Notes under the pieces: model-generated
The model's database searches: none
What the model was told of the DNA's origin: nothing
The model's input: the letters and a program-made list of their open reading frames with translations, nothing else
Part shown: positions 1 to 64,000 of the stretch, piece after piece
Numbering within the stretch: the first letter of the stretch is position 1
Layout: every line of letters starts with the position of its first letter
Assembly (NCBI GenBank): GCA_963765865.1
Contig: CAVXYE010000007.1
Coordinates: 277,923 to 341,922 of the forward strand
Source: an uncultured Actinomycetes bacterium
GTDB taxonomy: Bacteria; Actinomycetota; UBA4738; HRBIN12
Direction: 5' to 3'
DNA: 64,000 nt
Program-made: the position numbers and the translations under genes

Positions 1-795
1 CTTGATCGCGAGGGCGATCCGAGCGACCGATTGCGCGACCAGCAGCCCGAGGATCAAGCCGACCGTCGGCCCGACCTCGCCCTCCGGCGAACCCGATCCC
101 AACGGGAGGATGACGAGGATCACGATCAACGTGACCAGCGCAGCGCTCACGATGTCGGCCCACCACGCGACCCGCCGTCGCTCGAACCGGTCGATGAACA
201 CCCCGACGAACGGCGACAGGAACGTATAGGGGATGTAGAGCGCGAGGACGACCTTGAGGAGGTAGTCCGCCGACGGCGCCACCGAGATGTCGAAGCCCTT
301 CTCGCCGCCGAACACCAACGCTTTGAAGATGGCTCCCTGGACGACACCCTGGCCGGCCTGCGCCAGGAACTGGTAGCCCATCAGGACGGAGTAGTCGCGG
401 TTCGAGAAGACCGCGAACAGGTTGTTGAAGAATCCGCCGAACGCTTCGAGCAGACGGCGCAGCCAGGCATCGCCCAGCCGGAGCGCCGCGCCGAGGCCGA
501 TCGCGACCGCGACCACGGCCCACCCCTTCCCCGTCGAGAGGGGTCCGCGCCAGATCGCGAGGGTTCCGATCCCGGCGAGCATGATGAGCACGACGGAGAG
601 CCCGGGGATCAGCGCGAACCGATCGATCGTCGACTCGAGCCCGAACCAGCGCCCGGCGAGCCAGCCGGGCACGACCAGGAGCAGCGCGAGGATCGCGATG
701 ACGAGCAGCGTGTGCGGCAGGTTGGCGAGCGGGCCCGGGTGGTTCACGAGGGACTCGACGGTGGCGTTCGCGACGGTGTTCGCCTGCGCGACCAC
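1..795 (-). CDS. MFS-type transporter, N-terminal ~265 aa (gene continues past window start)
   Basis: Not in the supplied ORF track, because its stop lies off-window. Manual reverse-strand translation of the frame with codons at 1-3, 4-6... gives a hydrophobic multi-helix protein. It carries an MFS motif-A-like loop GVFIDRFERRRV and has strongly GC-biased third positions. The start is uncertain: in-frame GTG candidates at 747, 795 and 840. Confidence 0.45.
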   Translation of the reverse strand, partial: MVAQANTVANATVESLVNHPGPLANLPHTLLVIAILALLLVVPGWLAGRWFGLESTIDRFALIPGLSVVLIMLAGIGTLAIWRGPLSTGKGWAVVAVAIGLGAALRLGDAWLRRLLEAFGGFFNNLFAVFSNRDYSVLMGYQFLAQAGQGVVQGAIFKALVFGGEKGFDISVAPSADYLLKVVLALYIPYTFLSPFVGVFIDRFERRRVAWWADIVSAALVTLIVILVILPLGSGSPEGEVGPTVGLILGLLVAQSVARIALAIK

Positions 796-874
796 GTCGG
801 GCGGCGGCGACCACAGCCCCGGCTCCTTGACGACGACCACGTCGGGACCGATCGCGACCCCGTGCGCGAGCGCG

Positions 875-2746
875 TCATCGATGCGGCTGCTGCCGCGATG
901 CCTCGGTGCAGGTCTCGACGCCGTTGCACAGCCCGCCGTAGTACTCGCGGACGATGAACACCGCCGGCGGGTATGGATAGGTCTGCTCACGCAGCTGGAG
1001 CTCTTCGAAATGGCTCTCGGCCGCTCGGTCATAGCCGATGCTCCCGTGCGTGCTGGTGGTCACCCGGTCGGCGAGGAAGTTCTCCAATGAACCGAGGTAG
1101 GTCGCCTGGTACTTCGCCGAGGAACCGGGGAGCCCCGTTCGGAAGACGTTCGTGTAGGTCTTGGCCCACCCGTACGCCGTGTTGGTATGGGTCGCGGGAT
1201 CGTCCTCGTCGTCGTCGTTCACGATCAGGACGAGCGGTCGCACGCCCGCGGCTTCGGCCACGACGTCGACGGCGGCGAGGGAGCCGCGGACGGACTCGTC
1301 GGGATACTGGTTCGCCGCGCTGACCCAGCGGTGCTGGACGCCGTCGATCAGCAGGAAGCCCAAGGAGCCGAGGACCAGCGCGGACGCAGCGGCGACGGCG
1401 ACGATCCGGCGGGTCTGGTCGCTCCGGACGAGCGCGACCCCCGCGAGGCCCGCGATCGCGGCGACGGCGGCCACACCGAACGCCCACGGAGCGATCTGCG
1501 GTTCCGTCAGCTTCGCCGCGTCCACGAGCCACGCGACCACGACGATCCCGGCGACCACCGCGAAACCCCGGAGGAGCGACCGGCGGTCCCGCTGGGTTCG
1601 CGCCCACCAGATCAGCGCGAAGGCCCCGAGACCCACGAGCGCCATCGGCGCGGCGGTGGCGTTCATGAACCGGTAGTAGGGGACGACCGGGGAGTTCGGA
1701 TCTCCGGAGACCTGGGTGCCGGCGCCGAGCACGACCGACGCGATCCCGAGCAGCGGGAACAGCCACCAGCTCGCGGTGACGTCGAAGGTATCCGCGGGGA
1801 GCCGGCGGCGTCGCGCGAGCAGGATCGTCGACCCGATCGCCAGCGCGATGAACGGCACCACGATCACGGGCTGCATCGAGCCGATCCATTCGAGCAGTCG
1901 GTCGACGAAGAACGCCTTCGTGTACGGAGGTGGGAGGGCCGCTTCCTTGAGGCTGGCCGTGGTTCCCCAGATGCCGACGACCCAGCTGGCAAGTCCCACG
2001 AACATGCCGAGCCCGACCGAGAACAGCATCGGCCCGTCGGATCGGAGGGCTTCCCCGAGACGGAACCGGCTCGTCACGAAGTGGAACCCGAACACCGCCA
2101 GGAGCGTCGCGCCGAAGAGCACGCAGGTCGTTGGGTGGGTGAACGCGGCCGCGATCCCGATCAGGAAGAGCGCGGTTCGTGCGCCCCATGACGTCCGCGC
2201 TGCGCCGAGGAACGCCAGCATCAGGCTCAACAGGAAGAGCACGGTGATGTTGTCGAGGTAGCCGACGTAGGGCGTGGTGAGGAACAGCGCCACCGTTGCG
2301 AGCAGCATCGTGAGGAAGGCGACCGGATCCTTCCGGCTCCGCGCCGCGCCGGCCCCCAACGCGAGCCCCGTCAGGATGGGCACGCCGAGCATCAGGAGCT
2401 TGGCCATCGAGTAGGTGTCGATGCCGGCGACGCGCTGCAAGAGGGCACCCTCGAGCGGAACGGTCACCCGGTAGCCGCCCGAGAACAATCCGTCCGGTCC
2501 CCAGTCCCCGACGACGGAACCCGGATCGTCCTCCATCACGACGTTCGCCCGCCACGTGTACCAAGCGGGGTCACGGGTCGGTGCCGCCAGCGACGGGTCG
2601 GCGACGAACCGCCAGCCCAACACGCTCAGCATGAGGAGGGTGGCGGCGGCGAGGACCCACCAGGATCCGAGGCGGGCCGCGGCGACCGGCGGGCGGAGCC
2701 CGCCGGTCGCCGAGGCCGGGCTCACCTGTCGGTCGGTCGAGGTCAT
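875..2746 (-). CDS. Large polytopic membrane protein, putative GT-C-fold glycosyltransferase (ArnT/PMT/DUF2029-like) with a C-terminal extracytoplasmic domain
   Basis: ORF 875..3085, trimmed to the internal ATG at 2746 (MTSTDRQ...). This removes a 113-aa R/S-rich junk extension. About 12 predicted TM helices. The first loop carries acidic EDD/DPAWY motifs typical of GT-C enzymes. A ~200-aa soluble C-terminal domain follows. Confidence 0.55.
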   Translation of the reverse strand: MTSTDRQVSPASATGGLRPPVAAARLGSWWVLAAATLLMLSVLGWRFVADPSLAAPTRDPAWYTWRANVVMEDDPGSVVGDWGPDGLFSGGYRVTVPLEGALLQRVAGIDTYSMAKLLMLGVPILTGLALGAGAARSRKDPVAFLTMLLATVALFLTTPYVGYLDNITVLFLLSLMLAFLGAARTSWGARTALFLIGIAAAFTHPTTCVLFGATLLAVFGFHFVTSRFRLGEALRSDGPMLFSVGLGMFVGLASWVVGIWGTTASLKEAALPPPYTKAFFVDRLLEWIGSMQPVIVVPFIALAIGSTILLARRRRLPADTFDVTASWWLFPLLGIASVVLGAGTQVSGDPNSPVVPYYRFMNATAAPMALVGLGAFALIWWARTQRDRRSLLRGFAVVAGIVVVAWLVDAAKLTEPQIAPWAFGVAAVAAIAGLAGVALVRSDQTRRIVAVAAASALVLGSLGFLLIDGVQHRWVSAANQYPDESVRGSLAAVDVVAEAAGVRPLVLIVNDDDEDDPATHTNTAYGWAKTYTNVFRTGLPGSSAKYQATYLGSLENFLADRVTTSTHGSIGYDRAAESHFEELQLREQTYPYPPAVFIVREYYGGLCNGVETCTEASRQQPHR

Positions 2747-2840
2747 GGGTTCTCCGGTCGGGACTCTGCGCACGCCCACGGGCGGCGGGACGCCGACCGC
2801 GGGCGAGTGTACAGCCCGACCTCTCGCGTCACGCCTTCGC

Positions 2841-3647
2841 TCAGTCCTTCCAGGGATCGACGGCGGGCCGGGGCCGGCGAGACGGAGGCGGAGGCGGCGG
2901 TCGTCGTCGGAGGAACCAGACCGCCCCGAGCAGGACCAGCGCCGCGAGGATCGCGACGACGATCGAGCCGTTGCGCGTGCCGGTCGAACGAGACGGAGGC
3001 GCGGTCGCGCCGACCGGCGACTGACCGACCGCGAAGAACCCGAGGCGGCCGACCGCCGCGTGCACGGACTGTTGGGCGATCGCATCGTCGCTCTGGATCG
3101 CGGACCACGACCGCTCGTCCGTGGACCGGAGGATCGTGTCCGTGAACCCCACGCCCTGGAAGAGCAGCGGGTACACGAGCCCGAGCTCCCCCCGGGTGCG
3201 GAGATCGCCCACGGACGCGCCGCTCGGCTCGTACGTCGCCGTCACCCCGATCACGTTGCCGGCGATCTGCACGCCGGCGGGAAGGGTCGCGTCGGGCTTC
3301 GGGGCGAGGGGGGTCATGACGAGCTGCACCTGGGTGTCCTGCCCGTGGGGGGCGATGGCACCCTGCCCCAGCGCGAGGCTCGCCTGGAAATCCCGGGTCG
3401 AGAACACGGTGGCTGCCGACCCCTTGGTGGGGTCCAGCGCGATCATCGAACGGCCGGCACTGGGGGGTTTGTTCGTCGAGGCGAGCGCGGGGGGAGGGGC
3501 CACCCACCGGTACAGCGGCGGCGGCGCCAGCCCGTCGAGGATGGGACGACGCGACGCGGGCCCCAGCGAACCACTCACCACCGCGCCGACGAGGTAGGCG
3601 AGACACAGCGCCGCGCCGGCGACGGCGGCACGCCGGCGCGCGCTCAC
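2841..3647 (-). CDS. Hypothetical bitopic membrane protein (N-terminal signal-anchor, central soluble domain, C-terminal TM helix, Pro-rich tail)
   Basis: Protein-like part of ORF 2841..3911. The GTG start at 3647 forms a GTGA overlap with the stop of the upstream SBP gene (3644-3646). Shows N-terminal AAVAGAALCLAYLVGAVVSG, C-terminal IVVAILAALVLLGAVWFL, then RRRPPPPPPSRRPRP. Confidence 0.5.
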   Translation of the reverse strand: MSARRRAAVAGAALCLAYLVGAVVSGSLGPASRRPILDGLAPPPLYRWVAPPPALASTNKPPSAGRSMIALDPTKGSAATVFSTRDFQASLALGQGAIAPHGQDTQVQLVMTPLAPKPDATLPAGVQIAGNVIGVTATYEPSGASVGDLRTRGELGLVYPLLFQGVGFTDTILRSTDERSWSAIQSDDAIAQQSVHAAVGRLGFFAVGQSPVGATAPPSRSTGTRNGSIVVAILAALVLLGAVWFLRRRPPPPPPSRRPRPAVDPWKD

Positions 3648-4891
3648 GGCTCGATCCGGATCGCGGCGATCGGTGCGGTCGCGAACCGCTGCGGCCACAC
3701 CACCGCCCGCACCCCGGGGCGAACCCATTCCCAGATCACGCTCATCGCTCGGAGGTTGGCGCCGGGGTCCGGGGACCCCGGCGGCGCGAACGCGAGACCG
3801 CTGCCGTTCGGGAGCTCGCCGATCGGCACCCGCATCCGGAGCGCCGCGGCGGCGGCGGCCTCGGGTGTCATCTGATCCGCGGCGGGAAGCACCATGTGGA
3901 ACAGCGCCCACGCCGCGGAGAACCCGGCGAGTGCCGCCGCGCTCATCTCCTGGTGGTAGCGGCCCTCGTACGCGGTTGACGCGCGGTCGAGCAGCACCCG
4001 ACCCGAAGGGGTCAGACCCGCCGGATCGACGTATTCGCTGTCGAGCTTGTCGGAGGAGAACAGCCCGACCGCCTCGCGGCCGAGCGCCGCACCGAACGCC
4101 GGCATGCAGTAGCTCGACGACGTCCCGATGTTGGTGATGAGCCGCAGCCCCTGCCGCACCATCTCCCGGCGGAGCGCGATCCCGTCGCGGACGTACGCCG
4201 AGACGAACAGGACGTCGGGGTGCACCCTCGCGATCCGCCGGATGACCGCGCGGGCATCCAAGTGGGCCGCGTCATAGACGAAGCGGCCGACGAAGGGCAG
4301 CCCCAGCGATCTGATGCGGGCGATCGCGCCGTCGGCGACGGCGCTCCCGTACACGTCGTCCACGTTCGCCACGGCGAACCGCAACGAACGGGGGGATCGG
4401 CGGAGCATCGGGAGCAGCTGCCGATCCACGAACGAGATCGCATCGCTCCCGAGCAGTTCCCCGCTCGGCGCAACCCGGAAGAACAGCTTGCCGCCGCTGG
4501 AGGGGGACGAGGACCCGACCGCGCCCGTCTCCCAGAACAGGACGTCTCGCCGGGCGGCCTCCGCGGCGGCCGGTTGCGAGATCGTGCTCCCGTAGCTCCC
4601 GAGGATGAAGCGGATCCCTTGATCGGCGAGGTTGTCCACGGCGCCCGGGGCGGCATCGCCACCGGCGACATCCAACGGAGCGAGCTCGATCGGTCGCCCG
4701 CCGATCCCCCCGTCGGCGTTCACCAGATCGGTCGCGAGCGAGACACCGCGGAACTCGTCCCGTCCCCCGGGGCCTTGGGAACCACTGAGGGGGTAGATCG
4801 CACCGACCCGGATCGGCTCCGGGCCCCTCGAGCACGAGACGCCGCCGGCGAGCAGCGAGGAGACCGCCAGTACCGCGAGCGCCCTTCTCAT
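3644..4891 (-). CDS. Leu/Ile/Val-binding-protein family (type I periplasmic binding fold) solute-binding lipoprotein; orphan, with no cognate permease or ATPase nearby
   Basis: ORF 3644..5203, trimmed to the ATG at 4891 (MRRALAVLAVSSLLAGGVSCS...). Signal peptide ends at a Cys (lipobox-like). GAIYPLSG... matches Peripla_BP_6 / LivJ-like proteins. ATGA overlap with the upstream CPBP gene. Confidence 0.75.
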   Translation of the reverse strand: MRRALAVLAVSSLLAGGVSCSRGPEPIRVGAIYPLSGSQGPGGRDEFRGVSLATDLVNADGGIGGRPIELAPLDVAGGDAAPGAVDNLADQGIRFILGSYGSTISQPAAAEAARRDVLFWETGAVGSSSPSSGGKLFFRVAPSGELLGSDAISFVDRQLLPMLRRSPRSLRFAVANVDDVYGSAVADGAIARIRSLGLPFVGRFVYDAAHLDARAVIRRIARVHPDVLFVSAYVRDGIALRREMVRQGLRLITNIGTSSSYCMPAFGAALGREAVGLFSSDKLDSEYVDPAGLTPSGRVLLDRASTAYEGRYHQEMSAAALAGFSAAWALFHMVLPAADQMTPEAAAAAALRMRVPIGELPNGSGLAFAPPGSPDPGANLRAMSVIWEWVRPGVRAVVWPQRFATAPIAAIRIEP

Positions 4892-5466
4892 CGGAGGACG
4901 GCGACGAGGTTCGCAACGACGTGCGTCGTCGCGGGCGCGCCCCACCCCCCCGATGCCCATCGCTGCCACGACAACAGGAGCCCGGCTCCGAGGTCGACCC
5001 AGAAGACCGCCGGACCGTAGATCGGAACGTGGAGCGCCGCGAACAGGAGCGCGGACCCGCCGATCGCGATCGCCGCCCCGAACCGCACGAGCCCGCCGTA
5101 GACGAGCCGCCGGAAGAACAGCTCCTCCGACACGGCGGCGAGCGAGTTGAGCAGCAGGACCTCCGGGCCGTGCGGGACGGGGAAGCCGGGGCCGACGAGC
5201 CACGCCGCGAAGGCGATCGCGGCCACCCCCGTTGCCGTGACGATGAAGGGCGAGAGCGATGATGCATCACCCCGCGTGACCGTGGCCGCCAGCGAGGCCG
5301 AGCCCAGCACCACGTACAGCGCGGCGAACACGCCCACGGTCACGGGGAGACCGATGAACGAGGTGCGGACGAGCAGCAACGCCGAGCCGGCGATCACCGC
5401 GAGGACCATCGCCAGGTCGGCGTCGGTCGCTCGCGACCGACGCGCGTGGACCGACACCGCGATCAA
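4888..5466 (-). CDS. CPBP family intramembrane metalloprotease (CAAX protease / Abi domain)
   Basis: Shows the EELFFRRLVYGG and FAALH motifs in a polytopic membrane protein. TTG start at 5466 overlaps the stop of the lipoprotein gene (TTGA). An alternative ATG lies at 5409. Confidence 0.7.
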   Translation of the reverse strand: MIAVSVHARRSRATDADLAMVLAVIAGSALLLVRTSFIGLPVTVGVFAALYVVLGSASLAATVTRGDASSLSPFIVTATGVAAIAFAAWLVGPGFPVPHGPEVLLLNSLAAVSEELFFRRLVYGGLVRFGAAIAIGGSALLFAALHVPIYGPAVFWVDLGAGLLLSWQRWASGGWGAPATTHVVANLVAVLR

Positions 5467-5879
5467 TGCTTCACCTCGAACGCGACCTGGGCGATGACGC
5501 GCGGGTCGAACGGAAGGTGGTCGGAGGCGACGAACTCCACGCGCAACACGTGCAGGCCGGGTTGGACGGCCGTGAGCTTGGCGCTGGTGGAGAAGTTCAT
5601 CGATTCGATCTGATCGTCGAGGTACAGATGGAGATGCCCTTGATCGGGCGTGATGTTGGTGGTCGTCACCGGGACGATCGTGGCGTTCTCCAGCCGGACC
5701 TTCACGTCGACGACCGATCCGTGGACCACCTCACCGTCGGTCGGCGTCACGATCTGGACCTTGGCAGGACTGCTCGGCCTGGCGCCCGGGAGGGAGTCCG
5801 AGGCGCTGGTCGCCGACGAGCACGCGGCGCAGAGCACGAAGAGCACCAGCCACCCGACGACCGGTCGACGATCAGCCAC
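5463..5879 (-). CDS. Secreted (lipo)protein with a beta-sandwich-like domain; His-rich HLHLYLDD motif, possible metal binding
   Basis: Protein-like C-terminal 138 aa of ORF 5463..6032. Signal peptide RRPVVGWLVLFVLCAACSS. Putative GTG start at 5879, overlapping the Fur stop by 8 nt. The start is uncertain. Confidence 0.5.
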   Translation of the reverse strand: MADRRPVVGWLVLFVLCAACSSATSASDSLPGARPSSPAKVQIVTPTDGEVVHGSVVDVKVRLENATIVPVTTTNITPDQGHLHLYLDDQIESMNFSTSAKLTAVQPGLHVLRVEFVASDHLPFDPRVIAQVAFEVKH

Positions 5880-6336
5880 GGAGCGTATCGGCCCCCACCT
5901 CCGCGGCGCAATCGGCGCAGAGCCCGAGCAGGTCCAACCGGTGGGAGACTCGAGCGAACCCCGCACGCTTCGCGATCCGGTCGAGCGTTCGTTCGAGCGT
6001 TCGCTCGAGCTCCTCGGGAACGTCCACATCACGCATCTTGCCGCATCGCGAACAGACGAGGTGGTGGTGGTGGCCGATCAGGTCCTCGGCCAGCTCGTAC
6101 CGCCCGAACTCCTCATCCGTCACCAGCCGGCGCACCACCCCGGCCTGCTCGAGCGCGGCGAGGTTCCGGTAGACCGAGCTCTGTTTGAGACCGGAGCCGC
6201 CCGCGAGGATGTCCGGGATCGACACGGGGCTCCCCGCGTCGGCGAGCAGCTCGATCAATCGCCGACGTTGCGTCGTGTACCGCTGGCCGGCTGACCGGAG
6301 CCTCGCCGTCGCGGTCGCGTCGAGGTCGAAGCTCAT
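5872..6336 (-). CDS. Fur family transcriptional regulator (Fur/Zur/PerR-like)
   Basis: 154 aa. HTH-like N-terminus, HHHHLVCSRCGK...CADC with two CxxC pairs. ATG at 6336 with a strong SD (GGAGAGGAAcacggATG). ATGA overlap with the upstream GT4 stop. Confidence 0.85.
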   Translation of the reverse strand: MSFDLDATATARLRSAGQRYTTQRRRLIELLADAGSPVSIPDILAGGSGLKQSSVYRNLAALEQAGVVRRLVTDEEFGRYELAEDLIGHHHHLVCSRCGKMRDVDVPEELERTLERTLDRIAKRAGFARVSHRLDLLGLCADCAAEVGADTLRG

Positions 6337-7595
6337 CCGTGTTCCTCTCCGCGGAGCTCGAACAACGCCTCCGGGTACCGGACGCCGAGGCCGCGAGCTG
6401 CGTGCCGCGGGCCGAGGCCCGCGGGACGCAGCCCGCGCGCCCACCGCGCGATCGCGTTCCGGACGGGATCGGCGCGGAGCGCGACCAGGTCGTCGATCGC
6501 CTCCAGGTACACCGCAGCGGTCGTCGCGGGCGCCAGCGCATCGCGCGCGTACGCCCCCGCACGGTCGCCGATCGCCGCTCGACCCTGCGGGTCGCCGGCG
6601 AGTCGATCGATGACGTCCGCGAGCTCTTCCGGATCGGGCCGTCCCGGCCCGATCCGGACCACGACGTCGTCGGGGACCTCGAGGTACGTGCCGACGCCGC
6701 TCACGATCGTGGGCGTTCCCACCTGGAGGGCTCGCACGAGCGAGCCGCTGGACTCGCCCCGGTGCGGATACCGGAGGTTGACCAGGATGTCGAAGGCGCT
6801 CAGCCACGCGAGGAACTCGTCGTCGGCGACATCCGCGAAGACACGTACCCGCCCCCCGACGCCGGCGTCGCGGATCGCGGCGTCGACGTCCCACCCACCT
6901 CGTCGTCCGACGAGGACGAGCCGGACGGTCGAACGGACGTGTGCGAGCGCTTCGAGGAGCTGCGGGATCCCCTTCGTGGCGTTGAGGTCGCCCGCGACCC
7001 CGACCACGACCTCATCGGGACCTGCCACGCCGGCACGAAGCTCGTGCCCGCGGACCCGAGCACGCTCGATGTCCGCTTCCCGCTCAACGGTGGGGTGCGG
7101 CGCCACGAGGACGGGCGTCAGGCATCCGACCCGGTCGAGGTAGCTCTTCGCGAAGCCCGAATGGACGATGACGGCACGTGCGCGTCGAACGAGTTGCGCG
7201 CACCAAGGGACCCCGAGCGGATCGTCGTGATCCGCTCCCCTCGGCGTCGCGGCGATCGCTTCCTGGCGCGCGGGCGCGGCGAGCGGGCTCCTCACCTCGC
7301 CGAGGCCCCAGATCAGACCGTCGACCGCGAGGTCGTGGAGCACCACCACCCCCGGATGCCAGACCGACAGTGCGTAGATGTCGCCGTGGAACTCCACGTT
7401 GTTGCCGATCTGGTAGATGCCGACGTCGGCTGCGCGGACGCGCGCGCCGGCGTCGGGTTCGAACGGCGACACCGGATCGATCATGTGTCCGGACGCCGCG
7501 TCGATGTGGTCGAGCCCCTCGAGGACGGACGCCGCGTACGTCGCGATCCCGGTCTTCGCCGGAGGGAGCGGCGAGACGAACGCGACCGTCGCCAT
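6333..7595 (-). CDS. Glycosyltransferase family 4 (GT-B, Glycos_transf_1)
   Basis: 420 aa. C-terminal Glycos_transf_1 signature (RGESSGSLVRALQVGTPTIVSGVGTYLEV). 1-bp TGATG overlap with the upstream GT4. Confidence 0.8.
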   Translation of the reverse strand: MATVAFVSPLPPAKTGIATYAASVLEGLDHIDAASGHMIDPVSPFEPDAGARVRAADVGIYQIGNNVEFHGDIYALSVWHPGVVVLHDLAVDGLIWGLGEVRSPLAAPARQEAIAATPRGADHDDPLGVPWCAQLVRRARAVIVHSGFAKSYLDRVGCLTPVLVAPHPTVEREADIERARVRGHELRAGVAGPDEVVVGVAGDLNATKGIPQLLEALAHVRSTVRLVLVGRRGGWDVDAAIRDAGVGGRVRVFADVADDEFLAWLSAFDILVNLRYPHRGESSGSLVRALQVGTPTIVSGVGTYLEVPDDVVVRIGPGRPDPEELADVIDRLAGDPQGRAAIGDRAGAYARDALAPATTAAVYLEAIDDLVALRADPVRNAIARWARGLRPAGLGPRHAARGLGVRYPEALFELRGEEHG

Positions 7596-8647
7596 CAGCC
7601 GAGGAGACGGCGGACGACGCCGGGCCAGTCGGGCATCTTCTCGGCGACGAACGTTCGGCCGGCCGCGCCCAGACGTTCCCCTCGCGCGCGATCGTGGAAG
7701 AGCTCGTCGAACGCCGCCGCGATCTGCTCGGGCTCCGGCTCCACGATGACCCCGGTCTCCTCGTTCCGAGCGAACTCGAGCGGGCCACCGGAGTCCGTGG
7801 TCACGATGACGGGCCGGCCCGCGGCCATCGCCTCGATCGTCACGTAGCCGTAGTCCTCCTCATAGGGACCGAAGTAGACGCCCAGCGCGTCGCGATAGAG
7901 CTCGATCAACTCGTCGTCCGATACGCCGACGCGGATCTCGACGCGATCGGCCAGCCGCGCGTCCGCGATGCGCGTCCGGATCTTCTCGAGCTCGGTTCCC
8001 GACCCGACGAGCAACAACCGGACGTCCGACCGCACGTGCTGCATCGCATCGACGGCAAGCGCCTGCCGTTTCAGGGGGTCGAATCGGCTGGGGAACAGGA
8101 GGTAATCGCCTCCACCGTCACCGGGATCACGAGCCAACAGACGCTCGGTGAGATCGGAGCGATGGTAGAGGACCTCGCCGCGCACCCCGAGGGATCGCTC
8201 GAGCCGGCCCTTCACGTTCTCGGAATTCGTGAAGATCCGTTCGGCCTCCCCGAACGCGAGACGGTCGGAGGCGACCACCAGATCCCGGATCGCCGATCCG
8301 TCGGGAGCTTTGGAGAGATCGCCGAAGCCCGGATGACCCCACAGCTCATAGGCCGTGCGTTGCTGGTGGATGAGCCAGATGATCTTGCGCGGATGGTTGA
8401 CCAGGTATGCGGGAAACTTCATCGCGACGACGAGGTCGATGGACATCCCGTTGGCTTCGCGCAGATCGAGGCTCCGCCAGAGCCCCATCTGGTGCACCAG
8501 CTCCGAGGGTGGTGCCCACTGGAACGGGATCGTGGCGATCTCGGCCTCGTGACCGGCCTCGCGCAAGGCGCGGATCAATCCGTTGGCGTGCGTTTCGGCG
8601 CCGCCGGACATGAACGGGGGCTGGGGATGGCACACGAGGATCCGCAT
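7595..8647 (-). CDS. Glycosyltransferase family 4 (GT-B)
   Basis: 350 aa. EDYGYVTIEAMAAGRPVIVT...GG..E signature. 1-bp overlap with the upstream methyltransferase stop. Confidence 0.8.
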   Translation of the reverse strand: MRILVCHPQPPFMSGGAETHANGLIRALREAGHEAEIATIPFQWAPPSELVHQMGLWRSLDLREANGMSIDLVVAMKFPAYLVNHPRKIIWLIHQQRTAYELWGHPGFGDLSKAPDGSAIRDLVVASDRLAFGEAERIFTNSENVKGRLERSLGVRGEVLYHRSDLTERLLARDPGDGGGDYLLFPSRFDPLKRQALAVDAMQHVRSDVRLLLVGSGTELEKIRTRIADARLADRVEIRVGVSDDELIELYRDALGVYFGPYEEDYGYVTIEAMAAGRPVIVTTDSGGPLEFARNEETGVIVEPEPEQIAAAFDELFHDRARGERLGAAGRTFVAEKMPDWPGVVRRLLG

Positions 8648-9876
8648 CAGGGCTTCCTCGCGATCAGGGCGTAGTCCTGGGGTCGTTCGTCCTCGTCGGC
8701 GTTCATCAAACGAACCTCGGCCGAATCGAAGCCGGCGAAGCCGGCCATCACGCGGAGCGTCTCGGGGTTCGCGGGCCAGGTGTGGGTGATGTCACCGAAG
8801 AACCATCTGGCGAGCGCATCCACGTTCAGAGGGTAGATGGTCTCCACGACCAGGGCCCCGCCCGGGGCGAGCGCTCGTTGCGCATATTGCAGGAGCGGGA
8901 GCCAGGACGCCGGCGGAAGGTGTTCGACGACCTGGATCGCGCTCATCGCCGCCGGAGCCTCTCCCTCGTACGTGAGCAGGAAGTCGGGCAACGTCCCTTC
9001 GACGGCATCGATGCCACGCTCCTCGCACGTCGCGACGGCCTGCGCCGAGATATCCATGCCGAGCACCCGCCAGCCCCATCCCTGGAGCAGCGCGAGGAAC
9101 TGGCCCTCCCCGCATCCCAGATCGAGCCACAGCGGCGTACCTCCGTGTTGCGTCCGCAGCTGATCGGCGAGATCCCGATACTGGAGCAGCTTCTGCTCGA
9201 TCGACTCCTGCGAGCCGCGGAGCGCGGCTTCGAACCTCCAGTAGAACGCGTCCGGCAGGGCGGCCTCGGGATGGGGGGCCGGTGCCGCCGCGGCTGCCGG
9301 CGTGGATGCGGGCGCCGAACCGGTCACGCCGCCCGCCGACGCGAGCCGTCGGGACAACGCTTCGAGCTCTGAAGCCGCCGATCCGATCCGAACATCGTGT
9401 TCGTGGGCGACGGTCTGCGATGCCCGTAACGCCGTTCGGACCTCGTCCCACGCCGCCTCGGCCCGGCGAAGATCGGACCGGAGTTCCTGGAGCTCCGACG
9501 TGAGGCCGGCGATCTCCTGGCGGGCCGCCTCGAGCTCCCGGGACGTCTCGAGTCCGAGCAGCGCCAGGTCGGCGCCGATCCGGTCGTACCGGCGCATCAA
9601 CGGACGGAGCAACCGGAAGGTGAGCCGCTTGATCCTCCGCTTCAGCGGGCGACCCATCTGGAGGATCTGATCGTCCGGGAGCGGTCGGGAAGCGTGATCG
9701 CGACGAAGCGTCGCCTCCAGCTCCCCCCAGCGGATCGCGAGGTCCGACGTTCCGTCGGCCGATCGGGATCCCGGCGACGAACCGGACACGGGTGGCGCCG
9801 CCCAGTACAGCTCGCGGGCGAGTGAATCGGCGGCGGTCTCCTCCGTCGTCGACGTCCGTGCCTCGTCGCCCGTCAC
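8647..9876 (-). CDS. Class I SAM-dependent methyltransferase with an N-terminal coiled-coil region (WbdD-like architecture)
   Basis: Motif I LDLGCGEGQF and C-terminal Rossmann fold. About 150 aa of heptad-like LE/AR-rich sequence before the MT domain. GTG start at 9876, 4 nt after the mutY stop. Confidence 0.65.
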   Translation of the reverse strand: MTGDEARTSTTEETAADSLARELYWAAPPVSGSSPGSRSADGTSDLAIRWGELEATLRRDHASRPLPDDQILQMGRPLKRRIKRLTFRLLRPLMRRYDRIGADLALLGLETSRELEAARQEIAGLTSELQELRSDLRRAEAAWDEVRTALRASQTVAHEHDVRIGSAASELEALSRRLASAGGVTGSAPASTPAAAAAPAPHPEAALPDAFYWRFEAALRGSQESIEQKLLQYRDLADQLRTQHGGTPLWLDLGCGEGQFLALLQGWGWRVLGMDISAQAVATCEERGIDAVEGTLPDFLLTYEGEAPAAMSAIQVVEHLPPASWLPLLQYAQRALAPGGALVVETIYPLNVDALARWFFGDITHTWPANPETLRVMAGFAGFDSAEVRLMNADEDERPQDYALIARKP

Positions 9877-9880
9877 GAGC

Positions 9881-10834
9881 TCATCCCTCCGGTCGGGTGG
9901 CGGCCGAAAGGCTAAACGAATCGGAAGACCGACCGGGTTCGCGGTTCGAACGCTCCGACGGGTGGTTCACGGGAAGGCGGAACGAGCGGCCACGCCGCTC
10001 GACGATCCCGTCGCGGACGAGTCCGGTGACCGCCGACCCGACGCGATCGGCTCCGAACCCCGTCGCCGCGGCCAAGCCCAAGAGACCTGCCGACGGCCGC
10101 TCACGCAACACCGCCACGATCCGCCCGCGGACCTGACGGTTCGATCCCTCGAAGGGCGACTGCTTGGGGGCGACGGCCGACCTCCCGGGCCTGCCGGCGC
10201 TGCGGAACCGGCACCACGGCTCGAGCGGACACACATCGCATCGAGGCGTCGGGCGGCACACCTCGCGCCCGAGGTCCATCATCGCCTGGTTCCAGGTCGC
10301 GGGGTCACGCCGATCGAGCAGGACCCGAGCGGCCGCCGCGATCCGAGGACCGTCACGTTCCTCCGGCTCGCGACCGAGCACGACACGCGACGCTACCCGA
10401 CGAACGTTGACGTCCATCGCGACGACCGGCCGGCCGAACGCGATCGCTGCGACGGCCGACGCGGTATAGGGACCGACCCCCGGGAGCTGCTGGAGCGCTC
10501 CCGGATCGTCCGGCACCTCTCCACCGTGGACCCGGACGATGGTTCGAGCGGCCTCCTGCAGGGCGACGGCACGCCGGTGATACCCGAGCCCGGACCATGC
10601 GCGGAGCACGTCGGCCGGCGCCGCGGCCGCGAGGCTCGATACGTTCGGGAACCGCCGGAGGAACCGATCGAAGGCCGCAGCGACGCGGGCGGCCTGCGTC
10701 TGCTGCAGCATCACCTCGCTGACGAGGACCGCGTAGGGACCGATCCCGTCCCGGCGCCAGGGGTACCCCTCGCGCCGCGGGCGATACCAGGCGCGCAGCG
10801 CTCGTCGAAGGGGGCTAGGCTCAAGAGCGGTCAT
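9881..10834 (-). CDS. mutY: A/G-specific adenine DNA glycosylase (MutY; HhH-GPD superfamily with 4Fe-4S loop)
   Basis: ORF 9881..11065, trimmed to the ATG at 10834 by alignment to the MutY N-terminus (LRAWY..PWR..PY.VLVSEVMLQQTQ). Shows HhH motif LPGVGPYTA and CRPTPRCDVCPLEPWC. Confidence 0.8.
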   Translation of the reverse strand: MTALEPSPLRRALRAWYRPRREGYPWRRDGIGPYAVLVSEVMLQQTQAARVAAAFDRFLRRFPNVSSLAAAAPADVLRAWSGLGYHRRAVALQEAARTIVRVHGGEVPDDPGALQQLPGVGPYTASAVAAIAFGRPVVAMDVNVRRVASRVVLGREPEERDGPRIAAAARVLLDRRDPATWNQAMMDLGREVCRPTPRCDVCPLEPWCRFRSAGRPGRSAVAPKQSPFEGSNRQVRGRIVAVLRERPSAGLLGLAAATGFGADRVGSAVTGLVRDGIVERRGRSFRLPVNHPSERSNREPGRSSDSFSLSAATRPEG

Positions 10835-11195
10835 GCCGGCCATCCGCGAGCTCATGAGCATCGATCTCATCTCGGTCCCGCCCACGGCGACCGTCGCCGA
10901 GGCCGCCCAGGTGATGAGCCTCCAGCACGTCGGCGCTGCCCTCGTGATCGACGGTGAGGACCTGGTCGGCATCTTCACGGAGCGGGACATCGTGCGGGCG
11001 CTTGCCGCGGAGCACGACGCGGCAACCCATGAGGTCGGGGAGTGGATGACCAAGGACCCGGTCACCTTGGACGCCGACGCGTCCGCTCAGGAAACGCTCG
11101 CGCTGATGCTGGCCAAGGGGTTCCGTCATGTCCCCGTGACGGAGACCGGGCTGCTCGTCGGCATCGTGTCGATGCGTGATCTCTCCATCCGATGA
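10833..11195 (+). CDS. CBS domain pair protein
   Basis: 120 aa. Two CBS repeats (ELMSIDLISV...GIFTERDIVRAL; EWMTKDPVTL...GIVSMRDL). ATG at 10833 overlaps the divergent mutY ATG. Confidence 0.7.
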   Translation: MPAIRELMSIDLISVPPTATVAEAAQVMSLQHVGAALVIDGEDLVGIFTERDIVRALAAEHDAATHEVGEWMTKDPVTLDADASAQETLALMLAKGFRHVPVTETGLLVGIVSMRDLSIR

Positions 11196-11229
11196 CGGGC
11201 GGCTCCGTTGCCGGCCCGTGACGCCGTTG

Positions 11230-11412
11230 CTAGAAGCCGGCCCGAGACTCGGAGTTGATCATGGCTGTGACGACCTCTTGGAGCGCCGCGTGGACGGCGC
11301 GGAAGATGTCCGCCACCTGGTCCGGCGTCGCCGTCGCGGCCGAGCCTCTGGCCGCCATCGCCGTGATGTCGCATGCCTTGTCGAACACGTGCCAGTCGCT
11401 CTCGCGGGACAT
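11230..11412 (-). CDS. Small hypothetical protein (60 aa)
   Basis: Strong RBS (GAGGAGGAAcatccgATG). About 90% GC at third positions. The antisense ORF 11255..11470(+) is compositionally poor. Confidence 0.5.
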   Translation of the reverse strand: MSRESDWHVFDKACDITAMAARGSAATATPDQVADIFRAVHAALQEVVTAMINSESRAGF

Positions 11413-11513
11413 CGGATGTTCCTCCTCGTGGTTCCGCTCGTGGATGGGAGATCCTCGCCACCCAGGCTAGCCGAAGAGCATGGACATCGAAGTCGAGGAC
11501 CTCGAACGATGTC

Positions 11514-11536
11514 GGAACCGCCTTCGGCCGTTCGTC
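11514..11536 (+). promoter_or_regulatory. Candidate ECF-type promoter (GGAAC-N14-CGTC) upstream of the yciI-like/sigma operon
   Basis: GGAACcgccttcggccgttCGTCaa lies about 50 nt upstream of the ATG at 11588. The spacing is slightly short of the canonical 16-17 nt. Confidence 0.25.
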
Positions 11537-11587
11537 AACTAGGGTGAACGGGCGGCATCAGGCCGGCCTCGGCCCAGGAGGGTGTGC

Positions 11588-11935
11588 ATGAAGTATGCGT
11601 TGTTGATCTACGCGGACGAGAAGGCGTGGGCGTCGGTCCCACACGATGAGCAGCACGCGATCTACGAGGAGTACGACAAGTTCGCGAACGAGCTCGTCGA
11701 GCGCGGCGTGATGCGCGGCGGCGACCAGCTCGCGGACAGCCCGGCCGCCACCACCGTCCGCGTGCGGGACGGCCAGCAGCTCGTCACCGATGGTCCGTTC
11801 GCGGAGACGAAGGAGCAGCTCGGCGGCTACTTCCTGGTTGAGGTCGACGACCTCGACACCGCGATCGAGCTCGCGGGCAAGCTCCCGGGGGCGCGGCACG
11901 GCTCCGTGGAGGTGCGCCCCATCATCGAGGGATGA
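11588..11935 (+). CDS. YciI-like (YCII-related/DGPF domain) protein
   Basis: MKYALLIY...DGPFAETKEQLGGYFLVEVDDLDTAIELAGKLP. ATG at 11588 with SD AGGAGGG. ATGA overlap with the sigma gene. Confidence 0.8.
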   Translation: MKYALLIYADEKAWASVPHDEQHAIYEEYDKFANELVERGVMRGGDQLADSPAATTVRVRDGQQLVTDGPFAETKEQLGGYFLVEVDDLDTAIELAGKLPGARHGSVEVRPIIEG

Positions 11936-13152
11936 CCGACGCGCTCGGAGCCCTCGAGCGATCCTTCCGGCAGGGCTCCGGGCGGGCGGTGGCGGCCCTG
12001 ATCCGGGTCACGGGGGACTTCGACCTCGCCGAGGAGGCGGTCCAGGACGCGTTCGAGGTCGCGCTGCGCACCTGGCCGAGCCGCGGCGTGCCGGACAACC
12101 CTGAGGCATGGATCGTGACGACCGCGCGCAACCGCGCGATCGACAAGCTCCGGCGTGAGCGCGTCGGCCGGGCGAAGACCGAGGCCGCCGCGCAGATCGC
12201 CGAGCTGGAGACCATCGGAGCCGACGTGCAGGAGATCCCGGACGACCGCCTCCGGCTCCTCTTCACGTGTTGCCATCCGGCCCTCGCGATGGACGCCCGG
12301 GTCGCGCTGACGCTCCGAACGGTCGCGGGGCTGTCGACCCGCGAGATCGCGCGGGCATTCCTCGTTCCGGAGCCGACCCTCGGGCAACGTCTCACCCGCG
12401 CGAAGCGCAAGATCCGCGACGCCGCGATCCCGTACCGCGTGCCGCCGAGGGAGCTCCTGCCGGAACGTCTCGACGGCGTGCTCGCCGTTCTGTACCTGGT
12501 CTTCAACGAGGGATACGCCGCGACCCAGGGCGAGCTGCTTCGAGCCGAGATGGGCGACGAGGCGATCCGGCTGGCCCGGCTCGTCGATCGGCTCCTCCCG
12601 GGGGACGAGGACGTTCGCGCCCTGCTCGCGCTGATGCTGCTCCAGCACGCCCGTCGCGCCGCTCGAACCGACGGGGCGGGCGACCTCGTCCTGCTCGAGG
12701 ACCAGGACCGCTCCCGATGGGATCACGTCATGATCGACGAGGGGCTGTCGTTGCTGTCCGAGGCCGCGCGGCGCCCGGGCGCCTATCGCGTGCAGGCCGA
12801 GATCGCCGCGTGTCACGCCCGGGCGCCGCGCCCCGAAGACACTGACTGGCCCGAGATCGCGACCCTGTACGGCCGTTTGGCGACGCTCCAGCCGTCGCCG
12901 GTCGTCGAGCTCAATCGGGCGGCCGCCGTCGCGATGGCCGACGGGCCCGAGACCGGGCTGCGGATGCTCGTGCCGCTCCAAGCCGACCTGGATCGCTATC
13001 ACCTGTTCCATTCCGCCAAGGCCGATCTGCTCCGTCGCGCCGGGCGGACCGACGACGCGGTCGAGGCGTACCGGCGGGCGCTCGACCTGACGACGAATGA
13101 CGCCGAACGTCGCTTCTTGGAGCGACGGCTGACTGCGCTGCAGCGAGCCTGA
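11932..13152 (+). CDS. ECF-type RNA polymerase sigma factor with a long C-terminal extension (sigma-24-like / DUF6596-type)
   Basis: Sigma-70 region 2 (PEAWIVTTARNRAIDKLRRER) and region 4 (LSTREIARAFLVPEPTLGQRLTRAKRKIR), plus a ~230-aa helical C-terminal domain. This is the classic pairing with YciI-like genes. Confidence 0.8.
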   Translation: MTDALGALERSFRQGSGRAVAALIRVTGDFDLAEEAVQDAFEVALRTWPSRGVPDNPEAWIVTTARNRAIDKLRRERVGRAKTEAAAQIAELETIGADVQEIPDDRLRLLFTCCHPALAMDARVALTLRTVAGLSTREIARAFLVPEPTLGQRLTRAKRKIRDAAIPYRVPPRELLPERLDGVLAVLYLVFNEGYAATQGELLRAEMGDEAIRLARLVDRLLPGDEDVRALLALMLLQHARRAARTDGAGDLVLLEDQDRSRWDHVMIDEGLSLLSEAARRPGAYRVQAEIAACHARAPRPEDTDWPEIATLYGRLATLQPSPVVELNRAAAVAMADGPETGLRMLVPLQADLDRYHLFHSAKADLLRRAGRTDDAVEAYRRALDLTTNDAERRFLERRLTALQRA

Positions 13153-13207
13153 ACTCCGCCTCACGCTCCGGACCACGTCCGATGCGTGGCGTAGCATCGT
13201 CGGCGCG

Positions 13208-14635
13208 ATGCTCTTCCCCACGACGGACTTCGCGATCTTCTTCTGCCTGGTCTTCCTGGGCCACTGGTGGCTGAACCACAACCCGCGGTTGTGGAAGCCC
13301 TTCATGATCGCCGCGAGCTACGTCTTCTACGGCTGGTGGAACTGGCGATACGTGTTCCTCCTCGCCGCTGTCTCCCTCATCACCCAGATCGCGGCGATCG
13401 CCATCGACCGCCAACGAGAGCCGAGGCGCCGGTCGGTCGCCTTGGCGCTCGGCGTCGCCGCGACGATCGCACCCCTCCTGTACTTCAAGTACTACGGCTT
13501 CTTCACCGTCAACGTCGCGAACGCCGCCACGACGTTCGGGCTGCACGTCGCCCCGCCGCTGATCCAGGTCGTGCTGCCGGTGGGGGTCTCCTTCTACACC
13601 TTCATGGCGATCGCCTACATCGTGGACATCTACCGCGGCGACTTCGAGGTCGCGAGCTGGGTCGACCTGTACCTCTACCTGTCCTTCTTCCCGCACCTGG
13701 TCGCCGGGCCGATCGTTCGTCCCAACGAGCTCATCCCGCAGCTCGACGTGCGGCGCGACCCCAGACACATCGACGTCGCAGGGGCGATGTGGCTGATCCT
13801 CGGCGGGTTGTTCAAGAAGGTGGTGATCGCCAACTATCTGGCGGGAGCGATCGTCGATCCCGTGTTCGGCGACCCTGCTCGGCACAGCTCGCCGGAAGCG
13901 ATCGTCGCGATCGTGGCCTACGCGGTCCAGATCTACTGCGACTTCAGTGGGTACACGGACATCGCGATCGGGATCGCGAAGTTGCTCGGGTTCCGATTCC
14001 CCCAGAACTTCGACCGCCCGTACAGCGCGCGCTCCGTCCAGGAGTTCTGGCGCCGCTGGCACATGACGCTCTCCCGGTGGCTGCGCGATTACCTCTACAT
14101 CCCGCTCGGGGGGAACCGGAAGGGAACGACGCGCACCTACGTCAACCTGATGATCACGATGCTCCTCGGCGGTCTGTGGCACGGCGCGGCCTGGCACTTC
14201 GTCGTGTGGGGGGGCTTGCACGGCGTGTACCTCGCGGTGGGCCACTGGAAGGACGGCAAGCGCGAGGCGGGGCAGCTCGCGGAACCCCCGGAGACGGCGC
14301 TCGTCCGCGGGATGCAGCAGCTCGCGACGTTCACGCTCGTGTGCATCGCGTGGACGCTCTTCCGAGCGGATTCCGTCGCGACCGCCCTCTCGTTGCTCGC
14401 GCGCACCGTGACCGCCTGGGGGCTGCCCTCACCGCTCGTCACCGCCCCTGTCCTGCTGGCCATCTCCGCCGGGCTCGTGACGCAGTTCCTTCCCCATCGG
14501 CCCGCGGAACGACTCAAGGTGGCTCTCTCGCGGCTGCGCCCGGTCCCGCTGGGGGTGACCGTCGCGGTCGTACTCTTCCTGATCACGACGCTCGGACCCC
14601 GCGGCGTCGCGCCGTTCATCTACTTCCAGTTCTGA
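13208..14635 (+). CDS. MBOAT family membrane-bound O-acyltransferase (AlgI/DltB-like)
   Basis: 475 aa, polytopic. Conserved MBOAT core (FWRRWHMTLSRWLRDYLYIPLGGNR...GLWHGAAW) with the catalytic His. Confidence 0.85.
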   Translation: MLFPTTDFAIFFCLVFLGHWWLNHNPRLWKPFMIAASYVFYGWWNWRYVFLLAAVSLITQIAAIAIDRQREPRRRSVALALGVAATIAPLLYFKYYGFFTVNVANAATTFGLHVAPPLIQVVLPVGVSFYTFMAIAYIVDIYRGDFEVASWVDLYLYLSFFPHLVAGPIVRPNELIPQLDVRRDPRHIDVAGAMWLILGGLFKKVVIANYLAGAIVDPVFGDPARHSSPEAIVAIVAYAVQIYCDFSGYTDIAIGIAKLLGFRFPQNFDRPYSARSVQEFWRRWHMTLSRWLRDYLYIPLGGNRKGTTRTYVNLMITMLLGGLWHGAAWHFVVWGGLHGVYLAVGHWKDGKREAGQLAEPPETALVRGMQQLATFTLVCIAWTLFRADSVATALSLLARTVTAWGLPSPLVTAPVLLAISAGLVTQFLPHRPAERLKVALSRLRPVPLGVTVAVVLFLITTLGPRGVAPFIYFQF

Positions 14636-14636
14636 G

Positions 14637-15698
14637 ATGACCACCGACACCCAGGAACGCACGACGACGCGTGAGCGGCCCGAGAACCCCGGCGACGGTT
14701 TGCCTCCGGGCCGCCGGGGCATGCCCGCCGGGCGGGTCCTCGTGGTGCTCCTCCTCGGGCTCCTCCTGTGGAGCCTGCTGTACGCGCCCGAGCTGAAGCG
14801 ATCGTCGGAGGCGCAGCCGGACGGTCTCCGGCGGACGGTCTCGCTCGCCGTCTTGGACCCGGTCGTGTGGGTGGAGGACCGCGTCGGCCTCGCGAGGCTG
14901 ATCGACAACGCCACCCAGGCGCTCGGTCGCCACCCGAACGAGGCGGTCGGGGGCGGCATCGACGTCGACCCGCTGCCGAGCGTTCCCGCGCCGGCACACC
15001 CCGTCGGACATCCGCAACGAGACACGAAGATCCGTGTGCCCACCGTCGCCAAGCCGTTGCGCGTGGTCGTCGTCGGGGACTCGCTGGCGCAGGGCATCGG
15101 GTCCTTCGCCGAGCGCGTATTCAAGCCGTCGCTCGTCGACGTCATCAAGCAAGGGCGCATCTCCACCGGGCTCGCTCGCCCCGACTACTTCAACTGGCCG
15201 GCACAGATGCGGACCATCGTCGATCGCTCTCGTCCCGACCTGACGATCGTGATGCTCGGCGAGAACGACGCCCAATCCCTGGTGACGCCGGCCGGCCAGG
15301 TGGTAGCCCAGATCGGCACCGGGGATTTCCCTCCCGCCTACGAACAGCGGGTCCGTGCATTCGCGAGCCTCGCGACGTCGGAGGGCGGCCACGTGATCTG
15401 GGTCGGGCTCCCCAACCCACGCGACTCGCGGCGCTGGGATTTCATCGAGCGACAGAACGGCGCCTTCCAGGCGGTCGCCGACGAGCTCCCGAACGTGTCG
15501 TTCTTCGACACGTGGAGCACGTTCGCCGCGCCGGGCGGCGGCTACACCGCGTATTACCACGACGGCAAACACCTCACGCTCGTGCGTGCTGATGATGGTG
15601 TGCACTTCAACGCCGACGGATACACGATCTTGATGCGGTTGGTCGCCCAGTTCGCGACGGATCAGTTCCGGTTGGATCCCAAGACCTACGAGGGATGA
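14637..15698 (+). CDS. SGNH/GDSL hydrolase-fold protein with an N-terminal membrane anchor (AlgJ/DltD/PatB-like O-acyl transfer partner)
   Basis: TM helix RVLVVLLLGLLLWSLL. Block I VVVVGDSLAQG and block V DGVHFNADGY. Starts 1 nt after the MBOAT stop. Confidence 0.75.
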   Translation: MTTDTQERTTTRERPENPGDGLPPGRRGMPAGRVLVVLLLGLLLWSLLYAPELKRSSEAQPDGLRRTVSLAVLDPVVWVEDRVGLARLIDNATQALGRHPNEAVGGGIDVDPLPSVPAPAHPVGHPQRDTKIRVPTVAKPLRVVVVGDSLAQGIGSFAERVFKPSLVDVIKQGRISTGLARPDYFNWPAQMRTIVDRSRPDLTIVMLGENDAQSLVTPAGQVVAQIGTGDFPPAYEQRVRAFASLATSEGGHVIWVGLPNPRDSRRWDFIERQNGAFQAVADELPNVSFFDTWSTFAAPGGGYTAYYHDGKHLTLVRADDGVHFNADGYTILMRLVAQFATDQFRLDPKTYEG

Positions 15699-16222
15699 CG
15701 GGCGGATCCGTCGGTGAGCTCCTTCACGACGTACGTGCACACCCCTGCCACGGGAAGGGCCATCCCTTCGTCCGTCTCGAGCCGAGCAGCCTGTACGAAC
15801 GGTCCGTGCGCGAACACGTACCCGAGCCGCCGGTAGAGCGAGCGCGCCGGCGCGGAGTCGTCCTCGACGCCAACGCCCAGCCCCAGCCGGGCGAAGCCCG
15901 CCGAGCGCGTCTCGCGCTCGGCTGCGGCGACGAGCGCCGTCGCGATCCCGCGACGGCGCCGGGCGGCCGCGACCCCGAGGTCCCGGATCTCCGGGCATCC
16001 CTCGCGATAGGCGGACGGCGACCACTCCGGGTGACCGGGGAACACCACCATCGCCTTGCCCGCAGGCTCGTCTCCCACCCAGGCGACCAGCTGCACGGCG
16101 AGGCCGCGCTGCTGGAACGCGAGCCGCTTGGCGTACTCGGTGGTGTTCCAGGCCGGCATGCCGGCCTGGAACGGCGCGAGGTCCGCCGGCGCGAGCCGGC
16201 GGACCTCCACCGACGCGGTCAC
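15686..16222 (-). CDS. GNAT family N-acetyltransferase
   Basis: C-terminal 178 aa of ORF 15686..16807. The GTG at 16222 forms a GTGA overlap with the TrpB2 stop. Acetyl-CoA motif [15 protein letters not shown]. Convergent 13-bp overlap with the SGNH gene. Confidence 0.65.
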
Positions 16223-17607
16223 CCGCCGAGCGAGGGTGCGTCCGGGAGGTCGGCCAGCGCGGCATCCTCCGCGGCTGGATCGAACTCGAAGTCCGGCAGC
16301 CGGCCGTTGAGGTAGTCGTCGTAGGCCTGCATGTCGAAGTAGCCGTGCCCCGACAGGTTGACCAGGATCACGCGCTCCTCGTCGGCCTCGCGCGCTGCGT
16401 CGGCCTCTTCGATCACGGCCTTCAGCCCGTGCGCGGACTCCGGCGCGGGGATGATCCCCTCGGCGTGCGCGAATCGGATCGCGGCGTCGAACACCTCGTT
16501 CTGGGTGTACGCGCGCGCCTCCATGTGGCCGTGCCGCACCAACAGCGAAAGCGACGGCGAGTCGCCGTGATAGCGGAGACCCCCGGCGTGCACGGGCGCC
16601 GGAACGAACGTGTGCCCGAGCGTGTACATCGGCAGCAGCGGCGTCATCCCGGCCGCGTCGGCGAGGTCGTACGCGAACACGCCTTTCGTCAAGGTCGGGC
16701 ATGCCGCCGGCTCGGTCGCGATGAACCTGGTCTGGGTGCGCCCGGCCAACCGATCCGCGATGAACGGGTAGGCGAGCCCGGCGTAGCTGGAGCCGCCGCC
16801 CACGCACCCGATCACGACGTGCGGGTCGCTCTCACCGGCGAGCTTCATCTGCTCCTTCGCCTCGAGCCCGATCACCGTCTGGTGCAGCAGGACGTGATTC
16901 AACACCGAGCCGAGCGAGTACTTCACCGCGCCGTTCGACGTGGCCGCCACCTCGACCGCCTCGCTGATCGCGATGCCGAGCGACCCGGTCGAGTCGGGAT
17001 GGGCCTCGAGGATCGCCTTGCCGGCCTGGGTGGTCGGCGACGGGGACGGGATCACCTCGGCGCCGAAGGTCTCCATGAAGATCCGGCGGTACGGCTTCTG
17101 CTCGTACGAGGCCTTCACCATGAAGACCTGGCATCCGATCCCGAAGAACGAGCACGCCATCGAGAGGGCAGAGCCCCACTGCCCGGCGCCCGTCTCGGTC
17201 GCGATCCGCTTCGTGCCGGCTTCCTTGTTGTAGAACGCCTGAGCGACCGCGGTGTTCGGCTTGTGCGAACCGGCCGGCGAGACCCCCTCGTACTTGTAGT
17301 AGATCCGGGCCGGCGTCTGCAGCGCCTGCTCCAGGCGAACGGCGCGATGCAGTGGCGAAGGCCGCCAGAGCCGGTACACGTCGAGGATGCCGCCGGGGAT
17401 GTCGATCCACTCCTCGGTCGCGACCTCCTGCATGATCAGCGCCTCGGGGAACAGCGGCGCCAGCAGGTCGGGCGTGACGGGTTCCTTCGTTCCGGGGTGC
17501 AGCGGCGGCAGCGGTTGGATCCCCGCCTGCACGAGCGAAGGCATGATGTTGAACCACGCGGTCGGCATGCGTTCCTGCGACAGGTCGAACCGGGTGGGCT
17601 CCATCAT
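16219..17607 (-). CDS. TrpB2-type tryptophan synthase beta-like PLP-dependent enzyme
   Basis: ORF 16219..17901, trimmed to ATG-ATG at 17607 (SD AGGAGGtcgccacATG). [17 protein letters not shown] (PLP lysine) is characteristic of TrpB2. Confidence 0.8.
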
Positions 17608-17671
17608 GTGGCGACCTCCTGTGGGACGAGCGCCGAGCCTACCGCCCCGCCGGTCGGCGAGGGAAGCCGAC

Positions 17672-17998
17672 CTAGCCGACCGGTTCGGCCGAGATCTCGA
17701 CCCAACCGTCGACCTCGCGGGCGGTGAACACGGCCAGTGGATCGCGCGCCGGGCCCTCGAGCGGCTCGCCGGTCTCGGCGTCGAACACGCTCTCGCACGC
17801 CGCGCAGAGGAGCCGATCGGATCGATCGTCGAACGAGCCGTCGGCGAGCGCGCACCCCTGGCCCGTGCAGGTCTCGCTGACGGCGAACAGCCGTCGCTCA
17901 TCGTGCGTCACGACGACGCGGCCCGCCGGGACGTCGTAGGCGCGAAGCTCACCCTCCGGGATCTCCGCGAGCGCGCCGACCCGGACGAACTCCGTCAT
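17672..17998 (-). CDS. Rieske-like/NirD-like small ferredoxin-fold protein with Cys in place of the His ligands (CTGQGC...CAAC)
   Basis: 108 aa ([23 protein letters not shown]...). Spacing matches the Rieske CxH...CxxH boxes, but both His are replaced. ATG at 17998 overlaps the upstream stop. Confidence 0.55.
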
Positions 17999-18660
17999 CA
18001 GGCGCCTCGGAGCGCCGAGTACACACGCTGCACGACCGTCACGGTCCCGAGGACGGAAAGGAGCACGAGCACCGGCAGCATCGCGCCGGGGATCACCAAC
18101 CCGATGATCAGCGCGAGCACGCGCTCGAGCCGCTGGAACAACCCGTCGCTCAAGAGGACCCCGGCCGCCTCCGCCTCGGCGCGGATATGGCTGACCACGA
18201 GGCTCACGACGAGCGTGATCAACGCGAGCGCCGCCTCCAGGCTCTTGCCATCGGCCGCCAGACGCCAGAACAAGCAGGAGAACAGGATCATGTCGGAGAC
18301 GCGGTCGAGCACGGAGTCCATGAACGCACCGGCCCGCTTGGCCTCGCCCCGGTGTCGGGCGACCGACCCGTCGAAGACGTCGGACGCGCCGGCGAGGATG
18401 AGGACGCCTCCGGCGGCCAACCACGCCCCGGTCACGATCAGCACGCCCGTGACGACGTTCAACGCGAGGGACAGCAGGGTCAGTTGCCACGGCCGGACAC
18501 CCGTCCAGATGAGGAACGCGAGGATCCCTCGGTACGGCCACGCGAAGACGCGCTGCATCGCGCCACCGGCCGCGCTCTCGTTCTTCCTCGGTGCGGGCAG
18601 GTCGCGCACGCGCGGCGCTTCCCGGACCGGTTGCCCGCGATCTCGCCCGTGGACCGTCAT
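17998..18660 (-). CDS. CDP-alcohol phosphatidyltransferase family protein (PgsA/PssA-like)
   Basis: DGSVARHRGEAKRAGAFMDSVLDRVSD matches D-G-x2-A-R-x8-G-x3-D-x3-D. Start is uncertain: ATG at 18660, 7 nt after the greA stop, or ATG at 18558. Confidence 0.65.
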   Translation of the reverse strand: MTVHGRDRGQPVREAPRVRDLPAPRKNESAAGGAMQRVFAWPYRGILAFLIWTGVRPWQLTLLSLALNVVTGVLIVTGAWLAAGGVLILAGASDVFDGSVARHRGEAKRAGAFMDSVLDRVSDMILFSCLFWRLAADGKSLEAALALITLVVSLVVSHIRAEAEAAGVLLSDGLFQRLERVLALIIGLVIPGAMLPVLVLLSVLGTVTVVQRVYSALRGA

Positions 18661-18667
18661 GACCGGC

Positions 18668-19204
18668 TCAGCCGGAGATCGGCTCGAACGAGACAACCCG
18701 GTAGCGGAAGGTTCCTCCCGGAGCCTCGTAGGAGACCTCGTCTCCTTCGGATGCGCCCATGAGCGCCGAACCGAAGGGCGACGAGGTCGTGACGGTCCGT
18801 GCTCCGGGCGCCTTCTCCTCGGCGTGTTCCGCCAACAGGTAGGTCTCGTCCTCGTCTTCGAGATCGAGCGGCTTCACGGTGACGATCATGCCGGGACCGA
18901 CCTCGTCCGCGGAAGCGGGCGCCTCAACGATCTCGGGGTCCCGCAGCATCGCCTGGATGTTGCGGATGCGCGCCTCCATGAGTCCCTGCTCGTTCTTCGC
19001 GGCGTCGTACTCGGCGTTCTCGCGGATGTCGCCGTGCTCGCGCGCGGCCTTGATGCGTTCGGCGATCGTGTCACGGCCGGAGATCGTGAGCTCCTCCAGC
19101 TCCGAACGGAGCCGGGTGTAGGCGTCTAACGTCAGCGTCGCCGTCGGCTCCTGGCCGGCGGGGCGCGGTGGACGATTGCGCAGCTCCTCGGGGAGTTCGG
19201 CCAT
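18668..19204 (-). CDS. greA: Transcription elongation factor GreA
   Basis: N-terminal coiled coil (TLDAYTRLRSELEEL...) and C-terminal FKBP-like domain (GMIVTVKPLDLEDEDETY...SPFGSALMGASEGDEV). Confidence 0.9.
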   Translation of the reverse strand: MAELPEELRNRPPRPAGQEPTATLTLDAYTRLRSELEELTISGRDTIAERIKAAREHGDIRENAEYDAAKNEQGLMEARIRNIQAMLRDPEIVEAPASADEVGPGMIVTVKPLDLEDEDETYLLAEHAEEKAPGARTVTTSSPFGSALMGASEGDEVSYEAPGGTFRYRVVSFEPISG

Positions 19205-19228
19205 CCGCCAGAGTCTAGCCAGCAGCGT

Positions 19229-21319
19229 CTAGCCAGGTGCGAAGGGTGCGTCCTGCGGGGCCGGCGCGTCGCCCGAGGGGAGCCAGACCAGGAACGATGC
19301 CCCGCCGCCATCCCGCTCCTCGGCCCAGGCCTTGCCCCCGTGCAGCTCCGCGAACCGCGCCACGAGCGTGAGTCCGATCCCGGAGCCGGGAGCATGCGTT
19401 GCGGCGTTCACCCCTCGTTCGAAGGCGCCGAAGACACGTTCGCGGTCCTCGGGCAGGAGCCCCGGACCATCGTCCTCGATCGCCAGGATCGCGCCGCCGT
19501 CGCCGGGCTGGACCCGGACCCAGATGTGAGCGTCGGGGGGCGTGTGCCGGGCCGCGTTCACCAGCAGGTTCTCGACGATCCGCTCGACCTTGGGGACATC
19601 GATCGCGACCGTTGTCGTGATCGCGTCGACGGTCACCACTCGGTCGGCGACCGCATCCGATTCGGCGACCACGTTCCGTACCACGTCGGCGAGGTCGACG
19701 GTCGCCCGCTGGGGTTCCAAGAGGCCCTGCGAAAGCCGGTCGAGGTCCAACAGATCCGTCACGAGTCGCAGCAGCTTGCGCGCGTTGCCGGCGATCCGGC
19801 GGACGAGGTCCCGCTGGACCTCCGGGTCGAGCTCGACGTCCTCACGCTCCAGCGTCAGCGCGCTCCCGAGCAAGGTGGTGAGCGGTGTTCGCAGGTCGTG
19901 CGAGACGGCCTGCAGGAACGTGTTCTTCAGCTCATCGAGCGAACGGAGGCGGGCGGAGGCCTCGCGCTCGATGTCCAATGCGCGAGCGAGGTCCTCCTCC
20001 GCTTGCTTCAAGGTCGTGATGTCGAACATCACGCCCGACCAGAAACGGGGTTCGCCGTTCTCGTCGCGCACGACCTGGGCTTGGTCGAGGACCCAGACGA
20101 CCCGGGTGTCGGGGCGGTACATCCGGTATTCGATCGAGAACGGCTCGAGCGTGCGTTCGGTGCGCTCGTCCTCCGCGTTCACGCGTTCCCGGTCGTCGGG
20201 ATGCACGAGCTCGAACCACATGCGCCGGGTCATGAACTCGTCGGGAGTGACCCCGAGCATCTGTTCGATGCCCGGGCTCGTGTACAGCGGGACGTAGTCC
20301 TCCCCGATCACGTTCACGTAGACCACGGCGGGGATCTGCTCGACCAGCGTCCGATAGAGCTCTTCGGTCTCGCGCAGGCTCCGCTCCGTCTGCTGCCGAT
20401 GGATGGCGGCCCCGAGCGTTCCGGCGGCCGCGCGGAGGGCGTCGATCTCGGCGCTCGTCCATCCGCGCTCGTGTTCGCAATCGTCGAACCCGATCGAGCC
20501 CCACCACTCCTTCCCGGCGAACACGGGCATGTCGAGGAGCGAGACGATCCCCTGCGACGCGAAGTCGTCCTTCGTTGCCGGGGGAAGGTCGGCGACGTTC
20601 ACCATCCAGGGCTCGCCGCGGCCGAGCGCTGCGCGCCATTCGTCCTGGGAGGGATCGAAGGCTTGGTCGATCGTCGCGGGGTTCCCGATCTGAGGCTCCA
20701 CGCCCGGTGCGCACCACTCGAAGCGATTGGTCGACCCGCGCTCACCGCTCGACAGCACCACGTTCTCGAACACGTGCGCACGCGACACCGCCGCTCCCTG
20801 CCCGAGCCGTCGCAGGACCTCATCGATCGCGTCCTCCCAACGGTCGGCCTGCAGGAACAACTGTGCCGCCGCGCCGATCGTTTCGAGGATCGCATCGCGC
20901 CGACCGAGCGCCAGCTCCTGCCGGACGGCCGCCGAGGCGTCCGTGAACGACGCGATCAGGTGCGGCTCACCGTTCAGCTCCGTGAGTCCGACCGCCATCC
21001 GGGCGACCGCGTCGCGCCCGTCGGGCAGCCGATAGTGGATCCGGGTGACGAGATCCCTCGCGTCACGCTCGTCGAGCGCGGCGACCTCGCGGAGCACGGT
21101 CGCCGCGTCCGTCGCGTCGATCAGGCCGATCTCATCGGGCCGTCGCCCGAGGAGATCGGCCAACGACCGGCCGCTCGCACGTTCGAAGGCCGGATTCGCA
21201 GCAACGAAGGTCAGATCGTGCATCCGAAGGACGCACATCGACGACGGGTGATCGCGGAACGTGGCCTCGTAGACCTGGCCGAGTGACTCTCTCGTGCGGG
21301 CATCCTTCATCACGGCCAC
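19229..21319 (-). CDS. Sensor histidine kinase with PAS-GAF-PAS input domains (HisKA + HATPase_c); no adjacent response regulator
   Basis: 696 aa. H-box LQAVSHDLRTPLT and G-boxes IEDDGPGL, GSGIGL. Confidence 0.85.
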   Translation of the reverse strand: MAVMKDARTRESLGQVYEATFRDHPSSMCVLRMHDLTFVAANPAFERASGRSLADLLGRRPDEIGLIDATDAATVLREVAALDERDARDLVTRIHYRLPDGRDAVARMAVGLTELNGEPHLIASFTDASAAVRQELALGRRDAILETIGAAAQLFLQADRWEDAIDEVLRRLGQGAAVSRAHVFENVVLSSGERGSTNRFEWCAPGVEPQIGNPATIDQAFDPSQDEWRAALGRGEPWMVNVADLPPATKDDFASQGIVSLLDMPVFAGKEWWGSIGFDDCEHERGWTSAEIDALRAAAGTLGAAIHRQQTERSLRETEELYRTLVEQIPAVVYVNVIGEDYVPLYTSPGIEQMLGVTPDEFMTRRMWFELVHPDDRERVNAEDERTERTLEPFSIEYRMYRPDTRVVWVLDQAQVVRDENGEPRFWSGVMFDITTLKQAEEDLARALDIEREASARLRSLDELKNTFLQAVSHDLRTPLTTLLGSALTLEREDVELDPEVQRDLVRRIAGNARKLLRLVTDLLDLDRLSQGLLEPQRATVDLADVVRNVVAESDAVADRVVTVDAITTTVAIDVPKVERIVENLLVNAARHTPPDAHIWVRVQPGDGGAILAIEDDGPGLLPEDRERVFGAFERGVNAATHAPGSGIGLTLVARFAELHGGKAWAEERDGGGASFLVWLPSGDAPAPQDAPFAPG

Positions 21320-21371
21320 GCCCCCGGGAGCTCCATCGGATGCATCGTAGACCCGACGCCGCCGCGCAGGA

Positions 21372-22340
21372 TCAGCCGAGCGTCGCCTTGAGCACGCGGC
21401 ATGCGCGAAGGGTCACCCACTTGCTGGGACCTCGGCCGGGATCAACGTCCGTCCACAGCCTCCCGCGGTACGGATGCTCGTTCCGCCATCGACCCTCCGG
21501 ATCCTGCTTCGACAACACGAGCTCGATCGCGTGACCCAGCCGGGGATCCTTCGCACGACCGAGCTCCGCCAGCACCTCGAGGTTCTGCAGCGCGTCGGCC
21601 ACGTAGCCGGACGGGAAGCCGAACCGGAACCAGTTTCCGCTGACCGCGGTGTCGGTCGGGTAGTCGGCGATCGCCGGGTCACGGGAGAGCAAGAGCTCGA
21701 CCCCGGCGCCGATCGCGGCGCGGACGACGCGCGTCCGCCGCCTCGGCGGGATCGCCGCCAACCCCCGAAGCGCCTTGATCGCGCCCCAGGCGCACGGCTC
21801 GGCACCGTTGATCCCGCACCGGAATCCTGGTCCCGCCGTGGCCCAGCGGTAGTAGCCGTCGAACCGCTCACCCGTGATCGAGCGCGCCTGCCAGTCGACG
21901 GACGCACGCACCGAAGGATCGTCCAGGAGGCCGAAGTCGATCAGGGCGCGCAGGATGTTGCCGTTGAGGCAATGCACCACGCCGCCGTCGCTGTTGCTCC
22001 AGCCGAACCCTCCGTTCGGAGCCTGCGTGTGCTCAAGGACGTATCGGCACGCACGGCGGACGCGGCGGTCACGAGGATCGGCGCCCATCTGGTCGAGGAA
22101 CATCAGGGACCAGACCGTGCCCGTGTACTTCGGCCCGTACCCCGGCCCCGGCTTCACCCAGTACCCCGGCGCCTCCTGACCGTCGAGGATCGACGAGATG
22201 GGCGGCACGCGCATCGCCGCGGCGCGCGCACGCCGGACCGATGGAGCATCGGCAGGTTCGTCGAGGAGCTCGCGCAGCGCCAGATGACGGATCGCGGGGT
22301 CCCCTCGCTCGAGCAGCCACGGGAGCGGGTCGCCGCGCAA
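21372..22340 (-). CDS. Small alpha/alpha-toroid protein with terpene-cyclase/prenyltransferase-type QW-like repeats
   Basis: 322 aa. QEAPGYW, APNGGFGWSN and QDPEGRW repeats. Confidence 0.5.
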   Translation of the reverse strand: MRGDPLPWLLERGDPAIRHLALRELLDEPADAPSVRRARAAAMRVPPISSILDGQEAPGYWVKPGPGYGPKYTGTVWSLMFLDQMGADPRDRRVRRACRYVLEHTQAPNGGFGWSNSDGGVVHCLNGNILRALIDFGLLDDPSVRASVDWQARSITGERFDGYYRWATAGPGFRCGINGAEPCAWGAIKALRGLAAIPPRRRTRVVRAAIGAGVELLLSRDPAIADYPTDTAVSGNWFRFGFPSGYVADALQNLEVLAELGRAKDPRLGHAIELVLSKQDPEGRWRNEHPYRGRLWTDVDPGRGPSKWVTLRACRVLKATLG

Positions 22341-22367
22341 CGGGCGCTGCCACGCATCCAGCGCGAG

Positions 22368-23798
22368 TCACTCCTCGTTGAAGTAGATGTTCTTCACTTC
22401 GGTGTACAGGGCGGCCGCGTGCATGCCCATCTCCCGGCCGAACCCGCTCTGCTTGTAGCCCCCGAACGGCGCCTCGGTGAGGACGCTGCTCGAGGAGTTC
22501 ACGCTCAGCACGCCGGTCCGGACCCCTTTCGCCACGCGGATCGCGCGACCGATGTCACGGGTCCAGATCGAGCCCGACAACCCGTAGGGAGAGTCGTTCG
22601 CGATCCGGATGGCCTCGTCCTCGGTATCGAACGGGATCATGGCCACCACGGGACCGAAGATCTCCTCGCGGGCGACGCGCCACGCGTTGTCGACGTCGGC
22701 GAGCACGCACGGGCGGAGGAAGTACCCGGCGCCGTCCGGGACCTCGCCCCCGGTGACGAGCTTCGCGCCCTCCTGCACACCGACCTCGATGTAGTCCAGG
22801 GACGTCTGCCGCTGGCCCTGGCTGATGAGCGGACCCATCTCGGTCGCCTCCTCCAGCGGGGGACCGACGCGGATCGCCTCGGTCCGCTCCGCGAACCGGG
22901 AGATGAACTCGTCGTACAGCGGTCGCTGGATCAGCTGACGCGATCTGGCGCAGCAGTCCTGCCCCGCGTTGTCGAAGACCGACCAGAGGGAGCTCTCGAC
23001 GCACGCATCGAGGTCGGCGTCGGCGAACACGACGTTCGCCGACTTGCCACCGAGCTCGAGCGACACGCGGGTGATGTTGTCCGCCGCCGCCTGCATCACC
23101 CTCGTGCCGACCTCGGTCGAGCCCGTGAACGAGATCTTCGCCACACGCGGGTCGGCGATCAGCGCGCTCCCCGTCGTCGAGCCGGGACCCGGCAGGACGC
23201 TGAGCGTCCCCTCGGGAAGGCCGGCCTCGGTGAGGATGTCGGCAACGGCAAGGATGGTGAGCGGCGTCTGCGAGGCCGGCTTCACGATCGCGGTGTTCCC
23301 ACACGCGAGCGCCGGCGCGATCTTCCAGCTGGCGATGACGGTCGGGAAGTTCCAGGGCGCGATCAGCACACAGACGCCGACCGGCTCGCGAAGCGTCACG
23401 TCCAGACCGGGTGGCACGACCGGGATCGTTTCGCCGAAGATCTTGTTCGCGGCACCGCCCCAGTACTCGTACACGTTCGCGACGAGGTCGATCTCGGCAC
23501 GGGCGGCGCTGATGGGCTTCCCCACGTTCCGCGCCTCGAGGCGGGCGAGCTCTTCCTGACGCTCGCGGATCAGGAAGGATGCCCGCGTCAGGACGCGGCC
23601 GCGCGCGCGTGCCGCCATGCGCGGCCACGCGCCCTCGTCGAACGCGCGCGCGGCGACACCGACGGCCCGTCGCGCGTCCTCGGGGCCCGCTTCGGCGACC
23701 TCCCAAGCGGGCTCGCCGGTCGCCGGCTCGACGACCTTCGTGGTCGCTCCTTCCGCGGCGCCGACGCGCTCGCCCCCCAGCATCAGCAGCTCCGTCAT
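22368..23798 (-). CDS. NAD(P)-dependent aldehyde dehydrogenase
   Basis: 476 aa. [12 protein letters not shown] (catalytic Glu region), GQDCCARSR (catalytic Cys), FTGSTEVG. Confidence 0.9.
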
Positions 23799-23957
23799 CG
23801 TTCGTTCCCTTCGTTCGCCGGCATCTCAGACCGTGTTCGCCCGTGACCACGTCGCTCGCGACGCTCTCGGCCTCCCCGACCGTACCGTAGGCTGGCGCGG
23901 GTCTGCTGCCCAGGGCTGCCCACGCCGCGGCCCGATGCCATCGCCGAGGGAGGGTGC

Positions 23958-24725
23958 ATGCGTCTCGAAGGCAAGGTCGCACTGATCACGGGCGGCGGCA
24001 GCGGGATGGGCAAGGTCGCCTCGGAGCTCTTCGCCCGGGAGGGCGCCAGCGTGGTCCTGACCGATGTGAACGACGAGGCGGGGCGGGCGACCGCGTCGGC
24101 GATCGGGAACGATGCGCACTACGTCCACGCGGACGTCTCGCGCGAGGCCGACGCGCAGGCGATGGTGGCGGACGCGGTGGAGCGCTTCGGACGGCTCGAC
24201 GTGCTCTACAACAACGCCGGGGTGATGCTGCCCGACGATGGATCGGTCGACACCACCGACGAGACCATCTGGGACACCACCCTTGCGGTCAACGTCAAGG
24301 GCGTCGCCTTCGGGTGCAAGTACGGGATCCCGGCGATGCTCGGCAACGGCGGAGGCTCGATCATCAACGTCGCGTCCTTCGTCGCGTGGATGGGCGCGGC
24401 GACGTCGCAGACCGCGTACACCGCCTCGAAGGGCGCGGTGCTGGCGATGACGCGCGAGATCGCCGTGGAGTACGCCCGCCGGGGTATCCGCTGCAACGCC
24501 TTGTGTCCCGGACCGATCGAGACGCCGCTCCTGATGCAACTCCTGTCGGACGAGCAGAAGCGGCAACGCCGGTTCGTCCACATCCCGATGGGACGGCTGG
24601 GTCGGGCCGAAGAGCTGGCGAAGGCCGCGCTGTTCCTCGCGAGCGACGACTCCAGCTTCATGACCGGCGCCTCGCTGATCGTCGACGGCGGCATCACCGC
24701 CGCGTACGTAACCCCGGAGGACTGA
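23958..24725 (+). CDS. SDR family oxidoreductase
   Basis: TGGGSGMG Rossmann motif, NNAG, catalytic YTASK. Confidence 0.9.
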   Translation: MRLEGKVALITGGGSGMGKVASELFAREGASVVLTDVNDEAGRATASAIGNDAHYVHADVSREADAQAMVADAVERFGRLDVLYNNAGVMLPDDGSVDTTDETIWDTTLAVNVKGVAFGCKYGIPAMLGNGGGSIINVASFVAWMGAATSQTAYTASKGAVLAMTREIAVEYARRGIRCNALCPGPIETPLLMQLLSDEQKRQRRFVHIPMGRLGRAEELAKAALFLASDDSSFMTGASLIVDGGITAAYVTPED

Positions 24726-25805
24726 ATGACGGTGGACGAAGTCGTATCGGATCGTGACGGGTTCGCGGAGCGGGTCTTCGCCTCGTCGCTCGGCTACTTC
24801 GACATCCTGTCGATCCATCTCGGCCTGCGCCTCGGTCTGTATCGCGCGCTCGCGGACGGCGGCGCGATGACGTCGGACGAGCTGGCGAGCGCGGCCGGCA
24901 TCGACGAGCGCTACGCGCGGGAATGGCTCGAACAACAGGCGACGCGAGCGATCCTCCTCGCCGATCGCGGTGCCGAACCGACCCGGTTCACGCTTCCGCC
25001 CGGGCACGCCGAGGTCCTCCTCGACGGCGACTCGCTGTCGTTCCTGGGCGCGAGCGTCGGCCAACTGATGAGCCTCCCGACCGCGTTCCACGCGGTCGAG
25101 GAAGCGTTCCGCACGGGGGGCGGCGTCCCGTACGACGCGTACGGGAAGGAGAGCGTGGAGGGCCAGGGCGCGAGCAACCGTCCGACCTTCCTCACGACGC
25201 TCCCGAACGAGTGGCTGCCGGCGATCGACGCGATCCACGACCGCCTCTCGGCTGGACCCGCGCGGGTCGTCGACGTCGGCTGCGGCACCGGGTGGTCGTC
25301 GATCGCGATCGCGCGCGCGTACCCGTCGGTCGAGGTCGACGGGTTCGATGCGGATGACACCTCGATCCGGATGGCTCGCGATCATGCGCTCGAGGCGGGG
25401 ATCGCCGACCGCGTCCGCTTCCATCGTGCGGATGCCGCGGAGCTGACCAGCCAGGGACCGTTCGACGTCGCAACGGCGTTCGAATGCATCCACGACATGG
25501 CGCGACCCGTCGAGGTGCTCGGCGCCGTTCGGGAGGCCCTCGTGGATGACGGGGCGATGCTGGTCGTCGACGAGCGCACGAAGGATGCGTTCTCGGGCGA
25601 GCCCGACGACCGCGAGGCGTACTTCTACGGCTGGAGCGTGTTCGACTGCCTCCCGACCGGCATGTACGAACAACCGTCGGCGGGAACGGGCACGGTGATG
25701 CGGGCGTCGACGCTCCAGCGCTATGCGAACGAGGCCGGCTTCACGAGGTTCGACGTACTCCCGATCGAGCACGACGCCTTCCGGTTGTACCTGCTGCGCC
25801 CATAG
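24726..25805 (+). CDS. Class I SAM-dependent methyltransferase with an N-terminal dimerisation/winged-helix domain (O-MT family-2-like)
   Basis: VVDVGCGTGWSSIAIA motif I. Starts directly after the SDR stop. Confidence 0.75.
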   Translation: MTVDEVVSDRDGFAERVFASSLGYFDILSIHLGLRLGLYRALADGGAMTSDELASAAGIDERYAREWLEQQATRAILLADRGAEPTRFTLPPGHAEVLLDGDSLSFLGASVGQLMSLPTAFHAVEEAFRTGGGVPYDAYGKESVEGQGASNRPTFLTTLPNEWLPAIDAIHDRLSAGPARVVDVGCGTGWSSIAIARAYPSVEVDGFDADDTSIRMARDHALEAGIADRVRFHRADAAELTSQGPFDVATAFECIHDMARPVEVLGAVREALVDDGAMLVVDERTKDAFSGEPDDREAYFYGWSVFDCLPTGMYEQPSAGTGTVMRASTLQRYANEAGFTRFDVLPIEHDAFRLYLLRP

Positions 25806-25837
25806 AGGGCAGCCGTCGATCCGTTCGCCGCGGGCCG

Positions 25838-27343
25838 TCAGGCGTTGAAGACCGGGCGGAGCGCTTCGTACACACTGCGATAGCGACCGTACGCGTCCTC
25901 GTACAGCTCGCTCGTCTCGGGGTTCGGCTCATGCACATCCGGCCGGTAGGAGACGAAGGCCTCGACCGCATCCACGATCGAGGCCCGTACGCCGGACGCG
26001 ACCGCCGCGAGGATCGCCGCGCCGGTCGCCGTCGTTTCGATGGAGGTGGGAACCCGGACGGGGAGGCCGGTGACGTCCGCTTTGATCTGCCGCCACAGCG
26101 GGCCCTTGGCCCCGCCCCCCACGATCGTCAGCCGTGCCACGTCGAGTCCGGCGTTCTTCATCGCGTCGAGGATGTCCCGGAGGGCGAACGCGCTTCCCTC
26201 CAGGATCGCACGCGTCATGTGGTCGCGGGTGTGCGCGAGCGTCAGCCCGTAGAAGACCCCCCGGGCGGCGCCGTTCCATTCCGGTGCCATCGCGCCCTGC
26301 ATGCACGGGAGGAAGACCAATCCTTCCGAGCCCGCCTCGACGTGCCCGGCCTCCCGCGACAGGAAGTCGTACGCGTCCCCCAGTCCGACCGACTCCGCGT
26401 CCCGTTCGATCGGGGCGAACTGGTCCCGCCACCATCGCAGGTTGCCGCCGGAGACGAACCCCGGGTTCTCGAGCAGCCAGACGTCGGGGTCGGCGTGGGG
26501 GTGGCATTCGACGAGCATCGTCGGATCCTCGCGCGGCTCCGCGCTCGCGGCGCATACCGGCTCGGCCGTTCCGACGACGTCACAGACCTCACCCGGAGCG
26601 AACACGCCCGCCCCGAGGGTCGCGGCCATCTCATCGCCGCATCCGACCGCGACCACGGTGGAAGGCTCGAGTCCGGTTGCCTCGGCGAACGCGGGCGTGA
26701 TCCCGGCGATCGCCGCCGTCCCCTCGACGACCGGGGGCAACAGGTCCGGGTCGATGTCGACGGCGTCGAGGACCTCCTTGGACCACTCACGCGTCCGAGG
26801 ATCCAGCAAGGCGAGGGACGAGGCGTTCGAGTAGTCGACGCGAAGCTCGCCGGTGGCGTGTCGGAGCACGTAGGAGCCGGGCGGCATCAGATGCGTCGTC
26901 GCCTTCCATGAAGCGGGCTCCTCGTCGCGGATCCAGAGGGCCTTGAACACGGCGTGGGACGAATCGAGGTTCGCACCGACGGCTCGGTAGAAGGCCGACG
27001 GGGCGATGCGTTCGGCGACCGCCGCCGCCTGGGCTTCCGCCCGCCGATCCATCCAGATCATCGCGGGGCGCACCGGGCGACCCGCCGCGTCGCAGGCGAC
27101 CATGCCGTCGAGCTGTGATCCGAAGGAGAGGCCGGCGATCGCCGCCGCGCCGCCGGGACAGAGCTCGATCAGCCTGCGGCACGCCTGTTCGACCCCGGTC
27201 GACCACGCGTCGGGGTCCTGCTCGGCCCACCCCGGCTGCGGGAAGGACAGGTCGTACGGCTCGTACGCCGATCCGACGAGCGTGCCGTCGGCGTCGTAGA
27301 GGGCGCCGTTCGTCCCCTGGCTCCCCACATCGCAACCGATCAC
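25838..27343 (-). CDS. FGGY family carbohydrate kinase
   Basis: MIGCDVGSQGTNGALYD N-terminal motif, C-terminal FGGY_C (GGGAKGPLWRQIKADVTGLPV). Confidence 0.85.
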   Translation of the reverse strand: MIGCDVGSQGTNGALYDADGTLVGSAYEPYDLSFPQPGWAEQDPDAWSTGVEQACRRLIELCPGGAAAIAGLSFGSQLDGMVACDAAGRPVRPAMIWMDRRAEAQAAAVAERIAPSAFYRAVGANLDSSHAVFKALWIRDEEPASWKATTHLMPPGSYVLRHATGELRVDYSNASSLALLDPRTREWSKEVLDAVDIDPDLLPPVVEGTAAIAGITPAFAEATGLEPSTVVAVGCGDEMAATLGAGVFAPGEVCDVVGTAEPVCAASAEPREDPTMLVECHPHADPDVWLLENPGFVSGGNLRWWRDQFAPIERDAESVGLGDAYDFLSREAGHVEAGSEGLVFLPCMQGAMAPEWNGAARGVFYGLTLAHTRDHMTRAILEGSAFALRDILDAMKNAGLDVARLTIVGGGAKGPLWRQIKADVTGLPVRVPTSIETTATGAAILAAVASGVRASIVDAVEAFVSYRPDVHEPNPETSELYEDAYGRYRSVYEALRPVFNA

Positions 27344-27354
27344 GAACGGTCCGC

Positions 27355-28410
27355 TCAGGGGAGGATCACCATCTTCAATCCTGTCCCCGACCGGATCGTC
27401 TCGAACGCTTCCGCGATCTTGTCCAACGGGAATCGATGCGTGACCACGCGCGCGAGGTCATCCTGACGGCGATCGAGATAGTCCATCGTGATGCGGTACT
27501 GGCGGTGCGTGGCGCCGTAGGCGCCGAGGATCGAGAGCTCCTTGTAATGCAGCTCGTTCATGTCGAGCGGACTGACCGGGTCGTGCTTCGGGAGTCCGGC
27601 GAAGTAGACGACCTTCGCCCGCTTCGATGCCATCTCCAACGCGGCCTGCTGTCCCGCCTTCGCCGGCGCCGCGACGCTGATCCGCTCCGCACCGGCGCCG
27701 TCCGTCCGGGCCAGCAAGTCGCCGACGCCGTTGTCGTCTCCGGCGACCCACGCGTCGTCGATCAGATGACCGACCGCATCGGTCGCGACCTTCAATCGTT
27801 CCGCGGAGACGTCGGTCATGTAGACGCGGGACGCGCCGCGATCGCGCGCCATGACGGCCTGCCAACAGCCGATCGGCCCGGTGCCGATGATCATGACGGC
27901 GTCCCCGAGTCGCACGTCGAGCTGCTCGATCCCGTTCAGGGCGCACGCGAACGGATCGGCGACGGTCGCGAGGTCGGAGGGAAGTTCCGGTGGAAGGCCG
28001 ATCAGGTTCTTCGTCGCGATCGGTGGCACCGCCGCGTACTCGGCGTACGCGCCCGGATACGGGTCGTAGCCGTACAAGAGATGGTGTTCGCACAGGTTCT
28101 GGAAACCTTCGACGCACCAGCGGCACGTTCCGCAGGTGAGGATCGATCCGAGGAAGACGCGATCACCGAGCGAAACGTCGGACGGGAGTTGCGCCTGGGG
28201 GCCGACGCTCTCGAGGACGCCGACCGGTTCGTGACCGAGCTGCCACGGGGGCGGAGCCTTCGGATCCCCGTTGAAGAAGGTGCGGGCGTCCGTGCCGCAG
28301 ATGCCGCAGGCCTCGACGCGAAGGACCGCGCCGGCAGGATCGAGCTCCGGAGGCGCCACATCCTCGCGGACCTCCACGGCGTCGACCGCCGTCATGAAGG
28401 CTGCGCGCAT
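27355..28410 (-). CDS. Zn-dependent alcohol/polyol dehydrogenase (MDR family)
   Basis: GHEPVG (Zn ligand), structural-Zn Cys cluster CGTCRWC, GTGPIG NAD motif. ATG at 28410 with a 1-bp overlap on the aldolase stop. Confidence 0.85.
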   Translation of the reverse strand: MRAAFMTAVDAVEVREDVAPPELDPAGAVLRVEACGICGTDARTFFNGDPKAPPPWQLGHEPVGVLESVGPQAQLPSDVSLGDRVFLGSILTCGTCRWCVEGFQNLCEHHLLYGYDPYPGAYAEYAAVPPIATKNLIGLPPELPSDLATVADPFACALNGIEQLDVRLGDAVMIIGTGPIGCWQAVMARDRGASRVYMTDVSAERLKVATDAVGHLIDDAWVAGDDNGVGDLLARTDGAGAERISVAAPAKAGQQAALEMASKRAKVVYFAGLPKHDPVSPLDMNELHYKELSILGAYGATHRQYRITMDYLDRRQDDLARVVTHRFPLDKIAEAFETIRSGTGLKMVILP

Positions 28411-29237
28411 CACCCGTCCTCGTCGCTCATGGCCTGCAGGGCCTTCGCCGCGGTCCACCGCTCACGGATGACCCGCGCGAGGGCCCGGGTGATCGCCTCG
28501 GGCCGCGTGTGCATGAAGATGTTCCTCCCGACGGAGCACCCGATCGCCCCCGCTTCCATGGCCTGTTCCATCCGGTGGAGCAGCTCCGCATCTTCCAGCC
28601 GCGATCCCCCGGCAAGGACGACCGGAACGCCGCTCGCAGCCTCGACGCACCTCGCGAACGACTCTTGATCCCCCGGCCAGTTCGTCTTGACGATGTCGGC
28701 CCCCAGCTCCGCACACAGGCGGACGTTCCGGCGCAGGTACTCGAAGCCGTACTGCTGCTTGAGCGCCTCGACCGTCGCGTACGTGGTCGGGAACTCGGCC
28801 TCGGCGATGAACGGCATGCCGAGGGCGGCGCATTCGCGCCCGACCGTGGAAAGGATGTCGACCATGCCGGCCTCGGTGTCTCCTCCGAGGGCGGTGAACA
28901 GCACGACCGCATCGGCGCCCAGGATCAGCGCTTCCTCGACGTCGGCGATCTGCACGATCTCCGGACGGTCACCGCCGGGTCCCGCACTCGCCGACAGCAG
29001 CAGCGCCAGCGACGTCGTCGGAGCGAACGCCTCCTGAGCGACGCGGATCATGCCCTTGCTCATCATGATGACGTTCGCGCCGCCGGCGACCGCCTCTCGG
29101 GTCCGCGCTTCGATGTCGGCGAGTGGCTCGAGGAACGTCGGCGACGTCATCCCGTGGTCCAGCGCGCAGATCACCGACACACCGTCGGGATCGATCACCC
29201 GCTTGAGCCGCATCGCCTTCCCGACGTTCGCCGTCAT
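28410..29237 (-). CDS. Class I (DhnA/FbaB-type) aldolase family protein
   Basis: 275 aa TIM-barrel aldolase of the DeoC/FbaB superfamily. ATGA overlap with the GntR stop. Confidence 0.75.
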   Translation of the reverse strand: MTANVGKAMRLKRVIDPDGVSVICALDHGMTSPTFLEPLADIEARTREAVAGGANVIMMSKGMIRVAQEAFAPTTSLALLLSASAGPGGDRPEIVQIADVEEALILGADAVVLFTALGGDTEAGMVDILSTVGRECAALGMPFIAEAEFPTTYATVEALKQQYGFEYLRRNVRLCAELGADIVKTNWPGDQESFARCVEAASGVPVVLAGGSRLEDAELLHRMEQAMEAGAIGCSVGRNIFMHTRPEAITRALARVIRERWTAAKALQAMSDEDG

Positions 29238-29965
29238 GGGATCCTCCTTCCCGGTCCGCGACGGACCACCGTGAACTCGAACGCCTCGGCGAGGTGGTGC
29301 TCCTCGGAGAGGAGCACGGGGTCGCCGAGCTGATCGAAATCGATCTGACGGAGGAAGAGCGTCGGTACCCCCGGCTTCCCCTTCAGGAGCTTCGCGAGCG
29401 CTCGATCGCTGACCGTGGGCTCGATCGTCACGATACCGTTCGCGACGGCGTGACCGACCCGTTCGAGCACGTCGTACAGCGACCCGTCGACCGGCATGCT
29501 CGCGACGTCGCTCGCGGCGACGCGGGACGTCGAGACGAGATCGCGGGAGAACACGACGGGTCGGCCGTCCGCGGTTCGGACCCGCTCCAGGACGACGATC
29601 GGATCCCCGACCACCAGATCGAGGTCCCCGGCCACCTGTTCGGACGCGGCCTCGGTATGCACGGCGATCTGCATCGTGCCGGCGCGCATCCCCGCCGCTC
29701 GGATCGCCTCGGTGACGCCGAAGTTCACGTCCAGGTTGTTCCTGAGCCGAGGTCGTCGCGTGGCGTAGGTCCCCGCACCGCGGGTCCTGGTGACGAACCC
29801 GTCCTCCTCGAGGGAACGCAGCGCTTCTCGGAGGGTCGCTCTGGATACCCCGAGCTCTTCGGCGAGGTCGGGCTCGGCCGGGAGCTTCGCGCCTGGGGCG
29901 ACCCGACCGGAGGCGATCCGGGCCGCGAGCTCCTCACGGACCCTGAACGAGAGTCTCTTCTTCAC
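29234..29965 (-). CDS. GntR family transcriptional regulator (HutC subfamily, UTRA effector domain)
   Basis: C-terminal 243 aa of ORF 29234..31606. GTG at 29965 with SD AAGGAGGG. wHTH LPAEPDLAEELGVSRATLREALRSLEEDGFV. Confidence 0.8.
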   Translation of the reverse strand: MKKRLSFRVREELAARIASGRVAPGAKLPAEPDLAEELGVSRATLREALRSLEEDGFVTRTRGAGTYATRRPRLRNNLDVNFGVTEAIRAAGMRAGTMQIAVHTEAASEQVAGDLDLVVGDPIVVLERVRTADGRPVVFSRDLVSTSRVAASDVASMPVDGSLYDVLERVGHAVANGIVTIEPTVSDRALAKLLKGKPGVPTLFLRQIDFDQLGDPVLLSEEHHLAEAFEFTVVRRGPGRRIP

Positions 29966-29994
29966 CCGCCCTCCTTGCGCCGACCGAGGGTAGC

Positions 29995-30007
29995 TTTGTC
30001 TGACAAA
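29995..30007. promoter_or_regulatory. Perfect palindrome TTTGTC-T-GACAAA (GntR-type GT-N-AC operator candidate)
   Basis: Lies 30 nt upstream of the gntR GTG, in the divergent region. Confidence 0.45.
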
Positions 30008-30029
30008 TAACGTCAAACCGGGCGCCGGC

Positions 30030-30347
30030 GTGGGCCACCGTCGGCGTAGGCTGTGGGGGGTGGACACGCTGCTCGCTGTCGGTGGTCCCCGGCTCGATGC
30101 GCTCGGCGGTGGATGGGACGCCTGGCCGATCGTCGGGATCGTGATCGCCCTCTGGATCGGACGGCGCATCCTGCGGATCTCATGGGGTGCGCCGCTCCTC
30201 ATCGCCGCGCTCGTAGCCAGCCTTGCCTTGCCGCCCGCGATCCACGCGTGGGGGGTCGTGACGACCGCTGGGGTCATCTTGGTGCTGACGATCGCTCTCC
30301 TCGTCGGGCGTGCGAGCGGTTCTGCCAAACGGAACCGCGCCGTTTGA
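30030..30347 (+). CDS. Small hypothetical membrane protein (about 105 aa, 3 TM helices)
   Basis: GC-biased third positions. Bracketed by the two operator-like palindromes; the stop codon lies inside the second one. Start uncertain (GTG at 30030). Confidence 0.35.
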   Translation: MGHRRRRLWGVDTLLAVGGPRLDALGGGWDAWPIVGIVIALWIGRRILRISWGAPLLIAALVASLALPPAIHAWGVVTTAGVILVLTIALLVGRASGSAKRNRAV

Positions 30348-30355
30348 CAGACAAA
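30343..30355. promoter_or_regulatory. Second, imperfect copy of the operator-like site (TTTGAC-A-GACAAA)
   Basis: Shares the 15-nt core GCTTTGTCTG(A/T)CAAA with the first site, in opposite orientation. Lies 58 nt upstream of the permease ATG. Confidence 0.4.
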
Positions 30356-30412
30356 GCACGATGTGGCTCCATACCCGCCGAGAGCCCGGCTGCGGTGAGA
30401 GAGGAGGGGCCG

Positions 30413-32074
30413 ATGTCGGAACGCAAGGTCGGGTCCGTCACCTACCAGGAGGTCGGTGAGGACTACTTCAAGCAGCGCGGCCTCCGGCGTCACGCCGGCG
30501 TGGTGTCGCTGTGGGCGCTCGGGGTCGGCGCCGTCATCTCCGGCGAGTACTACGGCTGGAACTTCGGCCTCAGCACCGGTGGTTTCGGGGGCCTGCTCCT
30601 CGCCGGCGTCGTGATGGCCGTCATGTATTACGGCCTCGTCTACTCGATCGCCGAGATGTCGCCCGCCCTGCCCCACACCGGCGGCGCCTACTCGTTCGCG
30701 CGTTCGGCGATGGGACCGTGGGGCGGATTCCTCACCGGCTTGGCCGAGAACATGGAGTACGTGATCACACCCGCGGTCGTCGCAGGGGCGATGGCCCTGT
30801 TGATGCAGACGATCGTCACGGGCCTGTTCGACGTCGGTGGGACCTTCGTTGACGGGAAGCTCACGGACATCGCGTGGTGGAACAGCCTGCCGGTGTGGAT
30901 GGCCGTGTTCTACGTCATCTTCGTGTGGATCAACATCGTCGGGATCGAAGCCACGATGCGATTCACCGTCACGATCACCGTGCTCTCGATCGCGGTGCTC
31001 GTCTTCTTCTTCCTCGCGACGATCTTCTCCGGCAAGTTCGACTCGAGCTTCTGGACGAACATCCCGAAGGATTGGGACGGAGAGTCCGCGTTGCTCGCCG
31101 GGGGCGGTGGACCATTCCTGCCGTTCGGCATCGCCGGGATCTTCAAGGCGCTTCCGTTCGCGATCTGGTTCTTCCTCGCCATCGAGGAGGTACCGCTCGC
31201 GGCCGAGGAGTCGATGGATCCCCGGCGCGACGTCCCGAAGGGGTCGGTGCTGGCGATGCACACCTTGTTGATCGCCGCCATCCTGACCCTGTTCCTCAAC
31301 ACCGGTCTGCCGGAGGGGGCCGGCTTCTACGGCTCGTCCGCGTTCCCGCTCCTGGACGGGTTCACGGCGATCTTCGGAACGGGAAAGGTGACCTACCTCC
31401 TCGGGTTGCTGTTCATGATCGGGTTGATCGCGAGCTTCTTCACGATCATCTTCGCCTATGGTCGGAACACGTTCTCCCTGTCGCGGGCCGGCTACTTCCC
31501 GAAGTTCTTGTCGGTGACGCACGGGGAGCGGAAGACCCCGCACGTCGCCCTGATCGCAGGCGCCATCGTCGGGTACGCGGTCGCGGTACTCGTCTACATC
31601 CTCCAAGAGAAGGCGCTGGGCGCGAAGATCGTCGCGGCCTTGCTGAACATGGCCGTCTTCGCCGCGGTGATCTCGTACATCTTCCAGATGACGTCGTTCG
31701 TGGTCCTCCGGAGGAAGCTGCCGAACATCGAGCGACCGTATCGGAGTCGTTGGGGGATCCCCGGGGCGGTCATCGCGGGGGCCTTGGCCGCGACCGCCCT
31801 GGTCGCGATCTTCTTGAACGACGCGTATCGACCCGGCGTCTATGGGGTCGCGATCTACTACGTCCTCGGGGTCTTGTACTTCGCGATCGCGGGACGGAAC
31901 CGCCTCGTGCTTTCACCGGAGGAGGAGTTCGCGCTCACGCAGGGTTCACGCGGCATCCCGGGCCAGGAGGGCTACGTGACCACGGCCGCCGAACAGGAGG
32001 CGATCCTCGGTGGTGGTACGGCGAGCGCACCCCCGCCCACGTCACCTCCACCGATGTCACCGCCGTCCGAGTAG
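30413..32074 (+). CDS. APC superfamily amino acid/amine permease
   Basis: ORF 30053..32074, trimmed to the ATG at 30413 (SD GAGAGGAGGGG). 12 TM helices. C-terminal Pro-rich tail. Confidence 0.85.
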   Translation: MSERKVGSVTYQEVGEDYFKQRGLRRHAGVVSLWALGVGAVISGEYYGWNFGLSTGGFGGLLLAGVVMAVMYYGLVYSIAEMSPALPHTGGAYSFARSAMGPWGGFLTGLAENMEYVITPAVVAGAMALLMQTIVTGLFDVGGTFVDGKLTDIAWWNSLPVWMAVFYVIFVWINIVGIEATMRFTVTITVLSIAVLVFFFLATIFSGKFDSSFWTNIPKDWDGESALLAGGGGPFLPFGIAGIFKALPFAIWFFLAIEEVPLAAEESMDPRRDVPKGSVLAMHTLLIAAILTLFLNTGLPEGAGFYGSSAFPLLDGFTAIFGTGKVTYLLGLLFMIGLIASFFTIIFAYGRNTFSLSRAGYFPKFLSVTHGERKTPHVALIAGAIVGYAVAVLVYILQEKALGAKIVAALLNMAVFAAVISYIFQMTSFVVLRRKLPNIERPYRSRWGIPGAVIAGALAATALVAIFLNDAYRPGVYGVAIYYVLGVLYFAIAGRNRLVLSPEEEFALTQGSRGIPGQEGYVTTAAEQEAILGGGTASAPPPTSPPPMSPPSE

Positions 32075-32142
32075 TCCCGACCCATCGCGGGGCGGCGGGC
32101 GATCCGCCCGCCGCCCCGCGACCGTGACGGCGAGGAGGCGAG

Positions 32143-33525
32143 ATGCAGCGGCAGGGGATGCTCACCATCGAGGAGCTCCAGGAGCTCGCCCGGAACAACC
32201 GGATCGACACCGTCCTCTGCATGTTCACCGACCTCCAGGGCCGGTACATGGGCAAGCGGGTGCTCCCGGACTTCTTCATCGAGGAGATCTTGGGCGCGGA
32301 AGGCCTGCACGCCTGTCTGTACCTGCTGGCGATCGACATGGAGATGGAGCCGCTCCCCGGGTACCGGTACGCCAGCTGGGAGACCGGCTACGGCGACTTC
32401 CGGATGATCCCGGATCTCACGACCCTCCGCTGGTGCCCGTGGATCGACAAGACCGCGATGGTGCTCTGCGACATCGCCGACGAGGACACGAGCGAGCCGG
32501 TCGCCGTCGCTCCTCGCCAGATCCTGAAGGACCAGATCGCGAAGGCCGCCGCCCAGGGGTATCAGGTCAAGACCGGGTCGGAGCTCGAGTTCTACCTCTT
32601 CAAGGACTCGTTCGACGATCTGGCGGAGCGCGCCTACCGAGATCCACGGCCGAGCTCCCCGTACATCATGGACTACCACATGCTGCAGACCACGAAAGAC
32701 GAGTGGTTCATCCGCCAGGTCCGCAACCACATGCGCGGTGCCGGTGTCCCGATCGAATTCTCCAAGGGGGAGTTCGGCAAGGGCCAGCACGAGATCAACA
32801 TCACCTACTCGGACGCGCTGTCGAACGCCGACCATCACGCGATCTACAAGCACGGTGCGAAGGAGATCGCCGCGCTCAGCGGCGTGGCGCTCACGTTCAT
32901 GGCGAAGTGGACGATGGCCGAGGCCGGTTCCTCGTGCCACCTCCATTCCAGCGTGTGGGACGTGGACGGTTCGGAGTCGCTCATGTGGGGCGGCGACACG
33001 CCGCCCCACATGAGCGACACCTTCCGGTGGTACCTGGGCGGCCTGATGACCACCGCGCGCGAGATGGCCTGGATGTACGCGCCCTTCGTCAACTCCTACA
33101 AGCGCTACCAGCTGGGATCGTGGGCACCGACCGCGATCGTGTGGAGCCGCGACAACCGCACGTGCGGGTTCCGCACGGTCGGCGAGCACACGGGGTTCCG
33201 CGTGGAATGCCGGTTGCCGGGCGCCGACGCGAACCCGTACCTCGCCTTCGCCGCCACGATCGCGAGCGGGATGTGGGGGATCCGCAACAAGGTGGAACCA
33301 CCGGAGATGTTCCACGGCAACGCCTACGAGGCCAAGGACGTCCCCCGTGTCCCGACCTCGTTGCACGAGGCGGTCGAGACGTTCCGCGGATCGACGGTCG
33401 CACGCGAGGCGTTCGGGGACTTCGTGTTCGAGCACCTGTTGAACACGGCCGAACAGGAACAGATCATCTTCGACAACACGTGCGTGACCGACTGGGAGCT
33501 GGCCCGGTACTTCGAGCGCGGGTGA
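32143..33525 (+). CDS. Glutamine synthetase family protein (GlnA3/PuuA-like gamma-glutamyl-amine ligase)
   Basis: 460 aa. GS catalytic-domain motifs (KGEFGKGQHEIN, SGMWGIRNK). Confidence 0.85.
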   Translation: MQRQGMLTIEELQELARNNRIDTVLCMFTDLQGRYMGKRVLPDFFIEEILGAEGLHACLYLLAIDMEMEPLPGYRYASWETGYGDFRMIPDLTTLRWCPWIDKTAMVLCDIADEDTSEPVAVAPRQILKDQIAKAAAQGYQVKTGSELEFYLFKDSFDDLAERAYRDPRPSSPYIMDYHMLQTTKDEWFIRQVRNHMRGAGVPIEFSKGEFGKGQHEINITYSDALSNADHHAIYKHGAKEIAALSGVALTFMAKWTMAEAGSSCHLHSSVWDVDGSESLMWGGDTPPHMSDTFRWYLGGLMTTAREMAWMYAPFVNSYKRYQLGSWAPTAIVWSRDNRTCGFRTVGEHTGFRVECRLPGADANPYLAFAATIASGMWGIRNKVEPPEMFHGNAYEAKDVPRVPTSLHEAVETFRGSTVAREAFGDFVFEHLLNTAEQEQIIFDNTCVTDWELARYFERG

Positions 33526-33530
33526 GCGCG

Positions 33531-34575
33531 ATGGCAGACCTGAACGTCATCCCGTACCGACCTGAGCGGAGCGACTACGCGTGGACGTTCGGTGGCGCCG
33601 ATCCGGTGATGACGGTGAAGCCCGGGGACGTGCTCGAGCTCTGGACGGATGACTGCTTCACGGGACTCGTCAGCACCGTCGACGACCTGGCGTCGGAGAA
33701 GATCACGTTCCCGTTCCTGAACCCGCAGACGGGACCGTTCTTCGTCGAGGGGGCGGAGCCCGGCGACACGCTGGCGTTGCATCTCGTCTCCCTCGAACCC
33801 GCGAGGGACTGGGGCGTCTCGACGACCTTCCCGCTGTTCGGCGCGCTCACCTCGACCCTCGCGACGGTGACGCTGCAGGATCCGCTCGAGGAGCTCGTCT
33901 GGATCTACGAGGTGGACGCGACGCGGCGCACCGTCCGCTACGAAGCCCGGCGCAGCGACCACACCGTCGAGCTCCCGCTCGAGCCGATGCACGGCACGGT
34001 GGGCGTGGCGCCGGCCAACCTCGAGGCGCGCTCGGCACTGGTTCCCGGCCCGCACGGCGGCAACATGGACACGCCGGAGATGCGCGCGGGCACCACGTGT
34101 TACCTCGGCGTCAACGTTCCGGGCGCGCTGTTCTCGATCGGAGACGGCCATTACCGCCAGGGTGAGGGCGAGACGTGTGGCGTGGCCGTCGAAGGAGCGA
34201 TGGAGACCACGTTGATCGTCGATCTGATCAAGGGCCGCCAGACGCCCTGGCCGCGCTTGGAGGACGAGACCTACATCATGTCGACGGGTTCCGCGCGCCC
34301 GCTCGAGGATGCGTTCCGGATCGCCCACGGCGACCTGGTCCTGTGGCTCGTCGAGGAGTCCGGCCTGGACAAGCTCGACGCCTACCAGTTGGTGACGCAG
34401 ATCTCGGAGAGCCCCGTCGCGAACGTCTGCGACCCGAACTACACGTTCGTCGCGAAGGCCAGGAAGGAGTACCTCCCGGGTCGCGAGGTATACGGGCAGA
34501 CGCACGGCGGCTCGTGGAGATGGCAGTCGGCGTACCGGCGAGGCCCGAGGGAGCGAACCCGCTCCCTCATCCTGA
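33531..34575 (+). CDS. Acetamidase/formamidase (FmdA_AmdA) family amidase; no in-frame stop, 3' end uncertain
   Basis: MADLNVIPYRPE... is confidently family-like for about 316 aa. After about 34480 the frame becomes R-rich with rare codons and runs without a stop into the permease ATG at 34710. The only stop in the region (TGA at 34573) is in another frame. Confidence 0.55.
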
Positions 34576-34709
34576 CGGAGTACGTCCGAGGATTTCGCCT
34601 CGAGCGACGGCTGGACAGGCCCGCCCTCCGGTGCAACGATTCGCGCGACGTCAGCTGGTGGGGAACGCCCGCTCGACGGGCGCCTCCACCATTCGGGAGG
34701 GGGTGCCGC

Positions 34710-36259
34710 ATGGCAAGCCGAACCGACGAACAGGCGATGATCTCGGAGAAGGTCGCGCCGGTCCTCGTGGCGAGGACGCTCGGGCCGTTCGACCTCGTCG
34801 TGATCTTCGTCGCGATCGTCCTGTTCATCAACAACGCGGCGGGGGTGCAGGCCGCGGGACCGTCGATCTTCGTCTTCTGGATCCTCGCGTTCGCGACGTT
34901 CCTGATCACCGGCGGGTTCATCACCGCGCAGCTCGGCCGGATGTTCCCCGAGGAGGGATCCCTCTACGTGTGGACCCACAAGGTCCTGGGCCCGTTCTGG
35001 GGGTTCTTCGCCGGGTTCGTCGCCTGGTGGCCCGGCCCGATCTCGCTCGTGTTCATCGGGATCCTCGTGGCCAACTTCCTCCAATCGTTCGCGTCGTTCT
35101 TCACGTGCAACGGCGCGCCGTGCGAGATCCTCACGAAGAACTGGCAACTCGGGCTCGTGGTGCTCGCCGTCCTCTGGTTCAGCGCTTCGATGTCGTACCT
35201 GAAGATGCGCGTGACGCAGAACTACGTGAACGTACAGTTCTGGGCGTACGTCTCAGTGATCTTCTTGATCGGCCTCTCCGGCGTGATCTGGCTCCTGAAG
35301 GGGAACCCGTCCTCGACCTCGTTCGCCACGGGGTGGAACCCGTTCCAGGGCGAGCACGCTCGCGCTCGGACTTCCCGCGAACCTGACGTTCTTCTCCTTC
35401 GCGATCCTCGCCCTCCTCGGGATCGAGACGCCCCTGAACATGGGGGTCGAGGTCACGGGCGGCGAGAAGGCGATCAGGACGTTCCTGTTCTGGGGCAGCA
35501 TCATCGTGATGGCCGCCTACCTCTGGGCTACCTGGGGCAACATGGTCGTGATCGAGGCCGGAGGGGCGAACGGCACGACGGGCGGCGCGGAGACCGTCGG
35601 GCTCGCGATCGGCAAGTGGGCGGGAGCGCATCGTCTCGATCGTCATGGCGTGGGTGTTCCTGACCGTGGCGGTCGTCTACAACTACTCCTTCGGCCGACT
35701 GCTGTTCGTGTCCGGGCTGGAGAAGCGCCTCCCCCACCAGTTCGGCAAGGTCAACCGGAACAAGGTACCGGCGAACGCGATCACCTTGCAGACGGCGATC
35801 TCCACGATCCTCGCGATCTTCGTGTTCTTCATCGTGGGACGCGGAGAGGCAGACCCGTATAAGGCCTTCTACGTCCTCTACGCGGGCGTGACGATCGTGT
35901 GGTGCATCTCGACCGCGTTGTTGTTCCTCGACATCTTCTTCGCGAAGCGAGCCGAGCCGGAGCGGTTCGAGCAGGAGCGCCGGATCCCCGTCGGATGGCT
36001 CTTCGTCTGCGGCGCGGTCGGGTTCGTGGTCAACGTCCTGGCGGTGATGTTCATCTTCGTTGGGTCGTGGTACCCGACGGGATTCCCGGTCCTCAAGGTG
36101 TGGAACGAGTGGATGCTCGCGTTCACGGCCGTCTCCGTGATCTCGGGGATCGCGATCTACCTGATCTCGCAGCGCACGCGTCGCGGGAAGACCGACGTGG
36201 AGCTCCTCGGCGAGGGTGCGGCGACCCAGGAGATCGCGGAGGACACGTCCATGGCGTGA
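34710..36259 (+). pseudogene. APC superfamily permease, disrupted by two +1 frameshifts (or sequencing indels) at GGG runs near 35349 and 35623
   Basis: The protein continues across three frames: ...GWNPFQG | ASTLALGLPANLTFFSFAILALLGIETP...AIGKWA | ERIVSIVMAWVFLTV... Confidence 0.7.
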
Positions 36260-36287
36260 CCCGCTTCGACGCACGGAGGGCAGTGAT

Positions 36288-36314
36288 GGGGCCCCGCCCG
36301 AAGGGCGGGGCCCC
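36288..36314. terminator. GC-rich hairpin (12-bp perfect stem, GAA loop) between convergent genes; probable bidirectional terminator without a U-tract
   Basis: GGGGCCCCGCCC-GAA-GGGCGGGGCCCC. Confidence 0.5.
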
Positions 36315-36334
36315 ATCGCATCCGGGAACGTCCC

Positions 36335-37507
36335 TCAGCCGCTCAGGCCGTGCAGGCCTCGACAGCTGTCGCCGAGGATGAGCTCTCCGAGGCGGTGGGC
36401 CTCGTCGACCGCGACGTAGTCGCGGTCGACGAGGCGCCCGAGGACCCGTTGGAGCGCGGCCCGAGCCATCAGGGCCGCGACCCAGAAGCCCTCGGGCTCG
36501 CCCGCCTCATCCGATCCGTACATGATCTTCGCGGCGGGGACGGAGCCCACGATGAGGTCGAGCGCGGGCTCGACCTGTCCCCACCCCCACGGGATGAGCT
36601 CGGAGAGCTCGAGGTAGACGTTCGGCAGGACCGAGGCGATGAACGCCCCCTCCTCGACCCAGGGGAACCCGCTGTGCACCAGCACGACCGGTTGGTGCTG
36701 GACGTCGACCAGCAACGGGAACAACCCCTTGGGCGACGCGTGCTCCAGGTCGATGTCGGGGTCCCCGCCGCCGCAGTGGAAATGGAACGCTCGGTCGTGC
36801 GCCTTGGCGACCGCGAGCGTTCGCCGGATCAGGAAGTCCCTGACCGGTTTCGCGTGCGCCCGCGTCTCGCCCCAGCCGTCGGCGCGCCAGCGCGTGAAGG
36901 CCTCCGCCGCCTCCGACGGCGAGGGATCGCCGACGTCCAGGCCGGTCCGGTACGCGACGATCGACTTGTACGCGACGCAGTTCGGGTCGGAGGCGGCCTC
37001 GGTCGCATCGGCCTCCACGCCGGCGACCAGGTCATCGAACGTCCCTTCGCGTCTCGCGAGGATCCACGGCTCCAGGCGCGCGACGCGGTGCACCGGCACG
37101 CCGATCGTCCCGGCGAACTCCGGCGCGGGGATCGGCGGCTGCGGGTAGCCCTCATCGGCGAGGACCGCCACCACACCGGCCGCATCGAGGAGGCTCTTCG
37201 TGTACGCCACGGGGTCGGCGCGCAACGCGACCTCGCGCGCGGCCGCGACCGCCTCGCGCGTGGGCTCGCACTCGAGGTGACGCGCGAGCCAACGCACGAT
37301 CGTGATCCCCATCACCGTCGAGTCCGTCAGCCGGTCCGCGGTCGGCCACAGCTCCGGATCCAGCCGCGACGACGAGGAGAACGACTCGCCGAGGAAGGTC
37401 GCTCGGGTGTCGAAGCCTTCGGACCCCTTCTCGAGCAAGTCCTCCATGCGATAGGGATGCGTATGCGCGTCGACGATCTGGAGACCCGACAGGTCGACGT
37501 CAGCCAT
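36335..37507 (-). CDS. Amidohydrolase-2 (PF04909-like) metal-dependent TIM-barrel hydrolase
   Basis: 390 aa. N-terminal IVDAHTH metal-binding motif. Confidence 0.75.
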   Translation of the reverse strand: MADVDLSGLQIVDAHTHPYRMEDLLEKGSEGFDTRATFLGESFSSSSRLDPELWPTADRLTDSTVMGITIVRWLARHLECEPTREAVAAAREVALRADPVAYTKSLLDAAGVVAVLADEGYPQPPIPAPEFAGTIGVPVHRVARLEPWILARREGTFDDLVAGVEADATEAASDPNCVAYKSIVAYRTGLDVGDPSPSEAAEAFTRWRADGWGETRAHAKPVRDFLIRRTLAVAKAHDRAFHFHCGGGDPDIDLEHASPKGLFPLLVDVQHQPVVLVHSGFPWVEEGAFIASVLPNVYLELSELIPWGWGQVEPALDLIVGSVPAAKIMYGSDEAGEPEGFWVAALMARAALQRVLGRLVDRDYVAVDEAHRLGELILGDSCRGLHGLSG

Positions 37508-37519
37508 CGAGCCCTCCGC

Positions 37520-38920
37520 TCAATACCGCCATCGATGCGCCCGAACCATGTCGGCCGGATCCATCGCAGCGAACAGGGCGTTCTCGCCGCGTCGGGTCGC
37601 GAGGAACGCGTCGAACAAGACGTCTCCCATCGCGCTTCGGATGACGGTCGATCGTTCGAGCTCGCGGATCGCGGCGCCGAGCGAGGACGGGAGCTGCCGG
37701 ATCCCCAGCGAGCGTCGTCGCGCCGCGGGGATCGCCGCCGGATCGTCGAGGATCGACTCGGGGAGCGCCAGCTCGCGTTCCACGCCGTCGATGCCGGCGG
37801 CGACGATCGCGCCGAGGGCGAGGTACGGGTTGGCCGCGGGATCCATCGACTTCAGCTCGAGGTTCGCCGCGTCCGGGCGGCTCCCGACCATCCCGGTCAC
37901 GAACCGCAGCGCGGCCTCCCGGTTCTCCCGTCCCCAGACGGCCCACGGACCGCTCCATCGGTGTGGCTGGAGCCGCTGGTAGCTCGCGACCGACGGAGCG
38001 GTGATCGCCGTGAGCGCGGGCAGCGATCCCAAGACGCCGGCCGTGAAGGCCTCGGCCTCGCGGGTCATGCCGTCCGGTCCACGGCCGCCGTTGAAGATGT
38101 TGCGACCGCGCCGGTTCCACAGGCTGAGGTGCAGGTGCGCTCCGTTGCCGACGAGCCCCGGGAACACGACCGGGGCGAACGAGGCGACGAACCCGTGGCT
38201 CCGGGCGACGGCGCGGATCGTCTGCCGCAGGACCAGGTTCGTATCGGCGACCGCGATCCCGGTGCCGTGCGGGATCGACACCTCGAGCTGTCCGGTCGAG
38301 TACTCCGGGTGGAACTGCATCACGCCCGTCCCTTGCTCCTCGAGGGCGCGGATCAACGCCGTCGCGAACGGCTCGACCTCGGCGAGGGCGATCGCGCTGT
38401 AGGCCGGCCCCGGGTGTGCGGGCTGCGGATCCTCCTGCGATCCATCCGTGGTCCGATGGCCGAGGAAGAACTCCATCTCGTAGGCGCCGCGCAGCTCGAG
38501 CCCGAAGCCCGCCAGCCGCTCGAGCATCCTCCTCGCGAACGTCCGGGTGCAGGCCGCGTACGGCTCTCCTTCTTGATCGAGCTGGTCGACCGGCGCGATC
38601 GCCCAGCCGGGGCTCGCCGCGAGCGGCGTCGTTGCCGCGGGGTCGGGCATCAGGCGCGTGTCGCCAGCCGGCCCGCCGAGGTCGGGCGACGACGTGATCG
38701 AATCATCGACGAGGAAGACGGAGAACACGGGCGACAGTCCGATCCCGAACCGGACGGCCTCCTCGAAGCGGTGCAGCGGGACGCACTTCACGAGCGTCAC
38801 CCCGGCGTTGTCGACCATCGCGAGCGCCACCATCTCGACGCCGGCGGCGGCGAGTCGCCGCGCCGCCTTCGCGGCAGCGGCGCCCGCGCCGCCACCCGCC
38901 GCTCTCGAACCGCCAGCCAT
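37520..38920 (-). CDS. Glutamine synthetase family protein (gamma-glutamyl ligase paralogue)
   Basis: ORF 37520..39943, trimmed to the ATG at 38920, 5 nt after the TAA of the upstream GS gene. Confidence 0.8.
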   Translation of the reverse strand: MAGGSRAAGGGAGAAAAKAARRLAAAGVEMVALAMVDNAGVTLVKCVPLHRFEEAVRFGIGLSPVFSVFLVDDSITSSPDLGGPAGDTRLMPDPAATTPLAASPGWAIAPVDQLDQEGEPYAACTRTFARRMLERLAGFGLELRGAYEMEFFLGHRTTDGSQEDPQPAHPGPAYSAIALAEVEPFATALIRALEEQGTGVMQFHPEYSTGQLEVSIPHGTGIAVADTNLVLRQTIRAVARSHGFVASFAPVVFPGLVGNGAHLHLSLWNRRGRNIFNGGRGPDGMTREAEAFTAGVLGSLPALTAITAPSVASYQRLQPHRWSGPWAVWGRENREAALRFVTGMVGSRPDAANLELKSMDPAANPYLALGAIVAAGIDGVERELALPESILDDPAAIPAARRRSLGIRQLPSSLGAAIRELERSTVIRSAMGDVLFDAFLATRRGENALFAAMDPADMVRAHRWRY

Positions 38921-38925
38921 CGGGC

Positions 38926-40254
38926 TTAGAACAGCTCCAGGTACTCGGCGCGCTCCCAGTCCGTGACCGAGTCCGTGAACCGGGAAAGCTCGTAGCGCCG
39001 CATGGCCGAGTACACGGTCACGAACTCTTCGCCGAAGAACTCCTTCGTCGCCGGCTCCTGTTCGAGCGCTTCCAGCGACTCCTCGAGCGCGATCGGGAGC
39101 TTCTCGAACGATGGATCCTCCTCGGCCGGGACGCCCGGCGTGGCCGGCTCGGGTGCGGGCAACCCCTCCTCGATGCCGCGCAGCCCCGCCTGGATCAACG
39201 CCGCCCCGACGAGGTAGGGGTTCGACAGCGCCGACGGCGCGCGGTACTCGATGTGCTTGTGCTCCGGGCCGCCGCCTTTCACCCGGACGAGCGCGGAGCG
39301 ATCCTCGAGGCCCCACGAGATGTTCGACGGACTGAACGTATGCGGCCGGCGCCGCCGGAGACAGTTCACGGTCGGAGCGATCACCGCGTCGAACGCGCGC
39401 GCGTACTTCAGGATCCCGGCGATGAACGAGCGACACGTGTCGGTCATCCCGTACGGGTCGTCGGCGTCGCCGAACGCGTTCTTCCCCGAGTCCGCGGAGA
39501 GCAGCGACAGGTGGGTGTGACACCCGCTCCCCGAATGATCCGCCCACGGTTTCGTCATGAACGTCGCGAGGTAGCCGTCCTGCTTCGCGATCTCCTTGAC
39601 CCCGTTCTTGAACGTGAAGGCGTCGTCCGGACCCGCGAGGCCGCGGCCGGGCGCGAAGTTGATCTCCCACTGCGACCCGGCGTACTCGCAGTTCGCGGTG
39701 ATGATGTCCACCCCGACCTTCGGCATCTCCTCGATGATCCGGCGGATCGTCGGGACGTAGTCGTTCCGGACGGTGTTGAAGATGTGATAGCCGTCGAAGA
39801 GCGGCTCGTGGGTGTCCCCCGTCAGGAGATAGAACTCGAACTCCGAGCCCATCAGCGTGTCGAACCCCATCGCACGAGCCTTCTCGAGCGCACGACGGAA
39901 GACGGAGCGAGGGGTCGCCGCCAGCGGCGTCCCGTCGTACCACTGCGCGTCACAGATGAACCTCGCCGTTCGGTCCATCCACGGGATCACCGCGGCCGAG
40001 TCCGGGTCGGGGAACAGCAACTGGTCGCCGTACCCCTTCTTGTCGTGGTACAGGGTGCCCGGGACGACGTCCGATCTCGTGTCGAGGACGCTCGCTCCCC
40101 CGTACATGTTGAGCCCGCGCTCGGCGTAGTCGAACGCGTGGGCGATCGGGATCGTCTTCGATCGCGAGATGCCGTGCATGTCGGGGAGCTCGAAGCGGAC
40201 GAATCCGATCCCGTCCGACTGCCAGCCCCCGAGGATCTCCCTGACGTCGCTCAT
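38926..40254 (-). CDS. Glutamine synthetase family protein (gamma-glutamyl ligase paralogue)
   Basis: ATG at 40254 with SD GGAAGGAGccggcATG. GS beta-grasp and catalytic domains. Confidence 0.85.
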   Translation of the reverse strand: MSDVREILGGWQSDGIGFVRFELPDMHGISRSKTIPIAHAFDYAERGLNMYGGASVLDTRSDVVPGTLYHDKKGYGDQLLFPDPDSAAVIPWMDRTARFICDAQWYDGTPLAATPRSVFRRALEKARAMGFDTLMGSEFEFYLLTGDTHEPLFDGYHIFNTVRNDYVPTIRRIIEEMPKVGVDIITANCEYAGSQWEINFAPGRGLAGPDDAFTFKNGVKEIAKQDGYLATFMTKPWADHSGSGCHTHLSLLSADSGKNAFGDADDPYGMTDTCRSFIAGILKYARAFDAVIAPTVNCLRRRRPHTFSPSNISWGLEDRSALVRVKGGGPEHKHIEYRAPSALSNPYLVGAALIQAGLRGIEEGLPAPEPATPGVPAEEDPSFEKLPIALEESLEALEQEPATKEFFGEEFVTVYSAMRRYELSRFTDSVTDWERAEYLELF

Positions 40255-40321
40255 GCCGGCTCCTTCCGTCCCGCGCAACGGCTCCCGGTGTGGTGGGTAT
40301 ACCTTGACGGCCCATTGGTCC

Positions 40322-40336
40322 GCAACGGGGCGTTGC
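40322..40336. promoter_or_regulatory. Perfect inverted repeat GCAACG-GGG-CGTTGC in the divergent GS/aminotransferase promoter region
   Basis: Lies next to an 8-bp palindrome GGTATACC (40295-40302) and a TTGACG -35-like hexamer. Confidence 0.3.
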
Positions 40337-40397
40337 CCTACGCTAGGCGGAAGGCGGGACCGTGCGGGCAGGCACGGCCCGCGTGAAGGGGAGCCGG

Positions 40398-41774
40398 ATG
40401 GCCGACGCGTCGATCCAGAGCGAGCGAACGCACGTCTTCCCGCTCGAGCTCGGACGGGCCATGCCGGTCATCGCCCGCGGCGACGGCGTCTGGATCGAGG
40501 ACACCGCCGGTCGTCGGTACCTGGACGCGATGAGCGGCGGTTCGATGGCGGCGACGCTCGGCCACGGCCGCCGCGACATCATCGAGGCCGCCCGCGTCCA
40601 GGCCGGGAAGCTCGCCTACGCGCACAACGAACGGCTCACGAACCCGCTCCAGGAACGGCTGGCGAACGAGCTGATCGCGGTCGCTCCGGAAGGGTTCGGT
40701 CGCGTGAAGTTCACGGTCGCCGGAGCGGACGCCATCGAGATGGCGATCCAGCTCGCCCGGAGCTATCACGTCGAGCGAGGCGAGGGCGATCGCTGGCAGG
40801 TGATCTCGCCGGCGCAGGCGTATCACGGCCCCACGATGGAGACCCTCGCCCTCACGGGACGACCCGGGCTGCACGGCCCGTTCGGCCCCTACCTGCCCCA
40901 ACACCTCCATATCCCGCCGAGCACGTGGCGGTTCGACCCGAGCGGCGAAGCGGCGCTCGAGGCTCTCGATCGCGCCCTCGAGCAAGCAGGTCCGGGGAAC
41001 GTCTCCGCGTTCTTCTGCGAGGCGATCAGCGCCGCCGCCCTGCCCGCCTACACCCCGCCACGCCGCTTCTGGGAGGGCCTCGCCGAGCGCCGCGAGCGCT
41101 TCGGCTTCCTCGTGTGCTTCGACGAGGTCGTGACCGGCGTCGGCCGCACGGGGAACTGGTTCGCCGGCGCGGCGACCGCGTGCGTCCCCGACATCATCGC
41201 GACCGCGAAGGGGCTCGGAGCCGGCTACGCGGCGATCGGGGCGGTGCTCGTCCGCGAGCACGTCTACGACGCCGTCGCCGGGGGATCGCGACGCTTCACC
41301 CCCGGGCACACCTGGGACGGGGCCCCGCTCGCAGCGGCGGTCGGTCTCGCGGTGTTGGAGGCGCTGCGGTCGGAGCGGCTCGTGGAACGGGTCCGGGACC
41401 GGGGACCGAGCCTGCGGGATGAGCTCGAACGCGCGCTGGCCGGCATCCCCTTGGTTCGCGAGGTGCGTGGCCACGGCTACCTGCTCGGGGTGGAGTACGT
41501 CGATCCGCGCGACAACACCTCGTTCCTGCCGCGCGAGCTACGGGTCGCCGGACGGATCGACGACGTCGCGTTCGAGCGGGGCCTGATCACCCTGTCCACG
41601 CAACCGACGCGCGACGGCTTCGCGGGGGATCAGTCGTTGTTCGCCCCGGCGTTCACGGCGACGGACGAGGAGCTCGCGGAGATGGTTTCCCGGTTCGCCG
41701 AGGTGGTCGGTCACGTCGCGGAGGACGTCGAGCGAGAGCTCTCGATCCTGTCCACCAGCGGAGGTCCCCGATGA
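40398..41774 (+). CDS. Class III (omega) aminotransferase, PLP-dependent
   Basis: ORF 40362..41774, trimmed to the ATG at 40398. Confidence 0.85.
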   Translation: MADASIQSERTHVFPLELGRAMPVIARGDGVWIEDTAGRRYLDAMSGGSMAATLGHGRRDIIEAARVQAGKLAYAHNERLTNPLQERLANELIAVAPEGFGRVKFTVAGADAIEMAIQLARSYHVERGEGDRWQVISPAQAYHGPTMETLALTGRPGLHGPFGPYLPQHLHIPPSTWRFDPSGEAALEALDRALEQAGPGNVSAFFCEAISAAALPAYTPPRRFWEGLAERRERFGFLVCFDEVVTGVGRTGNWFAGAATACVPDIIATAKGLGAGYAAIGAVLVREHVYDAVAGGSRRFTPGHTWDGAPLAAAVGLAVLEALRSERLVERVRDRGPSLRDELERALAGIPLVREVRGHGYLLGVEYVDPRDNTSFLPRELRVAGRIDDVAFERGLITLSTQPTRDGFAGDQSLFAPAFTATDEELAEMVSRFAEVVGHVAEDVERELSILSTSGGPR

Positions 41775-42499
41775 CCCCTCCCGATGCGACTGCCACCCCG
41801 ATGCGGGCCCTGATCCTCCAGCACGAGGAGCCCACGCCGCCGGGCCTCGTCACCGAGTGGCTCGGTGGCCACGGCGCGAGCGTCGAGACGTTCCGGATCG
41901 ACGTCCACGACCGCGAGGTGGATCCGACCCGCTACGACCTCATCGTGTCGCTGGGGTCGGAGTTCGCCGCGTTCGACGACACGAAGCCGTTCGTCCCCCG
42001 CGAGGCGAGCCTGCTGCGACGAGCGGTGGACGCGGAGGTGCCGGTGCTCGGTCTCTGCTTCGGCGGTCAGATGCTCGCGCGCGTCCTCGGCGGCGAGGTG
42101 TATCGCTCGTCCGACTCGGAGATCGGCTGGCTCCCGGTGAAGAGCACCGACCCCGAGATGGTGCCGGAAGGACCGTGGTTCCAGTGGCACTTCGACACGT
42201 TCGCGCTTCCGCCCGGAGCGACCCTGATGGCCGAGACGGACGTTGGCCCACAGGCCTTCGTGATGGGTCGGAGCCTCGGGCTGCAGTTCCATCCCGAGGT
42301 CACGACCGACATCATGACCGACTGGGTGCGCGAGTACCGCCACGAGCTCGACGCGGACGGCGTGGATCCGGACGCCCTGCTCGAGGAGACGAAGCGACGT
42401 GCCGTGGACAGCAAGCGGATGTCGTTGCGGCTCATGGACTGGTTCCTCCGCGATGTCGCGCGACTCCACCCGGGCCGTTCGCGGGCGACCCTCGGCTGA
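41771..42499 (+). CDS. Class I glutamine amidotransferase-like protein
   Basis: 242 aa. GLCFGGQ catalytic Cys and HPE motif. ATGA overlap with the upstream aminotransferase. Confidence 0.8.
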   Translation: MTPPDATATPMRALILQHEEPTPPGLVTEWLGGHGASVETFRIDVHDREVDPTRYDLIVSLGSEFAAFDDTKPFVPREASLLRRAVDAEVPVLGLCFGGQMLARVLGGEVYRSSDSEIGWLPVKSTDPEMVPEGPWFQWHFDTFALPPGATLMAETDVGPQAFVMGRSLGLQFHPEVTTDIMTDWVREYRHELDADGVDPDALLEETKRRAVDSKRMSLRLMDWFLRDVARLHPGRSRATLG

Positions 42500-42509
42500 G
42501 GAGACGACG

Positions 42510-43866
42510 ATGGAGGGGGCGGTCCGGTCGGAGGACACGAAGGTGTTCCCCCGCTTCCTCGACCTGCCGTACCCGAGCATCGAACGAGGCGACGGGGTCT
42601 GGCTCACCACGACCGACGGCCGGCGCATCCTCGACGCCTGCTCCGGCGGCGCCATGGTCGCGTGTCTGGGACACGGTGTCCCCGCGGTCGTCGCGGCGGC
42701 GGCCGGACAGGCCGAGGCCATCTCGTACTTCTACAACCACCATTTCACGAACGAGCCGCAGGAGCGGCTCGCCGACCGTCTGCTGGAGATCGCGGCCCCG
42801 GAGATGGCGCGGATCCGGTTCGTCTCGGGTGGCTCCGAAGCCAACGAGACGGCGCTACAGCTCGCGCGGCTCTACCACGTGGAGCGAGGCGATGCGGACC
42901 GCTGGCGGGTGATCTCCCCCGCGCAGGCCTACCACGGTTCCACGATGGGAACGCTCGCCCTGAGCGGCCGTCGCACGCTGCAGGAGCCGTACACCCCGTA
43001 CCTCGCGCACCACCTGCACCTCGAGCCATCGACGTGGCGGTTCGACCCGACCGGCGAGGCCGCGCTGCGACGACTCGACGAACTCCTCGACGAGGCCGGG
43101 CCGGAGACGATCGCGGCGTTCTTCTGCGAGCCCGTGAGCGCAGCGGCGTTGCCCGCCTACTCGCCGCCGGAAGCGTTCTGGCGCGGGCTGGACGAGCGGC
43201 GCGCGGAGCACGGCTTCTTGATCTGCTTCGACGAAGTGGTCACCGGGATGGGACGCACCGGGACGTGGCTCGCCGCTCATCAGCTGCCGATCGAGCCCGA
43301 CATCGTGACCGTCGGCAAGGGCCTCGGGGCCGGATACGCGCCACTCGGCGGGGTGTTCTGCAGGCAGGACGTGTACGACGCGATCGATCGCGGGTCGCGC
43401 GAGTTCGACCTGGGGCATACGTGGGACGGCGCCCCGGTGTCGTCCGCCGTCGGCTTGGCGGTCCTCGATCTCCTCGTCGAACGGGCACCTGGTGGAACGG
43501 GTCCACGACCGGGGACCCCGCCTGCGCGACGAGCTCGAAGCGGCGCTCGAAGGCTCCGAGATCGTCAAAGAGGTGCGGGGGCGCGGGTTCCTGCTGGGTG
43601 TGGAGCTCGTCGACCCGCGCGACGGCGAGTCGTTCCTCCCGGTCGAGCTGGACGCGGCGTCGCTCGTGGACGACGCCGCGTTCGAACGTGAGCTCCTCGT
43701 CACGTCGACCCATCCACAGGCCGACGGCTTCGCCGGCGACCAGACGCTCCTCGCTCCCGCGTACACGAGCTCGGACCACGAGCTGGGAGCGATGGTCGAC
43801 CGTTTCGCCGCCACGATCGAGGACGTGGAGGGCGCGATCAAGGACGCCTTGACGAGGACCGCATGA
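42510..43866 (+). CDS. Class III aminotransferase paralogue with an apparent +1 frameshift at a GGG run near 43483-43485
   Basis: Frame 0 reads ...AVLDLLVER then turns to R/G/P junk. Frame +1 continues as HLVERVHDRGPRLRDELEAAL..., colinear with the paralogue at 40398. Confidence 0.7.
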
Positions 43867-45152
43867 GCGCCGGCTCGGGTGAGGAGTTCGTCCTCCTCGG
43901 GATCCCCGACGTCAACGGCTCGATCCGAGGGAAGGCGCTCCGGCCGGATGCGTTCGACTCGGCCGTCAAGCACGGAACGGTGATGACGGACCTGATCCTC
44001 GGGCTCGATCCCGTGGACACGCCCATCACCGACTACGAACGCTTCGGGATCCGGACGGGGGCAGCGGACCTGATCGTTCGCCCGGACGTCGAGACACTCC
44101 GGGATCTGGCGTGGCGGCCGGGCTGGCGTGTCTGCCTGGCCACCCCCAGCTGGCCCGACGGTTCACCGTGCGACTTCGCGACGCGCGAGGTCCTCCGGCG
44201 GGTCCTCGCCGACGCGGAAGATCTGGGGTACGAGGTGATGTCCGCGATCGAGTACGAGATCCGGATCTGGGATGCCCAGGGAAGCCCGACGTCGAGCGGT
44301 ATCAGCTACAGCCTGAACGAGATCGGAGGCTACGACCGATTCCTCGACGAGCTCGTCCGCGCCGTGGAAGGGCTCGGGATCGAGCTCTCCGCGGTCCATA
44401 CCGAGGCGGGCCCGGGCCTGTTGGAGCTCAACCTCGGCGCGCGGCGAGGGCTCGCGGCTGCCGATGACGCCGCCCTCCTGAAGTTCGGGGTCAAGCGGCT
44501 GGCCGCATCGTTGGGCTTGCGCGCCAGTTTCCTGGCGAAGACCGCACCCGGAGAGGAGGGGTCGAGCGGACACGTCCACATGTCGTGGTGGCAGGGCGGA
44601 ACCAGCGCGTTCGCATCCGGCGGCCGCGATGCTGCGATCCCCGCTGTGTTCGGGTCGGCGATCGCCGGCGTCCTGGAACACCTCCCGGCAGCCTCCCTGC
44701 TGTTGAACCCGACGATCAATTCGTACAAGCGCCTCGTTCCCGGATGGTTCGCGCCGATCAACGCGACCTGGGGCTACGACAACCGTTCGTGTGCGGTGCG
44801 CGCGATCCGCTCGGACCGACCGGAGCTCTGGCGGTTCGAGTGCCGTCGGCCCGGCGCCGACGCCAACCCCTACCTGGCGCTCGCCGCGATCGGCGCGTCG
44901 GCGGCGGACGGGATCCGCAAGGGGATCGATCCGCCGGACCCCGTCGTCGGAGACGCGTACGCCAGCGAGCTCCCCGAGCTGCCGTCCTCGCTCGAGTCGG
45001 CCCTCCGGGCCTTCGAGACCGACGACGTGTTGCGGGGGTCGCTGGGGAAGGACTTCGGCGACTACTACGCGACGTCTCGGGGATGGGAGCTCAAGGCCTG
45101 GCGCGAGACGGTCACGGACTGGGAGCGCGCGCGGTACGACCGATCCGTCTAG
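43863..45152 (+). CDS. Glutamine synthetase family protein (fourth paralogue)
   Basis: 429 aa GS catalytic domain. ATGA overlap with the aminotransferase. Confidence 0.85.
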   Translation: MSAGSGEEFVLLGIPDVNGSIRGKALRPDAFDSAVKHGTVMTDLILGLDPVDTPITDYERFGIRTGAADLIVRPDVETLRDLAWRPGWRVCLATPSWPDGSPCDFATREVLRRVLADAEDLGYEVMSAIEYEIRIWDAQGSPTSSGISYSLNEIGGYDRFLDELVRAVEGLGIELSAVHTEAGPGLLELNLGARRGLAAADDAALLKFGVKRLAASLGLRASFLAKTAPGEEGSSGHVHMSWWQGGTSAFASGGRDAAIPAVFGSAIAGVLEHLPAASLLLNPTINSYKRLVPGWFAPINATWGYDNRSCAVRAIRSDRPELWRFECRRPGADANPYLALAAIGASAADGIRKGIDPPDPVVGDAYASELPELPSSLESALRAFETDDVLRGSLGKDFGDYYATSRGWELKAWRETVTDWERARYDRSV

Positions 45153-45164
45153 CGGCCGCGCTCG

Positions 45165-47552
45165 CTACGTGAACGCGCGGATCCCGGTGAGGAGCTGGCC
45201 GATCACGAGGGTGTGGATCTCCTCGGTCCCCTCGTAGGTGAGGACGGACTCGAGGTTCGTCATGTGGCGCATGATCGGGTACTCGAGCGTGATGCCGTTC
45301 GCTCCGAGGACCCCGCGGGACATCCGCGCGATCGCGATGGCCTCACGGGTGTTGTTGAGCTTCCCGAGCGACACCTGTTCGGCGCGGAGCCGGCCCTCCT
45401 CCTTCATCCTGCCGAGCTGGTAGGCGAGGAGCGTGCCCTTCGTCAGCTCGACCGCCATGTCCGTCAGCTTCTTCTGCGTCAGCTGGAACGAGGCGATCGG
45501 CCGGTCGAACTGCACGCGCTCCTTCGCGTAGGTGAGGGCGGTCTCGAAGCACGACCGCGCCGCGCCCATCACTCCCCACACGATCCCGTACCGCGCCTCG
45601 TTGAGGCAGCTCAGCGGGCCGCGCAACCCTTCGACGCCGGGGAGGATCGCGTCCGCGGGGAGCCGCACGTCATCCATCACCAGCTCCGAGGTCACCGAGG
45701 CGCGCAGCGACATCTTCCGGTGGATGTCGGGCGCGCTGAACCCGGGCAGGTCGCACGGCACCAGGAAGCCGCGGATCCCGTCGTCGGTGTTCGCCCAGAC
45801 GACGGCCACGTCGGACACCCCGCCGTTCGTGATCCACATCTTCGTTCCGCTCACGATCCAATCGTCGCCGTCGCGGCGCGCGGTCGTTCGCATGGATCCC
45901 GGATCGCTCCCGCTGTCGGGCTCCGAGAGACCGAAGCAGCCGATCGCGTCCCCGCTCGCCATCCGCGGCAACCAGTGCGCCTTCTGCTCGTCGGAGCCGA
46001 ACGCATGGATCGCGTACATCGCCAGCGCGCTCTGCACGGAGACGAACGATCGCAGCCCGGAGTCGCCGGCCTCGAGCTCCAGCTCGACCAACCCGTAGGC
46101 GACCGCGCCGAGGTCCCCGATCCCCGGCAGCTGCATCCCGAAGAACCCGAGCTCGCCGAGCTCCTTGGCCAGCTCCCGCGCGGGGAACTCGCCGCGTTCG
46201 TACCAGTCGTCGACCTCCGGCAGGATGCGGTCGTGCACCCATTCGCGGGCGAGGTCCCGGATCTGGCGCTCCTCGTCCGAGAGCAGCGCATCCAGGTCCA
46301 GCAGATCCGACGGCTTGAGGTCGCTCATGGCTTCTCCTTGGCGTTCCCGGAGTTCTCCCCTGCCGGGTTCTCCCCTGATGGTCCCACGAGAGACGTCCTT
46401 CTCGCGCGCCCGGCCGAGGACCTCGCCGGTGTGCTCGCCCAGGGACGGCGGCGGCAGGTCGTAGCGGATCGGCGTCAACGACATGCGGAGCGGGTTGGCC
46501 ACCGTGTCGACCTCGATCCCGTCGCGACGCTGAAGCGTCGCGACGGGATCGAGGCCGACCGTCCGGGCGTAGGCGAAGGCCTCGGCCACATCGTGGACGA
46601 CGCCGCACGGGATCCCGTCCCGCCGCAAGAGGTCGACCCAGGAGGCCGCGGACGCGGATCGCAGGCGCGCCTCCAACGCGCCGACGAGCGCGTCCCGGTT
46701 CGTCACCCGATCGCCGTTGGTCGCGAAGCTCGGGTCGTCGGCGAGCGACTCGACGCCCAACGACCGGCAGAGCGTCCGGAACTGCCCGTCGTTGCCCACC
46801 GCGATCACGATGGGCCCGTCGGACGTGGCGAACGTCTCGTAGGGGGCGATGCTCGGGTGCCGATTCCCCATCCGATGGGGGACGACGCCCGCCGTCAGGT
46901 ACCCGCTCGCCTGGTTGACGAGCGAGAACAACGTGGTCGACAGCAGATCGACCTCGACGAGCTGACCCTCGCCGGTCCGTTCACGGTGGCGGAGCGCTGC
47001 CACGATCCCGATCGCCGCGTGCAGACCCGCCATCACGTCCACGAGCGCCACGCCGACCTTCCGAGGCTCGCCCTCGGGATCACCCGTGACGCTCATCAGG
47101 CCGCCGACCGCCTGCGCCAGGAAGTCGTAGCCGGCGACGTCCCCGCGACCGATCCCCAGGATGCTGCAGTACACGACGGCTGGGTTCGAAGCCCGGACCG
47201 CCGGCTCGTCCAGACCGAGGCGGTGCATCACGCCGGGTCGGAAGTTCTCGATCACGACGTCGGCCCGCCGGGCGAGATCCTTGGCGGCGTCCAGGTCCGT
47301 CGGGTCCTTGAGATCGAGGGTCACGCTCCGCTTGTTCCGGTTCAGCCCCAGGTAGTAGCTGGCATCGCCCTCCGGGGACCACGGCGGGCCCCACGCGCGC
47401 GTGTCGTCGCCGCCGTCCGGGTGCTCCACCTTGACGACCTCGGCCCCGAGGTCACCGAGGATCATCGTCGCGAGCGGTCCGGCCAGGACGCGGGAGAAGT
47501 CGGCGACGAGGACGCCGTCGAGAGCGCTCGGTGGTCGAACCTCGTCAGGCAC
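45165..47552 (-). CDS. Single 795-aa reading frame: family III CoA-transferase (CaiB/BaiF, N-terminal ~395 aa) fused in frame to acyl-CoA dehydrogenase (glutaryl-CoA-DH-like, C-terminal 387 aa from the ATG at 46328)
   Basis: No stop in any minus-strand frame between 46329 and 46440. The junction carries a tandem repeat GTTCTCCCCTG x2 and a perfect internal RBS (AAGGAGaagccATG) in front of the ACAD domain. Confidence 0.7.
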   Translation of the reverse strand: MPDEVRPPSALDGVLVADFSRVLAGPLATMILGDLGAEVVKVEHPDGGDDTRAWGPPWSPEGDASYYLGLNRNKRSVTLDLKDPTDLDAAKDLARRADVVIENFRPGVMHRLGLDEPAVRASNPAVVYCSILGIGRGDVAGYDFLAQAVGGLMSVTGDPEGEPRKVGVALVDVMAGLHAAIGIVAALRHRERTGEGQLVEVDLLSTTLFSLVNQASGYLTAGVVPHRMGNRHPSIAPYETFATSDGPIVIAVGNDGQFRTLCRSLGVESLADDPSFATNGDRVTNRDALVGALEARLRSASAASWVDLLRRDGIPCGVVHDVAEAFAYARTVGLDPVATLQRRDGIEVDTVANPLRMSLTPIRYDLPPPSLGEHTGEVLGRAREKDVSRGTIRGEPGRGELRERQGEAMSDLKPSDLLDLDALLSDEERQIRDLAREWVHDRILPEVDDWYERGEFPARELAKELGELGFFGMQLPGIGDLGAVAYGLVELELEAGDSGLRSFVSVQSALAMYAIHAFGSDEQKAHWLPRMASGDAIGCFGLSEPDSGSDPGSMRTTARRDGDDWIVSGTKMWITNGGVSDVAVVWANTDDGIRGFLVPCDLPGFSAPDIHRKMSLRASVTSELVMDDVRLPADAILPGVEGLRGPLSCLNEARYGIVWGVMGAARSCFETALTYAKERVQFDRPIASFQLTQKKLTDMAVELTKGTLLAYQLGRMKEEGRLRAEQVSLGKLNNTREAIAIARMSRGVLGANGITLEYPIMRHMTNLESVLTYEGTEEIHTLVIGQLLTGIRAFT

Positions 47553-47607
47553 GGGTCAGACTGTATCCGTGCGCCCCTCGATGGGGCGTGCCCGGTAGGC
47601 TGCGACG

Positions 47608-48360
47608 GTGAACGTCGTCGTGTGCGCGAAGCTCGTCCCGACCGGCACGCCGACCCTCGGTCCGGATCACCTCGTGGTGCGAAGCGGCGTCGAGGGGATG
47701 CTGGACCCCGGCGACGAGTACGGCTTGGAGCTCGCGCTGCAGCTCACCGAACAGCACGGCGGGGACGTGACCGTCGTCTCGATGGGGCCCGAGGAAGCGG
47801 GACAGGCCCTCCAACGCGCGCTCGCGATGGGCGCTGGCCGCGGGATGCTCGTGAGCGATCCGGCGCTCCGCGGAGCGGACGCGCTCGTGACCGCCCGTGT
47901 CCTCGCCGCGGCGATCGCGACGTATCCCTTCGACCTCGTCGTTGCCGGCGTCGAGTCGACCGACGGGTACACCGGGACGGTGCCGGTGACCGTTGCGGAG
48001 ATCCTCGGGATCGCGAGCGTGACCGCCGTCCGGCGTCTCGAGCCCTCCGACGCAGGGGCCCGCATCGAGCGGATGACCGAGCGCGGATACGACGTCTATG
48101 AGTGCCCGCTCCCCGCCGTCGTGACGGTCACCGCCGGCTCGGTCGAACCGCGGTATCCGAGCCTCAAAGGCATCATGCAGGCGAAGCAGAAGCCGGTCGA
48201 CCGGCCGAGCCTGCAGGACCTCGGACTGTCGGACCTGGCCGCGACACAGACCGTCACCGCGGTGACGGACGCGCCGACCAAGGCCGGCGGCGAGGTCGTG
48301 CACGGTGACGAGGCCGTCGGAAGGATCGCCGACCTCCTCGCCGAGGCGAAGGTGATCTGA
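47608..48360 (+). CDS. etfB: Electron transfer flavoprotein beta subunit
   Basis: 250 aa, MNVVVCAKLVP... GTG start. Confidence 0.9.
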   Translation: MNVVVCAKLVPTGTPTLGPDHLVVRSGVEGMLDPGDEYGLELALQLTEQHGGDVTVVSMGPEEAGQALQRALAMGAGRGMLVSDPALRGADALVTARVLAAAIATYPFDLVVAGVESTDGYTGTVPVTVAEILGIASVTAVRRLEPSDAGARIERMTERGYDVYECPLPAVVTVTAGSVEPRYPSLKGIMQAKQKPVDRPSLQDLGLSDLAATQTVTAVTDAPTKAGGEVVHGDEAVGRIADLLAEAKVI

Positions 48361-48363
48361 ACC

Positions 48364-49326
48364 GTGGCCCGGGCCTGGGTGTACGCGGAGGTCACGCCGG
48401 ATGGCCCGCACCCGGCCGCGCTCGAGCTGCTGACCCACGCCCGGTCGTTCGACGAAGAGCCGGCGGCGATCGCGCTGGGTCCCGGCGCGACCGAGGCGGC
48501 AGCCGAGCTCGGGGCGCACGGCGCCGCCACCGTGTACGCCTCCGACGATCCGGTCTTCACCGAGCATCCCGGGCGGCCGGCCGCCCACGTGCTGGCGGGC
48601 CTGATCGAGGCCGAGACTCCCGACGTCGTCCTGTTCGCGCAGACGTACGACTCGCGTGACGTCGCCGGCCGGCTCCAGGGGAGGATCGGATCGTCCCTCA
48701 TGGGCAACGCCACGAGCATCGCGGATCCGCGACACGCGCGCGCGGAGATCTTCGGCGGCACGAAGATCGTCGACGTCGAGCTCGCCGGGCCGGCGCCGAC
48801 GCTCATCCTCCTGCGGCCGAAGAGCATCGCCGCCGAACCGACGGGTGGCACGGCACGGGTCCTGCCGGTCGACGCCGAGGTGCCCGAGGACGTCCGGGGC
48901 GCGCGGGTCGTGGAGCGCCACGAAGAGACGGCGAGCGGGCCCCGGCTCGAGGACGCGAAGGTGGTCCTGGCCGGGGGGCGCGGATTGGGTGGGCCCGACG
49001 CGTTCGCGATGCTCGACGAGCTGGCGAGCGCGATCGGCGGCGCGGCCGTCGGTGCCTCTCGCGCCGCCGTCGACGCCGGGTGGGTGCCGTACAGCTACCA
49101 GATCGGGCAGACGGGCAAGACCGTCAAGCCCGAGGTCTATCTCGCCGCCGGGATCAGCGGCGCCTTGCAGCACATCGTGGGGATGAAGGGCGCGAAGCGG
49201 ATCGTCGCGATCAACAAGGACGCGGACGCTCCGCTCCTCGCGATGGCCGACCTCGGCGTGGTCGGCGACCTGTTCCAGGTGCTCCCCGCCCTCACGGAGG
49301 AGATCCGCCGACGCAAAGGCTCCTGA
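48364..49326 (+). CDS. etfA: Electron transfer flavoprotein alpha subunit
   Basis: 320 aa. FAD-binding C-terminal domain (AAGISGALQHIVGMKGAKRIVAINKD). Confidence 0.9.
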   Translation: MARAWVYAEVTPDGPHPAALELLTHARSFDEEPAAIALGPGATEAAAELGAHGAATVYASDDPVFTEHPGRPAAHVLAGLIEAETPDVVLFAQTYDSRDVAGRLQGRIGSSLMGNATSIADPRHARAEIFGGTKIVDVELAGPAPTLILLRPKSIAAEPTGGTARVLPVDAEVPEDVRGARVVERHEETASGPRLEDAKVVLAGGRGLGGPDAFAMLDELASAIGGAAVGASRAAVDAGWVPYSYQIGQTGKTVKPEVYLAAGISGALQHIVGMKGAKRIVAINKDADAPLLAMADLGVVGDLFQVLPALTEEIRRRKGS

Positions 49327-49355
49327 GCGCCCTCGCCCTCGCGGCCGTCCTGACC

Positions 49356-51308
49356 GTGGCGGTCACCCTGTTCTGGAAGCGCGCCCGCGCGCGGCTCGAC
49401 GTCCTGCGCGCGGCGCGGCCCGCCGCGCGCACGGACCACCCCGGCGCGCGGGCGCGCCGGGAGCTCTCCCACGTGCTCGGGCAGCGCAAGCTCTTCCAGA
49501 AGGCCGCCCCCGGCGTGATGCACGCGTTCATCTTCTGGGGCTTCCTCGTCCTGTTGCCCACGATCGTCGAGGCGATGCTCGCGGCGATCGACCCCCACTG
49601 GACGCTCCCCTACCTCGGCCACGTGGCGTGGTTCGCGTTCCTCCAGGATCTCTTCGCGATCCTCGTGGTCCTCGGCGTCGCGATCGCGTTCACGATCCGC
49701 AAGGTCCAGCGGCCGGACCGGTTCCGTGGCTCGCACATGGAGGAGGCGGACCGGATCCTGCTCGCGATCCTCGGGATCGTCACGACGTTGTTGCTGTGGA
49801 ACGCGAGCCGGATCGCGCTCGGGTTCGCGGATCATCCCGCCGCCGCGCCGGTCGCCGACGCGCTCTCCGGCCTGTTCGGTGGCGGCCGAGGCACGGAGGT
49901 GGCCGAGCGCGTCCTGGTGTGGTCACACCTGCTGATCGTCTTGGGGTTCCTCACCTACCTGCCGCGGTCGAAGCACCTGCACATCATCACGGCGGCCCCG
50001 AACGTCTATCTCGCGAAGAACCAACCTCGCGGCTACCTCGAGCCGCTCCGGATCGACCTCGAGGGAGCGGATGCGGACGTGCGGCTCGGCGCGTCGGTCG
50101 CGACCGACCTCTCGCGCAAGCAGGTGCTGGATCTCTTCTCGTGCACGGAGTGCGGTCGCTGCCAGGAGGTCTGCCCGGCCTGGGACACGGGGAAGGCGCT
50201 CTCGCCGAAGCTGCTGATCATGGATCTCCGCGACCAGGTGGCGAACGAAGCCCCGCTGATCACCGCGGGCGGCGCGGGGATCGTCGAGCTGCAGCCCCTC
50301 GTCCCGAACGCGGTCGCCGATCAGGTGGTCTGGGACTGCGTGACGTGCGGCGCGTGCGTCCGCGAATGTCCGGTCGACATCGAGCACGTCGACACGATCG
50401 TCGATCTTCGTCGGAACCTCGTGATGGCCGAGTCGCGGTTCCCGCGTGAGGCCGAGGCGATGCTCCGCGGGGTCGAGACGGCCGAGAACCCGTGGGGCCA
50501 GCCGGCGAGCGCGCGCACCGACTGGACGGCTCCCGTCGAGGACATCCGCGTGCTGCAACCGGGCGACCCGGCGCCCGAGGTCCTGTTCTGGGTGGGGTGC
50601 GCGGGTGCTTTCGACGAACGCGCCCAACGGACCACCCAGAGCATCGCTCGGCTGCTGACGGCAGCCGGTGTCGACTTCGCGATCTTGGGACCGCGCGAGC
50701 GGTGCACCGGCGATCCGGCTCGCCGGATGGGCCACGAGTACCTGTTCCAGATGCTGGCGGAGGCCAACGTCGAGACCCTGAACGGCGCGGGCGTGACGAA
50801 GATCGTCGCCAGCTGCGCCCATTGCTTCAATACGCTCGCGAACGAGTATCCCGACTACGGCGGAACGTACGAGGTCGTGCATCACACCGAGCTGCTGTCG
50901 GCGCTGGTGGCCGAGGGGCGGCTCGCCCCGAAGCCTGCCGGTGATGGGGGCTCCGTCACCTACCACGACGCGTGTTACCTCGGCCGCCACAACGGGCGCT
51001 TCGACGCTCCCCGCGACGTGGTCCGCGCCGCCGGCGCCGCAGCGATCGAGATGCCTCGGAACCGCGAGCGCGCCTTCTGCTGCGGCGCCGGCGGCGCCCG
51101 GATGTGGATGGAGGAGACCGAGGGAACGCGCATCAACGACACGCGCTTCGCGGAGGCGAAGGCGACGGGTGCCGACACGGTCGCGACGGCGTGTCCGTAC
51201 TGCTTCGTGATGCTCGACGACGCAGCCAAGGCGGCAGGGTCGGAGGTCCGTGTCGCCGACGTCGCAACGCTCTTGGCCGAAGCCACGCTCTCGGGAGCCA
51301 CCGACTGA
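49356..51308 (+). CDS. Membrane-anchored (Fe-S)-binding oxidoreductase with 4Fe-4S dicluster and CCG domains (EtfD/GlpC/HdrD-like ETF-linked dehydrogenase)
   Basis: N-terminal TM helices. CTECGRCQEVCP and CVTCGACVRECP ferredoxin motifs. Two CCG-type Cys-rich domains. The start is uncertain (GTG at 49356, or CTG at 49323 overlapping the etfA stop). Confidence 0.7.
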   Translation: MAVTLFWKRARARLDVLRAARPAARTDHPGARARRELSHVLGQRKLFQKAAPGVMHAFIFWGFLVLLPTIVEAMLAAIDPHWTLPYLGHVAWFAFLQDLFAILVVLGVAIAFTIRKVQRPDRFRGSHMEEADRILLAILGIVTTLLLWNASRIALGFADHPAAAPVADALSGLFGGGRGTEVAERVLVWSHLLIVLGFLTYLPRSKHLHIITAAPNVYLAKNQPRGYLEPLRIDLEGADADVRLGASVATDLSRKQVLDLFSCTECGRCQEVCPAWDTGKALSPKLLIMDLRDQVANEAPLITAGGAGIVELQPLVPNAVADQVVWDCVTCGACVRECPVDIEHVDTIVDLRRNLVMAESRFPREAEAMLRGVETAENPWGQPASARTDWTAPVEDIRVLQPGDPAPEVLFWVGCAGAFDERAQRTTQSIARLLTAAGVDFAILGPRERCTGDPARRMGHEYLFQMLAEANVETLNGAGVTKIVASCAHCFNTLANEYPDYGGTYEVVHHTELLSALVAEGRLAPKPAGDGGSVTYHDACYLGRHNGRFDAPRDVVRAAGAAAIEMPRNRERAFCCGAGGARMWMEETEGTRINDTRFAEAKATGADTVATACPYCFVMLDDAAKAAGSEVRVADVATLLAEATLSGATD

Positions 51309-51328
51309 GCGGCATTACACTCGCCGGG

Positions 51329-52047
51329 ATGAAGCCGATCCTGCTCGTTCGTTGCGACGCGTTCGAGACCTACGGCGTCGCCCCCTCCGCCCTCGGAGCG
51401 GCGGGAGCGACGACGCGGATCTGGGACGCCACGGACCCCGCCGAGGAACGACCGAACCTCGGAGACGTGTCCGGCGTCGTGCTGTTCGGCAGCACCTCGA
51501 ACGTCGAACAGGCGGACGAGCGACCGTTCATCAAAGAGGTCGCCGATCTGACGCACGAGGCCGTCGAACGCGGCGTGCCGTTCCTCGGCCTGTGCTTCGG
51601 GGCGCAGGTGCTGGCGTGGGCGCTCGGCGCGGACGTGATCAAGGCGCCGGTCCGCGAGCTCGGCTTCGAGCCGATCCGAACGCTCGCTGCGGCGGCCGAT
51701 GACCCGGTGCTCAGCCACTACGCGGACGGCGACCCGGTGTTCCACTGGCACGAGGACACGTTCGAGCTCCCCCGGACGCGACGCTCCTGGCCACCGGTGA
51801 GGCGGTCCCGAATCAGGCCTACCGGGTCGGCGAGACGGCGTGGGCGACCCAGTTCCACGCAGAGGTCGACGCCGTGGAAGCCGAGATGTGGGTCACCGAA
51901 GCGAGCGCCCAGCAGGATCTGGAGGAGGCGTGGGGCAAGTCCCCCGCGCGGGTGCGTGAAGAGATCCGGCTCCACATGGCCGGTCACGAGCGCCGCGGCC
52001 GCGAGACGTTCCGGCGGTTCGTCGAGGTCGCGCGGGAGCGGTCATGA
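51329..52047 (+). CDS. Class I glutamine amidotransferase-like paralogue with an apparent -1 frameshift in a C5 run (51769-51773)
   Basis: Frame 1 reads MKPILLVRCD...HWHEDTFELP. The continuation ...DATLLATGEAVPNQAYRVGETAWATQFHAEVD... is in the -1 frame, colinear with the paralogue at 41771. Confidence 0.6.
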
Positions 52048-53346
52048 CCTACCGCCCGCTCGTCGCGGTCGTCGCGTACCACCTCGGGGACGATCGTGTC
52101 GCCCGCTGGCCCCACGGCGGATACGGCGTCCCCGGCCCGTACATCGAGTGCCTGCGCCGCGCCGGAGCCAGGACGGCGATCGTCTCCCCCGGCGAGGACG
52201 GCGCCCCCGAGGAGCTCCTCGAACCCTTCGATGGGCTCCTCCTCGTGGGCGGCGGCGACATCGATCCGGCCCGATACGGGGGCGATCCCCGCGACGGCCA
52301 CCTGTACGGGGTCGAGCCCGATCGCGATGAGCTGGAGATCCAGCTGCTCCAGGCGGCGGACCGTTTGCGCGTGCCGACGCTCTGCATCTGTCGCGGGATG
52401 CAGGTCATGAACGTGGCGTTCGGGGGCACGTTGCATCCCCACCTGCCCGACCTGCCCGGGATGGTCCAGCACGGCGTCCCGGTCCTCGACACGCAGACCC
52501 TCCACGACATCGGGGTCGAGCACGCGAGCCGGCTGTTCGCGACCACGAAGGTTTCCACGCTGGCGGCGTCCTCGCACCACCATCAGGGGGTCGACCGTGT
52601 CGGGGGCGGACTGCTCGTGTCCGGTCGGACGTCCGACGGCCTCGTGGAGGCGATCGAACGCGACCACGACCTGGACGCCGACTGGGAGCGGTGGATGGTC
52701 GGGGTGCAGTGGCACCCCGAGGACACGGCCAACGACGACCCCGCCCAACAGGCACTCTTCGACGGTCTCGCGCTCCTCGCGAGGGTGCGCGGCTCGAAGG
52801 CCGAGCATCACGGCGTCGGCCGGACGCGCGCGTATTCGATCGTGCAGCCGGACCCGGCCTGGCCGGAGCGTTTCGAGCAGGAAGCCGCTCGCGTCCGGGT
52901 CGCCCTCGGAGCTCAGGTCGTCCGGATCGAGCACATCGGCTCGACCTCGGTCCGGGGGCTTCCGGCCAAGCCCATCATCGACATCTCCGTCGGGCTCGCC
53001 TCGATGGAGCCCCGAGGTGCGTACGTGCCGGCGTTGCGACGGTCTGGGGTACCGAACGGTCTTGGATCCCTGCGACCCCGACCACGAGTTCGCCAGCCTC
53101 GATCTGGACGGCGAGCGGCGCTTCCACGTGCATCTCTGCCTGGCCGGGAGCCGGTTCGAACGCAGGCACCTCGCCTTCCGGGACTGGCTCCGAACGCATC
53201 CGGAGGACGCCGCCGCCTACGGGGAGCTCAAGCGAGAGCTCGCGGCAACGCATCCGAACGACGTCCATACCTACACCGAGGCGAAGACCGGGTTCATCCG
53301 ATCGATCGAAGCGCAGGCGCTCGCCGCCGCCTCCGGAGCGGTCTGA
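52044..53346 (+). CDS. PuuD-like gamma-glutamyl hydrolase (peptidase C26 / class I GATase) fused in frame to a GrpB-family domain; +1 frameshift at a GGGG run (53046-53049) inside the GrpB part
   Basis: The PuuD part (CICRGMQVMN, HHHQGVDRVGGG, WHPE) ends near residue 250. The GrpB N-terminus (YSIVQPDPAWPERF...IEHIGSTSVRGLPAKPIIDI) follows with no start codon of its own. The GrpB C-terminus (LGYRTVLDP...HVHL...) is in the +1 frame (ORF 52597..53346). Confidence 0.55.
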
Positions 53347-53601
53347 GCGGTCGGAGAGAGGACTAGTCAGTTCGGCCCGATACCTGGATAATCCCCGCCA
53401 TCGCACGGGGCGGTGGTCCGGACGGATCACGGCTCCTCGGCACGGGAGGGCACGTATCCACGGTCGAGCGCGCTCGTTGGCGGATGATCTCCGGCGTAGA
53501 CCGGGTCACCAGTCGTGGCACCGATGCGCGGCCGACACCGAACCGATGACCGGGCCGAAGGATAGGCTCACCCTCGGCGTGCGCGACGAGGCTCGGGAAC
53601 G

Positions 53602-54705
53602 GTGAGCGAGATCCGGGTCGTCCACGCCCGCGGAGACGGTTTCTCCCGCGGGATGCAGGTGGGCGCGGAGCTCCAGGACCTGATCCAGGACTCGATCTCC
53701 TTCTACCACCGGTACCTCGACCGACGTGGCGTGTCGTCGGAGCAGCTCCAGGACCTCCTCACGCCCTACCTGCTGGCGGCGGAAACCGCCTACCCGGACA
53801 TGATGAACGTCCTCAAAGGGATGTCGGTCGCGGCGCTCGTTCCCGTCCTCGAGCTGTTCGCGATCAACGCCTTCGAAGAGCTCGAGCCCCTCCTGGAGTC
53901 TCCGGAAGGCGAGCTCCTCTTCCTCCAGAAGAAGGAGGGGTACACCCAGCGTCCCGCGGCTCCCGATCGATGCTCGAGCATCTCGGTCCGGACGCCGGAC
54001 GGGGGAACCCTGCTGGCGCACAACGAGCACTGGCTCGCCGGCGATGCCGGAAACGTCGCCGTGGTCGTGGACCACCCCGCAGACGGACGTGTCTCGGTCG
54101 CGAGCCCCACGGTCGTCTGCTGCCTGCCGGCGGTCGGCGTCAACGGGCACGGGGCCGCGCAGGGGATCGGCTCCCTCACCGCCTCCGACGACGGGGTCGG
54201 CGTGCCTCGGGTCCTGGTCTCGCGGAGCTCCCTCGAGGCGAGGGACCGTCGGGACGCGGTGGCTCGCGGCGCGATGCCCGGGCGGGCCGGCGGCTACGGT
54301 CATGTCTTCGCGTTCGCGGACGGCGACTGCTTCACCCTCGAGACCTCCGGGCGCGAGCACCGGCTGGTCGATGGAGCCGCGCCGCACACGAACCACTACC
54401 GGAGCGACCTGGCCGAGTTGGCCCCCGAGCCGTCGGAGGGCTCGGTCGCACGGTTGCGGCGGCTCCTGGAGCTCGTTGAGGAGGAAGCGCCGACCTCCGC
54501 CGAGGACCTGATGACGATCATGCGCGACCACAGCTCGGCGCCGCAGTCGATCTGCCTGCATCCGGACCCGAACGAGGGCGACGAGGCCTCGGCGGTCATG
54601 TTCTCGATGGTGGCCGACCTGGGAGCGAGACGGATGTGGGTCGCCCTGGGAAACCCCTGCGAGCACGAGTACGAGAGCATCGACATCGCGGAGCTGTCGG
54701 CGTGA
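53602..54705 (+). CDS. Peptidase C45 family (acyl-CoA:6-APA acyltransferase-like, autoproteolytic Ntn) protein
   Basis: 367 aa. Candidate processing site DRCSSISV. GTG start. Confidence 0.7.
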   Translation: MSEIRVVHARGDGFSRGMQVGAELQDLIQDSISFYHRYLDRRGVSSEQLQDLLTPYLLAAETAYPDMMNVLKGMSVAALVPVLELFAINAFEELEPLLESPEGELLFLQKKEGYTQRPAAPDRCSSISVRTPDGGTLLAHNEHWLAGDAGNVAVVVDHPADGRVSVASPTVVCCLPAVGVNGHGAAQGIGSLTASDDGVGVPRVLVSRSSLEARDRRDAVARGAMPGRAGGYGHVFAFADGDCFTLETSGREHRLVDGAAPHTNHYRSDLAELAPEPSEGSVARLRRLLELVEEEAPTSAEDLMTIMRDHSSAPQSICLHPDPNEGDEASAVMFSMVADLGARRMWVALGNPCEHEYESIDIAELSA

Positions 54706-54767
54706 GGGCGCCGGTCGGGTGCCGTGCTGTCGACAGGTCGACCGGCGATAGCTCAGCCGGATGTCTG

Positions 54768-54777
54768 CGTTGCAACG
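54768..54777. promoter_or_regulatory. Perfect 10-bp palindrome CGTTGCAACG upstream of the peptide ABC operon
   Basis: Lies 53 nt upstream of the ATG at 54830. A second imperfect repeat GTCGACAGGTCGAC sits at 54730-54743. Confidence 0.3.
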
Positions 54778-54829
54778 TAAGAACCGTAGAAGCCATGATC
54801 CAGGAGCCCGGGGAGAGAGAGGAGTCGGC

Positions 54830-56746
54830 ATGTTGGACCGCAAGAGGGCAGTGAGAACGCCGCGTCTCGGTTCGACCATCGTGGCCACGTGCATCGTGAT
54901 GGCCACCTTGGTGGGACCCGCGTTCGCACAGTCCACGACACCCTCGGGCAGCGCGACGTCCTCCAGCGGCGCACCGGTCACCTTCACCTTCGCCGACACG
55001 AGCACACCGGACTCACTCAATCCCCTCGTCGGTTACCTGGGGACCGACTACACCCTGTGGGCCATCAACTACGACCTCCCGATCAACTGGAGTACCCAGG
55101 ACTTCAGCCCGGACTTCGACCACTCGTTGGTGACGAGCGTGGACGCGAGCCCCGACGGCCTGACCTCCACGTATCACCTCCGTCCGGGAGTGCTCTGGTC
55201 CGACGGCCAGCCATTCTCCTCAGAGGATGTCGCGTGGACGCTCAACTACTACCTCGATAACAACGTTCCCAACTACTCGTCGGACCTTGCCCTGGTCGAC
55301 AAGGTGACGGCGACCGACCCGAACACGTTCGTCATCACCTCCACCCAGCCGACATCCTTCTATTCCGGCGCGTCGGTCTTCCTGTACGAGTACATCCTCC
55401 CGAAGCACATCTGGAGCAAGTACCAGAACGACTACAACGGTGCTCGTCACGTCACCGATATGGAGACGCTGGGCGTCGGTACGGGCCCGTTCAACTTCAC
55501 GAAGTACGTGAAGGGCCAGTACGTCGAGCTTGACCGCAACCCGAACTATTGGGGCAACGCCGTTGGGCTCACGCCTCAGGTGGACAGGATCATCTACCGC
55601 ATCTACAACAACGAAGACGCCGAAGCCGCGGGGCTGACCAACGGTGAGATCGACTTCGGCTACTTCGACTCGGCGAACATCCTGAACACCCTCAAGACGA
55701 AGCCGGGGATCTCCGCTCGAGGCGCCGTCATCCCGAGCTTCGACGAGATCGGATTCAACACGGGCTCGGCGTATCAGACGGACAAGACGGGCGGGTTCAG
55801 CCCACACGGGGATGGAGCACTCGCGCTGACCGACTACCGCGTGCGGGAAGCGATGCGGATGGCGATCGATAGCCAAACCCTCGTGGACAAGGTGCTTCTC
55901 GGATACGGTTCACCCGGGATATCGCCGGTCCAACCCACCGCAACGACCGGTAACTGGCAACCCGGTCCGAACGACCCGGATCTTTCGTTCAGCATCGCCA
56001 ACGCCAACGCTCTCTTGGATCAGGCCGGGTACACGATGGGGCCGGACAACGTCCGGATCGACCCGAAGTCCGGCAAGCCGCTCGAGTTCCGCTACTACAC
56101 ACGCGAGTCGGACGAGACGACGATCAAGACGGCACCGTACGTCAAGGACTGGCTGTCGCAGATCGGCATCAAGGTCGACGTGCAGACCATCACGAGCGAC
56201 AAGCTGTCGACCTACCAGGTGGCCGGGACCTACGACCTCTACGACTGGGGTTGGTATCCGAACCCCGACCCGAACTACATCCTCGGCATCTTCACCTGTG
56301 CCGAGCGTCCGCCGGATGCCGACACCTACCGGAACAGCGACAGCTACTACTGCAACCCCGCGTACGACAAGCTGTACAAGCAGCAACAGACCGAGATCGA
56401 CCCCGCGAAGCGCGCTGACATCGTTCATCAGATGCAAGCGATCCTCTGGAAGGATTCGCCGTACGTGGTCAAGTGGAACGGCGCGCTGCTGGAGGCGTAC
56501 CGCAGCGACCGGTGGACCGGGTTCCAGCCGCAGCCGACAGGAGATACCGGCGATCTGCTCGCCACGTATGGGCCGCTGTCCTTCGTCAGCGTCCGTCCGA
56601 TCGCAGGAGCCGAAACCGCGGGGAGCTCGGGTTCGAAAGGTCTCTCTGCCGCGGTGTGGATCGGGATCGGGGTCGTGATCGTGCTCATCGTGGGCGCGTT
56701 CGTCGTGGGGCGGCGACGCGGCGTCAGCGACGAGGATCAAGCGTAG
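54830..56746 (+). CDS. ABC transporter substrate-binding protein, family 5 (Opp/Dpp/Nik-type), with N-terminal signal peptide and an unusual C-terminal TM anchor
   Basis: ORF 54761..56746, trimmed to the ATG at 54830 (SD GAGAGGAG). Signal peptide ends at AFAQ. C-terminal ...SSGSKGLSAAVWIGIGVVIVLIVGAFVVGRRRGVSDEDQA. Confidence 0.8.
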   Translation: MLDRKRAVRTPRLGSTIVATCIVMATLVGPAFAQSTTPSGSATSSSGAPVTFTFADTSTPDSLNPLVGYLGTDYTLWAINYDLPINWSTQDFSPDFDHSLVTSVDASPDGLTSTYHLRPGVLWSDGQPFSSEDVAWTLNYYLDNNVPNYSSDLALVDKVTATDPNTFVITSTQPTSFYSGASVFLYEYILPKHIWSKYQNDYNGARHVTDMETLGVGTGPFNFTKYVKGQYVELDRNPNYWGNAVGLTPQVDRIIYRIYNNEDAEAAGLTNGEIDFGYFDSANILNTLKTKPGISARGAVIPSFDEIGFNTGSAYQTDKTGGFSPHGDGALALTDYRVREAMRMAIDSQTLVDKVLLGYGSPGISPVQPTATTGNWQPGPNDPDLSFSIANANALLDQAGYTMGPDNVRIDPKSGKPLEFRYYTRESDETTIKTAPYVKDWLSQIGIKVDVQTITSDKLSTYQVAGTYDLYDWGWYPNPDPNYILGIFTCAERPPDADTYRNSDSYYCNPAYDKLYKQQQTEIDPAKRADIVHQMQAILWKDSPYVVKWNGALLEAYRSDRWTGFQPQPTGDTGDLLATYGPLSFVSVRPIAGAETAGSSGSKGLSAAVWIGIGVVIVLIVGAFVVGRRRGVSDEDQA

Positions 56747-56780
56747 GACTGGACGTCACGAGAAGGCGGGGCAGGCGAGG

Positions 56781-57750
56781 GTGAGCACGCGGAGGTACCT
56801 CTTCTCCAAGATCGCGCAAGCGTTCCTCACCCTCGCCTTCGTCCTGGCGTTCAACTTCTTCCTCTTCCGCGGGCTCGGCGATCCCGTGTCGTTGCTGCTC
56901 CACGGACACGCATCGCTCACCCCGAGCGCGATCGCAGACCTCAAGCAGCAGCTCGGGCTGGACCTTCCCCTCCCGCAACAGTTCCTCCACTACATCAACG
57001 AGACCCTCCACGGGAACCTCGGGTACGCCTACGACGGCACCCCGGTCTCGACCGTCATCGCGTCGAAGGCATGGCCGACGCTGCTGCTCATCGGCCTCTC
57101 GACGATCGCATCGATCGTGATCGGCATCTGGGTCGGGATCAAGCAGGGATGGAAGCGCGGCACCGGGTTCGATCAAAGCATGCTCGGGGTCACGCTGGTC
57201 CTCTACTCGATGCCCGAGTTCTGGTTCGGGCTGCTGATGATCATGCTCTTCGCGGTGACGTTCCAGATCTTCCCCACGGGGGGGATGACGACGCCCGGCG
57301 CCGACTACACGGGCGCTGAAGCACGTCGCCGATGTCATGAATCACATGGCCCTGCCCTTCTTCGTGTTGACGGTTGCGTATCTCGCCGAATACTCCATCA
57401 TCATGCGTTCCTCATTGCTGGAGACGCTCGGGGAGGACTTCATCACGACGGCTCGCTCCAAAGGCATGATGGAGAAGCGGGTCCTCTACCGGCACGCGGT
57501 GCCGAACGCGCTGCTGCCGACGATGACCGTCACGATCCTCTCGCTGGGATTCGTGATCTCGGGGGCGATCACGATCGAGATCATCTTCAGCTGGCCGGGT
57601 CTCGGCCTCGAGACGTACAACGCGATCCTGAACAAGGACTACTCGATGCTCCAGGGGCTGTTCCTGCTGTTCAGTGCCGCCGTGATCTTCGCGAACCTCG
57701 TCGCCGACCTCCTCTACTCGTACCTCGATCCACGAGTGAGAGCGGCGTGA
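56781..57750 (+). CDS. ABC transporter permease (DppB/OppB-like) with an apparent frameshift near 57312-57318
   Basis: Frame 1 reads ...FPTGGMTTPGADYTG. The continuation ALKHVADVMNHMALPFFVLTV...EAA motif region is in ORF 57337..57750. Confidence 0.7.
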
Positions 57751-57751
57751 C

Positions 57752-58717
57752 GTGAAGCCCACCATCGAACGACCGGCGCCGGCGCCCGAGCCCGAGCCGC
57801 TCGGGGACCAGGTCAAGCTGCCGAAGAGCGTGAAGGCGATCGCTCGGACGCGACGGAAGGAAGCGGCCCTTCGCACGTGGCGGCAATATCGGAAGAGCAA
57901 GATGGGCATGGCCGGGCTCGGGATCTTGATCTTCTTCGTCCTGGTGGCCATCTTCGCCCCCGTGCTGGCGAGCAGGTGCGAACTGTCTCCGACGTGCGCG
58001 TCGGGGCCGATCCTTTCACCGCCGTCCTGGCAATACCCGTTGGGGACCGACGACCTGGGTCGTTCCGTCCTCGCCCTCGTGATCTGGGGGTCACGCATCT
58101 CGATCGTCGTCGGACTGGCGGCGACCCTCATCACCGTCGTCATCGGTACGTCGTTCGGTTTGGCCGCCGGCTACTACGGGGGTTGGCGCGAGTCAGGCCT
58201 GATGAGGGTCACCGACTGGTTCCTGGTGATCCCGTTCCTGCCGCTGGCGATCGTGCTCTCCGTGATCCTGACCCCGTCCCTGACGACGGTGATCCTGGTG
58301 ATCGGGATCACGTCGTGGGCGAGCACCGCCCGAGTGGTCCGCGCGCAGGTCCTCTCACTCAAGACGCGCACGTACGTGGAGCGCTCGCGGGCACTCGGCG
58401 CGAGCCACTGGCACCTGATGTCCCGGCACATCTTGCCCAACGTCGGACCCCTCATCTTCGCGAACACGGTCCTGATCGTTGCGGTGGCCATCCTGTCGGA
58501 AACGACGCTCTCCTTCCTCAACCTGGGTCCCGACCCCGCCACGAACATCTCCTGGGGCACGATCCTCGAATTCGCCTTCGGGGGCGGAGCCGCGTTCTCG
58601 AACGACTGGTGGTGGATCGTTCCCCCCGGTGTCGCGGTCGTCCTCGTGGTGCTGGCGTTCACGATGATCGGATACGCGCTCGACGAGATCCTGAACCCCA
58701 AGCTGAGGGCTCGATGA
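57752..58717 (+). CDS. ABC transporter permease (DppC/OppC-like)
   Basis: 321 aa, 6 TM helices. GTG start. Confidence 0.85.
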   Translation: MKPTIERPAPAPEPEPLGDQVKLPKSVKAIARTRRKEAALRTWRQYRKSKMGMAGLGILIFFVLVAIFAPVLASRCELSPTCASGPILSPPSWQYPLGTDDLGRSVLALVIWGSRISIVVGLAATLITVVIGTSFGLAAGYYGGWRESGLMRVTDWFLVIPFLPLAIVLSVILTPSLTTVILVIGITSWASTARVVRAQVLSLKTRTYVERSRALGASHWHLMSRHILPNVGPLIFANTVLIVAVAILSETTLSFLNLGPDPATNISWGTILEFAFGGGAAFSNDWWWIVPPGVAVVLVVLAFTMIGYALDEILNPKLRAR

Positions 58718-59745
58718 GCCTGCTCTCGGTCGATGAACTGCACGTCACGTACCGGACGCAGGGGGGACCCGTACCCGCGGTCCGCGGGGTCGCCTTCGAA
58801 TTGGCGCGCGGGGAGGTGTTGGGGCTCGCCGGTGAATCCGGCTGCGGCAAGTCAACGATCGCCGGCGCGATCCTGCGGCTCTTGCCCAAAGGTACGGACG
58901 TCTCCGGTCGGGTGCTGCTGGACGACCAGAACGTCCTCGAGCTGAAGCCGGGGAAGCTCCGCGCCGTCCGGTGGACGGAAGCTTCGATCGTGTTCCAGGG
59001 GGCGATGCACGCGTTGAATCCCGTGCAGAGGATCGGGGACCAGATCGCAGAACCGATCATCCTGCACGGTCAGGCGGGCGAGCGGGAGGCACTGGTTCGA
59101 GCGGGTTCGCTCCTCGAGCAGGTGGGCCTGCCAGCGAGGCGGTTGCGGGACTATCCGCATGAGCTTTCGGGCGGCCAGCGCCAGCGCGTGATGATCGCGA
59201 TGGCGTTGGCGTGCAGTCCTCGTCTGATCATCGCCGACGAACCCACGACGGCGCTCGACGTCATGGTCCAGGCGCAGGTCTTGCGCCTGCTCAAGGAGCT
59301 TCAGCGCGAGCTCGGGCTGGCCATGATCTTCATCACGCACGACCTCTCGGTCCTGGTTGAGACCTGTGATCGCCTGGCCGTGATGTATGCCGGGAGGATC
59401 ATCGAGGAAGGCGCCGCCGATACCGTCTTCCGGCAACCCGCCCACCCGTACACGCGAGCGCTGTCCGCGGCGTTCCCCGAGATCGGGGACGCTCGCTTCC
59501 GGATGCACCCGGCCGGTCTCCCGGGCGATCCGCCCTATCCCGCCGATCTCCCCACCGGCTGCACGTTCCATCCACGATGCCCCGACGTGTTCGATCCGTG
59601 CTCGACGGTCGATCCGCCACTCTTCGACGTGTCTCCCGGACGTCGAGCCGCCTGCCTCCTCCTCGACGCCGGGCGGGCGTCTCTCCGGACGGCCGCACGG
59701 GCCGACGACAACGACGACGATCTGCCTGCCGAGGGGCAAGGTTGA
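58714..59745 (+). CDS. ABC transporter ATP-binding protein (DppD/OppD-like)
   Basis: Walker [10 protein letters not shown], signature LSGGQRQR, C-terminal oligopeptide_C Cys motif. ATGA overlap. Confidence 0.9.
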
Positions 59746-60782
59746 ACGATCCCGTCGAGGATCCGACCCCTTCGTCGGAGGCGGGGCCCCTCTTGGAGGT
59801 GCGGGACCTCCACGTGTCCTTCACGGGAAGGCTCGGCCTCGGTGCCGGCCTCGTCGGGAAGAAGGCGGCCGTCGCGCGCGCCGTCGATGGCGTGAGCCTG
59901 AGTCTCCAGAAGGGTGAGGTTCTCGCGCTCGCCGGCGAGTCCGGTTGCGGCAAGACGACGGCTGCGCGAGCCATCATGGGCCTGGAGCGACCCCACCAGG
60001 GGGAGATCCTCTACGAGGATGAACCCATCTGGAAGGATCTCCGTGCCTACCGCCGCAAGGTGCAGATGGTGTTCCAGGATCCAACCGGTGCCCTCAACCC
60101 GCGGGAGACGGTCTTCGAATCCGTCGCGGAAGGACTGCGGATCCACCGGGTTCCCGGTGATGAGCGAACGCAGGTCGCGAGGGCACTGTCGAGCGCCGGC
60201 CTGCGGCCCCCCGAACGCTTCTTCCTGAATTACCCGCACGAACTCTCGGGCGGACAACGTCAGCGCGTCGTGATCGCCGGCGCGCTCGTTCTCGAACCGC
60301 ACATGATCGTCGCCGACGAACCGGTCTCGAACCTGGACGCCTCCGTCCGCGGCGAGATCCTGGCGCTCTTGATGGATCTCCGTCGCCGGCTCGGGTTGAC
60401 GATCTTGATCGTGACCCATGATCTGGGGCTCGCGTGGATGGTCGCCGACCGGGTCGCCGTGATGTATCTCGGCAGGGTCGTCGAGATCGGGCCGGCCGAG
60501 GACGTCCTGGTGCATCCCAAGCACCCCTACACGAAGGCGTTGCTCGACGTGGTGCCGGAGGTCGGCGGTGGTGGACGGCCGATCCTGAAGGGAGAGCCGC
60601 CGGACCCAACCAGGATCCCCGCGGGGTGTCGGTTCCACCCGCGGTGCCCGGTCGTCGCGAGCGGCAGGGCGGAGCGGCTCGGCATCCTCGGCCGCTGTAC
60701 GGGCGAAGATCTGGGACTGGAGGAGAAAGCGCCCGGTCACCAGGTCGCCTGCTACCTGACGGAGCTCGGCGAAGAGCCGTAG
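59742..60782 (+). CDS. ABC transporter ATP-binding protein (DppF/OppF-like)
   Basis: Walker [21 protein letters not shown] start at 59742 (TTGA overlap), or GTG at 59754. Confidence 0.85.
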
Positions 60783-60790
60783 CCTCGCGT

Positions 60791-61531
60791 TCAGCCGGTC
60801 GCGGGCGTTCCGCTCGGCTCGGGCAGCTCGTCCTCGGTCTCGGTCCTCTCGTCCTGGTGATCTCCGGACGCCCCGCTGGGTGAGACACCGCCCGCCTCGG
60901 CCTCTTCGGCCTCCTCGCCCTTGAGGACACCGAGGATCGCGGCCATCTCGGCGTCGCCGACGGGAGCGTCGGACCTGACGTTGCTGCCGCGCGCGGATGC
61001 GAGGAGCGAGCGAAGGTTGGACTCGGCCATCTCGGCCCGGCCTTCGAGCTCGCGGGCGCGCTCCGACGCCGAACGCGCGCGGCGCTCGGCCTCGTCCATC
61101 CGCGCCCGAGCGTCCCGGGTCTCCTCGCGGAGCTGCCGCGCCTCGGCGCGGAGCTGCGCGTTCTCCCGGCCGAGCTCGACGACCTTGTCGGCAACCGCCC
61201 GGCCCAGATCGGAGTACGCGGGTGAGCCGCCCGCGGCGCGCTCGCCGCGCGGCTTCGCCGCGCCGCGAGCGCGCCGCGGCCGCCGGCCGATCGATTCCTT
61301 CTCCCCGGCGTCGACGGGACGGGCGTCCAGCAGACGGTAGGAGCCGTTGGCCGGCTCCAGCCGGCGGCGGGCGATCAGCGCACGCACGGCCCTGGCCGTG
61401 GAGAGGGCGTCGGGCAGCCCGAGCGCTCGCCCGATCTCGGCCGGCGTGTCGGTCATCACTTCGCCCACTGCCACACGCTCAACGACTGCAGCAAGGAACG
61501 CATTGGCCCGCTGGAGGCTCTCCTGATTCAT
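60791..61531 (-). CDS. Hypothetical protein with an N-terminal wHTH-like region and a central coiled coil
   Basis: About 246 aa. ENAQLRAEARQLREETRDARARMDEAERRARSASERARELEGRAEMAE heptad-like. Acidic C-terminus. Confidence 0.45.
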   Translation of the reverse strand: MNQESLQRANAFLAAVVERVAVGEVMTDTPAEIGRALGLPDALSTARAVRALIARRRLEPANGSYRLLDARPVDAGEKESIGRRPRRARGAAKPRGERAAGGSPAYSDLGRAVADKVVELGRENAQLRAEARQLREETRDARARMDEAERRARSASERARELEGRAEMAESNLRSLLASARGSNVRSDAPVGDAEMAAILGVLKGEEAEEAEAGGVSPSGASGDHQDERTETEDELPEPSGTPATG

Positions 61532-61589
61532 AGGCGCCAATCATCCACGATTGGACAGCCCAAATACCAGTTGTGCGGCGACGAACCGG

Positions 61590-62189
61590 CTAGCAATCAG
61601 TTGCGCAATCCAGGTAGATCGGCCCGACGCTCGTGAATCGGCCGAGGTCGCCGTCGGGTCGAGCGGCTTTCGTGGGGGCCCCGCCATGGCCGCTCGCGAG
61701 CTGGACCCTGGCGATCAGCAGCGGGATCGTCGCCCTGAACCCCCCCAGGTCCTGCGACCCGGTGGGAACCGCTCCGATCTCCGAGAAGCGAAGGACGAGG
61801 CGACCTCCCGACACCGCGCCGGTGACGGCCAGCGTCACGGTTCGGGTTTGCACCTGCGCCACGGGGAAGTCGCAGCCCCACCCCCGGAGGGCGGCGCGAG
61901 CCTGTCCCTCGGCGGAGCCGTCCGGACGGATCGTGACGCGTCCGGAGGTATGCCAGCGGCTCCGGCAGGAACCCCCGACGTGCAGATCGTGACGCGTCGC
62001 GCTGTTCATCGCCAACGACCATCGCTGGCTCGTCGACGCACCACTCGTCGGCGTCGGGGTCGTCGGTCGCGACCCGGGATCTTCCACGCCCGGCGGGAAG
62101 GGGTTCGTGTGCGCCGCGACGAATGCACCCACTCCGGCGCAGACGCCGAACACGCCCAGCCAGAGCGTCAGCTTCACCCAGCGAGGCAC
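61590..62189 (-). CDS. Hypothetical secreted / membrane-anchored protein
   Basis: 199 aa. Signal-anchor WVKLTLWLGVFGVCAGVGAFVAA. GTG start 9 nt after the vWA stop. Confidence 0.45.
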   Translation of the reverse strand: MPRWVKLTLWLGVFGVCAGVGAFVAAHTNPFPPGVEDPGSRPTTPTPTSGASTSQRWSLAMNSATRHDLHVGGSCRSRWHTSGRVTIRPDGSAEGQARAALRGWGCDFPVAQVQTRTVTLAVTGAVSGGRLVLRFSEIGAVPTGSQDLGGFRATIPLLIARVQLASGHGGAPTKAARPDGDLGRFTSVGPIYLDCATDC

Positions 62190-62198
62190 GACCGGAGC

Positions 62199-63989
62199 CT
62201 AGCGGCTGCGATGACGCACGTAGTCGCGCAGGACGAACTCGCCGACGTTGCGGTCATCCATCAGGAAGACACGCCCGCCGGTTCGCTCGGCGAGCCGCTC
62301 CATGAACCGAGCGAGCCCATCGGAGTCCTCGAGCATGAAGATGTTGAGCGTGACCCCGCTCCGGGACAGGCGCACCGCCTCGGCGAGCGTCAACCGGATC
62401 GTCTCGGGCTCCGGTGGCCAGGCGAAGAAGGCCTGCTCGCCCTCGAGGTGGGCCGTCGGTTCCCCGTCCGTCACCATGATCACCTGACGGGCGGCTCGAG
62501 GATGCTGCGCCAGCAGCCTCCCGGCCATCAGGAACGCGTGTTGCATGTTGGTGCCGTACGTGCGCTCGAAGCCCGGGGTCGCGAGCTCCTCCGGCTGGAG
62601 CCGACGCGCGAAATCGCTGAACCCGATCAGGTAGAGCGTGTCGTGGGGGTAGCGGCCTTCGATCAACGCGTGCAGCGCGAGCGCCATCTTCTTCGCGTGC
62701 ACGAGATGCCCGCGCAAGGGCATCGAGAACGAAAGGTCCAGCAGCAACGCGGTCGCCGTCTCGGTCCGCTCCTCGGCTTCCACCAGCTCGAAGTCGTCGG
62801 GATGGAGCCGGACGACACCCTCGGATGCCGCGCCCCGCGTCACGGCGTTGAACACCGTCCGCTGCACGTCGATCTGCCCGTGGTCGCCGAAGCGCCACGG
62901 TCTCGTCTGCCCGGTGGGCTCGGCGAGCCCGCCCGGGTCCCGCGCCTCGTGCGTCCCCTCGCGGTCGCGCGTCAGACGTTCGAACACGCGCGTGAGCGCG
63001 CGCTCGCCCATCTTCCGCGCTCCACGCGGGGTCAGCTCCAAGCGGCCGTGCCGCCGCTGCACGAGCCCCGCGTCCTCCAGCATCTTCTCGATCTGCTCCA
63101 GCCGGCGGAGATCGCGGACGGCAGGTTCCCCCATCGTGCGCCGGAGCGCCTCCTCGTCGACGTCCTCGAGCGAGGCTCCCGGATACGACCCCTCCAGCGT
63201 CCGATCGAGCTCCTCGTAGTCATGCATCCGCTCGAGCGCGTCCACGGTGGCCGACATCGGCATCGCGTCCTCGCCGACCCCCCAGCCCGGCTCGTCCCAC
63301 CCGGCATCCGGGAAGGCGCCCGAGAGGTTCGACCCGAGCCGGTCGAGCTCGAACGCCAGGTCCATGTCCTGCATCACCTGGTCGACGAGCTGCTGCAACT
63401 CCGCGCGCTGCTCGTCGGAGAGGGACGCCAGGAGCCGCGACATCGCCGCCATCCGTCGGGCCATCTGCTCGAGCAATTCGTCCAGCGTGCGTGGCCGCTC
63501 GGGGAACAGGTCGCCGTACCGTTGCATGAAGTCCTCGAACGCCGGCTGGACGTCCTCACCGCGCTCGCGTCGCTCGAGCATCTCGTTCAGCTCGGCGATC
63601 ATGTCCTTGAACCGAGCGAGTTGCTCGGGATCGATGTTCTGCATGCCTTGCGCGAGCTGCCGGAAGTACGAGCCGAGCACCTGCTCCTTCAGATGCTCCA
63701 TGAGCTCGTCGAACATGCGCTTCGCGTCGGGATCCACGAACCGGTAGTCCTGGAGCTCGCGGATCTGACCGGGGACGTCGGGCGGGAGGGCGTCCAGCGA
63801 AGCCTCACGCATCCGCGCATCGTCTCCCGGCTCGAACGACAGGCGTGAACGCTCGCGATCCAGGATCTCGTCGAGGCGCCGACGGAGCTCCTCCAAAGGA
63901 CCTGCGAGGTTCAACCTCGTCTGCTCCTCGTCGCGCAGCTGCTGGAGCCGGCTGCGGAGCGAGTCGAGACCGCTGAAACGGCCCTGCAT
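62199..63989 (-). CDS. VWA domain-containing protein (CoxE-like, acidic helical N-terminal region); C-terminal part, start probably beyond the window
   Basis: The vWA fold with a MIDAS-like LLLDLSFSM...TDG motif sits in the C-terminal 200 aa. At least 596 aa lie in the window. Confidence 0.65.
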   Translation of the reverse strand: MQGRFSGLDSLRSRLQQLRDEEQTRLNLAGPLEELRRRLDEILDRERSRLSFEPGDDARMREASLDALPPDVPGQIRELQDYRFVDPDAKRMFDELMEHLKEQVLGSYFRQLAQGMQNIDPEQLARFKDMIAELNEMLERRERGEDVQPAFEDFMQRYGDLFPERPRTLDELLEQMARRMAAMSRLLASLSDEQRAELQQLVDQVMQDMDLAFELDRLGSNLSGAFPDAGWDEPGWGVGEDAMPMSATVDALERMHDYEELDRTLEGSYPGASLEDVDEEALRRTMGEPAVRDLRRLEQIEKMLEDAGLVQRRHGRLELTPRGARKMGERALTRVFERLTRDREGTHEARDPGGLAEPTGQTRPWRFGDHGQIDVQRTVFNAVTRGAASEGVVRLHPDDFELVEAEERTETATALLLDLSFSMPLRGHLVHAKKMALALHALIEGRYPHDTLYLIGFSDFARRLQPEELATPGFERTYGTNMQHAFLMAGRLLAQHPRAARQVIMVTDGEPTAHLEGEQAFFAWPPEPETIRLTLAEAVRLSRSGVTLNIFMLEDSDGLARFMERLAERTGGRVFLMDDRNVGEFVLRDYVRHRSR

Positions 63990-64000
63990 GCCGCGCCGCA

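What the first reader, a model, noticed from the sequence alone, without database searches (positions are those of the whole stretch)
1..10834. Eleven co-directional genes with 1-4 bp start/stop overlaps form an envelope glycoconjugate operon with an embedded Fur-family regulator
The junctions, read from the sequence, are: mutY to methyltransferase, 4-nt gap; MT to GT4, TGATG; GT4 to GT4, TGATG; GT4 to fur, ATGA; fur to lipoprotein, 8-nt overlap (uncertain); lipoprotein to CPBP, TTGA; CPBP to SBP, ATGA; SBP to bitopic protein, GTGA. Then come a 94-nt and a roughly 80-130-nt gap before the GT-C-like membrane protein and the MFS transporter. Coupling this tight implies stoichiometric co-expression of a methyl-capping enzyme, two GT-B transferases, a GT-C-like polytopic transferase, an exporter candidate (MFS), an orphan LivJ-like binding protein, an intramembrane CPBP protease and a metalloregulator. 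I do not recognise this combination as a described system. It could be a metal-responsive lipoglycan or polysaccharide pathway with a built-in sensing/proteolysis module.
Basis: partly seen in the sequence, partly recalled or inferred. Interest (0 to 1): 0.7.

Follow-up and report, generated by a model that had tools for sequence, protein, structure and literature searches.

The report
Mosaic gene string, not one operon
The tightly packed run of same-strand genes is real, but comparison with about 80 related soil actinobacterial genomes shows a patchwork of five separately inherited modules (DNA repair, a sugar-chain cassette, an orphaned zinc regulator, a metal-linked envelope module, and a fused glycosyltransferase-transporter with its own promoter), not one new glycoconjugate system.

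Summary
The genes, their order and the junction strings are correct; all lie on the minus strand, read from 10834 down to 1. Three corrections apply.

- **Gene count.** The 'GT-C-like' and 'MFS' genes are one ~1224-aa gene, split here by one extra C at 885. That makes ten genes, not eleven.
- **mutY–MT gap.** The 4-nt gap exists because mutY has a 33-codon read-through tail. The tail covers a conserved -10-like element of the MT cassette.
- **Background.** Overlapping junctions are common in this genome (9 of 35 elsewhere in the window).

- Of 55 related loci with enough flank, MT-GT4-GT4 is present in 5 and lipoprotein-CPBP-SBP-bitopic in 4.
- mutY (42), fur (46) and the GT-C::MFS gene (all) form the backbone.
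- Elsewhere the GT4 pair sits in Wzm/Wzt polysaccharide clusters.
- fur is the last gene of a znuACB-zur operon.
- The four-gene envelope module follows CopCD.
- The fusion gene keeps its own -10-like element in 57 of 76 loci.

The most novel items are the unclassified GT-C::MFS fusion and the four-gene module.

The parts
9881..10834 (-). Module A: MutY-like HhH-GPD DNA glycosylase. The last 33 codons (about 9881-9979) are a clade-specific read-through tail.
   Evidence: PF00730 6.7e-18; TIGR01084 8.4e-63, below the curated cut-off. Present in 42 of 55 related loci as a backbone gene, diverging from the CBS gene. Relatives end at ...RSFRLP-like residues.
9909..9916 (-). TTTAGCCT: a -10-like TAGCCT element ahead of the MT cassette, lying inside the mutY tail.
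   Evidence: The same element is present upstream of the MT start (about 30-45 nt in most, directly before the called start in L005) in L009, L005, L007, L063, L046 and L084, whatever the upstream gene is. Function as a promoter is inferred.
8647..9876 (-). Module B1: class I SAM methyltransferase with an N-terminal coiled-coil-like region.
   Evidence: Methyltransf_23/25/11. 39% identical to the MT of a Wzm/Wzt cluster in L086. Its N-terminus matches the 133/134-aa protein that precedes the GT4 pair there.
7595..8647 (-). Module B2: GT4 glycosyltransferase (GT4a).
   Evidence: Glycos_transf_1 2.6e-28. Best solved relatives are WbaZ-1 mannosyltransferase 2f9f and PimB.
6333..7595 (-). Module B3: GT4 glycosyltransferase (GT4b).
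   Evidence: Glyco_trans_1_4 and Glycos_transf_1. Homologues of 47-48% identity sit next to a GT4a homologue inside Wzm/Wzt_C polysaccharide clusters.
5872..6336 (-). Module C: Fur-family regulator, most likely Zur, orphaned from znuACB.
   Evidence: PF01475 4.5e-18. Best solved relatives are M. tuberculosis Zur 2o03 and S. coelicolor Zur 3mwm. HHHH89-92, CSRC95 and CADC140 are present. In relatives it is the fourth gene of ZnuA/ABC_tran/ABC-3/fur with 4-nt overlaps.
5463..5879 (-). Module D1: secreted or lipoprotein, weak DUF4399/DUF6130 match, with an HLH motif.
   Evidence: DUF6130 9.8e-6, DUF4399 8.2e-6. 49-54% identical homologues head the same four-gene module in L082 and L083.
4888..5466 (-). 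Module D2: CPBP (Rce1-like) intramembrane protease.
   Evidence: PF02517 1.5e-11. Motifs EELFFR114, FAALH142 and HVVAN182 are present.
3644..4891 (-). Module D3: orphan type I (LivJ-like) solute-binding protein with a signal peptide.
   Evidence: Peripla_BP_6 9.6e-30. 63-68% identical in L082 and L083. No ABC permease is adjacent in any context seen.
2841..3647 (-). Module D4: bitopic membrane protein (TM, beta-sandwich, TM, Pro/Arg-rich tail).
   Evidence: No Pfam hit. The family is small, 61 clusters. The AF2 model has pLDDT 84.6. The beta-sandwich resembles ZU5 and GAIN domains (E 4e-6 to 1e-3, TM about 0.6 on the target).
2806..2812 (-). GTACACT: conserved -10-like element about 60 nt upstream of the fusion gene.
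   Evidence: [GC]TA[CT][ACG]CT occurs in 57 of 76 loci against 0.7 expected, whatever gene lies upstream.
1..2746 (-). Module E: a single GT-C::MFS fusion gene (about 1224 aa). It is interrupted in this assembly by a 1-nt insertion and runs off the window start.
   Evidence: GT-C fold. MFS part: PF07690 and TIGR00900 3.1e-20. Three linker helices make the topology consistent.
885..885 (-). Extra C (CAGCAGCCGCATCG against CAGCAGCGCATCG) that breaks the fusion ORF.
   Evidence: Alignment to L001. The restored frame reads ...QQRIDDALAHGV, matching the family consensus QQxLDxAxAxGV.
10852..10872 (-). Zur-box-like palindrome AGATGAGATCGATGCTCATGA, at the mutY/CBS head of the string. Status unresolved.
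   Evidence: The position weight matrix built from 17 relatives' znuA-upstream boxes scores it 18.8 bits. That is the best site in the 64 kb (next 10.7; true sites 22-38). It is present only in the clade lacking znuACB.
10833..11195 (+). Boundary: divergent CBS-pair gene whose start abuts or overlaps the mutY start.
   Evidence: PF00571 on the L001 gene call. A conserved GGCTAGGCT (-10-like TAGGCT) for this gene lies inside the mutY 5' end at 10813-10822.

Best explanation
The string is a compacted mosaic of five modules that are inherited independently. It is not a dedicated glycoconjugate system.

- **(A) mutY.** A housekeeping base-excision glycosylase and a backbone gene.
- **(B) MT-GT4a-GT4b.** A movable cassette with its own -10-like element. 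In other Actinomycetota its homologues are the chain-building and methyl-terminating part of an ABC-transporter-dependent (Wzm/Wzt) cell-wall polysaccharide pathway. Here it most likely does that cytoplasmic job for a pathway whose exporter lies elsewhere in the genome.
- **(C) The Fur-family gene.** It is Zur-like. In most relatives it is the last gene of a znuA-znuC-znuB-zur operon behind a Zur-box promoter. In the window's clade znuACB has been lost, so zur now abuts GT4b.
- **(D) Lipoprotein-CPBP-orphan SBP-bitopic protein.** A conserved four-gene extracytoplasmic module. It travels with metal-homeostasis genes: behind zur here and in L007, behind CopC-CopD elsewhere. It probably acts in metal-related envelope sensing or processing.
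- **(E) 'GT-C' plus 'MFS'.** One fused protein with its own conserved promoter-like element, followed by an alpha/beta-hydrolase and an EamA transporter. This is the unit that is really conserved.

The likely transcription units are mutY, then MT through the bitopic gene (by read-through after the znuACB deletion), then GT-C::MFS and its downstream genes.

Shown: gene content, synteny, folds and conserved motifs. Inferred: promoter activity, co-transcription, substrates.
For: **Synteny in 55 species-level loci with at least 9 kb upstream**
- mutY 42, fur 46, MT/GT4a/GT4b 5, lipoprotein/CPBP/SBP/bitopic 4.
- All nine together only in L005, L007 and L009.
- Downstream: alpha/beta-hydrolase 52 of 57, EamA 50 of 57.

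**Cassette B**
- It sits on the other side of mutY in L046 and L084.
- It lies inside Wzm + Wzt_C + GDP-mannose pyrophosphorylase clusters in L085 and L086, joined by an LCP ligase in L085 and a GDP-mannose dehydratase-type epimerase in L086.
- None of those partners is in the 64-kb window.
- A TAGCCT element is conserved ahead of MT in seven contexts.

**zur**
- ZnuA/ABC_tran/ABC-3 lie directly upstream with 4-nt overlaps in relatives.
- A conserved palindrome ATGAGAGCGATTCTCA lies upstream of znuA.
- The best solved relatives are Zur proteins.
- fur lies directly upstream of the fusion gene in 8 loci that lack module D.

**Module D**
- The same four genes, in the same order, occur at 42-68% identity behind CopC-CopD in L082 and L083, with no GT or fur nearby.

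**Module E**
- A single ORF in L001, in more than 120 clusters and in 80 loci.
- A -10-like element in 57 of 76 loci against 0.7 expected, independent of the upstream gene.

**Genome background**
- 9 of 35 other junctions in the window overlap.
Against: - In the window's own clade (window, L005, L009, and L007 with znuACB still present) all nine genes stay together, co-directional and overlapping, across 73-88% protein identity. A clade-specific co-regulated unit cannot be excluded.
- There are no transcript data. The promoter elements are inferred from conservation only, and the sigma-70 scan found nothing.
- Only 64 kb of the genome is visible. Absence of Wzm/Wzt applies to the window, not to the genome.
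- A Zur-box-like site, the best in the window, sits at the head of the string, and only in the clade that lost znuACB. That could mean string-wide Zur control.
- Relatives carry envelope genes next to the fusion gene: an alkaline-phosphatase-superfamily protein upstream and GT87 downstream in L012.
Confidence: 0.75

Rival explanations
1. All ten or eleven genes form one metal-responsive lipoglycan or polysaccharide pathway. Cytoplasmic GT4s and the MT build a lipid-linked glycan, the MFS exports it, the GT-C extends it outside, and Fur, the SBP and the CPBP protease sense and regulate it.
For: - The genes are tightly packed and co-directional.
- The families are correct, and the GT-C fold is confirmed.
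- The nine upstream genes co-occur in L005, L007 and L009.
- A possible Zur box lies at the head of the string.
Against: - Co-occurrence is restricted to one shallow clade, 3 of 55 loci.
- Each module has different conserved partners elsewhere.
- The GT4 cassette changes position relative to mutY.
- Conserved internal promoter-like elements are present.
- The mutY coupling is a read-through artefact.
- fur adjacency is explained by loss of znuACB.
Confidence: 0.07
2. A clade-specific neo-operon with real regulatory coupling. After znuACB was lost, MT-GT4-GT4-zur-module D became one transcript. Cell-wall glycan genes, Zur and the envelope module are then co-expressed, possibly under Zur control through the palindrome at 10852-10872.
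For: - There is no intergenic space from MT to the bitopic gene.
- The arrangement is conserved in the window, L005 and L009.
- The palindrome is the top Zur-matrix hit in the window and occurs only in this clade.
- In L007, zur and module D are contiguous with the Zur-box-controlled znuACB.
Against: - The palindrome scores below every true box (18.8 against 22-38 bits).
- Half of it is conserved CBS coding sequence (ATGAGC = Met-Ser).
- No -35/-10 pair is visible upstream of it.
- It lies upstream of mutY, while the MT cassette has its own -10-like element downstream of it.
- Co-transcription created by a deletion can be neutral.
Confidence: 0.2
3. There is a functional link between the GT4 cassette and GT-C::MFS only. 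Together they make a lipoglycan (cytoplasmic mannosylation, MFS flipping, GT-C extension). mutY, zur and module D are bystanders.
For: - No Wzm/Wzt is visible in the window, so the cassette has no visible exporter.
- The GT4a relatives are mannosyltransferases, including PimB.
- The MFS part weakly resembles the LplT domain of lysophospholipid transporter-acyltransferase fusions.
Against: - The fusion gene is present in all 80 loci, but the cassette is in only 5 of 55.
- Cassette homologues sit with Wzm/Wzt and not with GT-C or MFS genes.
- The promoter-like elements are separate.
Confidence: 0.08

Closest known systems
GT-C fold glycosyltransferases (ArnT, AglB/PglB/STT3, AftA/AftB/EmbB, PMTs, ALG mannosyltransferases)
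   Same: - A polytopic N-terminal module plus an extracytoplasmic alpha/beta domain.
- An invariant Asp (D59 in PTRDPAWYTWR) lies just after TM1.
   Different: - It matches no Pfam or NCBIfam GT-C family.
- Sequence identity to solved enzymes is 9-15%.
- The family is small: 229 representatives among 1.84 billion proteins.
- In this clade it is fused C-terminally, through three helices, to a full MFS transporter.
- Donor, acceptor and activity are unknown.
MFS lipid flippases and transporter-enzyme fusions (LtaA; LplT and LplT-Aas) - from general knowledge, plus weak NCBIfam hits
   Same: - The C-terminal ~440 aa are MFS (PF07690; TIGR00900 3.1e-20).
- There are weak hits to the MFS (LplT) part of acyl-ACP-phospholipid O-acyltransferase fusions.
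- A transporter fused to an envelope-lipid enzyme has a precedent in LplT-Aas.
   Different: - The hits are far below the family cut-offs, so no membership is shown.
- The fused enzyme here is a GT-C, not an acyltransferase.
- Two full-text searches found no description of a GT-C/MFS fusion.
ABC-transporter-dependent O-polysaccharide/cell-wall glycan pathways with a terminating methyltransferase (E. coli O8/O9a WbdA-C, WbdD, Wzm/Wzt type) - general knowledge,
   Same: - Homologues of MT, a 133-aa protein, GT4a and GT4b lie in clusters with ABC2_membrane (Wzm), ABC_tran+Wzt_C and GDP-mannose pyrophosphorylase, plus a GDP-sugar dehydratase/epimerase in L086 and an LCP ligase in L085.
- The MT carries a coiled-coil-like region.
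   Different: - In the window the trio is detached from any Wzm/Wzt, sugar-nucleotide or LCP gene.
- The domain order differs from WbdD.
- No biochemical data exist.
znuACB-zur operons of Actinobacteria (M. tuberculosis FurB/Zur, S. coelicolor Zur)
   Same: - The best solved relatives are Zur 2o03 and 3mwm/7vo0.
- HHHH plus two CxxC motifs are present.
- Orthologues in relatives close a ZnuA/ZnuC/ZnuB operon preceded by a palindrome like a Zur box.
   Different: - The window has no ZnuA or ZnuB anywhere in 64 kb.
- The Cys of the regulatory site in the M. tuberculosis and S. coelicolor proteins is not aligned to a Cys here (alignment).
- Metal specificity (Zn or Mn) is not established.
CPBP/Rce1-like intramembrane proteases, and ZU5/GAIN beta-sandwich domains
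   Same: - The CPBP protein has all three family motifs and a Pfam hit above the cut-off.
- The bitopic protein's ectodomain superposes on ZU5 (ankyrin, UNC5b) and GAIN (BAI3) domains.
   Different: - No substrate is known.
- The bitopic family has no invariant His in its alignment. From general knowledge, autoproteolytic ZU5/GAIN domains cleave at a His-containing site, so self-cleavage of that kind is unlikely here.
- The pairing with an orphan LivJ-like SBP and a DUF4399-like lipoprotein is not a described system, to my knowledge.

Membership tests
   All nine upstream genes occur together in 3 of 55 loci. MT/GT4/GT4 is in 5 of 55 and module D in 4 of 55.
   A conserved TAGCCT lies ahead of MT in 7 contexts. 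[GC]TA[CT][ACG]CT lies ahead of the fusion gene in 57 of 76 loci against 0.7 expected. This is conservation evidence only; activity was not measured.
GT-C glycosyltransferase superfamily (N-terminal 623 aa) | GT-C fold: polytopic helical core plus extracytoplasmic domain | tested here: met
GT-C glycosyltransferase superfamily (N-terminal 623 aa) | Conserved acidic residue in the first extracytoplasmic loop | tested here: inconclusive
   An invariant D59 in PTRDPAWYTWR follows TM1 (H29-49) directly. Structural equivalence to catalytic Asp residues of solved enzymes was not checked.
GT-C glycosyltransferase superfamily (N-terminal 623 aa) | Sequence membership in a curated GT-C family (GT39, GT83, GT87, etc.) | tested here: not met
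   No Pfam or NCBIfam hit at E <= 0.01.
GT-C glycosyltransferase superfamily (N-terminal 623 aa) | Transfer from a polyprenyl-phosphate sugar donor | not testable with these tools
   Needs biochemistry.
Major facilitator superfamily (C-terminal part) | MFS_1 profile match | tested here: met
   PF07690 is precomputed for all homologues. TIGR00900 3.1e-20 over residues 790-1150.
GT4 / GT-B glycosyltransferases (GT4a, GT4b) | Glycos_transf_1 C-terminal domain above the Pfam cut-off | tested here: met
   99.1 bits for GT4a and 39.8 bits for GT4b, against a cut-off of 26.4. The N-terminal Glyco_transf_4 domain is below its cut-off in GT4a and absent in GT4b.
Wzm/Wzt (ABC-transporter-dependent) glycan pathway, for MT-GT4-GT4 | Wzm permease and Wzt ATPase with a Wzt_C domain in the locus | tested here: not met
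   Both lie next to cassette homologues in L085 and L086. No homologue is in the 64-kb window. The rest of the genome is unseen.
Fur family / Zur | FUR domain with a structural CxxC...CxxC site | tested here: met
   PF01475 66 bits. CSRC95, CADC140 and HHHH89-92 are present.
Fur family / Zur | Association with a zinc-uptake operon and a Zur box | tested here: inconclusive
   Met in relatives: ZnuA/ABC/ABC-3 upstream and a conserved palindrome. In the window there are no znu genes and only a sub-threshold box at 10852-10872.
CPBP (Rce1-like) intramembrane protease | Motifs EExxxR, FxxxH and HxxxN/D, plus the Pfam profile | tested here: met
   EELFFR114, FAALH142 and HVVAN182. PF02517 44.9 bits against a cut-off of 22.4.
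Type I (LivJ-like) ABC solute-binding protein | Peripla_BP_6 profile | tested here: met
   104.8 bits against a cut-off of 31.7.
Type I (LivJ-like) ABC solute-binding protein | Cognate ABC permease and ATPase genes adjacent | tested here: not met
   None is adjacent in the window, L001, L082 or L083. It is an orphan in every context seen.
MutY | HhH-GPD domain, Fe-S Cys cluster, equivalog score | tested here: inconclusive
   HhH-GPD 65.4 bits. TIGR01084 scores 212.5 bits, below the 286.5 cut-off, and covers only 2-216 of 277 profile positions. The four Cys have C-x5-C-x2-C-x5-C spacing (sequence). No NUDIX-type C-terminal domain was detected.

The most novel reading that the evidence does not exclude
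The GT-C::MFS protein may be a self-contained 'flip-and-transfer' machine. It has 1131-1251 aa (all but one of the 120 listed homologue clusters) and is found in at least 254 species-level genomes of uncultured soil Actinomycetota. It has its own promoter-like element and is followed by an alpha/beta-hydrolase and an EamA transporter.

In this reading, the MFS half moves a lipid-linked sugar donor or a glycolipid acceptor across the membrane. The GT-C half, which belongs to a family with no curated model, uses it on the outer face.

Separately, the lipoprotein-CPBP-orphan SBP-ZU5-like bitopic module may be an undescribed metal-linked envelope signalling or processing system.
Probability: 0.3. 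Interest if true: 0.65.

Novelty: new variant of a known kind. Interest (0 to 1): 0.38.

Why it matters
- **Method.** In compact high-GC genomes, start/stop overlaps and co-directionality do not show shared function. Here a deletion (znuACB) and a lost stop codon (mutY) created 'coupled' junctions between unrelated genes.
- **Biology.** The analysis isolates two conserved, unstudied units in abundant uncultured soil Actinomycetota.
  - The first is an unclassified GT-C glycosyltransferase permanently fused to an MFS transporter. It could show how some lipid-linked substrates reach GT-C enzymes, which remains unclear for many envelope pathways.
  - The second is a four-gene extracytoplasmic module that travels with zinc and copper homeostasis genes.
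- **Limit.** Neither unit is a new principle yet. Both can be tested.

Tried and rejected
- **Plus-strand reading.** The long plus-strand ORFs in 1-10834 have the wrong codon-position GC pattern and were rejected.
- **Rfam** on 1-12000 at E <= 1: no hits.
- **tRNA scan** of the window: none.
- **Sigma-70 promoter and intrinsic terminator scan:** 0 promoters and 1 terminator-like site inside MT, below the shuffle expectation. It is uninformative for this high-GC actinobacterium.
- **tblastn of the window** for Wzm, Wzt_C, GDP-mannose pyrophosphorylase, LCP, ZnuA, ZnuB, ArsP_1, DUF1980, Phosphodiest, GT87 and CopCD: only generic ABC ATPase hits at 58.7-60.5 kb.
- **Literature** searches for a GT-C/MFS fusion and for DUF4399 found nothing relevant.
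- **P0177** (a distant bitopic homologue) sits at a contig edge and gave no usable context.
- **AFDB fold library** was unavailable.
- **Deletion scar.** I considered that the GT4b 3' end is a chimera with the znuB 3' end. The zur Shine-Dalgarno and start context in the window (GGAGAGGAACACGGATGAGC) closely matches the znuB-zur junction of L007. However, L005 and L009 differ there, and L046 has a similar native GT4b C-terminus. It is kept only as a suggestion.
- **Zur box at 10852-10872.** It was considered as proof of metal control and not accepted, because half of it is conserved coding sequence and it scores below the true boxes.

Full report
**Anatomy**

The window is about 70% GC. Codon-position GC shows that the real genes in 1-10834 are on the minus strand.

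The gene coordinates are:

| Gene | Coordinates (minus strand) |
|---|---|
| mutY-like | 9881-10834 |
| methyltransferase (MT) | 8647-9876 |
| GT4a | 7595-8647 |
| GT4b | 6333-7595 |
| fur | 5872-6336 |
| lipoprotein | 5463-5879 |
| CPBP | 4888-5466 |
| SBP | 3644-4891 |
| bitopic protein | 2841-3647 |
| 'GT-C-like' | 875-2746 |
| 'MFS' | 1 to about 840 |

Pfam and NCBIfam confirm the family calls. The exceptions are the bitopic and GT-C-like proteins, which hit nothing.

A divergent CBS-pair gene (10833-11195, plus strand) abuts the mutY start.

**Source and sequence quality**

A 702-kb ENA soil-metagenome contig (ERZ25039561 contig_4872; L001) is 98.9% identical to the window over 17.6 kb, with four indels.

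- One indel is an extra C in the window at 885. Without it, 'GT-C-like' and 'MFS' are a single 1224-aa ORF.
- The fused form is found in more than 120 protein clusters, all but one 1131-1251 aa long (55-96% identity, usually near-full coverage).
- It is also found in 80 species-level genomic loci, of 254 detected, all from uncultured Actinomycetota MAGs.
- Deleting base 885 gives an open 915-codon frame to the window edge. The restored sequence matches the family consensus.

So there are ten genes.

The reverse holds for two other indels. L001 has indels at window 5072 and 4864 that destroy CPBP and truncate SBP there. The window versions are intact and match distant homologues end to end.

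**Is the packing special?**

A simple codon-usage gene call for the whole window gives these figures for the 35 co-directional junctions outside the cluster:

- 9 overlap by 1-4 nt.
- 17 are at most 10 nt.
- The median gap is 11 nt.

The run of seven consecutive overlapping junctions (MT through bitopic) is the longest in the window. It is unlikely by chance at that background rate, so the packing is real. In this genome, however, overlaps are the normal state of adjacent genes.

**Synteny**

I anchored on the fusion protein, fetched 80 loci with 10-kb flanks, and located homologues of every window gene by tblastn.

Among the 55 loci with at least 9 kb upstream:

| Gene(s) | Loci with a homologue |
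|---|---|
| mutY | 42 |
| fur | 46 |
| MT, GT4a, GT4b | 5 |
| lipoprotein, CPBP, SBP, bitopic | 4 |

- All nine upstream genes co-occur only in L005, L007 and L009, the closest relatives.
- Downstream of the fusion gene, an alpha/beta-hydrolase (52 of 57), an EamA transporter (50 of 57) and an AlaX-like gene (50 of 57) are conserved. The gaps are 3-10 nt and -4 nt.

The conserved backbone is therefore:

MBOAT/sigma/YCII/CBS (opposite strand) | mutY ... fur ... GT-C::MFS, hydrolase, EamA

The other genes are variable inserts.

**Module C: the Fur-family gene**

- In L007 and L013, confirmed by Pfam, fur is preceded by ZnuA, an ABC ATPase and an ABC-3 permease. The same gene sizes occur in L063, L019, L012, L023, L040 and others. 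All are joined by 4-nt overlaps.
- A palindrome ATGAGAGCGATTCTCA, preceded by TTGAC-type -35 boxes, is conserved upstream of znuA in 17 relatives (those used for the matrix).
- The closest solved proteins are M. tuberculosis and S. coelicolor Zur.
- The protein has HHHH and two CxxC motifs.

The 'embedded metalloregulator' is therefore a Zur-like gene left behind when znuACB was lost in the window/L005/L009 clade. No znuA or znuB is in the window. The ATGA junction between GT4b and zur replaces the ATGA/GTGA junction between znuB and zur seen in relatives.

**Module B: MT-GT4a-GT4b**

- In L046 and L084 the cassette lies on the other side of mutY, between YCII and CBS.
- At 47-48% identity (L085, L086), the GT4a-GT4b pair lies inside clusters with:
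  - Wzm (ABC2_membrane),
  - Wzt (ABC_tran + Wzt_C),
  - GDP-mannose pyrophosphorylase,
  - and, in one locus each, a GDP-sugar dehydratase/epimerase and a GT2 (L086) or an LCP ligase (L085).
- There the pair is preceded by a 133/134-aa protein, and in L086 also by a homologous MT.
- The window MT aligns to the L086 MT. Its N-terminus aligns to the small protein.
- GT4a's best solved relatives are mannosyltransferases.

A -10-like TAGCCT is conserved upstream of the MT start in seven contexts, about 30-45 nt away in most, whatever gene lies upstream. In the window and L009 the mutY ORF reads through this element. That adds 33 codons after the conserved ...RSFRLP end, and it is the only reason for the '4-nt gap'.

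**Module D: lipoprotein-CPBP-SBP-bitopic**

- The bitopic protein family is small, with 61 clusters.
- Members at 43% and 52% identity (L082, L083) sit in the same four-gene order. Their homologues are 49-54% (lipoprotein), 54-60% (CPBP) and 63-68% (SBP) identical.
- In both cases the module lies directly downstream of a CopC-CopD fusion protein, with no GT, fur or MFS nearby.
- In L007 the module follows zur in a string headed by a Zur-box promoter.
- In relatives at about 75% identity (L006, L063) and in six more distant ones, fur lies directly upstream of the fusion gene and the module is absent.

So this is an independent, conserved extracytoplasmic module that travels with metal-homeostasis genes.

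- The CPBP protein has all three catalytic motifs.
- The SBP is an orphan in every context seen.
- An AlphaFold model of the bitopic protein (pLDDT 84.6) shows TM, beta-sandwich, TM. The sandwich resembles ZU5 and GAIN domains.
- No invariant His is present in the family alignment. From general knowledge, autoproteolytic ZU5/GAIN domains cleave at a His-containing site.

A ligand-sensing or proteolytic signalling role is a reasonable guess, but nothing more.

**Module E: GT-C::MFS**

- The AlphaFold model of the N-terminal 623 aa has pLDDT 79 and pTM 0.82.
- Its top matches are exclusively GT-C enzymes:
  - Foldseek: ArnT E 1.5e-5, PglB, STT3, EmbB, AftA.
- An invariant Asp lies in PTRDPAWYTWR just after TM1.
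- The family has no curated model. Only 229 representatives exist among 1.84 billion proteins. They include MFS-fused forms (about 1120-1212 aa) and stand-alone forms (about 640-740 aa).
- Three hydrophobic helices link the extracytoplasmic domain to MFS TM1, which makes the topology consistent.
- The MFS half matches TIGR00900, and weakly the LplT part of lysophospholipid transporter-acyltransferase fusions.
- A -10-like element (GTACACT in the window at 2806-2812; GTATCCT in more distant relatives) lies about 60 nt upstream of the start in 57 of 76 loci, against 0.7 expected. It is there whether the upstream gene is the bitopic gene, zur, or an alkaline-phosphatase-superfamily gene.

**Conclusion**

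Most family calls hold and the GT-C guess is confirmed by fold; the Fur-family gene is more specifically Zur-like, and GT-C and MFS are one protein.

- absence of conserved synteny;
- internal promoter-like elements.

The best model is a compacted mosaic with three probable transcription units: mutY; MT through the bitopic gene, by read-through after the znuACB deletion; and GT-C::MFS with its downstream genes.

These uncertainties remain:

- There are no transcript data.
- The clade-specific arrangement could still be co-regulated.
- A Zur-box-like palindrome at 10852-10872 is the best matrix hit in the window (18.8 bits; next best 10.7; true boxes 22-38). It is found only in the clade lacking znuACB. 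Half of it is conserved CBS coding sequence.

**Novelty**

Every module belongs to a known kind. Two items are new variants worth following up: the unclassified GT-C family fused to an MFS transporter, and the four-gene module with a ZU5-like bitopic protein. Two full-text searches found no description of a GT-C/MFS fusion.

Noticed in passing
window 10852-10872 (minus strand); also L001 6724, L005 2150, L009 1843: The palindrome AGATGAGATCGATGCTCATGA resembles the Zur box found upstream of znuA in relatives. It is the only site above 12 bits in these loci and occurs only in the clade that lost znuACB. It lies inside the CBS 5' coding region, 18-38 nt upstream of the mutY ATG. It could be a relocated Zur operator, or a coincidence helped by conserved Met-Ser codons.
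   Followed up: partly
window 885, 4864, 5072, 11445 against L001: The window and the ENA contig (98.9% identical) each carry frameshifting indels in different genes. The window breaks GT-C::MFS. L001 breaks CPBP and truncates SBP. This looks like long-read consensus error or very recent mutation, and gene calls from either assembly alone are misleading.
   Followed up: partly
window 10813-10822 (minus-strand GAGCCTAGCC; plus-strand GGCTAGGCTC): This is a strongly conserved DNA element inside the 5' end of mutY in nearly all relatives. On the other strand it reads TAGGCT, 11 nt before the CBS ATG in the window and at a variable distance in relatives. It is probably the -10 of a short-leader or leaderless CBS transcript, so the two divergent genes have interleaved control regions.
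   Followed up: partly
window 9881-9979 (minus strand): mutY carries a 33-codon C-terminal extension. It is shared with L009 and absent in L005, L007 and L063. The cause is loss of the ancestral stop. The tail runs across the MT cassette's -10-like element.
   Followed up: yes
L012, L013, L019, L042, L046, L060, directly upstream of the fusion gene; L012 13701-14831: In more distant relatives, the gene just upstream of GT-C::MFS is a 536-679-aa Phosphodiest/Sulfatase (alkaline-phosphatase superfamily) protein. L012 has a GT87 gene just downstream. A minus-strand trio (DUF1980_C, ArsP_1 permease, a 450-aa unknown) lies between fur and that gene in L013. This gives an envelope and metal-related context for the fusion gene.
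   Followed up: partly
window 11230-11412 (minus strand); equivalent 59-77-aa ORFs in L005, L009, L012, L013, L019, L023, L036, L040, L046, L084: A small ORF of about 60 aa is conserved in position between YCII and CBS across many relatives. It has no family hit on record.
   Followed up: no
L008 3305-6352: In one relative, znuABC is inverted and paired with an ArsR-family regulator instead of fur. Module D still follows, after a 551-nt gap. The regulator at this spot has been replaced.
   Followed up: no
L083 8381-8698: A second DUF4399-like lipoprotein copy follows the bitopic gene in the CopCD-linked version of module D.
   Followed up: no
window 6333-6360 against L007 znuB-zur junction: The last ~20 nt before the zur start in the window (GGAGAGGAACACGGATGAGC) nearly match the znuB 3' end/zur start in L007 (AGGAGGAACACGCATGAGC). 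This hints that the deletion kept zur's translation-initiation region. L005 and L009 differ there, so it is only suggestive.
   Followed up: partly

What the first reader, a model, noticed from the sequence alone, without database searches (positions are those of the whole stretch)
5463..6336. Fur-family metalloregulator translationally coupled to a His-motif lipoprotein inside a glycosyltransferase operon
Fur/Zur genes normally sit with metal uptake genes. Here the regulator has its own strong SD, overlaps the upstream GT4 stop (ATGA), and is overlapped by a downstream secreted beta-sandwich protein carrying HLHLYLDD, a possible metal site. This arrangement suggests a metal-sensing checkpoint on envelope glycan synthesis, or a moonlighting regulator.
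Basis: partly seen in the sequence, partly recalled or inferred. Interest (0 to 1): 0.5.

Follow-up and report, generated by a model that had tools for sequence, protein, structure and literature searches.

The report
Orphaned zinc regulator beside metal lipoprotein
The regulator is an ordinary zinc-uptake-type (Zur-like) repressor that lost its neighbouring zinc transporter genes through a deletion and so ended up fused to a sugar-transferase operon by accident; the lipoprotein after it opens an uncharacterised four-gene envelope cassette that elsewhere sits beside copper and zinc uptake genes.

Summary
A 154-aa Fur-family gene (5872-6336, minus strand) overlaps the stop of a GT4 gene (ATGA). 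A lipoprotein gene (5463-5879) overlaps it by 8 nt and carries GHLHLYLDD. The interpretation as a metal checkpoint on glycan synthesis is not supported.

In 21 related loci, orthologues at 64-85% identity are the last gene of a znu(A)CB-fur operon in the same synteny. Nearly all of these operons are preceded by a palindrome, ATGAGAATCATTCTCAT. Only the window's own narrow clade (Fur 96-99% identical) lacks znuACB.

The GT4 tail (…LRGEEHG*) and the SD/ATGA junction resemble the znuB 3' end of relatives (…LRQEEHG*). This points to a deletion of about 2.6 kb that fused GT4 to the end of znuB. No operator remains in the 64 kb.

The regulator is still under strong purifying selection (dN/dS 0.04-0.07).

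The lipoprotein is an Ig-like β-sandwich with invariant His82, His84, Asp88, His110, Glu115, Asp120 and His121. It heads a conserved cassette of lipoprotein, CPBP protease, orphan binding protein and a 266-aa anchored protein. Outside this clade the cassette mostly follows a CopC-CopD gene, and in several lineages it abuts znu loci.

The zur part is a gene-order accident. The cassette is the only interesting part.

The parts
5872..6336 (-). Fur-family regulator, 154 aa. It is the orthologue of the terminal gene of znu(A)CB-fur operons, so Zur-like. Recognition helix KQSSVYRNLAALEQAG is at 6139-6186, HHHH at 6061-6072, CxxC at 6043-6054 and 5908-5919.
   Evidence: Pfam FUR E=4.5e-18. Best PDB sequence matches are M. 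tuberculosis Zur 2O03 and S. coelicolor Zur 3MWM (E about 6e-14). Orthologue context table. All family-invariant residues are retained. dN/dS is 0.04-0.07 within the znu-less clade.
6333..6355 (-). Junction segment. It holds the last ~7 codons of the GT4 ORF (…LRGEEHG*), the SD GGAGAGGAA (6342-6350) and the ATGA stop/start overlap (6333-6336). It is inferred to derive from the 3' end of a deleted znuB.
   Evidence: Window CTCCGCGGAGAGGAACACGGATGA compared with L021/L044/L023 znuB ends CTCCGACAGGAGGAGCACGGATGA (…ALRQEEHG*): 17 of 23 nt match upstream of the ATG. The GT4 orthologue in L012 ends …AQMRSQR* instead.
6333..7595 (-). GT4 glycosyltransferase (GT4b), 420 aa
   Evidence: Pfam Glyco_trans_1_4 and Glycos_transf_1
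7595..8647 (-). GT4 glycosyltransferase (GT4a), 350 aa
   Evidence: Pfam Glycos_transf_1 E=2.6e-28
8647..9876 (-). SAM-dependent methyltransferase with an N-terminal coiled-coil region, 409 aa
   Evidence: Pfam Methyltransf_23/25/11
9881..10834 (-). MutY-like adenine glycosylase. It is the first gene of the tightly packed minus-strand string and is divergent from the CBS gene at 10833-11195 (+).
   Evidence: TIGR01084 mutY E=8e-63, below its cut-off; Pfam HhH-GPD
5463..5879 (-). DUF6130/DUF4399-like lipoprotein, 138 aa. Lipobox Cys20 is at 5820-5822 and the motif H82-D89 (HLHLYLDD) at 5613-5636. Invariant residues are H82, H84, D88, H110, E115, D120 and H121. It is the first gene of the four-gene cassette.
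   Evidence: Pfam; alignments A1/A2; AF2 model and fold searches; context statistics
4888..5466 (-). CPBP (Rce1-like) intramembrane glutamic protease, 192 aa. Its TTG start overlaps the lipoprotein stop (TTGA).
   Evidence: Pfam Rce1-like E=1.5e-11; sequence. It follows the lipoprotein gene in 68 of 81 related loci.
3644..4891 (-). Orphan type-1 periplasmic binding lipoprotein (Peripla_BP_6), 415 aa, with an ATGA overlap with the CPBP gene. No permease or ATPase is in the cassette.
   Evidence: Pfam Peripla_BP_6 E=9.6e-30
2841..3647 (-). Conserved 268-aa protein with no family ('U266'). It has an N-terminal TM/signal segment and a C-terminal TM followed by an Arg/Pro-rich tail. Its GTG start overlaps the binding-protein stop (GTGA). 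It is the last gene of the cassette.
   Evidence: Sequence; no Pfam match; weak LPXTG_anchor hit below cut-off; conserved downstream partner
2747..2840 (-). Intergenic region with the conserved promoter-like element GTACACTCGCCCGCG upstream of the large membrane-protein gene. It marks the right-hand boundary of the cassette insertion.
   Evidence: The same element lies directly after the fur stop in L012, which lacks the cassette.

Best explanation
The Fur-family gene is the orthologue of a Zur-type, most likely zinc-sensing, repressor.

Ancestrally it was the last, translationally coupled gene of a znuA-znuC-znuB-zur operon. That operon was controlled through a 7-1-7 palindrome (ATGAGAAT-C-ATTCTCAT) at the znuA promoter or start.

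In the lineage of this window a deletion of about 2.6 kb removed the operator and znuACB. It joined the 3' end of the upstream GT4 gene, in frame, to the last few codons of znuB. The regulator therefore kept znuB's Shine-Dalgarno sequence and the ATGA stop/start overlap, and now looks as if it belongs to the glycosyltransferase operon.

Separately, a four-gene envelope cassette was inserted exactly between the zur stop codon and the promoter of the next gene. The cassette encodes a His-rich Ig-like lipoprotein, a CPBP intramembrane protease, an orphan binding protein and a 266-aa anchored protein.

Inferred consequences: zur is now transcribed by read-through from the MutY/methyltransferase/GT4 string and has lost autoregulation. 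It still works in trans on TGAGAAnnnTTCTCA boxes elsewhere in the genome.

The lipoprotein is most likely an extracytoplasmic metal-binding (Cu or Zn) protein that uses the invariant His/Asp/Glu cluster. Its position after zur reflects the tendency of this cassette to lodge next to metal-homeostasis loci, not control of glycan synthesis.

Shown: orthology, synteny, loss of znuACB and the operator, junction similarity, purifying selection, residue invariance, cassette contexts.

Inferred: zinc as the effector, read-through transcription, metal binding by the lipoprotein.
For: (a) Context of orthologues. In 21 related loci at 64-85% identity, Fur directly follows ZnuC-ZnuB (ZnuA is present in several). 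They share the synteny CBS / MutY … Fur … large membrane protein. L012 (85%) reads MT-GT4-GT4-ZnuA-ZnuC-ZnuB-Fur-MFS. The window layout is seen only in the 96-99% clade.

(b) Operator. 16 of 19 znu upstream regions examined carry one copy of ATGAGAATCATTCTCAT with 4 or fewer mismatches; L022's best copy lay outside the stretch first searched and scores 32.0 bits in the PWM scan. A PWM built from them scores 24-37 bits on the training sites and 24-32 bits on held-out loci (L020, L022, L038, L045). It gives one hit per 10-20 kb locus. The window's maximum is 13.4 bits, inside CBS codons.

(c) Transporter type. The linked SBP is closest to the zinc proteins AdcA, YcdH and Lmb. The His-His-His-Glu positions align. 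NCBIfam's best matches are AztC, AztB and AztA.

(d) Junction. The GT4 tail and SD/ATGA resemble znuB ends of L021, L044, L023, L003 and L012.

(e) Selection. Fur dN/dS is 0.04-0.07 at dS 0.32-0.43 among znu-less relatives. All invariant residues and the recognition helix are retained.

(f) Insertion site. The cassette boundary coincides with the fur stop and the conserved GTACACTCGCCCGCG element.

(g) Cassette contexts. Of 51 informative loci, 25 have CopC-CopD-YtkA directly upstream and 3 have a divergent copper cluster. 17 have Fur upstream: 16 from the window clade plus L074, which still has znuCB. Others abut znu loci (L107/L103, L112 with a 22.9-bit box, L117/118, L121).

(h) Lipoprotein. 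Invariant C20, H82, H84, D88, H110, E115, D120 and H121, and a confident beta-sandwich model.
Against: Sequence alone does not place the regulator firmly in Zur. PDB scores to Zur (about 56 bits) are only slightly above those to Fur and PerR (about 51 bits). NCBIfam ranks Fur models first, all far below cut-off.

By alignment, the Asp and Cys ligands of the regulatory M-site of actinobacterial Zur (ScZur D65, C79) are Arg69 and Ala83 here. The sensing site must therefore differ.

The znuB-tail similarity covers only about 23 nt and includes the SD, which is functionally constrained. The exact breakpoints are therefore suggestive, not proven.

No target operator of this regulator has been seen in this genome; only 64 kb was available.

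Metal binding by the lipoprotein is untested, and the fold matches are generic.
Confidence: 0.72

Rival explanations
1. The link between zur and the cassette is functional. The lipoprotein-CPBP-binding protein-U266 cassette would be a zinc (or general divalent-metal) acquisition or handling module. In this clade it would have taken the place of znuACB next to zur, and it would be co-expressed with, or controlled by, the regulator.
For: The cassette, or the larger cluster containing it, abuts zinc loci in at least six different architectures:
- the window clade;
- L074 (znuCB-fur-cassette);
- L107/L103 (znuA divergent, start codons about 57 nt apart, with an AGAATCATTCT palindrome between them);
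- L112 (znuA divergent, 22.9-bit box between);
- L117/118 (a second znu type, with an ArsR/SmtB gene directly upstream of the lipoprotein gene);
- L121 (canonical znuACB-zur directly upstream).

The His/Asp/Glu residues are invariant. The cassette includes a solute-binding protein.
Against: Outside the window clade the dominant neighbour is a CopC-CopD fusion (25 of 51, plus 3 divergent). Its CopC domain has the N-terminal His and the D-x-H motif typical of Cu(II) sites.

The cassette has no permease or ATPase.

No operator lies in front of it in the window, in close relatives or in L074.

L074 keeps znuCB as well, so the cassette is not a replacement there.

The fur-to-MFS interval holds unrelated inserts in other relatives, so it is a variable spot.
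Confidence: 0.17
2. One reading: the regulator was recruited into the glycosyltransferase operon so that envelope glycan synthesis responds to metal status, or the regulator moonlights in it.
For: There is tight physical coupling (ATGA overlap, spacers of 4 nt or less from MutY to U266). The arrangement is stable across 20 independent contigs of the clade. MT-GT4-GT4 also lies just upstream of znuACB-fur in L012 and in the contig of P0031.
Against: No operator lies upstream of the string. A regulator gene at the 3' end of an operon does not make that operon metal-responsive.

In relatives the GT genes and fur are separated by znuACB with its own operator.

The GT alleles swap (about 66% against about 90% aa) while Fur stays 96-99% identical.

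The SD and overlap are explained by inheritance from the znuB junction.
Confidence: 0.04
3. The regulator senses something other than zinc (Mn, Fe, Ni or peroxide). The lost transporter would then have been a Mn/Fe importer of the ZnuA/TroA family.
For: The canonical Zur M-site ligands are missing. NCBIfam ranks Fur models above Zur. The PF01297/ABC-3 families also include Mn/Fe systems. A separate canonical Zur type with a TGAAAnnnnnTTTCA-like box exists in related soil Actinomycetota (L121).
Against: The linked SBP is closest to the Zn-specific AdcA, YcdH, Lmb and AztC, well ahead of MntC, PsaA and SitA. At the third ligand position it has His rather than Glu. The statement that His marks Zn sites and Glu marks Mn sites is established knowledge of cluster A-I binding proteins, recalled and not recomputed here. 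NCBIfam ranks the canonical Zur of L121 under Fur models too, so that ranking is not diagnostic.
Confidence: 0.07

Closest known systems
Actinobacterial Zur (M. tuberculosis FurB/Zur, PDB 2O03; S. coelicolor Zur, PDB 3MWM), encoded with or next to znuABC and binding palindromic Zur boxes (review PMC6103462)
   Same: Fur-family fold. Cys4 structural site (two CxxC). HHHH hinge motif directly before the first CxxC. A conserved His before the second CxxC. These are the best PDB sequence matches. Orthologues are the terminal gene of a Zn-type ABC importer operon with a 7-1-7 palindromic operator.
   Different: Only about 30-35% identical. By alignment the ScZur M-site ligands Asp65 and Cys79 are Arg69 and Ala83. 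The operator core is TGAGAA…TTCTCA, whereas L121's canonical-type box reads TTGAAATCCGTTTTCA. In this window the importer genes and the operator are gone.
B. subtilis ycnKJI copper-uptake cluster: YcnJ = CopC-CopD fusion, YcnI = membrane-anchored Cu(II)-binding protein (PMC8424229, PMC12154828)
   Same: Outside the window clade the lipoprotein gene usually lies directly after a CopC-CopD(-YtkA) fusion gene. That gene is preceded by a secreted, C-terminally anchored protein whose predicted mature N-terminus is His. This would make the lipoprotein an accessory extracytoplasmic metal-binding protein beside a CopCD importer.
   Different: The lipoprotein has no detectable sequence similarity to YcnI, CopC or PCuAC. 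Its fold matches are generic Ig/Fn3. No CopCD gene is in this window. The cassette also carries a CPBP protease, a type-1 binding protein and a 266-aa protein that the ycn cluster lacks.
Pfam DUF6130 (PF19625) / DUF4399 (PF14347)
   Same: The lipoprotein scores 25.9 bits on DUF6130 (cut-off 23.7). Its C-terminal 'GxHxL…EFVAxDHxP' part matches DUF4399 positions 52-84 (26.5 bits, cut-off 28).
   Different: Both are families of unknown function. The only functional remark found in the library is that characterisation is scarce (10.1101/2025.10.26.684697). The scores are borderline, so this is a divergent soil-Actinomycetota branch.

Membership tests
Fur family (PF01475) | Winged-helix DNA-binding domain plus dimerisation domain matching the family profile above the gathering score | tested here: met
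   66 bits against a cut-off of 23.1, profile positions 2-120 of 121
Zur (zinc uptake regulator) subfamily | Structural Cys4 zinc site (CxxC … CxxC) | tested here: met
   C95, C98, C140 and C143 are invariant in alignment A3
Zur (zinc uptake regulator) subfamily | Regulatory site ligands of actinobacterial Zur (ScZur M-site D65, C79, H85, H87; D-site H84, H86, E105, H122) | tested here: inconclusive
   The His ligands are conserved (H89-H92, H132). D65 aligns with R69 and C79 with A83. Invariant E84 and near-invariant E81 lie nearby (D85 is Asp or Glu) and might substitute. The site numbering is recalled from the ScZur literature.
Zur (zinc uptake regulator) subfamily | Genetic linkage to, and operator in front of, a zinc importer | tested here: met
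   Met for the orthologues: 21 loci with znu(A)CB-fur, nearly all with the palindrome (one site per locus in the PWM scan), and a Zn-type SBP. Not met in the window itself: no ZnuA or ZnuB and no box in 64 kb.
Zur (zinc uptake regulator) subfamily | Zn(II)-dependent binding to the operator and repression | not testable with these tools
   Needs EMSA or footprinting with purified protein
Zur (zinc uptake regulator) subfamily | Groups with characterised Zur proteins in a Fur-family phylogeny | tested here: inconclusive
   Only score ranking was possible. Zur 2O03/3MWM give 55.8/55.7 bits, against C. jejuni Fur 51.2 and B. subtilis PerR 51.0. NCBIfam equivalog models are all far below cut-off and rank even a canonical Zur (L121) under Fur.
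Bacterial lipoprotein | Signal peptide with a lipobox ending in an invariant Cys | tested here: met
   MADRRPVVGWLVLFVLCAAC|SS. Cys20 is invariant and Ser21 nearly so in 32 homologues. No dedicated lipoprotein predictor was available.
DUF6130 (PF19625) / DUF4399 (PF14347) | Profile match above the gathering score | tested here: met
   DUF6130: 25.9 bits against 23.7, so met narrowly. DUF4399: 26.5 bits against 28, so not met.
Extracytoplasmic metallochaperones / metal-binding Ig-like proteins (CopC, YcnI, PCuAC) | Sequence or specific structural similarity, and a demonstrated metal site | tested here: not met

The most novel reading that the evidence does not exclude
The cassette of DUF6130-like lipoprotein, CPBP protease, orphan binding protein and 266-aa protein could be an undescribed extracytoplasmic metal-trafficking module of soil Actinomycetota.

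Its His-rich Ig-like lipoprotein would bind Cu(II) and/or Zn(II) and hand it to importers (CopCD, Znu). In some lineages, including this one, the module would have come under or beside Zur control as part of the zinc-limitation response.

A side claim: the regulator represents a distinct Zur-like branch with a non-canonical sensing site and a TGAGAAnnnTTCTCA operator.
Probability: 0.3. Interest if true: 0.55.

Novelty: new member of a known kind. Interest (0 to 1): 0.3.

Why it matters
For the finding as stated, the value is corrective. A regulator that appears embedded in a glycan operon is a zur left behind by a deletion. Tight stop/start coupling can be inherited from a vanished neighbour and is not always evidence of a functional partnership.

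Two by-products may be useful.

(1) The analysis gives a defined operator (ATGAGAATCATTCTCAT) and an orthologue set for a Zur-like branch common in uncultured soil Actinomycetota. This would allow regulon prediction in those MAGs.

(2) The four-gene envelope cassette is conserved and completely uncharacterised. Its invariant His/Asp/Glu lipoprotein recurs next to CopCD and Znu loci, which makes it a candidate for a new metal-handling component at the actinobacterial cell surface.

Tried and rejected
- **Operator search in the window.** The consensus with 3 or fewer mismatches gave one hit, at 10854-10870. It lies inside the first codons of the CBS gene (…ELMSIDLIS…), scores 13.4 bits against 24-37 for real sites, and is conserved in relatives simply as coding sequence. 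I rejected it as an operator.
- **Generic promoter/terminator scan of 1-12000.** No promoters and one terminator-like site, fewer than in shuffles. Uninformative in this 69% GC genome.
- **Rfam and tRNA scans of the window.** Nothing found.
- **znuA/B/C homologues in the window.** Only generic ABC ATPases at 58.8-60.5 kb.
- **Profile search of the lipoprotein family against PDB sequences.** No meaningful hit.
- **Literature on DUF4399/DUF6130.** Three papers, none functional.
- **Is the 236-aa protein upstream of CopCD a YcnI homologue?** No sequence support. It is kept only as a lead (predicted mature N-terminal His, C-terminal anchor).
- **Subfamily assignment of the regulator by NCBIfam equivalogs.** Not diagnostic.
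- **Pseudogenisation of the orphaned regulator.** Rejected on dN/dS.
- **Assembly chimera at the GT4-fur junction.** Rejected, because 20 independent contigs share it.
Full report
**Observation**

On the minus strand the window carries nine tightly packed genes:

| Coordinates | Gene |
|---|---|
| 9881-10834 | MutY-like glycosylase |
| 8647-9876 | SAM methyltransferase |
| 7595-8647 | GT4 glycosyltransferase (GT4a) |
| 6333-7595 | GT4 glycosyltransferase (GT4b) |
| 5872-6336 | Fur-family protein |
| 5463-5879 | 138-aa lipoprotein |
| 4888-5466 | CPBP/Rce1-like intramembrane protease |
| 3644-4891 | Peripla_BP_6 binding lipoprotein |
| 2841-3647 | 268-aa protein with no family ('U266') |

All junctions have spacers of 4 nt or less:

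- GT4b/Fur overlap as ATGA (6333-6336), with GGAGAGGAA at 6342-6350.
- Fur/lipoprotein overlap as GTGGCTGA (5872-5879).
- Lipoprotein/CPBP overlap as TTGA.
- CPBP/binding protein overlap as ATGA.
- Binding protein/U266 overlap as GTGA.

The Fur assignment is solid: PF01475 at 66 bits, an HHHH motif and two CxxC pairs. The lipoprotein carries GHLHLYLDD at residues 81-89. It narrowly passes DUF6130 and narrowly misses DUF4399.

**What the regulator is**

Homologues are abundant in soil metagenomes and uncultured Actinomycetota MAGs. I fetched 38 loci from species-representative genomes, plus several metagenome contigs, and mapped the neighbours by tblastn.

In 21 related loci, orthologues at 64-85% identity directly follow ZnuC and ZnuB. 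ZnuA is present in many of these loci. The chromosomal frame matches the window: MBOAT, sigma factor, YCII, CBS, MutY on one side and a ~1215-aa membrane protein on the other.

L012 (85% identical) reads methyltransferase-GT4-GT4-ZnuA-ZnuC-ZnuB-Fur-membrane protein. That is the window's gene order plus znuACB and minus the cassette.

Only the closest relatives (96-99% identical Fur) share the window's layout. They comprise four MAGs and 16 metagenome contigs.

The substrate-binding protein of the linked transporter is most similar to the zinc proteins AdcA, YcdH and Lmb (E=1e-49 to 1e-34). It is clearly less similar to Mn/Fe proteins. The His, His, His and Glu positions of AdcA align with identical residues. 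NCBIfam ranks AztC, AztB and AztA first.

The znu operons examined carry one palindrome close to ATGAGAATCATTCTCAT upstream of, or overlapping, their first gene:

- A weight matrix built from 16 sites scores 24-37 bits on those sites.
- It scores 24-32 bits on loci not used for training.
- It finds essentially one site per locus.

Such 7-1-7 palindromes are the usual form of Zur and Fur operators (PMC6103462). Taken together, the protein is the orthologue of a Zur-type regulator of a zinc importer.

Sequence alone is less decisive:

- The best PDB matches are M. tuberculosis and S. coelicolor Zur, but only about 5 bits ahead of a Fur and a PerR.
- Two non-His ligands of the actinobacterial Zur regulatory site align with Arg69 and Ala83.
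- The family is therefore a distinct Zur-like branch.
- A canonical Zur type with a different box also exists in related bacteria (L121).

**How the regulator came to sit after a GT4 gene**

I compared the junctions.

- In the window, GT4b ends …EALFELRGEEHG* and runs into ATGA.
- In L012 the orthologous GT4b ends …DALAQMRSQR*.
- The znuB genes of L021, L044 and L023 end …ALRQEEHG* and run into ATGA or GTGA with fur.
- At the DNA level the window's CTCCGCGGAGAGGAACACGGATGA matches the znuB ends (CTCCGACAGGAGGAGCACGGATGA) at 17 of 23 positions upstream of the ATG. Similarity to znuB stops further upstream.

The simplest reading is a deletion of about 2.6 kb, measured against L012. It would run from the last codons of GT4b to the last codons of znuB, in frame. 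It would have removed the operator and znuACB and left fur with the ribosome-binding site and overlap it already had.

The 'own strong SD' and the 'translational coupling' are thus inherited features. The breakpoint assignment rests on a short stretch that includes a constrained SD, so I treat it as probable rather than proven.

No ZnuA or ZnuB homologue and no operator-like site remain in the 64 kb. The single weak match, at 10854-10870, lies in CBS codons and scores 13.4 bits.

The regulator is not decaying:

- Within the znu-less clade dN/dS is 0.04-0.07 at dS 0.32-0.43. This is lower than for its neighbours.
- Every residue that is invariant among znu-linked orthologues is retained, including the recognition helix KQSSVYRNLA.

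It must therefore still have targets elsewhere.

**Does it control glycan synthesis?**

Nothing supports this.

- There is no operator in front of the string.
- A regulator gene at the distal end of a transcript does not make that transcript metal-responsive.
- Within the clade the methyltransferase/GT4 genes occur as two allele classes (about 90-98% and about 65-69% aa identity), while Fur stays at 96-99%. This is typical of recombining surface-glycan loci and not of a co-adapted unit.

**The lipoprotein and its cassette**

An alignment of 32 homologues (52-87% identity) shows these invariant residues: Cys20 (lipobox), His82, His84, Asp88, His110, Glu115, Asp120 and His121.

Eighty metagenome loci, plus locus L008 fetched earlier, show that the lipoprotein gene is the first gene of a conserved cassette: lipoprotein, CPBP, binding protein, U266. 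CPBP follows in 68 of the 81 loci, and most of the remainder are truncated contigs.

In the 51 loci with enough upstream sequence, the upstream neighbour is:

| Upstream neighbour | Loci |
|---|---|
| CopC-CopD-YtkA fusion gene | 25 |
| Divergent copper cluster containing a paralogue of the lipoprotein | 3 |
| Fur: window clade (16) plus L074, which still has znuCB before fur | 17 |
| Other (including znu-adjacent L107, L117, L118) | 6 |

The CopC domain has the N-terminal His and D-x-H residues of Cu(II) sites. That identification of the Cu(II) motif is from recalled knowledge of CopC.

The cassette or its larger cluster also abuts zinc loci in other ways:

- **L107/L103:** znuA is divergent, and an AGAATCATTCT palindrome lies in the ~57 nt between the two start codons.
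- **L112:** znuA is divergent from the CopCD-lipoprotein cluster, with a 22.9-bit box between them.
- **L117/118:** a second znu type is present, with an ArsR/SmtB gene directly before the lipoprotein gene.
- **L121:** a canonical znuACB-zur lies directly upstream of the cluster.

In the window the cassette sits exactly between the fur stop and the conserved promoter-like element GTACACTCGCCCGCG of the next gene. In L012 that element follows fur directly. The fur-to-membrane-protein interval holds unrelated inserts in other relatives, so it is a variable spot.

My reading is that the lipoprotein is an extracytoplasmic metal-binding protein, with Cu or Zn undecided. The cassette tends to lodge in metal-homeostasis neighbourhoods. 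Whether it is functionally tied to zur in this clade is open. I give that rival about 0.17.

**Verdict**

The glycan-checkpoint interpretation is not supported. The metal link of the lipoprotein is supported by conservation and context but remains untested.

The regulator is a new member of a known kind: a Zur-like repressor, here orphaned by a deletion. The more novel element is the uncharacterised four-gene cassette.

I rate interest at 0.3. The most novel reading not excluded is a new metal-trafficking envelope module partly under Zur control, at about 0.3 probability.

Noticed in passing
window 1-2746 (-), break near 887-933: The large membrane-protein gene downstream of the cassette is split into two reading frames in the window. 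Its orthologues are 1215-1224 aa and annotated MFS_1 in L003 and L007. tblastn aligns residues 1-620 to 2746-887 and residues 613-915 to 930-1. This is either a frameshift (pseudogene) or an assembly or sequencing error.
   Followed up: partly
window 29991-30010: TAGCTTTGTCTGACAAATAA is the only 20-mer with 30% GC or less in the 69% GC window. It contains the perfect palindrome TTTGTC-T-GACAAA. It lies just upstream of an amino-acid permease ORF (30050-32074), which is followed by a glutamine-synthetase-like gene (32128-33525). It could be an operator.
   Followed up: no
window 2841-3647 (-) and 4888-5466 (-): U266 ends with a TM helix plus an RRR/Pro-rich tail. It gives a sub-threshold LPXTG-anchor hit (14 against 15.9 bits). 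The adjacent CPBP protease gives weak hits to Mrt-type glutamic intramembrane proteases, which process C-terminal sorting signals. The two may form a dedicated sorting or processing pair.
   Followed up: partly
window 6333-9876 (-); loci L006, L010, L056, L058, L065-L067 compared with L007, L009, L051, L061, L062: Within the clade the methyltransferase/GT4/GT4 genes occur as two allele classes (about 90-98% and about 65-69% aa identity to the window). The flanking Fur stays at 96-99%. This suggests recombinational replacement of the glycan genes.
   Followed up: partly
L008 4604-7995 and equivalents (L078, L080, L082, L085, L087, L088, L102, L112, L121, L122): A conserved copper-type cluster precedes the cassette in most relatives. 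It comprises a 201-aa polytopic membrane protein, a 236-aa secreted protein whose predicted mature N-terminus is His and which has a C-terminal anchor (no family match), and a CopC-CopD-YtkA fusion. A conserved promoter-like TGTCGG-N17-TATCCT lies upstream.
   Followed up: partly
L121 1300-4504; L118 4426-7473: Related soil Actinomycetota carry other zinc systems at or near the same spot. One is a canonical znuACB-zur whose box reads TTGAAATCCGTTTTCA. Another is a second znu type divergent from an ArsR/SmtB-family gene. At least three regulator/importer combinations therefore occupy this neighbourhood.
   Followed up: partly
window 10833-10843: The start codons of the divergent CBS gene (+, 10833) and the MutY-like gene (-, 10834 or 10843) overlap or abut. 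The promoters of both the nine-gene string and the CBS gene must therefore lie inside each other's coding regions. The same layout is annotated in L006, L007 and L009.
   Followed up: no

What the first reader, a model, noticed from the sequence alone, without database searches (positions are those of the whole stretch)
8647..9876. Coiled-coil + SAM-methyltransferase next to two GT4 enzymes resembles a WbdD-like chain-terminating molecular ruler
E. coli O9a polymannan uses GT4 mannosyltransferases (WbdABC) and WbdD. WbdD's methyltransferase and kinase cap the chain, and its coiled-coil length sets polymer length. Here a class I MT domain sits beside about 150 aa of heptad-like sequence and is translationally coupled to two GT4 genes. 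That suggests a methyl-capped, length-controlled glycan (compare methylated mannose/glucose polysaccharides of actinobacteria). The domain order differs from WbdD (coiled coil N-terminal here, no kinase domain), so it may be an independent solution.
Basis: inference. Interest (0 to 1): 0.5.

Follow-up and report, generated by a model that had tools for sequence, protein, structure and literature searches.

The report
Coiled-coil glycan-capping methyltransferase with GT4 partners
This gene most likely encodes an enzyme on a long helical stalk that adds a methyl cap to a sugar polymer made by the two neighbouring enzymes; it is a rearranged relative of the E. coli O8 chain terminator WbdD in an uncultured actinobacterium, so it is a variant of a known system and not a new one.

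Summary
ORF 8647-9876(-) encodes 409 aa in four parts:
- a lineage-specific N-terminal module
- one 105-residue helix with heptad periodicity
- a Pro/Ala linker
- a C-terminal class I SAM methyltransferase (MT)

The ORF overlaps the first of two GT4 genes by 1 nt (TGATG), and the two GT4 genes overlap in the same way.

The WbdD-like reading is partly supported.
- The MT domain belongs to the subfamily of E. coli O8 WbdD, the methyl-only terminator (29% identity over the whole domain, E 4e-20). It is not the O9a type.
- In 29 of 42 related Actinomycetota loci with enough flank, the MT and GT4 pair (intact in 28) lies next to Wzm and a Wzt carrying the Wzt_C carbohydrate-binding module. That is an O8-like ABC-transporter pathway.

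Caveats:
- The window lineage has no transporter within about 74 kb.
- The coil lies N-terminal to the MT, the reverse of WbdD.
- A flexible linker argues against a rigid ruler.
- Some homologues occur without GT4 partners.
- The same inverted order occurs in unstudied Pseudomonas and Ruegeria plasmid clusters.

Verdict: a probable terminal-capping methyltransferase, a new variant of a known kind, of modest interest.

The parts
8647..9876 (-). Whole gene: N-module, coiled-coil stalk, linker and WbdD(O8)-type SAM methyltransferase (409 aa)
   Evidence: ORF. GC3 0.82. Pfam MT families. AF2 model, mean pLDDT 84.9. dN/dS 0.04-0.19.
9649..9876 (-). aa 1-76: lineage-specific N-terminal region (LARELYWA motif, helix 42-62); no Pfam family
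   Evidence: Alignment A1. AF2 helices H15-22 and H42-62. Only 49 representative clusters in 1.84 billion match aa 1-130. Similar to the stand-alone protein p143 of related loci.
9562..9648 (-). aa 77-105: strongly basic amphipathic start of the long helix, with invariant K83, R91, R95, R96, D98, R99 (KR..FR..RP..RRYDR). Proposed membrane or polymerase docking site.
   Evidence: Invariant columns. 10 K/R against 2 D/E in 29 aa and no TM segment. Hydrophobic period 3.8, power above the shuffle 95th percentile. The docking role is inference.
9334..9648 (-). aa 77-181: single continuous alpha-helix of 105 residues (about 155 A), the predicted coiled-coil stalk
   Evidence: AF2 H77-181, pLDDT 82-95. 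Single heptad register over aa 108-158. Family periodicity 3.55, with a/d positions at KD 1.62 against -1.14 elsewhere. Weak SMC/GrpE matches. The short-coil relative P0057 has a 66-aa helix.
9253..9333 (-). aa 182-208: disordered Pro/Ala-rich linker
   Evidence: pLDDT 49-55 and no secondary structure. 6 P and 10 A in 27 aa. Length and sequence vary in the alignment.
8650..9252 (-). aa 209-409: class I SAM-dependent methyltransferase domain of the WbdD(O8)/3DLI subfamily (FYWRFE..RGS, DLGCGEG, EHLP, PGG..ET, D.THTWP)
7595..8647 (-). GT4b: GT4 glycosyltransferase (350 aa), start overlaps the MT stop (TGATG)
   Evidence: Pfam Glycos_transf_1, E 2.6e-28. Junction. 55-59% identical over its full length to the GT4 that follows MT/p143 in transporter-linked loci.
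6333..7595 (-). GT4c: second GT4-type glycosyltransferase (420 aa), start overlaps the GT4b stop (TGATG)
   Evidence: Pfam Glyco_trans_1_4 and Glycos_transf_1. Junction. 44-48% identical to the second GT4 of most transporter-linked loci (37-48% overall).
5872..6336 (-). fur-family regulator whose ATG overlaps the GT4c stop (ATGA). Probably Zur-like; co-transcribed, functional link unknown.
   Evidence: Pfam FUR. Junction. Relatives have znuACB between GT4c and fur.
9881..10843 (-). HhH-GPD (MutY/Nth-like) gene ending 4 nt upstream of the MT start. Same strand; probably only a neighbour.
   Evidence: Pfam HhH-GPD. Junction. In relatives at 54-55% identity it lies elsewhere.
13208..15698 (+). 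MBOAT O-acyltransferase plus DUF459/SGNH pair, kept within 0.1-4 kb of the trio throughout the window's clade. Possible O-acylation of the same exported glycan.
   Evidence: Pfam. Synteny in L008, L010, L011, L065, L066. An MBOAT also sits in the P. asturiensis cluster. The functional link is inference.

Best explanation
The gene encodes a stalked methyltransferase that works with the two co-translated GT4 glycosyltransferases.

Shown:
- The C-terminal domain is a class I SAM methyltransferase of the same subfamily as E. coli O8 WbdD, the enzyme that ends polymannose O-antigen chains by methylating the non-reducing terminal sugar.
- It is preceded by a disordered linker, a 105-residue helix with heptad periodicity, and a conserved, strongly basic N-terminal module.
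- MT-GT4b-GT4c is a conserved module. In most related Actinomycetota it lies beside wzm, a wzt with a Wzt_C carbohydrate-binding module, a GDP-mannose pyrophosphorylase-like gene and, in most of these loci, an LCP ligase within 10 kb upstream.

Inferred:
- GT4b and GT4c extend a lipid-linked glycan at the cytoplasmic face of the membrane.
- The basic N-module docks the protein, as a coiled-coil oligomer, at the membrane or on the polymerase.
- The stalk and linker hold the MT about 10-20 nm away, so only chains that have grown long enough are methyl-capped.
- The cap stops extension and, in relatives, is the tag read by the Wzt module for export. In this lineage the exporter must be encoded elsewhere.
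For: MT homology to WbdD(O8):
- 29% identity over aa 210-408 against aa 4-216, E 4e-20, with shared motifs.
- The WbdD(O8) gene was taken from the annotated IAI1 O8 cluster wbdC-wbdB-wbdA-MT-wzt-wzm-manB-manC.
- The catalytic and SAM motifs are invariant across 96 homologues.

Architecture:
- AF2 model, heptad signals, no TM segment and net +8 charge in aa 77-105.

Operon:
- 1-nt overlaps between the three genes.

Synteny:
- 29 of 42 loci with at least 6 kb downstream carry p143, Wzm and Wzt after the MT (28 of them with GT4b in place).
- Wzt_C is confirmed in L006 Wzt and in 119 of the 120 listed relatives.
- L006 Wzt is 35% identical to O8 Wzt over 368 aa, and GT4a resembles WbdB(O8) at E 1.6e-41.

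Coil length classes:
- The helix is 105 aa here and 66 aa in the transporter-linked clade. The motif-to-MT spacing is 94-111 against 47-60 residues and is conserved within each clade.

Other support:
- Purifying selection on all segments.
- The literature treats an extended coiled coil plus a terminator module as the marker of this assembly strategy (PMC11231755; PMC3482155).
- The same coil-then-MT order occurs next to a Wzt_C-bearing Wzt in P. asturiensis pCC1524.
Against: - No Wzm/Wzt, p143, LCP or initiating transferase lies in the 64-kb window or 10 kb beyond the gene. None lies in any locus of the window's own clade either.
- Several proteins with the same N-module stand alone without GT4b/c (L005/L013, L014, L020, L042, L064).
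- More distant MT-domain relatives sit next to ribosomal protein genes. MT homology alone is therefore not diagnostic of termination.
- P. aeruginosa PA5457 and PA5459 also resemble WbdD(O8) but do not behave as chain-length regulators (PMC3560663).
- The 27-residue disordered linker would blur any ruler.
- The N-module shows no significant similarity to the C-terminal region of WbdD(O8) (hhalign probability 1.3%).
- Oligomeric state, substrate sugar and terminal specificity are untested.
Confidence: 0.55

Rival explanations
1. The methyltransferase decorates the glycan without terminating it, by methylating internal residues or a nucleotide-sugar or lipid-linked intermediate. The helix serves only as an oligomerisation or scaffold element that keeps the MT in the GT4 complex, with no effect on chain length.
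For: PA5457 and PA5459 resemble WbdD(O8) but do not regulate chain length in the WbdD manner (PMC3560663). The flexible Pro/Ala linker fits a tether better than a ruler. The MT subfamily is broad and includes an archaeal protein of unknown function, 3dli.
Against: PA5457 and PA5459 lack the extra interaction domains, whereas this protein has a conserved 105-aa helix and docking module under purifying selection. Orthologues are linked to a Wzt with a CBM, which in the known systems reads a terminal cap (PMC3482155). Helix length falls into two conserved classes.
Confidence: 0.2
2. The stalked MT acts on another envelope substrate and does not depend on GT4b/GT4c. The adjacency and overlap in this clade would then reflect inherited gene order and not a shared pathway.
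For: Proteins with the same N-module occur without GT4 neighbours, beside sulfatase or phosphoesterase genes (L005, L013, L064), or alone (L014, L020, L042). Distant relatives lie after rpsF-rpsR-rplI, next to DUF2142 or a sulfatase.
Against: The MT-GT4b-GT4c order persists from 34% to 100% MT identity across about 38 loci while the surroundings change. Stop and start codons overlap.
Confidence: 0.12
3. In the window's lineage the trio has been uncoupled from export. It makes an intracellular methylated oligo- or polysaccharide, analogous to mycobacterial methylmannose or methylglucose polysaccharides.
For: No transporter lies near the trio in any of the clade's loci. A GT4 plus MT is the minimal gene set of such pathways (own knowledge of the MMP and MGLP clusters).
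Against: The MT's nearest characterised relative is the O-antigen terminator WbdD(O8), not the mycobacterial enzymes. No mycobacterial polymethylated-polysaccharide methyltransferase appeared among the listed PDB sequence or fold matches. No hydrolase or branching-enzyme partner is present. An MBOAT/SGNH pair, typical of modification outside the cytoplasm, stays beside the trio. Intracellular methylated polysaccharides are methylated on most residues, which would not need a stalk.
Confidence: 0.08
4. The trio is a decaying remnant of the full cluster and no longer functions.
For: The transporter, p143, GT4a and LCP are missing locally. GT4b is split in one assembly of the same genome (L003).
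Against: dN/dS is 0.04-0.19 in all segments. The ORFs are intact in the window and in four other species of the clade. The split in L003 is one of several frameshift differences among assemblies of the same genome and looks like sequencing error.
Confidence: 0.03

Closest known systems
WbdD of E. coli serotype O8 (methyl-only O-antigen chain terminator; WP_000535779.1 in strain IAI1)
   Same: The MT domain belongs to the same subfamily: 29% identity over the whole domain, E 4e-20, with shared FY..FE..RGS, D(L/I)GCG.G, EHLP, PGG..ET.NP and D.TH..P motifs. There is no kinase. A coiled-coil region is attached to the MT. It is encoded with GT4 transferases, and orthologous loci have Wzm plus a Wzt with a CBM similar to O8 Wzt.
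   Different: The domain order is reversed: WbdD(O8) runs MT, coil, basic C-terminal region, while this protein runs N-module, basic motif, coil, linker, MT. The non-catalytic regions show no detectable homology. GT4b and GT4c show only generic GT4 similarity to WbdA. No transporter lies nearby in this lineage. The host is an uncultured actinobacterium, where the product is probably a wall-linked polymer and not LPS.
WbdD of E. coli O9a / K. pneumoniae O3 (kinase-methyltransferase, trimeric coiled-coil molecular ruler; PDB 4AZS, 4AX8, 4UW0)
   Same: The concept is the same: a terminator catalytic module held at the far end of a coiled coil, with the membrane and polymerase docking region at the near end (PMC3482155; PMC11231755).
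Other coiled-coil terminator proteins of ABC-transporter-dependent glycan assembly (K. pneumoniae O12 WbbB, O7 ORF6, O4 ORF7)
   Same: Each has an extended coiled coil joined to a chain-terminating module, with polymerising GT modules in the same protein or in neighbours. Catalytic modules are distributed flexibly among polypeptides (PMC11231755).
   Different: In all of those proteins the terminator lies N-terminal to the coil, and some carry GT modules at the C-terminus. Their chemistries differ (Kdo, methyl-phosphate). All come from Gram-negative LPS.
Uncharacterised coil-then-MT proteins in proteobacterial plasmid glycan clusters (P. asturiensis pCC1524 N015_RS26055; Ruegeria sp. TM1040 TM1040_RS19635)
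   Same: They share the order N-terminal coiled coil, Ser/Ala/Pro linker, C-terminal WbdD(O8)-type MT. They share 30.5% identity with the window protein over 68-78% of its length. GT4 genes follow them. In P. asturiensis a Wzt with Wzt_C (E 8e-31) lies directly upstream, with an MBOAT and Wzm in the cluster.
   Different: They lack the actinobacterial N-module (YWA and RP..RRYDR motifs). The P. asturiensis protein instead has what looks by eye like a DUF4214-type N-terminus (no Pfam match at E 1e-4). None has been studied experimentally.
PA5457 and PA5459 of the P. aeruginosa common polysaccharide antigen locus
   Same: They are reported to have MT domains similar to WbdD(O8), in an ABC-transporter-dependent GT4 (rhamnan) pathway (PMC3560663).
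   Different: They lack the membrane and GT interaction regions and do not shorten chains when overexpressed. The window protein has a long helix and a docking module. No sequence comparison was made here.
PDB 3DLI, SAM-dependent methyltransferase from Archaeoglobus fulgidus (structural genomics, function unknown)
   Different: It is the MT domain alone, with no coil or N-module, and its substrate is unknown.

Membership tests
WbdD, E. coli O8 type (chain-terminating methyltransferase) | Methyltransferase domain of the WbdD(O8) sequence subfamily | tested here: met
   BLASTP of aa 210-408 against WbdD(O8) aa 4-216: 29% identity, E 4e-20, covering the whole domain with shared motifs.
WbdD, E. 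coli O8 type (chain-terminating methyltransferase) | Domain order: N-terminal catalytic domain, then coiled coil, then C-terminal membrane- and WbdA-binding region | tested here: not met
   The order here is N-module, coil, linker, MT. hhalign of the N-module profile against the WbdD(O8) C-terminal half gives probability 1.3%.
WbdD, E. coli O8 type (chain-terminating methyltransferase) | Encoded in a cluster with wzm and a wzt carrying a carbohydrate-binding module | tested here: not met
   None in the window or its flanks. The feature is met in 29 of 42 orthologous loci of other Actinomycetota. The rest of this genome could not be searched.
WbdD, E. coli O8 type (chain-terminating methyltransferase) | Methylates the non-reducing terminal sugar, and dosage or coil length sets the modal chain length | not testable with these tools
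   This needs glycan chemistry and genetics.
WbdD, E. coli O9a type (kinase-methyltransferase) | Eukaryotic-like kinase domain between the MT and the coil | tested here: not met
   No kinase family in Pfam or NCBIfam. AF2 shows only helices before the MT.
WbdD, E. coli O9a type (kinase-methyltransferase) | MT domain specifically related to the O9a MT domain | tested here: not met
Coiled-coil terminator proteins of ABC-transporter-dependent glycan assembly (functional class) | Extended coiled coil joined to a candidate terminating catalytic module | tested here: met
   105-aa helix with heptad periodicity joined to a WbdD(O8)-type MT. The oligomeric state was not tested.
Coiled-coil terminator proteins of ABC-transporter-dependent glycan assembly (functional class) | Polymerising GT modules in the same protein or adjacent genes | tested here: met
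   Two GT4 genes with overlapping stop and start codons, conserved with the MT across about 38 loci.
Coiled-coil terminator proteins of ABC-transporter-dependent glycan assembly (functional class) | Partner ABC transporter present in the same organism | tested here: inconclusive
   Absent from about 74 kb around the gene. A database search with a related Wzt was saturated by closer relatives (all listed hits at least 71% identical) and showed none on the 1.52-Mb contig.
Class I SAM-dependent methyltransferases (Pfam Methyltransf_23/25/11) | Rossmann-like fold with a DxGxGxG SAM-binding motif | tested here: met
   Pfam scores are above the gathering cut-offs. D252, G254, G256 and G258 are invariant. 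The AF2 domain has pLDDT 97-98.
Mycobacterial polymethylated polysaccharide pathways (MMP, MGLP) | Cluster with dedicated O-methyltransferases plus a hydrolase or branching enzyme, and no stalk on the MT | tested here: not met
   No hydrolase or GH57 neighbour. The MT carries a 105-aa helix. The nearest characterised relative is WbdD(O8). No direct sequence comparison with MeT1, MeT3 or Rv3030 was made.

The most novel reading that the evidence does not exclude
In this actinobacterial lineage the terminator may use a docking and ruler device that has not been described. This is a rare N-terminal module (about 46 clusters among 1.84 billion representatives, no Pfam family). In transporter-linked relatives it also exists as a stand-alone paralogue (p143) that could pair with the MT's short coil as a heteromeric stalk. 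In the window's clade p143 and the nearby transporter are gone and the MT's own helix has grown from 66 to 105 residues. That would suggest a self-sufficient homomeric ruler, possibly feeding a different export route or an O-acylated product (the MBOAT/SGNH neighbours).
Probability: 0.15. Interest if true: 0.6.

Novelty: new variant of a known kind. Interest (0 to 1): 0.38.

Why it matters
Control of glycan chain length by a coiled-coil terminator has been worked out only in a handful of enterobacterial O-antigens. This locus, and the roughly 40 related ones found here, suggest the same logic operates in uncultured soil Actinomycetota. The shared elements are a WbdD(O8)-type capping methyltransferase, GT4 polymerases and a Wzt with a cap-reading module. 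There the product is probably a wall-anchored polymer, since LCP ligase genes lie in most of the related clusters.

The locus also shows that the parts can be arranged in reverse order, with the coil before the enzyme, and with a different docking module. Natural length variants exist (66 against 105 residues). These would make simple tests of the ruler idea. Practically, it gives a better name to a set of proteins now annotated only as 'class I SAM-dependent methyltransferase'.

Tried and rejected
- Single-sequence and profile searches of the PDB for WbdD O9a gave only a generic SAM-motif match. The O9a comparison was dropped in favour of O8 WbdD, which I fetched from the E. coli IAI1 genome.
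- hhalign of the N-module against the C-terminal half of WbdD(O8) was not significant. A tempting RYD alignment at the start of both coils is treated as chance.
- I looked for this genome's own Wzt by searching the protein database with a related Wzt and checking for the 1,520,375-bp contig length. The list was saturated by closer relatives, so the result is uninformative.
- tblastn of all L006 cluster proteins against the window found no Wzm, CBM-type Wzt, RmlB/D, LCP or p143. The two weak Wzt hits at 58.7-60.6 kb lie in an Opp/Dpp-type importer locus.
- The promoter and terminator scan of 5300-11300 gave nothing beyond chance.
- The afdb50 fold library was unavailable. The Mann et al. 2019 Glycobiology survey is not held.
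- A regex search for p143 picked up many off-frame high-GC ORFs and was replaced by tblastn-anchored extraction.
- dN/dS for L009 and L010 failed because the wrong frame was chosen. Only L007, L008 and L011 are used.
- My first labels 'GMD' and 'RMD' for two L006 genes are probably wrong. The reductase gives a strong RmlD_sub_bind match (E 1e-66). The dehydratase I re-read by eye as RmlB-like, because Pfam does not discriminate. The sugar made is therefore left open.
- A defence-system reading suggested by the weak GT4-conflict Pfam hit was rejected, because stronger generic GT4 families cover the same region.
Full report
**What is at the coordinates.** The ORF 8647-9876 on the minus strand is real. 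It is 409 aa with a GTG start and a GGAGGG ribosome-binding site. Its GC3 of 0.82 fits coding sequence in this 70% GC genome. dN/dS is 0.04-0.19 in each of four segments against orthologues of 97% and 88% identity.
- Pfam places class I SAM-methyltransferase (MT) families at aa 238-384 (Methyltransf_23, E 1e-14) and nothing else, so there is no kinase.
- The two genes downstream on the same strand are GT4 glycosyltransferases of 350 and 420 aa. The stop and start codons overlap as TGATG at both junctions.
- A mutY-like gene ends 4 nt upstream. A fur-family gene overlaps the last GT4 stop as ATGA.
- An identical protein is found on ENA metagenome contigs of up to 1.52 Mb. Nearly all relatives in the genome collection are uncultured Actinomycetota MAGs.

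**Anatomy of the protein.** An AlphaFold2 model built on 96 homologues (mean pLDDT 84.9) shows five parts:
- short helices at aa 15-22 and 42-62
- one uninterrupted helix at aa 77-181 (105 residues, pLDDT 82-95)
- a disordered Pro/Ala linker at aa 182-208
- a Rossmann MT domain at aa 209-409 (pLDDT 97-98)

A home-made heptad score finds a single register over about aa 108-158, scoring 10.9 against a shuffle 95th percentile of 7.95. Hydrophobicity averaged over 17 homologues has a period of 3.55 across aa 77-181. The a/d positions are hydrophobic (KD 1.62 against -1.14 elsewhere). That whole-helix signal exceeds the shuffle 95th percentile, but sub-segments taken alone do not.

Weak NCBIfam matches to SMC and GrpE at aa 111-181 are the usual sign of coiled-coil composition. 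The coil is therefore about 105 residues at most, not 150.

Its first 29 residues (aa 77-105) carry 10 Lys/Arg against 2 acidic residues. Six positions there are invariant (K83, R91, R95, R96, D98, R99), and the segment has an amphipathic period of 3.8. There is no transmembrane segment.

**Which methyltransferase.**
- It matches only over the SAM-binding motif in a profile search (4ax8, E 7.5e-6).

I then fetched the O8 O-antigen cluster of E. coli IAI1 (wbdC, wbdB, wbdA, a 425-aa MT, wzt, wzm, manB, manC). That MT is WbdD(O8), the methyl-only terminator. It aligns with aa 210-408 of the window protein over its entire catalytic domain (29% identity, E 4e-20). Both share the FY..FE..RGS..I..L..Y, D(L/I)GCG.G, EHLP, PGG..ET.NP and D.TH..P motifs.

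So the catalytic domain is homologous to a proven chain terminator. JGI's annotation already calls several full-length homologues 'O-antigen chain-terminating methyltransferase'. The non-catalytic parts are not detectably related (hhalign probability 1.3%), and the order is reversed. WbdD(O8) runs MT, coil, basic tail. This protein runs module, basic motif, coil, linker, MT.

**Evidence from related loci.** A scan of one genome per species gave 54 loci. I mapped the genes of one well-annotated relative onto all of them (L006; mapping).
- Of the 42 loci with an MT hit and at least 6 kb downstream, 29 have the order MT, p143, GT4b, GT4c, Wzm, Wzt, then a small EamA-like protein, sometimes a GT2, and a mannose-1-phosphate guanylyltransferase-like gene. 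GT4b is detectable in 28 of the 29 and GT4c in 27. Most of them also have an LCP ligase within 10 kb upstream.
- The Wzt carries the Wzt_C carbohydrate-binding module (also 119 of the 120 listed relatives). It is 35% identical to O8 Wzt over 368 residues.
- A further GT4 resembles WbdB(O8) (E 1.6e-41).
- The window's GT4b and GT4c are 55-59% and 44-48% identical to their counterparts in most of these clusters.

This is the gene set of an O8-type ABC-transporter pathway, in which a terminal cap is read by the transporter (PMC3482155; PMC11231755).

**What is different in the window's own clade.** Loci at 54-100% MT identity keep only MT-GT4b-GT4c (L001-L004, L007-L012, L063, L065, L066, and the P0021 contig).
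- They have no p143 and no Wzm/Wzt within 10 kb.
- The remaining 54 kb of the window encodes nitrogen and carbon metabolism and an Opp-type importer.
- An MBOAT plus DUF459/SGNH pair stays within 0.1-4 kb of the trio throughout the clade, while other neighbours move.
- The spacing from the basic motif to the MT is 94-111 residues in the long class, which comprises this clade and its closer relatives down to about 44% identity. It is 47-60 residues in the transporter-linked clade. AF2 gives helices of 105 and 66 residues respectively.
- p143 is a stand-alone copy of the N-module plus a short coil.
- The N-module is rare. Only 49 of 1.84 billion representative proteins match at E 1e-3 or better, three of them spurious repeats, and it has no Pfam family.

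**Limits on the inference.**
- Some proteins with the same N-module occur without GT4 partners.
- More distant MT-domain relatives sit after ribosomal protein genes.
- PA5457 and PA5459 of P. aeruginosa resemble WbdD(O8) without acting as WbdD-type length regulators (PMC3560663).
- The disordered linker would loosen any ruler.
- I could not search the rest of this genome for a transporter. The one indirect attempt was uninformative.

**Is the reversed order unique?** No. A tblastn search of plasmids found proteins with the same coil, linker and MT order in cultured Proteobacteria.
- In P. asturiensis pCC1524 the gene lies directly after a Wzt with Wzt_C (E 8e-31). It is followed by a GT4, a GDP-mannose dehydratase and another GT4, with an MBOAT and Wzm nearby.
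- In Ruegeria sp. TM1040 two glycosyltransferases follow it.
- These proteins are annotated only as methyltransferases.

**Conclusion.** The most likely function is methyl-capping of the non-reducing end of the glycan built by GT4b and GT4c, with the basic N-module docking a coiled-coil oligomer at the membrane or polymerase (confidence about 0.55). A length-setting role for the stalk is plausible but untested.

This is a new variant of a known kind. The catalytic domain and the logic are those of WbdD(O8). The domain order, the docking module, the stand-alone paralogue in relatives and the actinobacterial setting are new or undescribed.

Noticed in passing
L006:11146-11577 (and the equivalent gene in about 33 related loci); absent from the window: p143 is a stand-alone protein of about 115-160 aa. 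It is a paralogue of the MT's N-terminal module (YWA motif, RP..RRYDR basic motif, coil of about 30 aa). It always lies between the MT and GT4b in loci that also carry Wzm/Wzt. It has no Pfam family. It may pair with the MT's short coil.
   Followed up: partly
window 13208-15698 (+): An MBOAT O-acyltransferase and a DUF459/SGNH protein form a pair that stays within 0.1-4 kb of the MT-GT4-GT4 trio in every locus of the clade, directly divergent from the MT in L011, L065 and L066. An MBOAT also sits in the P. asturiensis glycan cluster. This may mean the glycan is O-acylated outside the cytoplasm.
   Followed up: partly
window 5872-6336 (-): A fur-family regulator starts with an ATG that overlaps the stop of the last GT4 gene. 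In relatives znuA, znuC and znuB lie between the GT4 and fur, so it is probably a zinc regulator (Zur) that has lost its znu genes here.
   Followed up: partly
L001, L002, L003 (three ENA assemblies of the same genome): The assemblies differ by frameshifts. The fur gene is called at 232, 196 or 154 aa, GT4b is split in L003, and the Rce1-like and Peripla_BP_6 genes are fused or split. These are most likely long-read indel errors, so single frameshifts in this genome should not be read as pseudogenes.
   Followed up: no
window 22368-45152: Three glutamine-synthetase-like paralogues (32143-33525, 38926-40278, 43863-45152) lie with two amino-acid permease genes, a class III aminotransferase and an aldehyde dehydrogenase. 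This looks like a gamma-glutamylation route for amine or polyamine catabolism.
   Followed up: no
window 45165-47552 (-) and 47608-49326 (+): A 795-aa fusion of a family III CoA-transferase with a complete acyl-CoA dehydrogenase lies next to electron-transfer flavoprotein beta and alpha subunits.
   Followed up: no
window 24726-25805 (+): A second, unrelated class I methyltransferase has an Rv2258c-like winged-helix N-terminal domain.
   Followed up: no
window 11582-13152 (+); L067:6-1618: A YCII protein plus an ECF-type sigma factor with a DUF6596 domain lies between the MBOAT and the MT here. The same gene pair lies about 10 kb from the coil-MT gene on the Ruegeria TM1040 plasmid. This is probably coincidence.
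   Followed up: no
L069:9001-10365 and L070:9001-10326: More distant MT-domain relatives (441-454 aa, with long N-terminal extensions) sit in a conserved position after rpsF-rpsR-rplI and before a DUF2142 membrane protein or a large sulfatase, near a class A PBP. This is a different and unexplained use of the same MT subfamily.
   Followed up: no
L001:17134-20808 (beyond the window start; also L063:6782-10468): An unusually large MFS_1 protein (1215-1246 aa) is conserved a few kb downstream of the trio in the clade, followed by an alpha/beta hydrolase and an EamA transporter.
   Followed up: no
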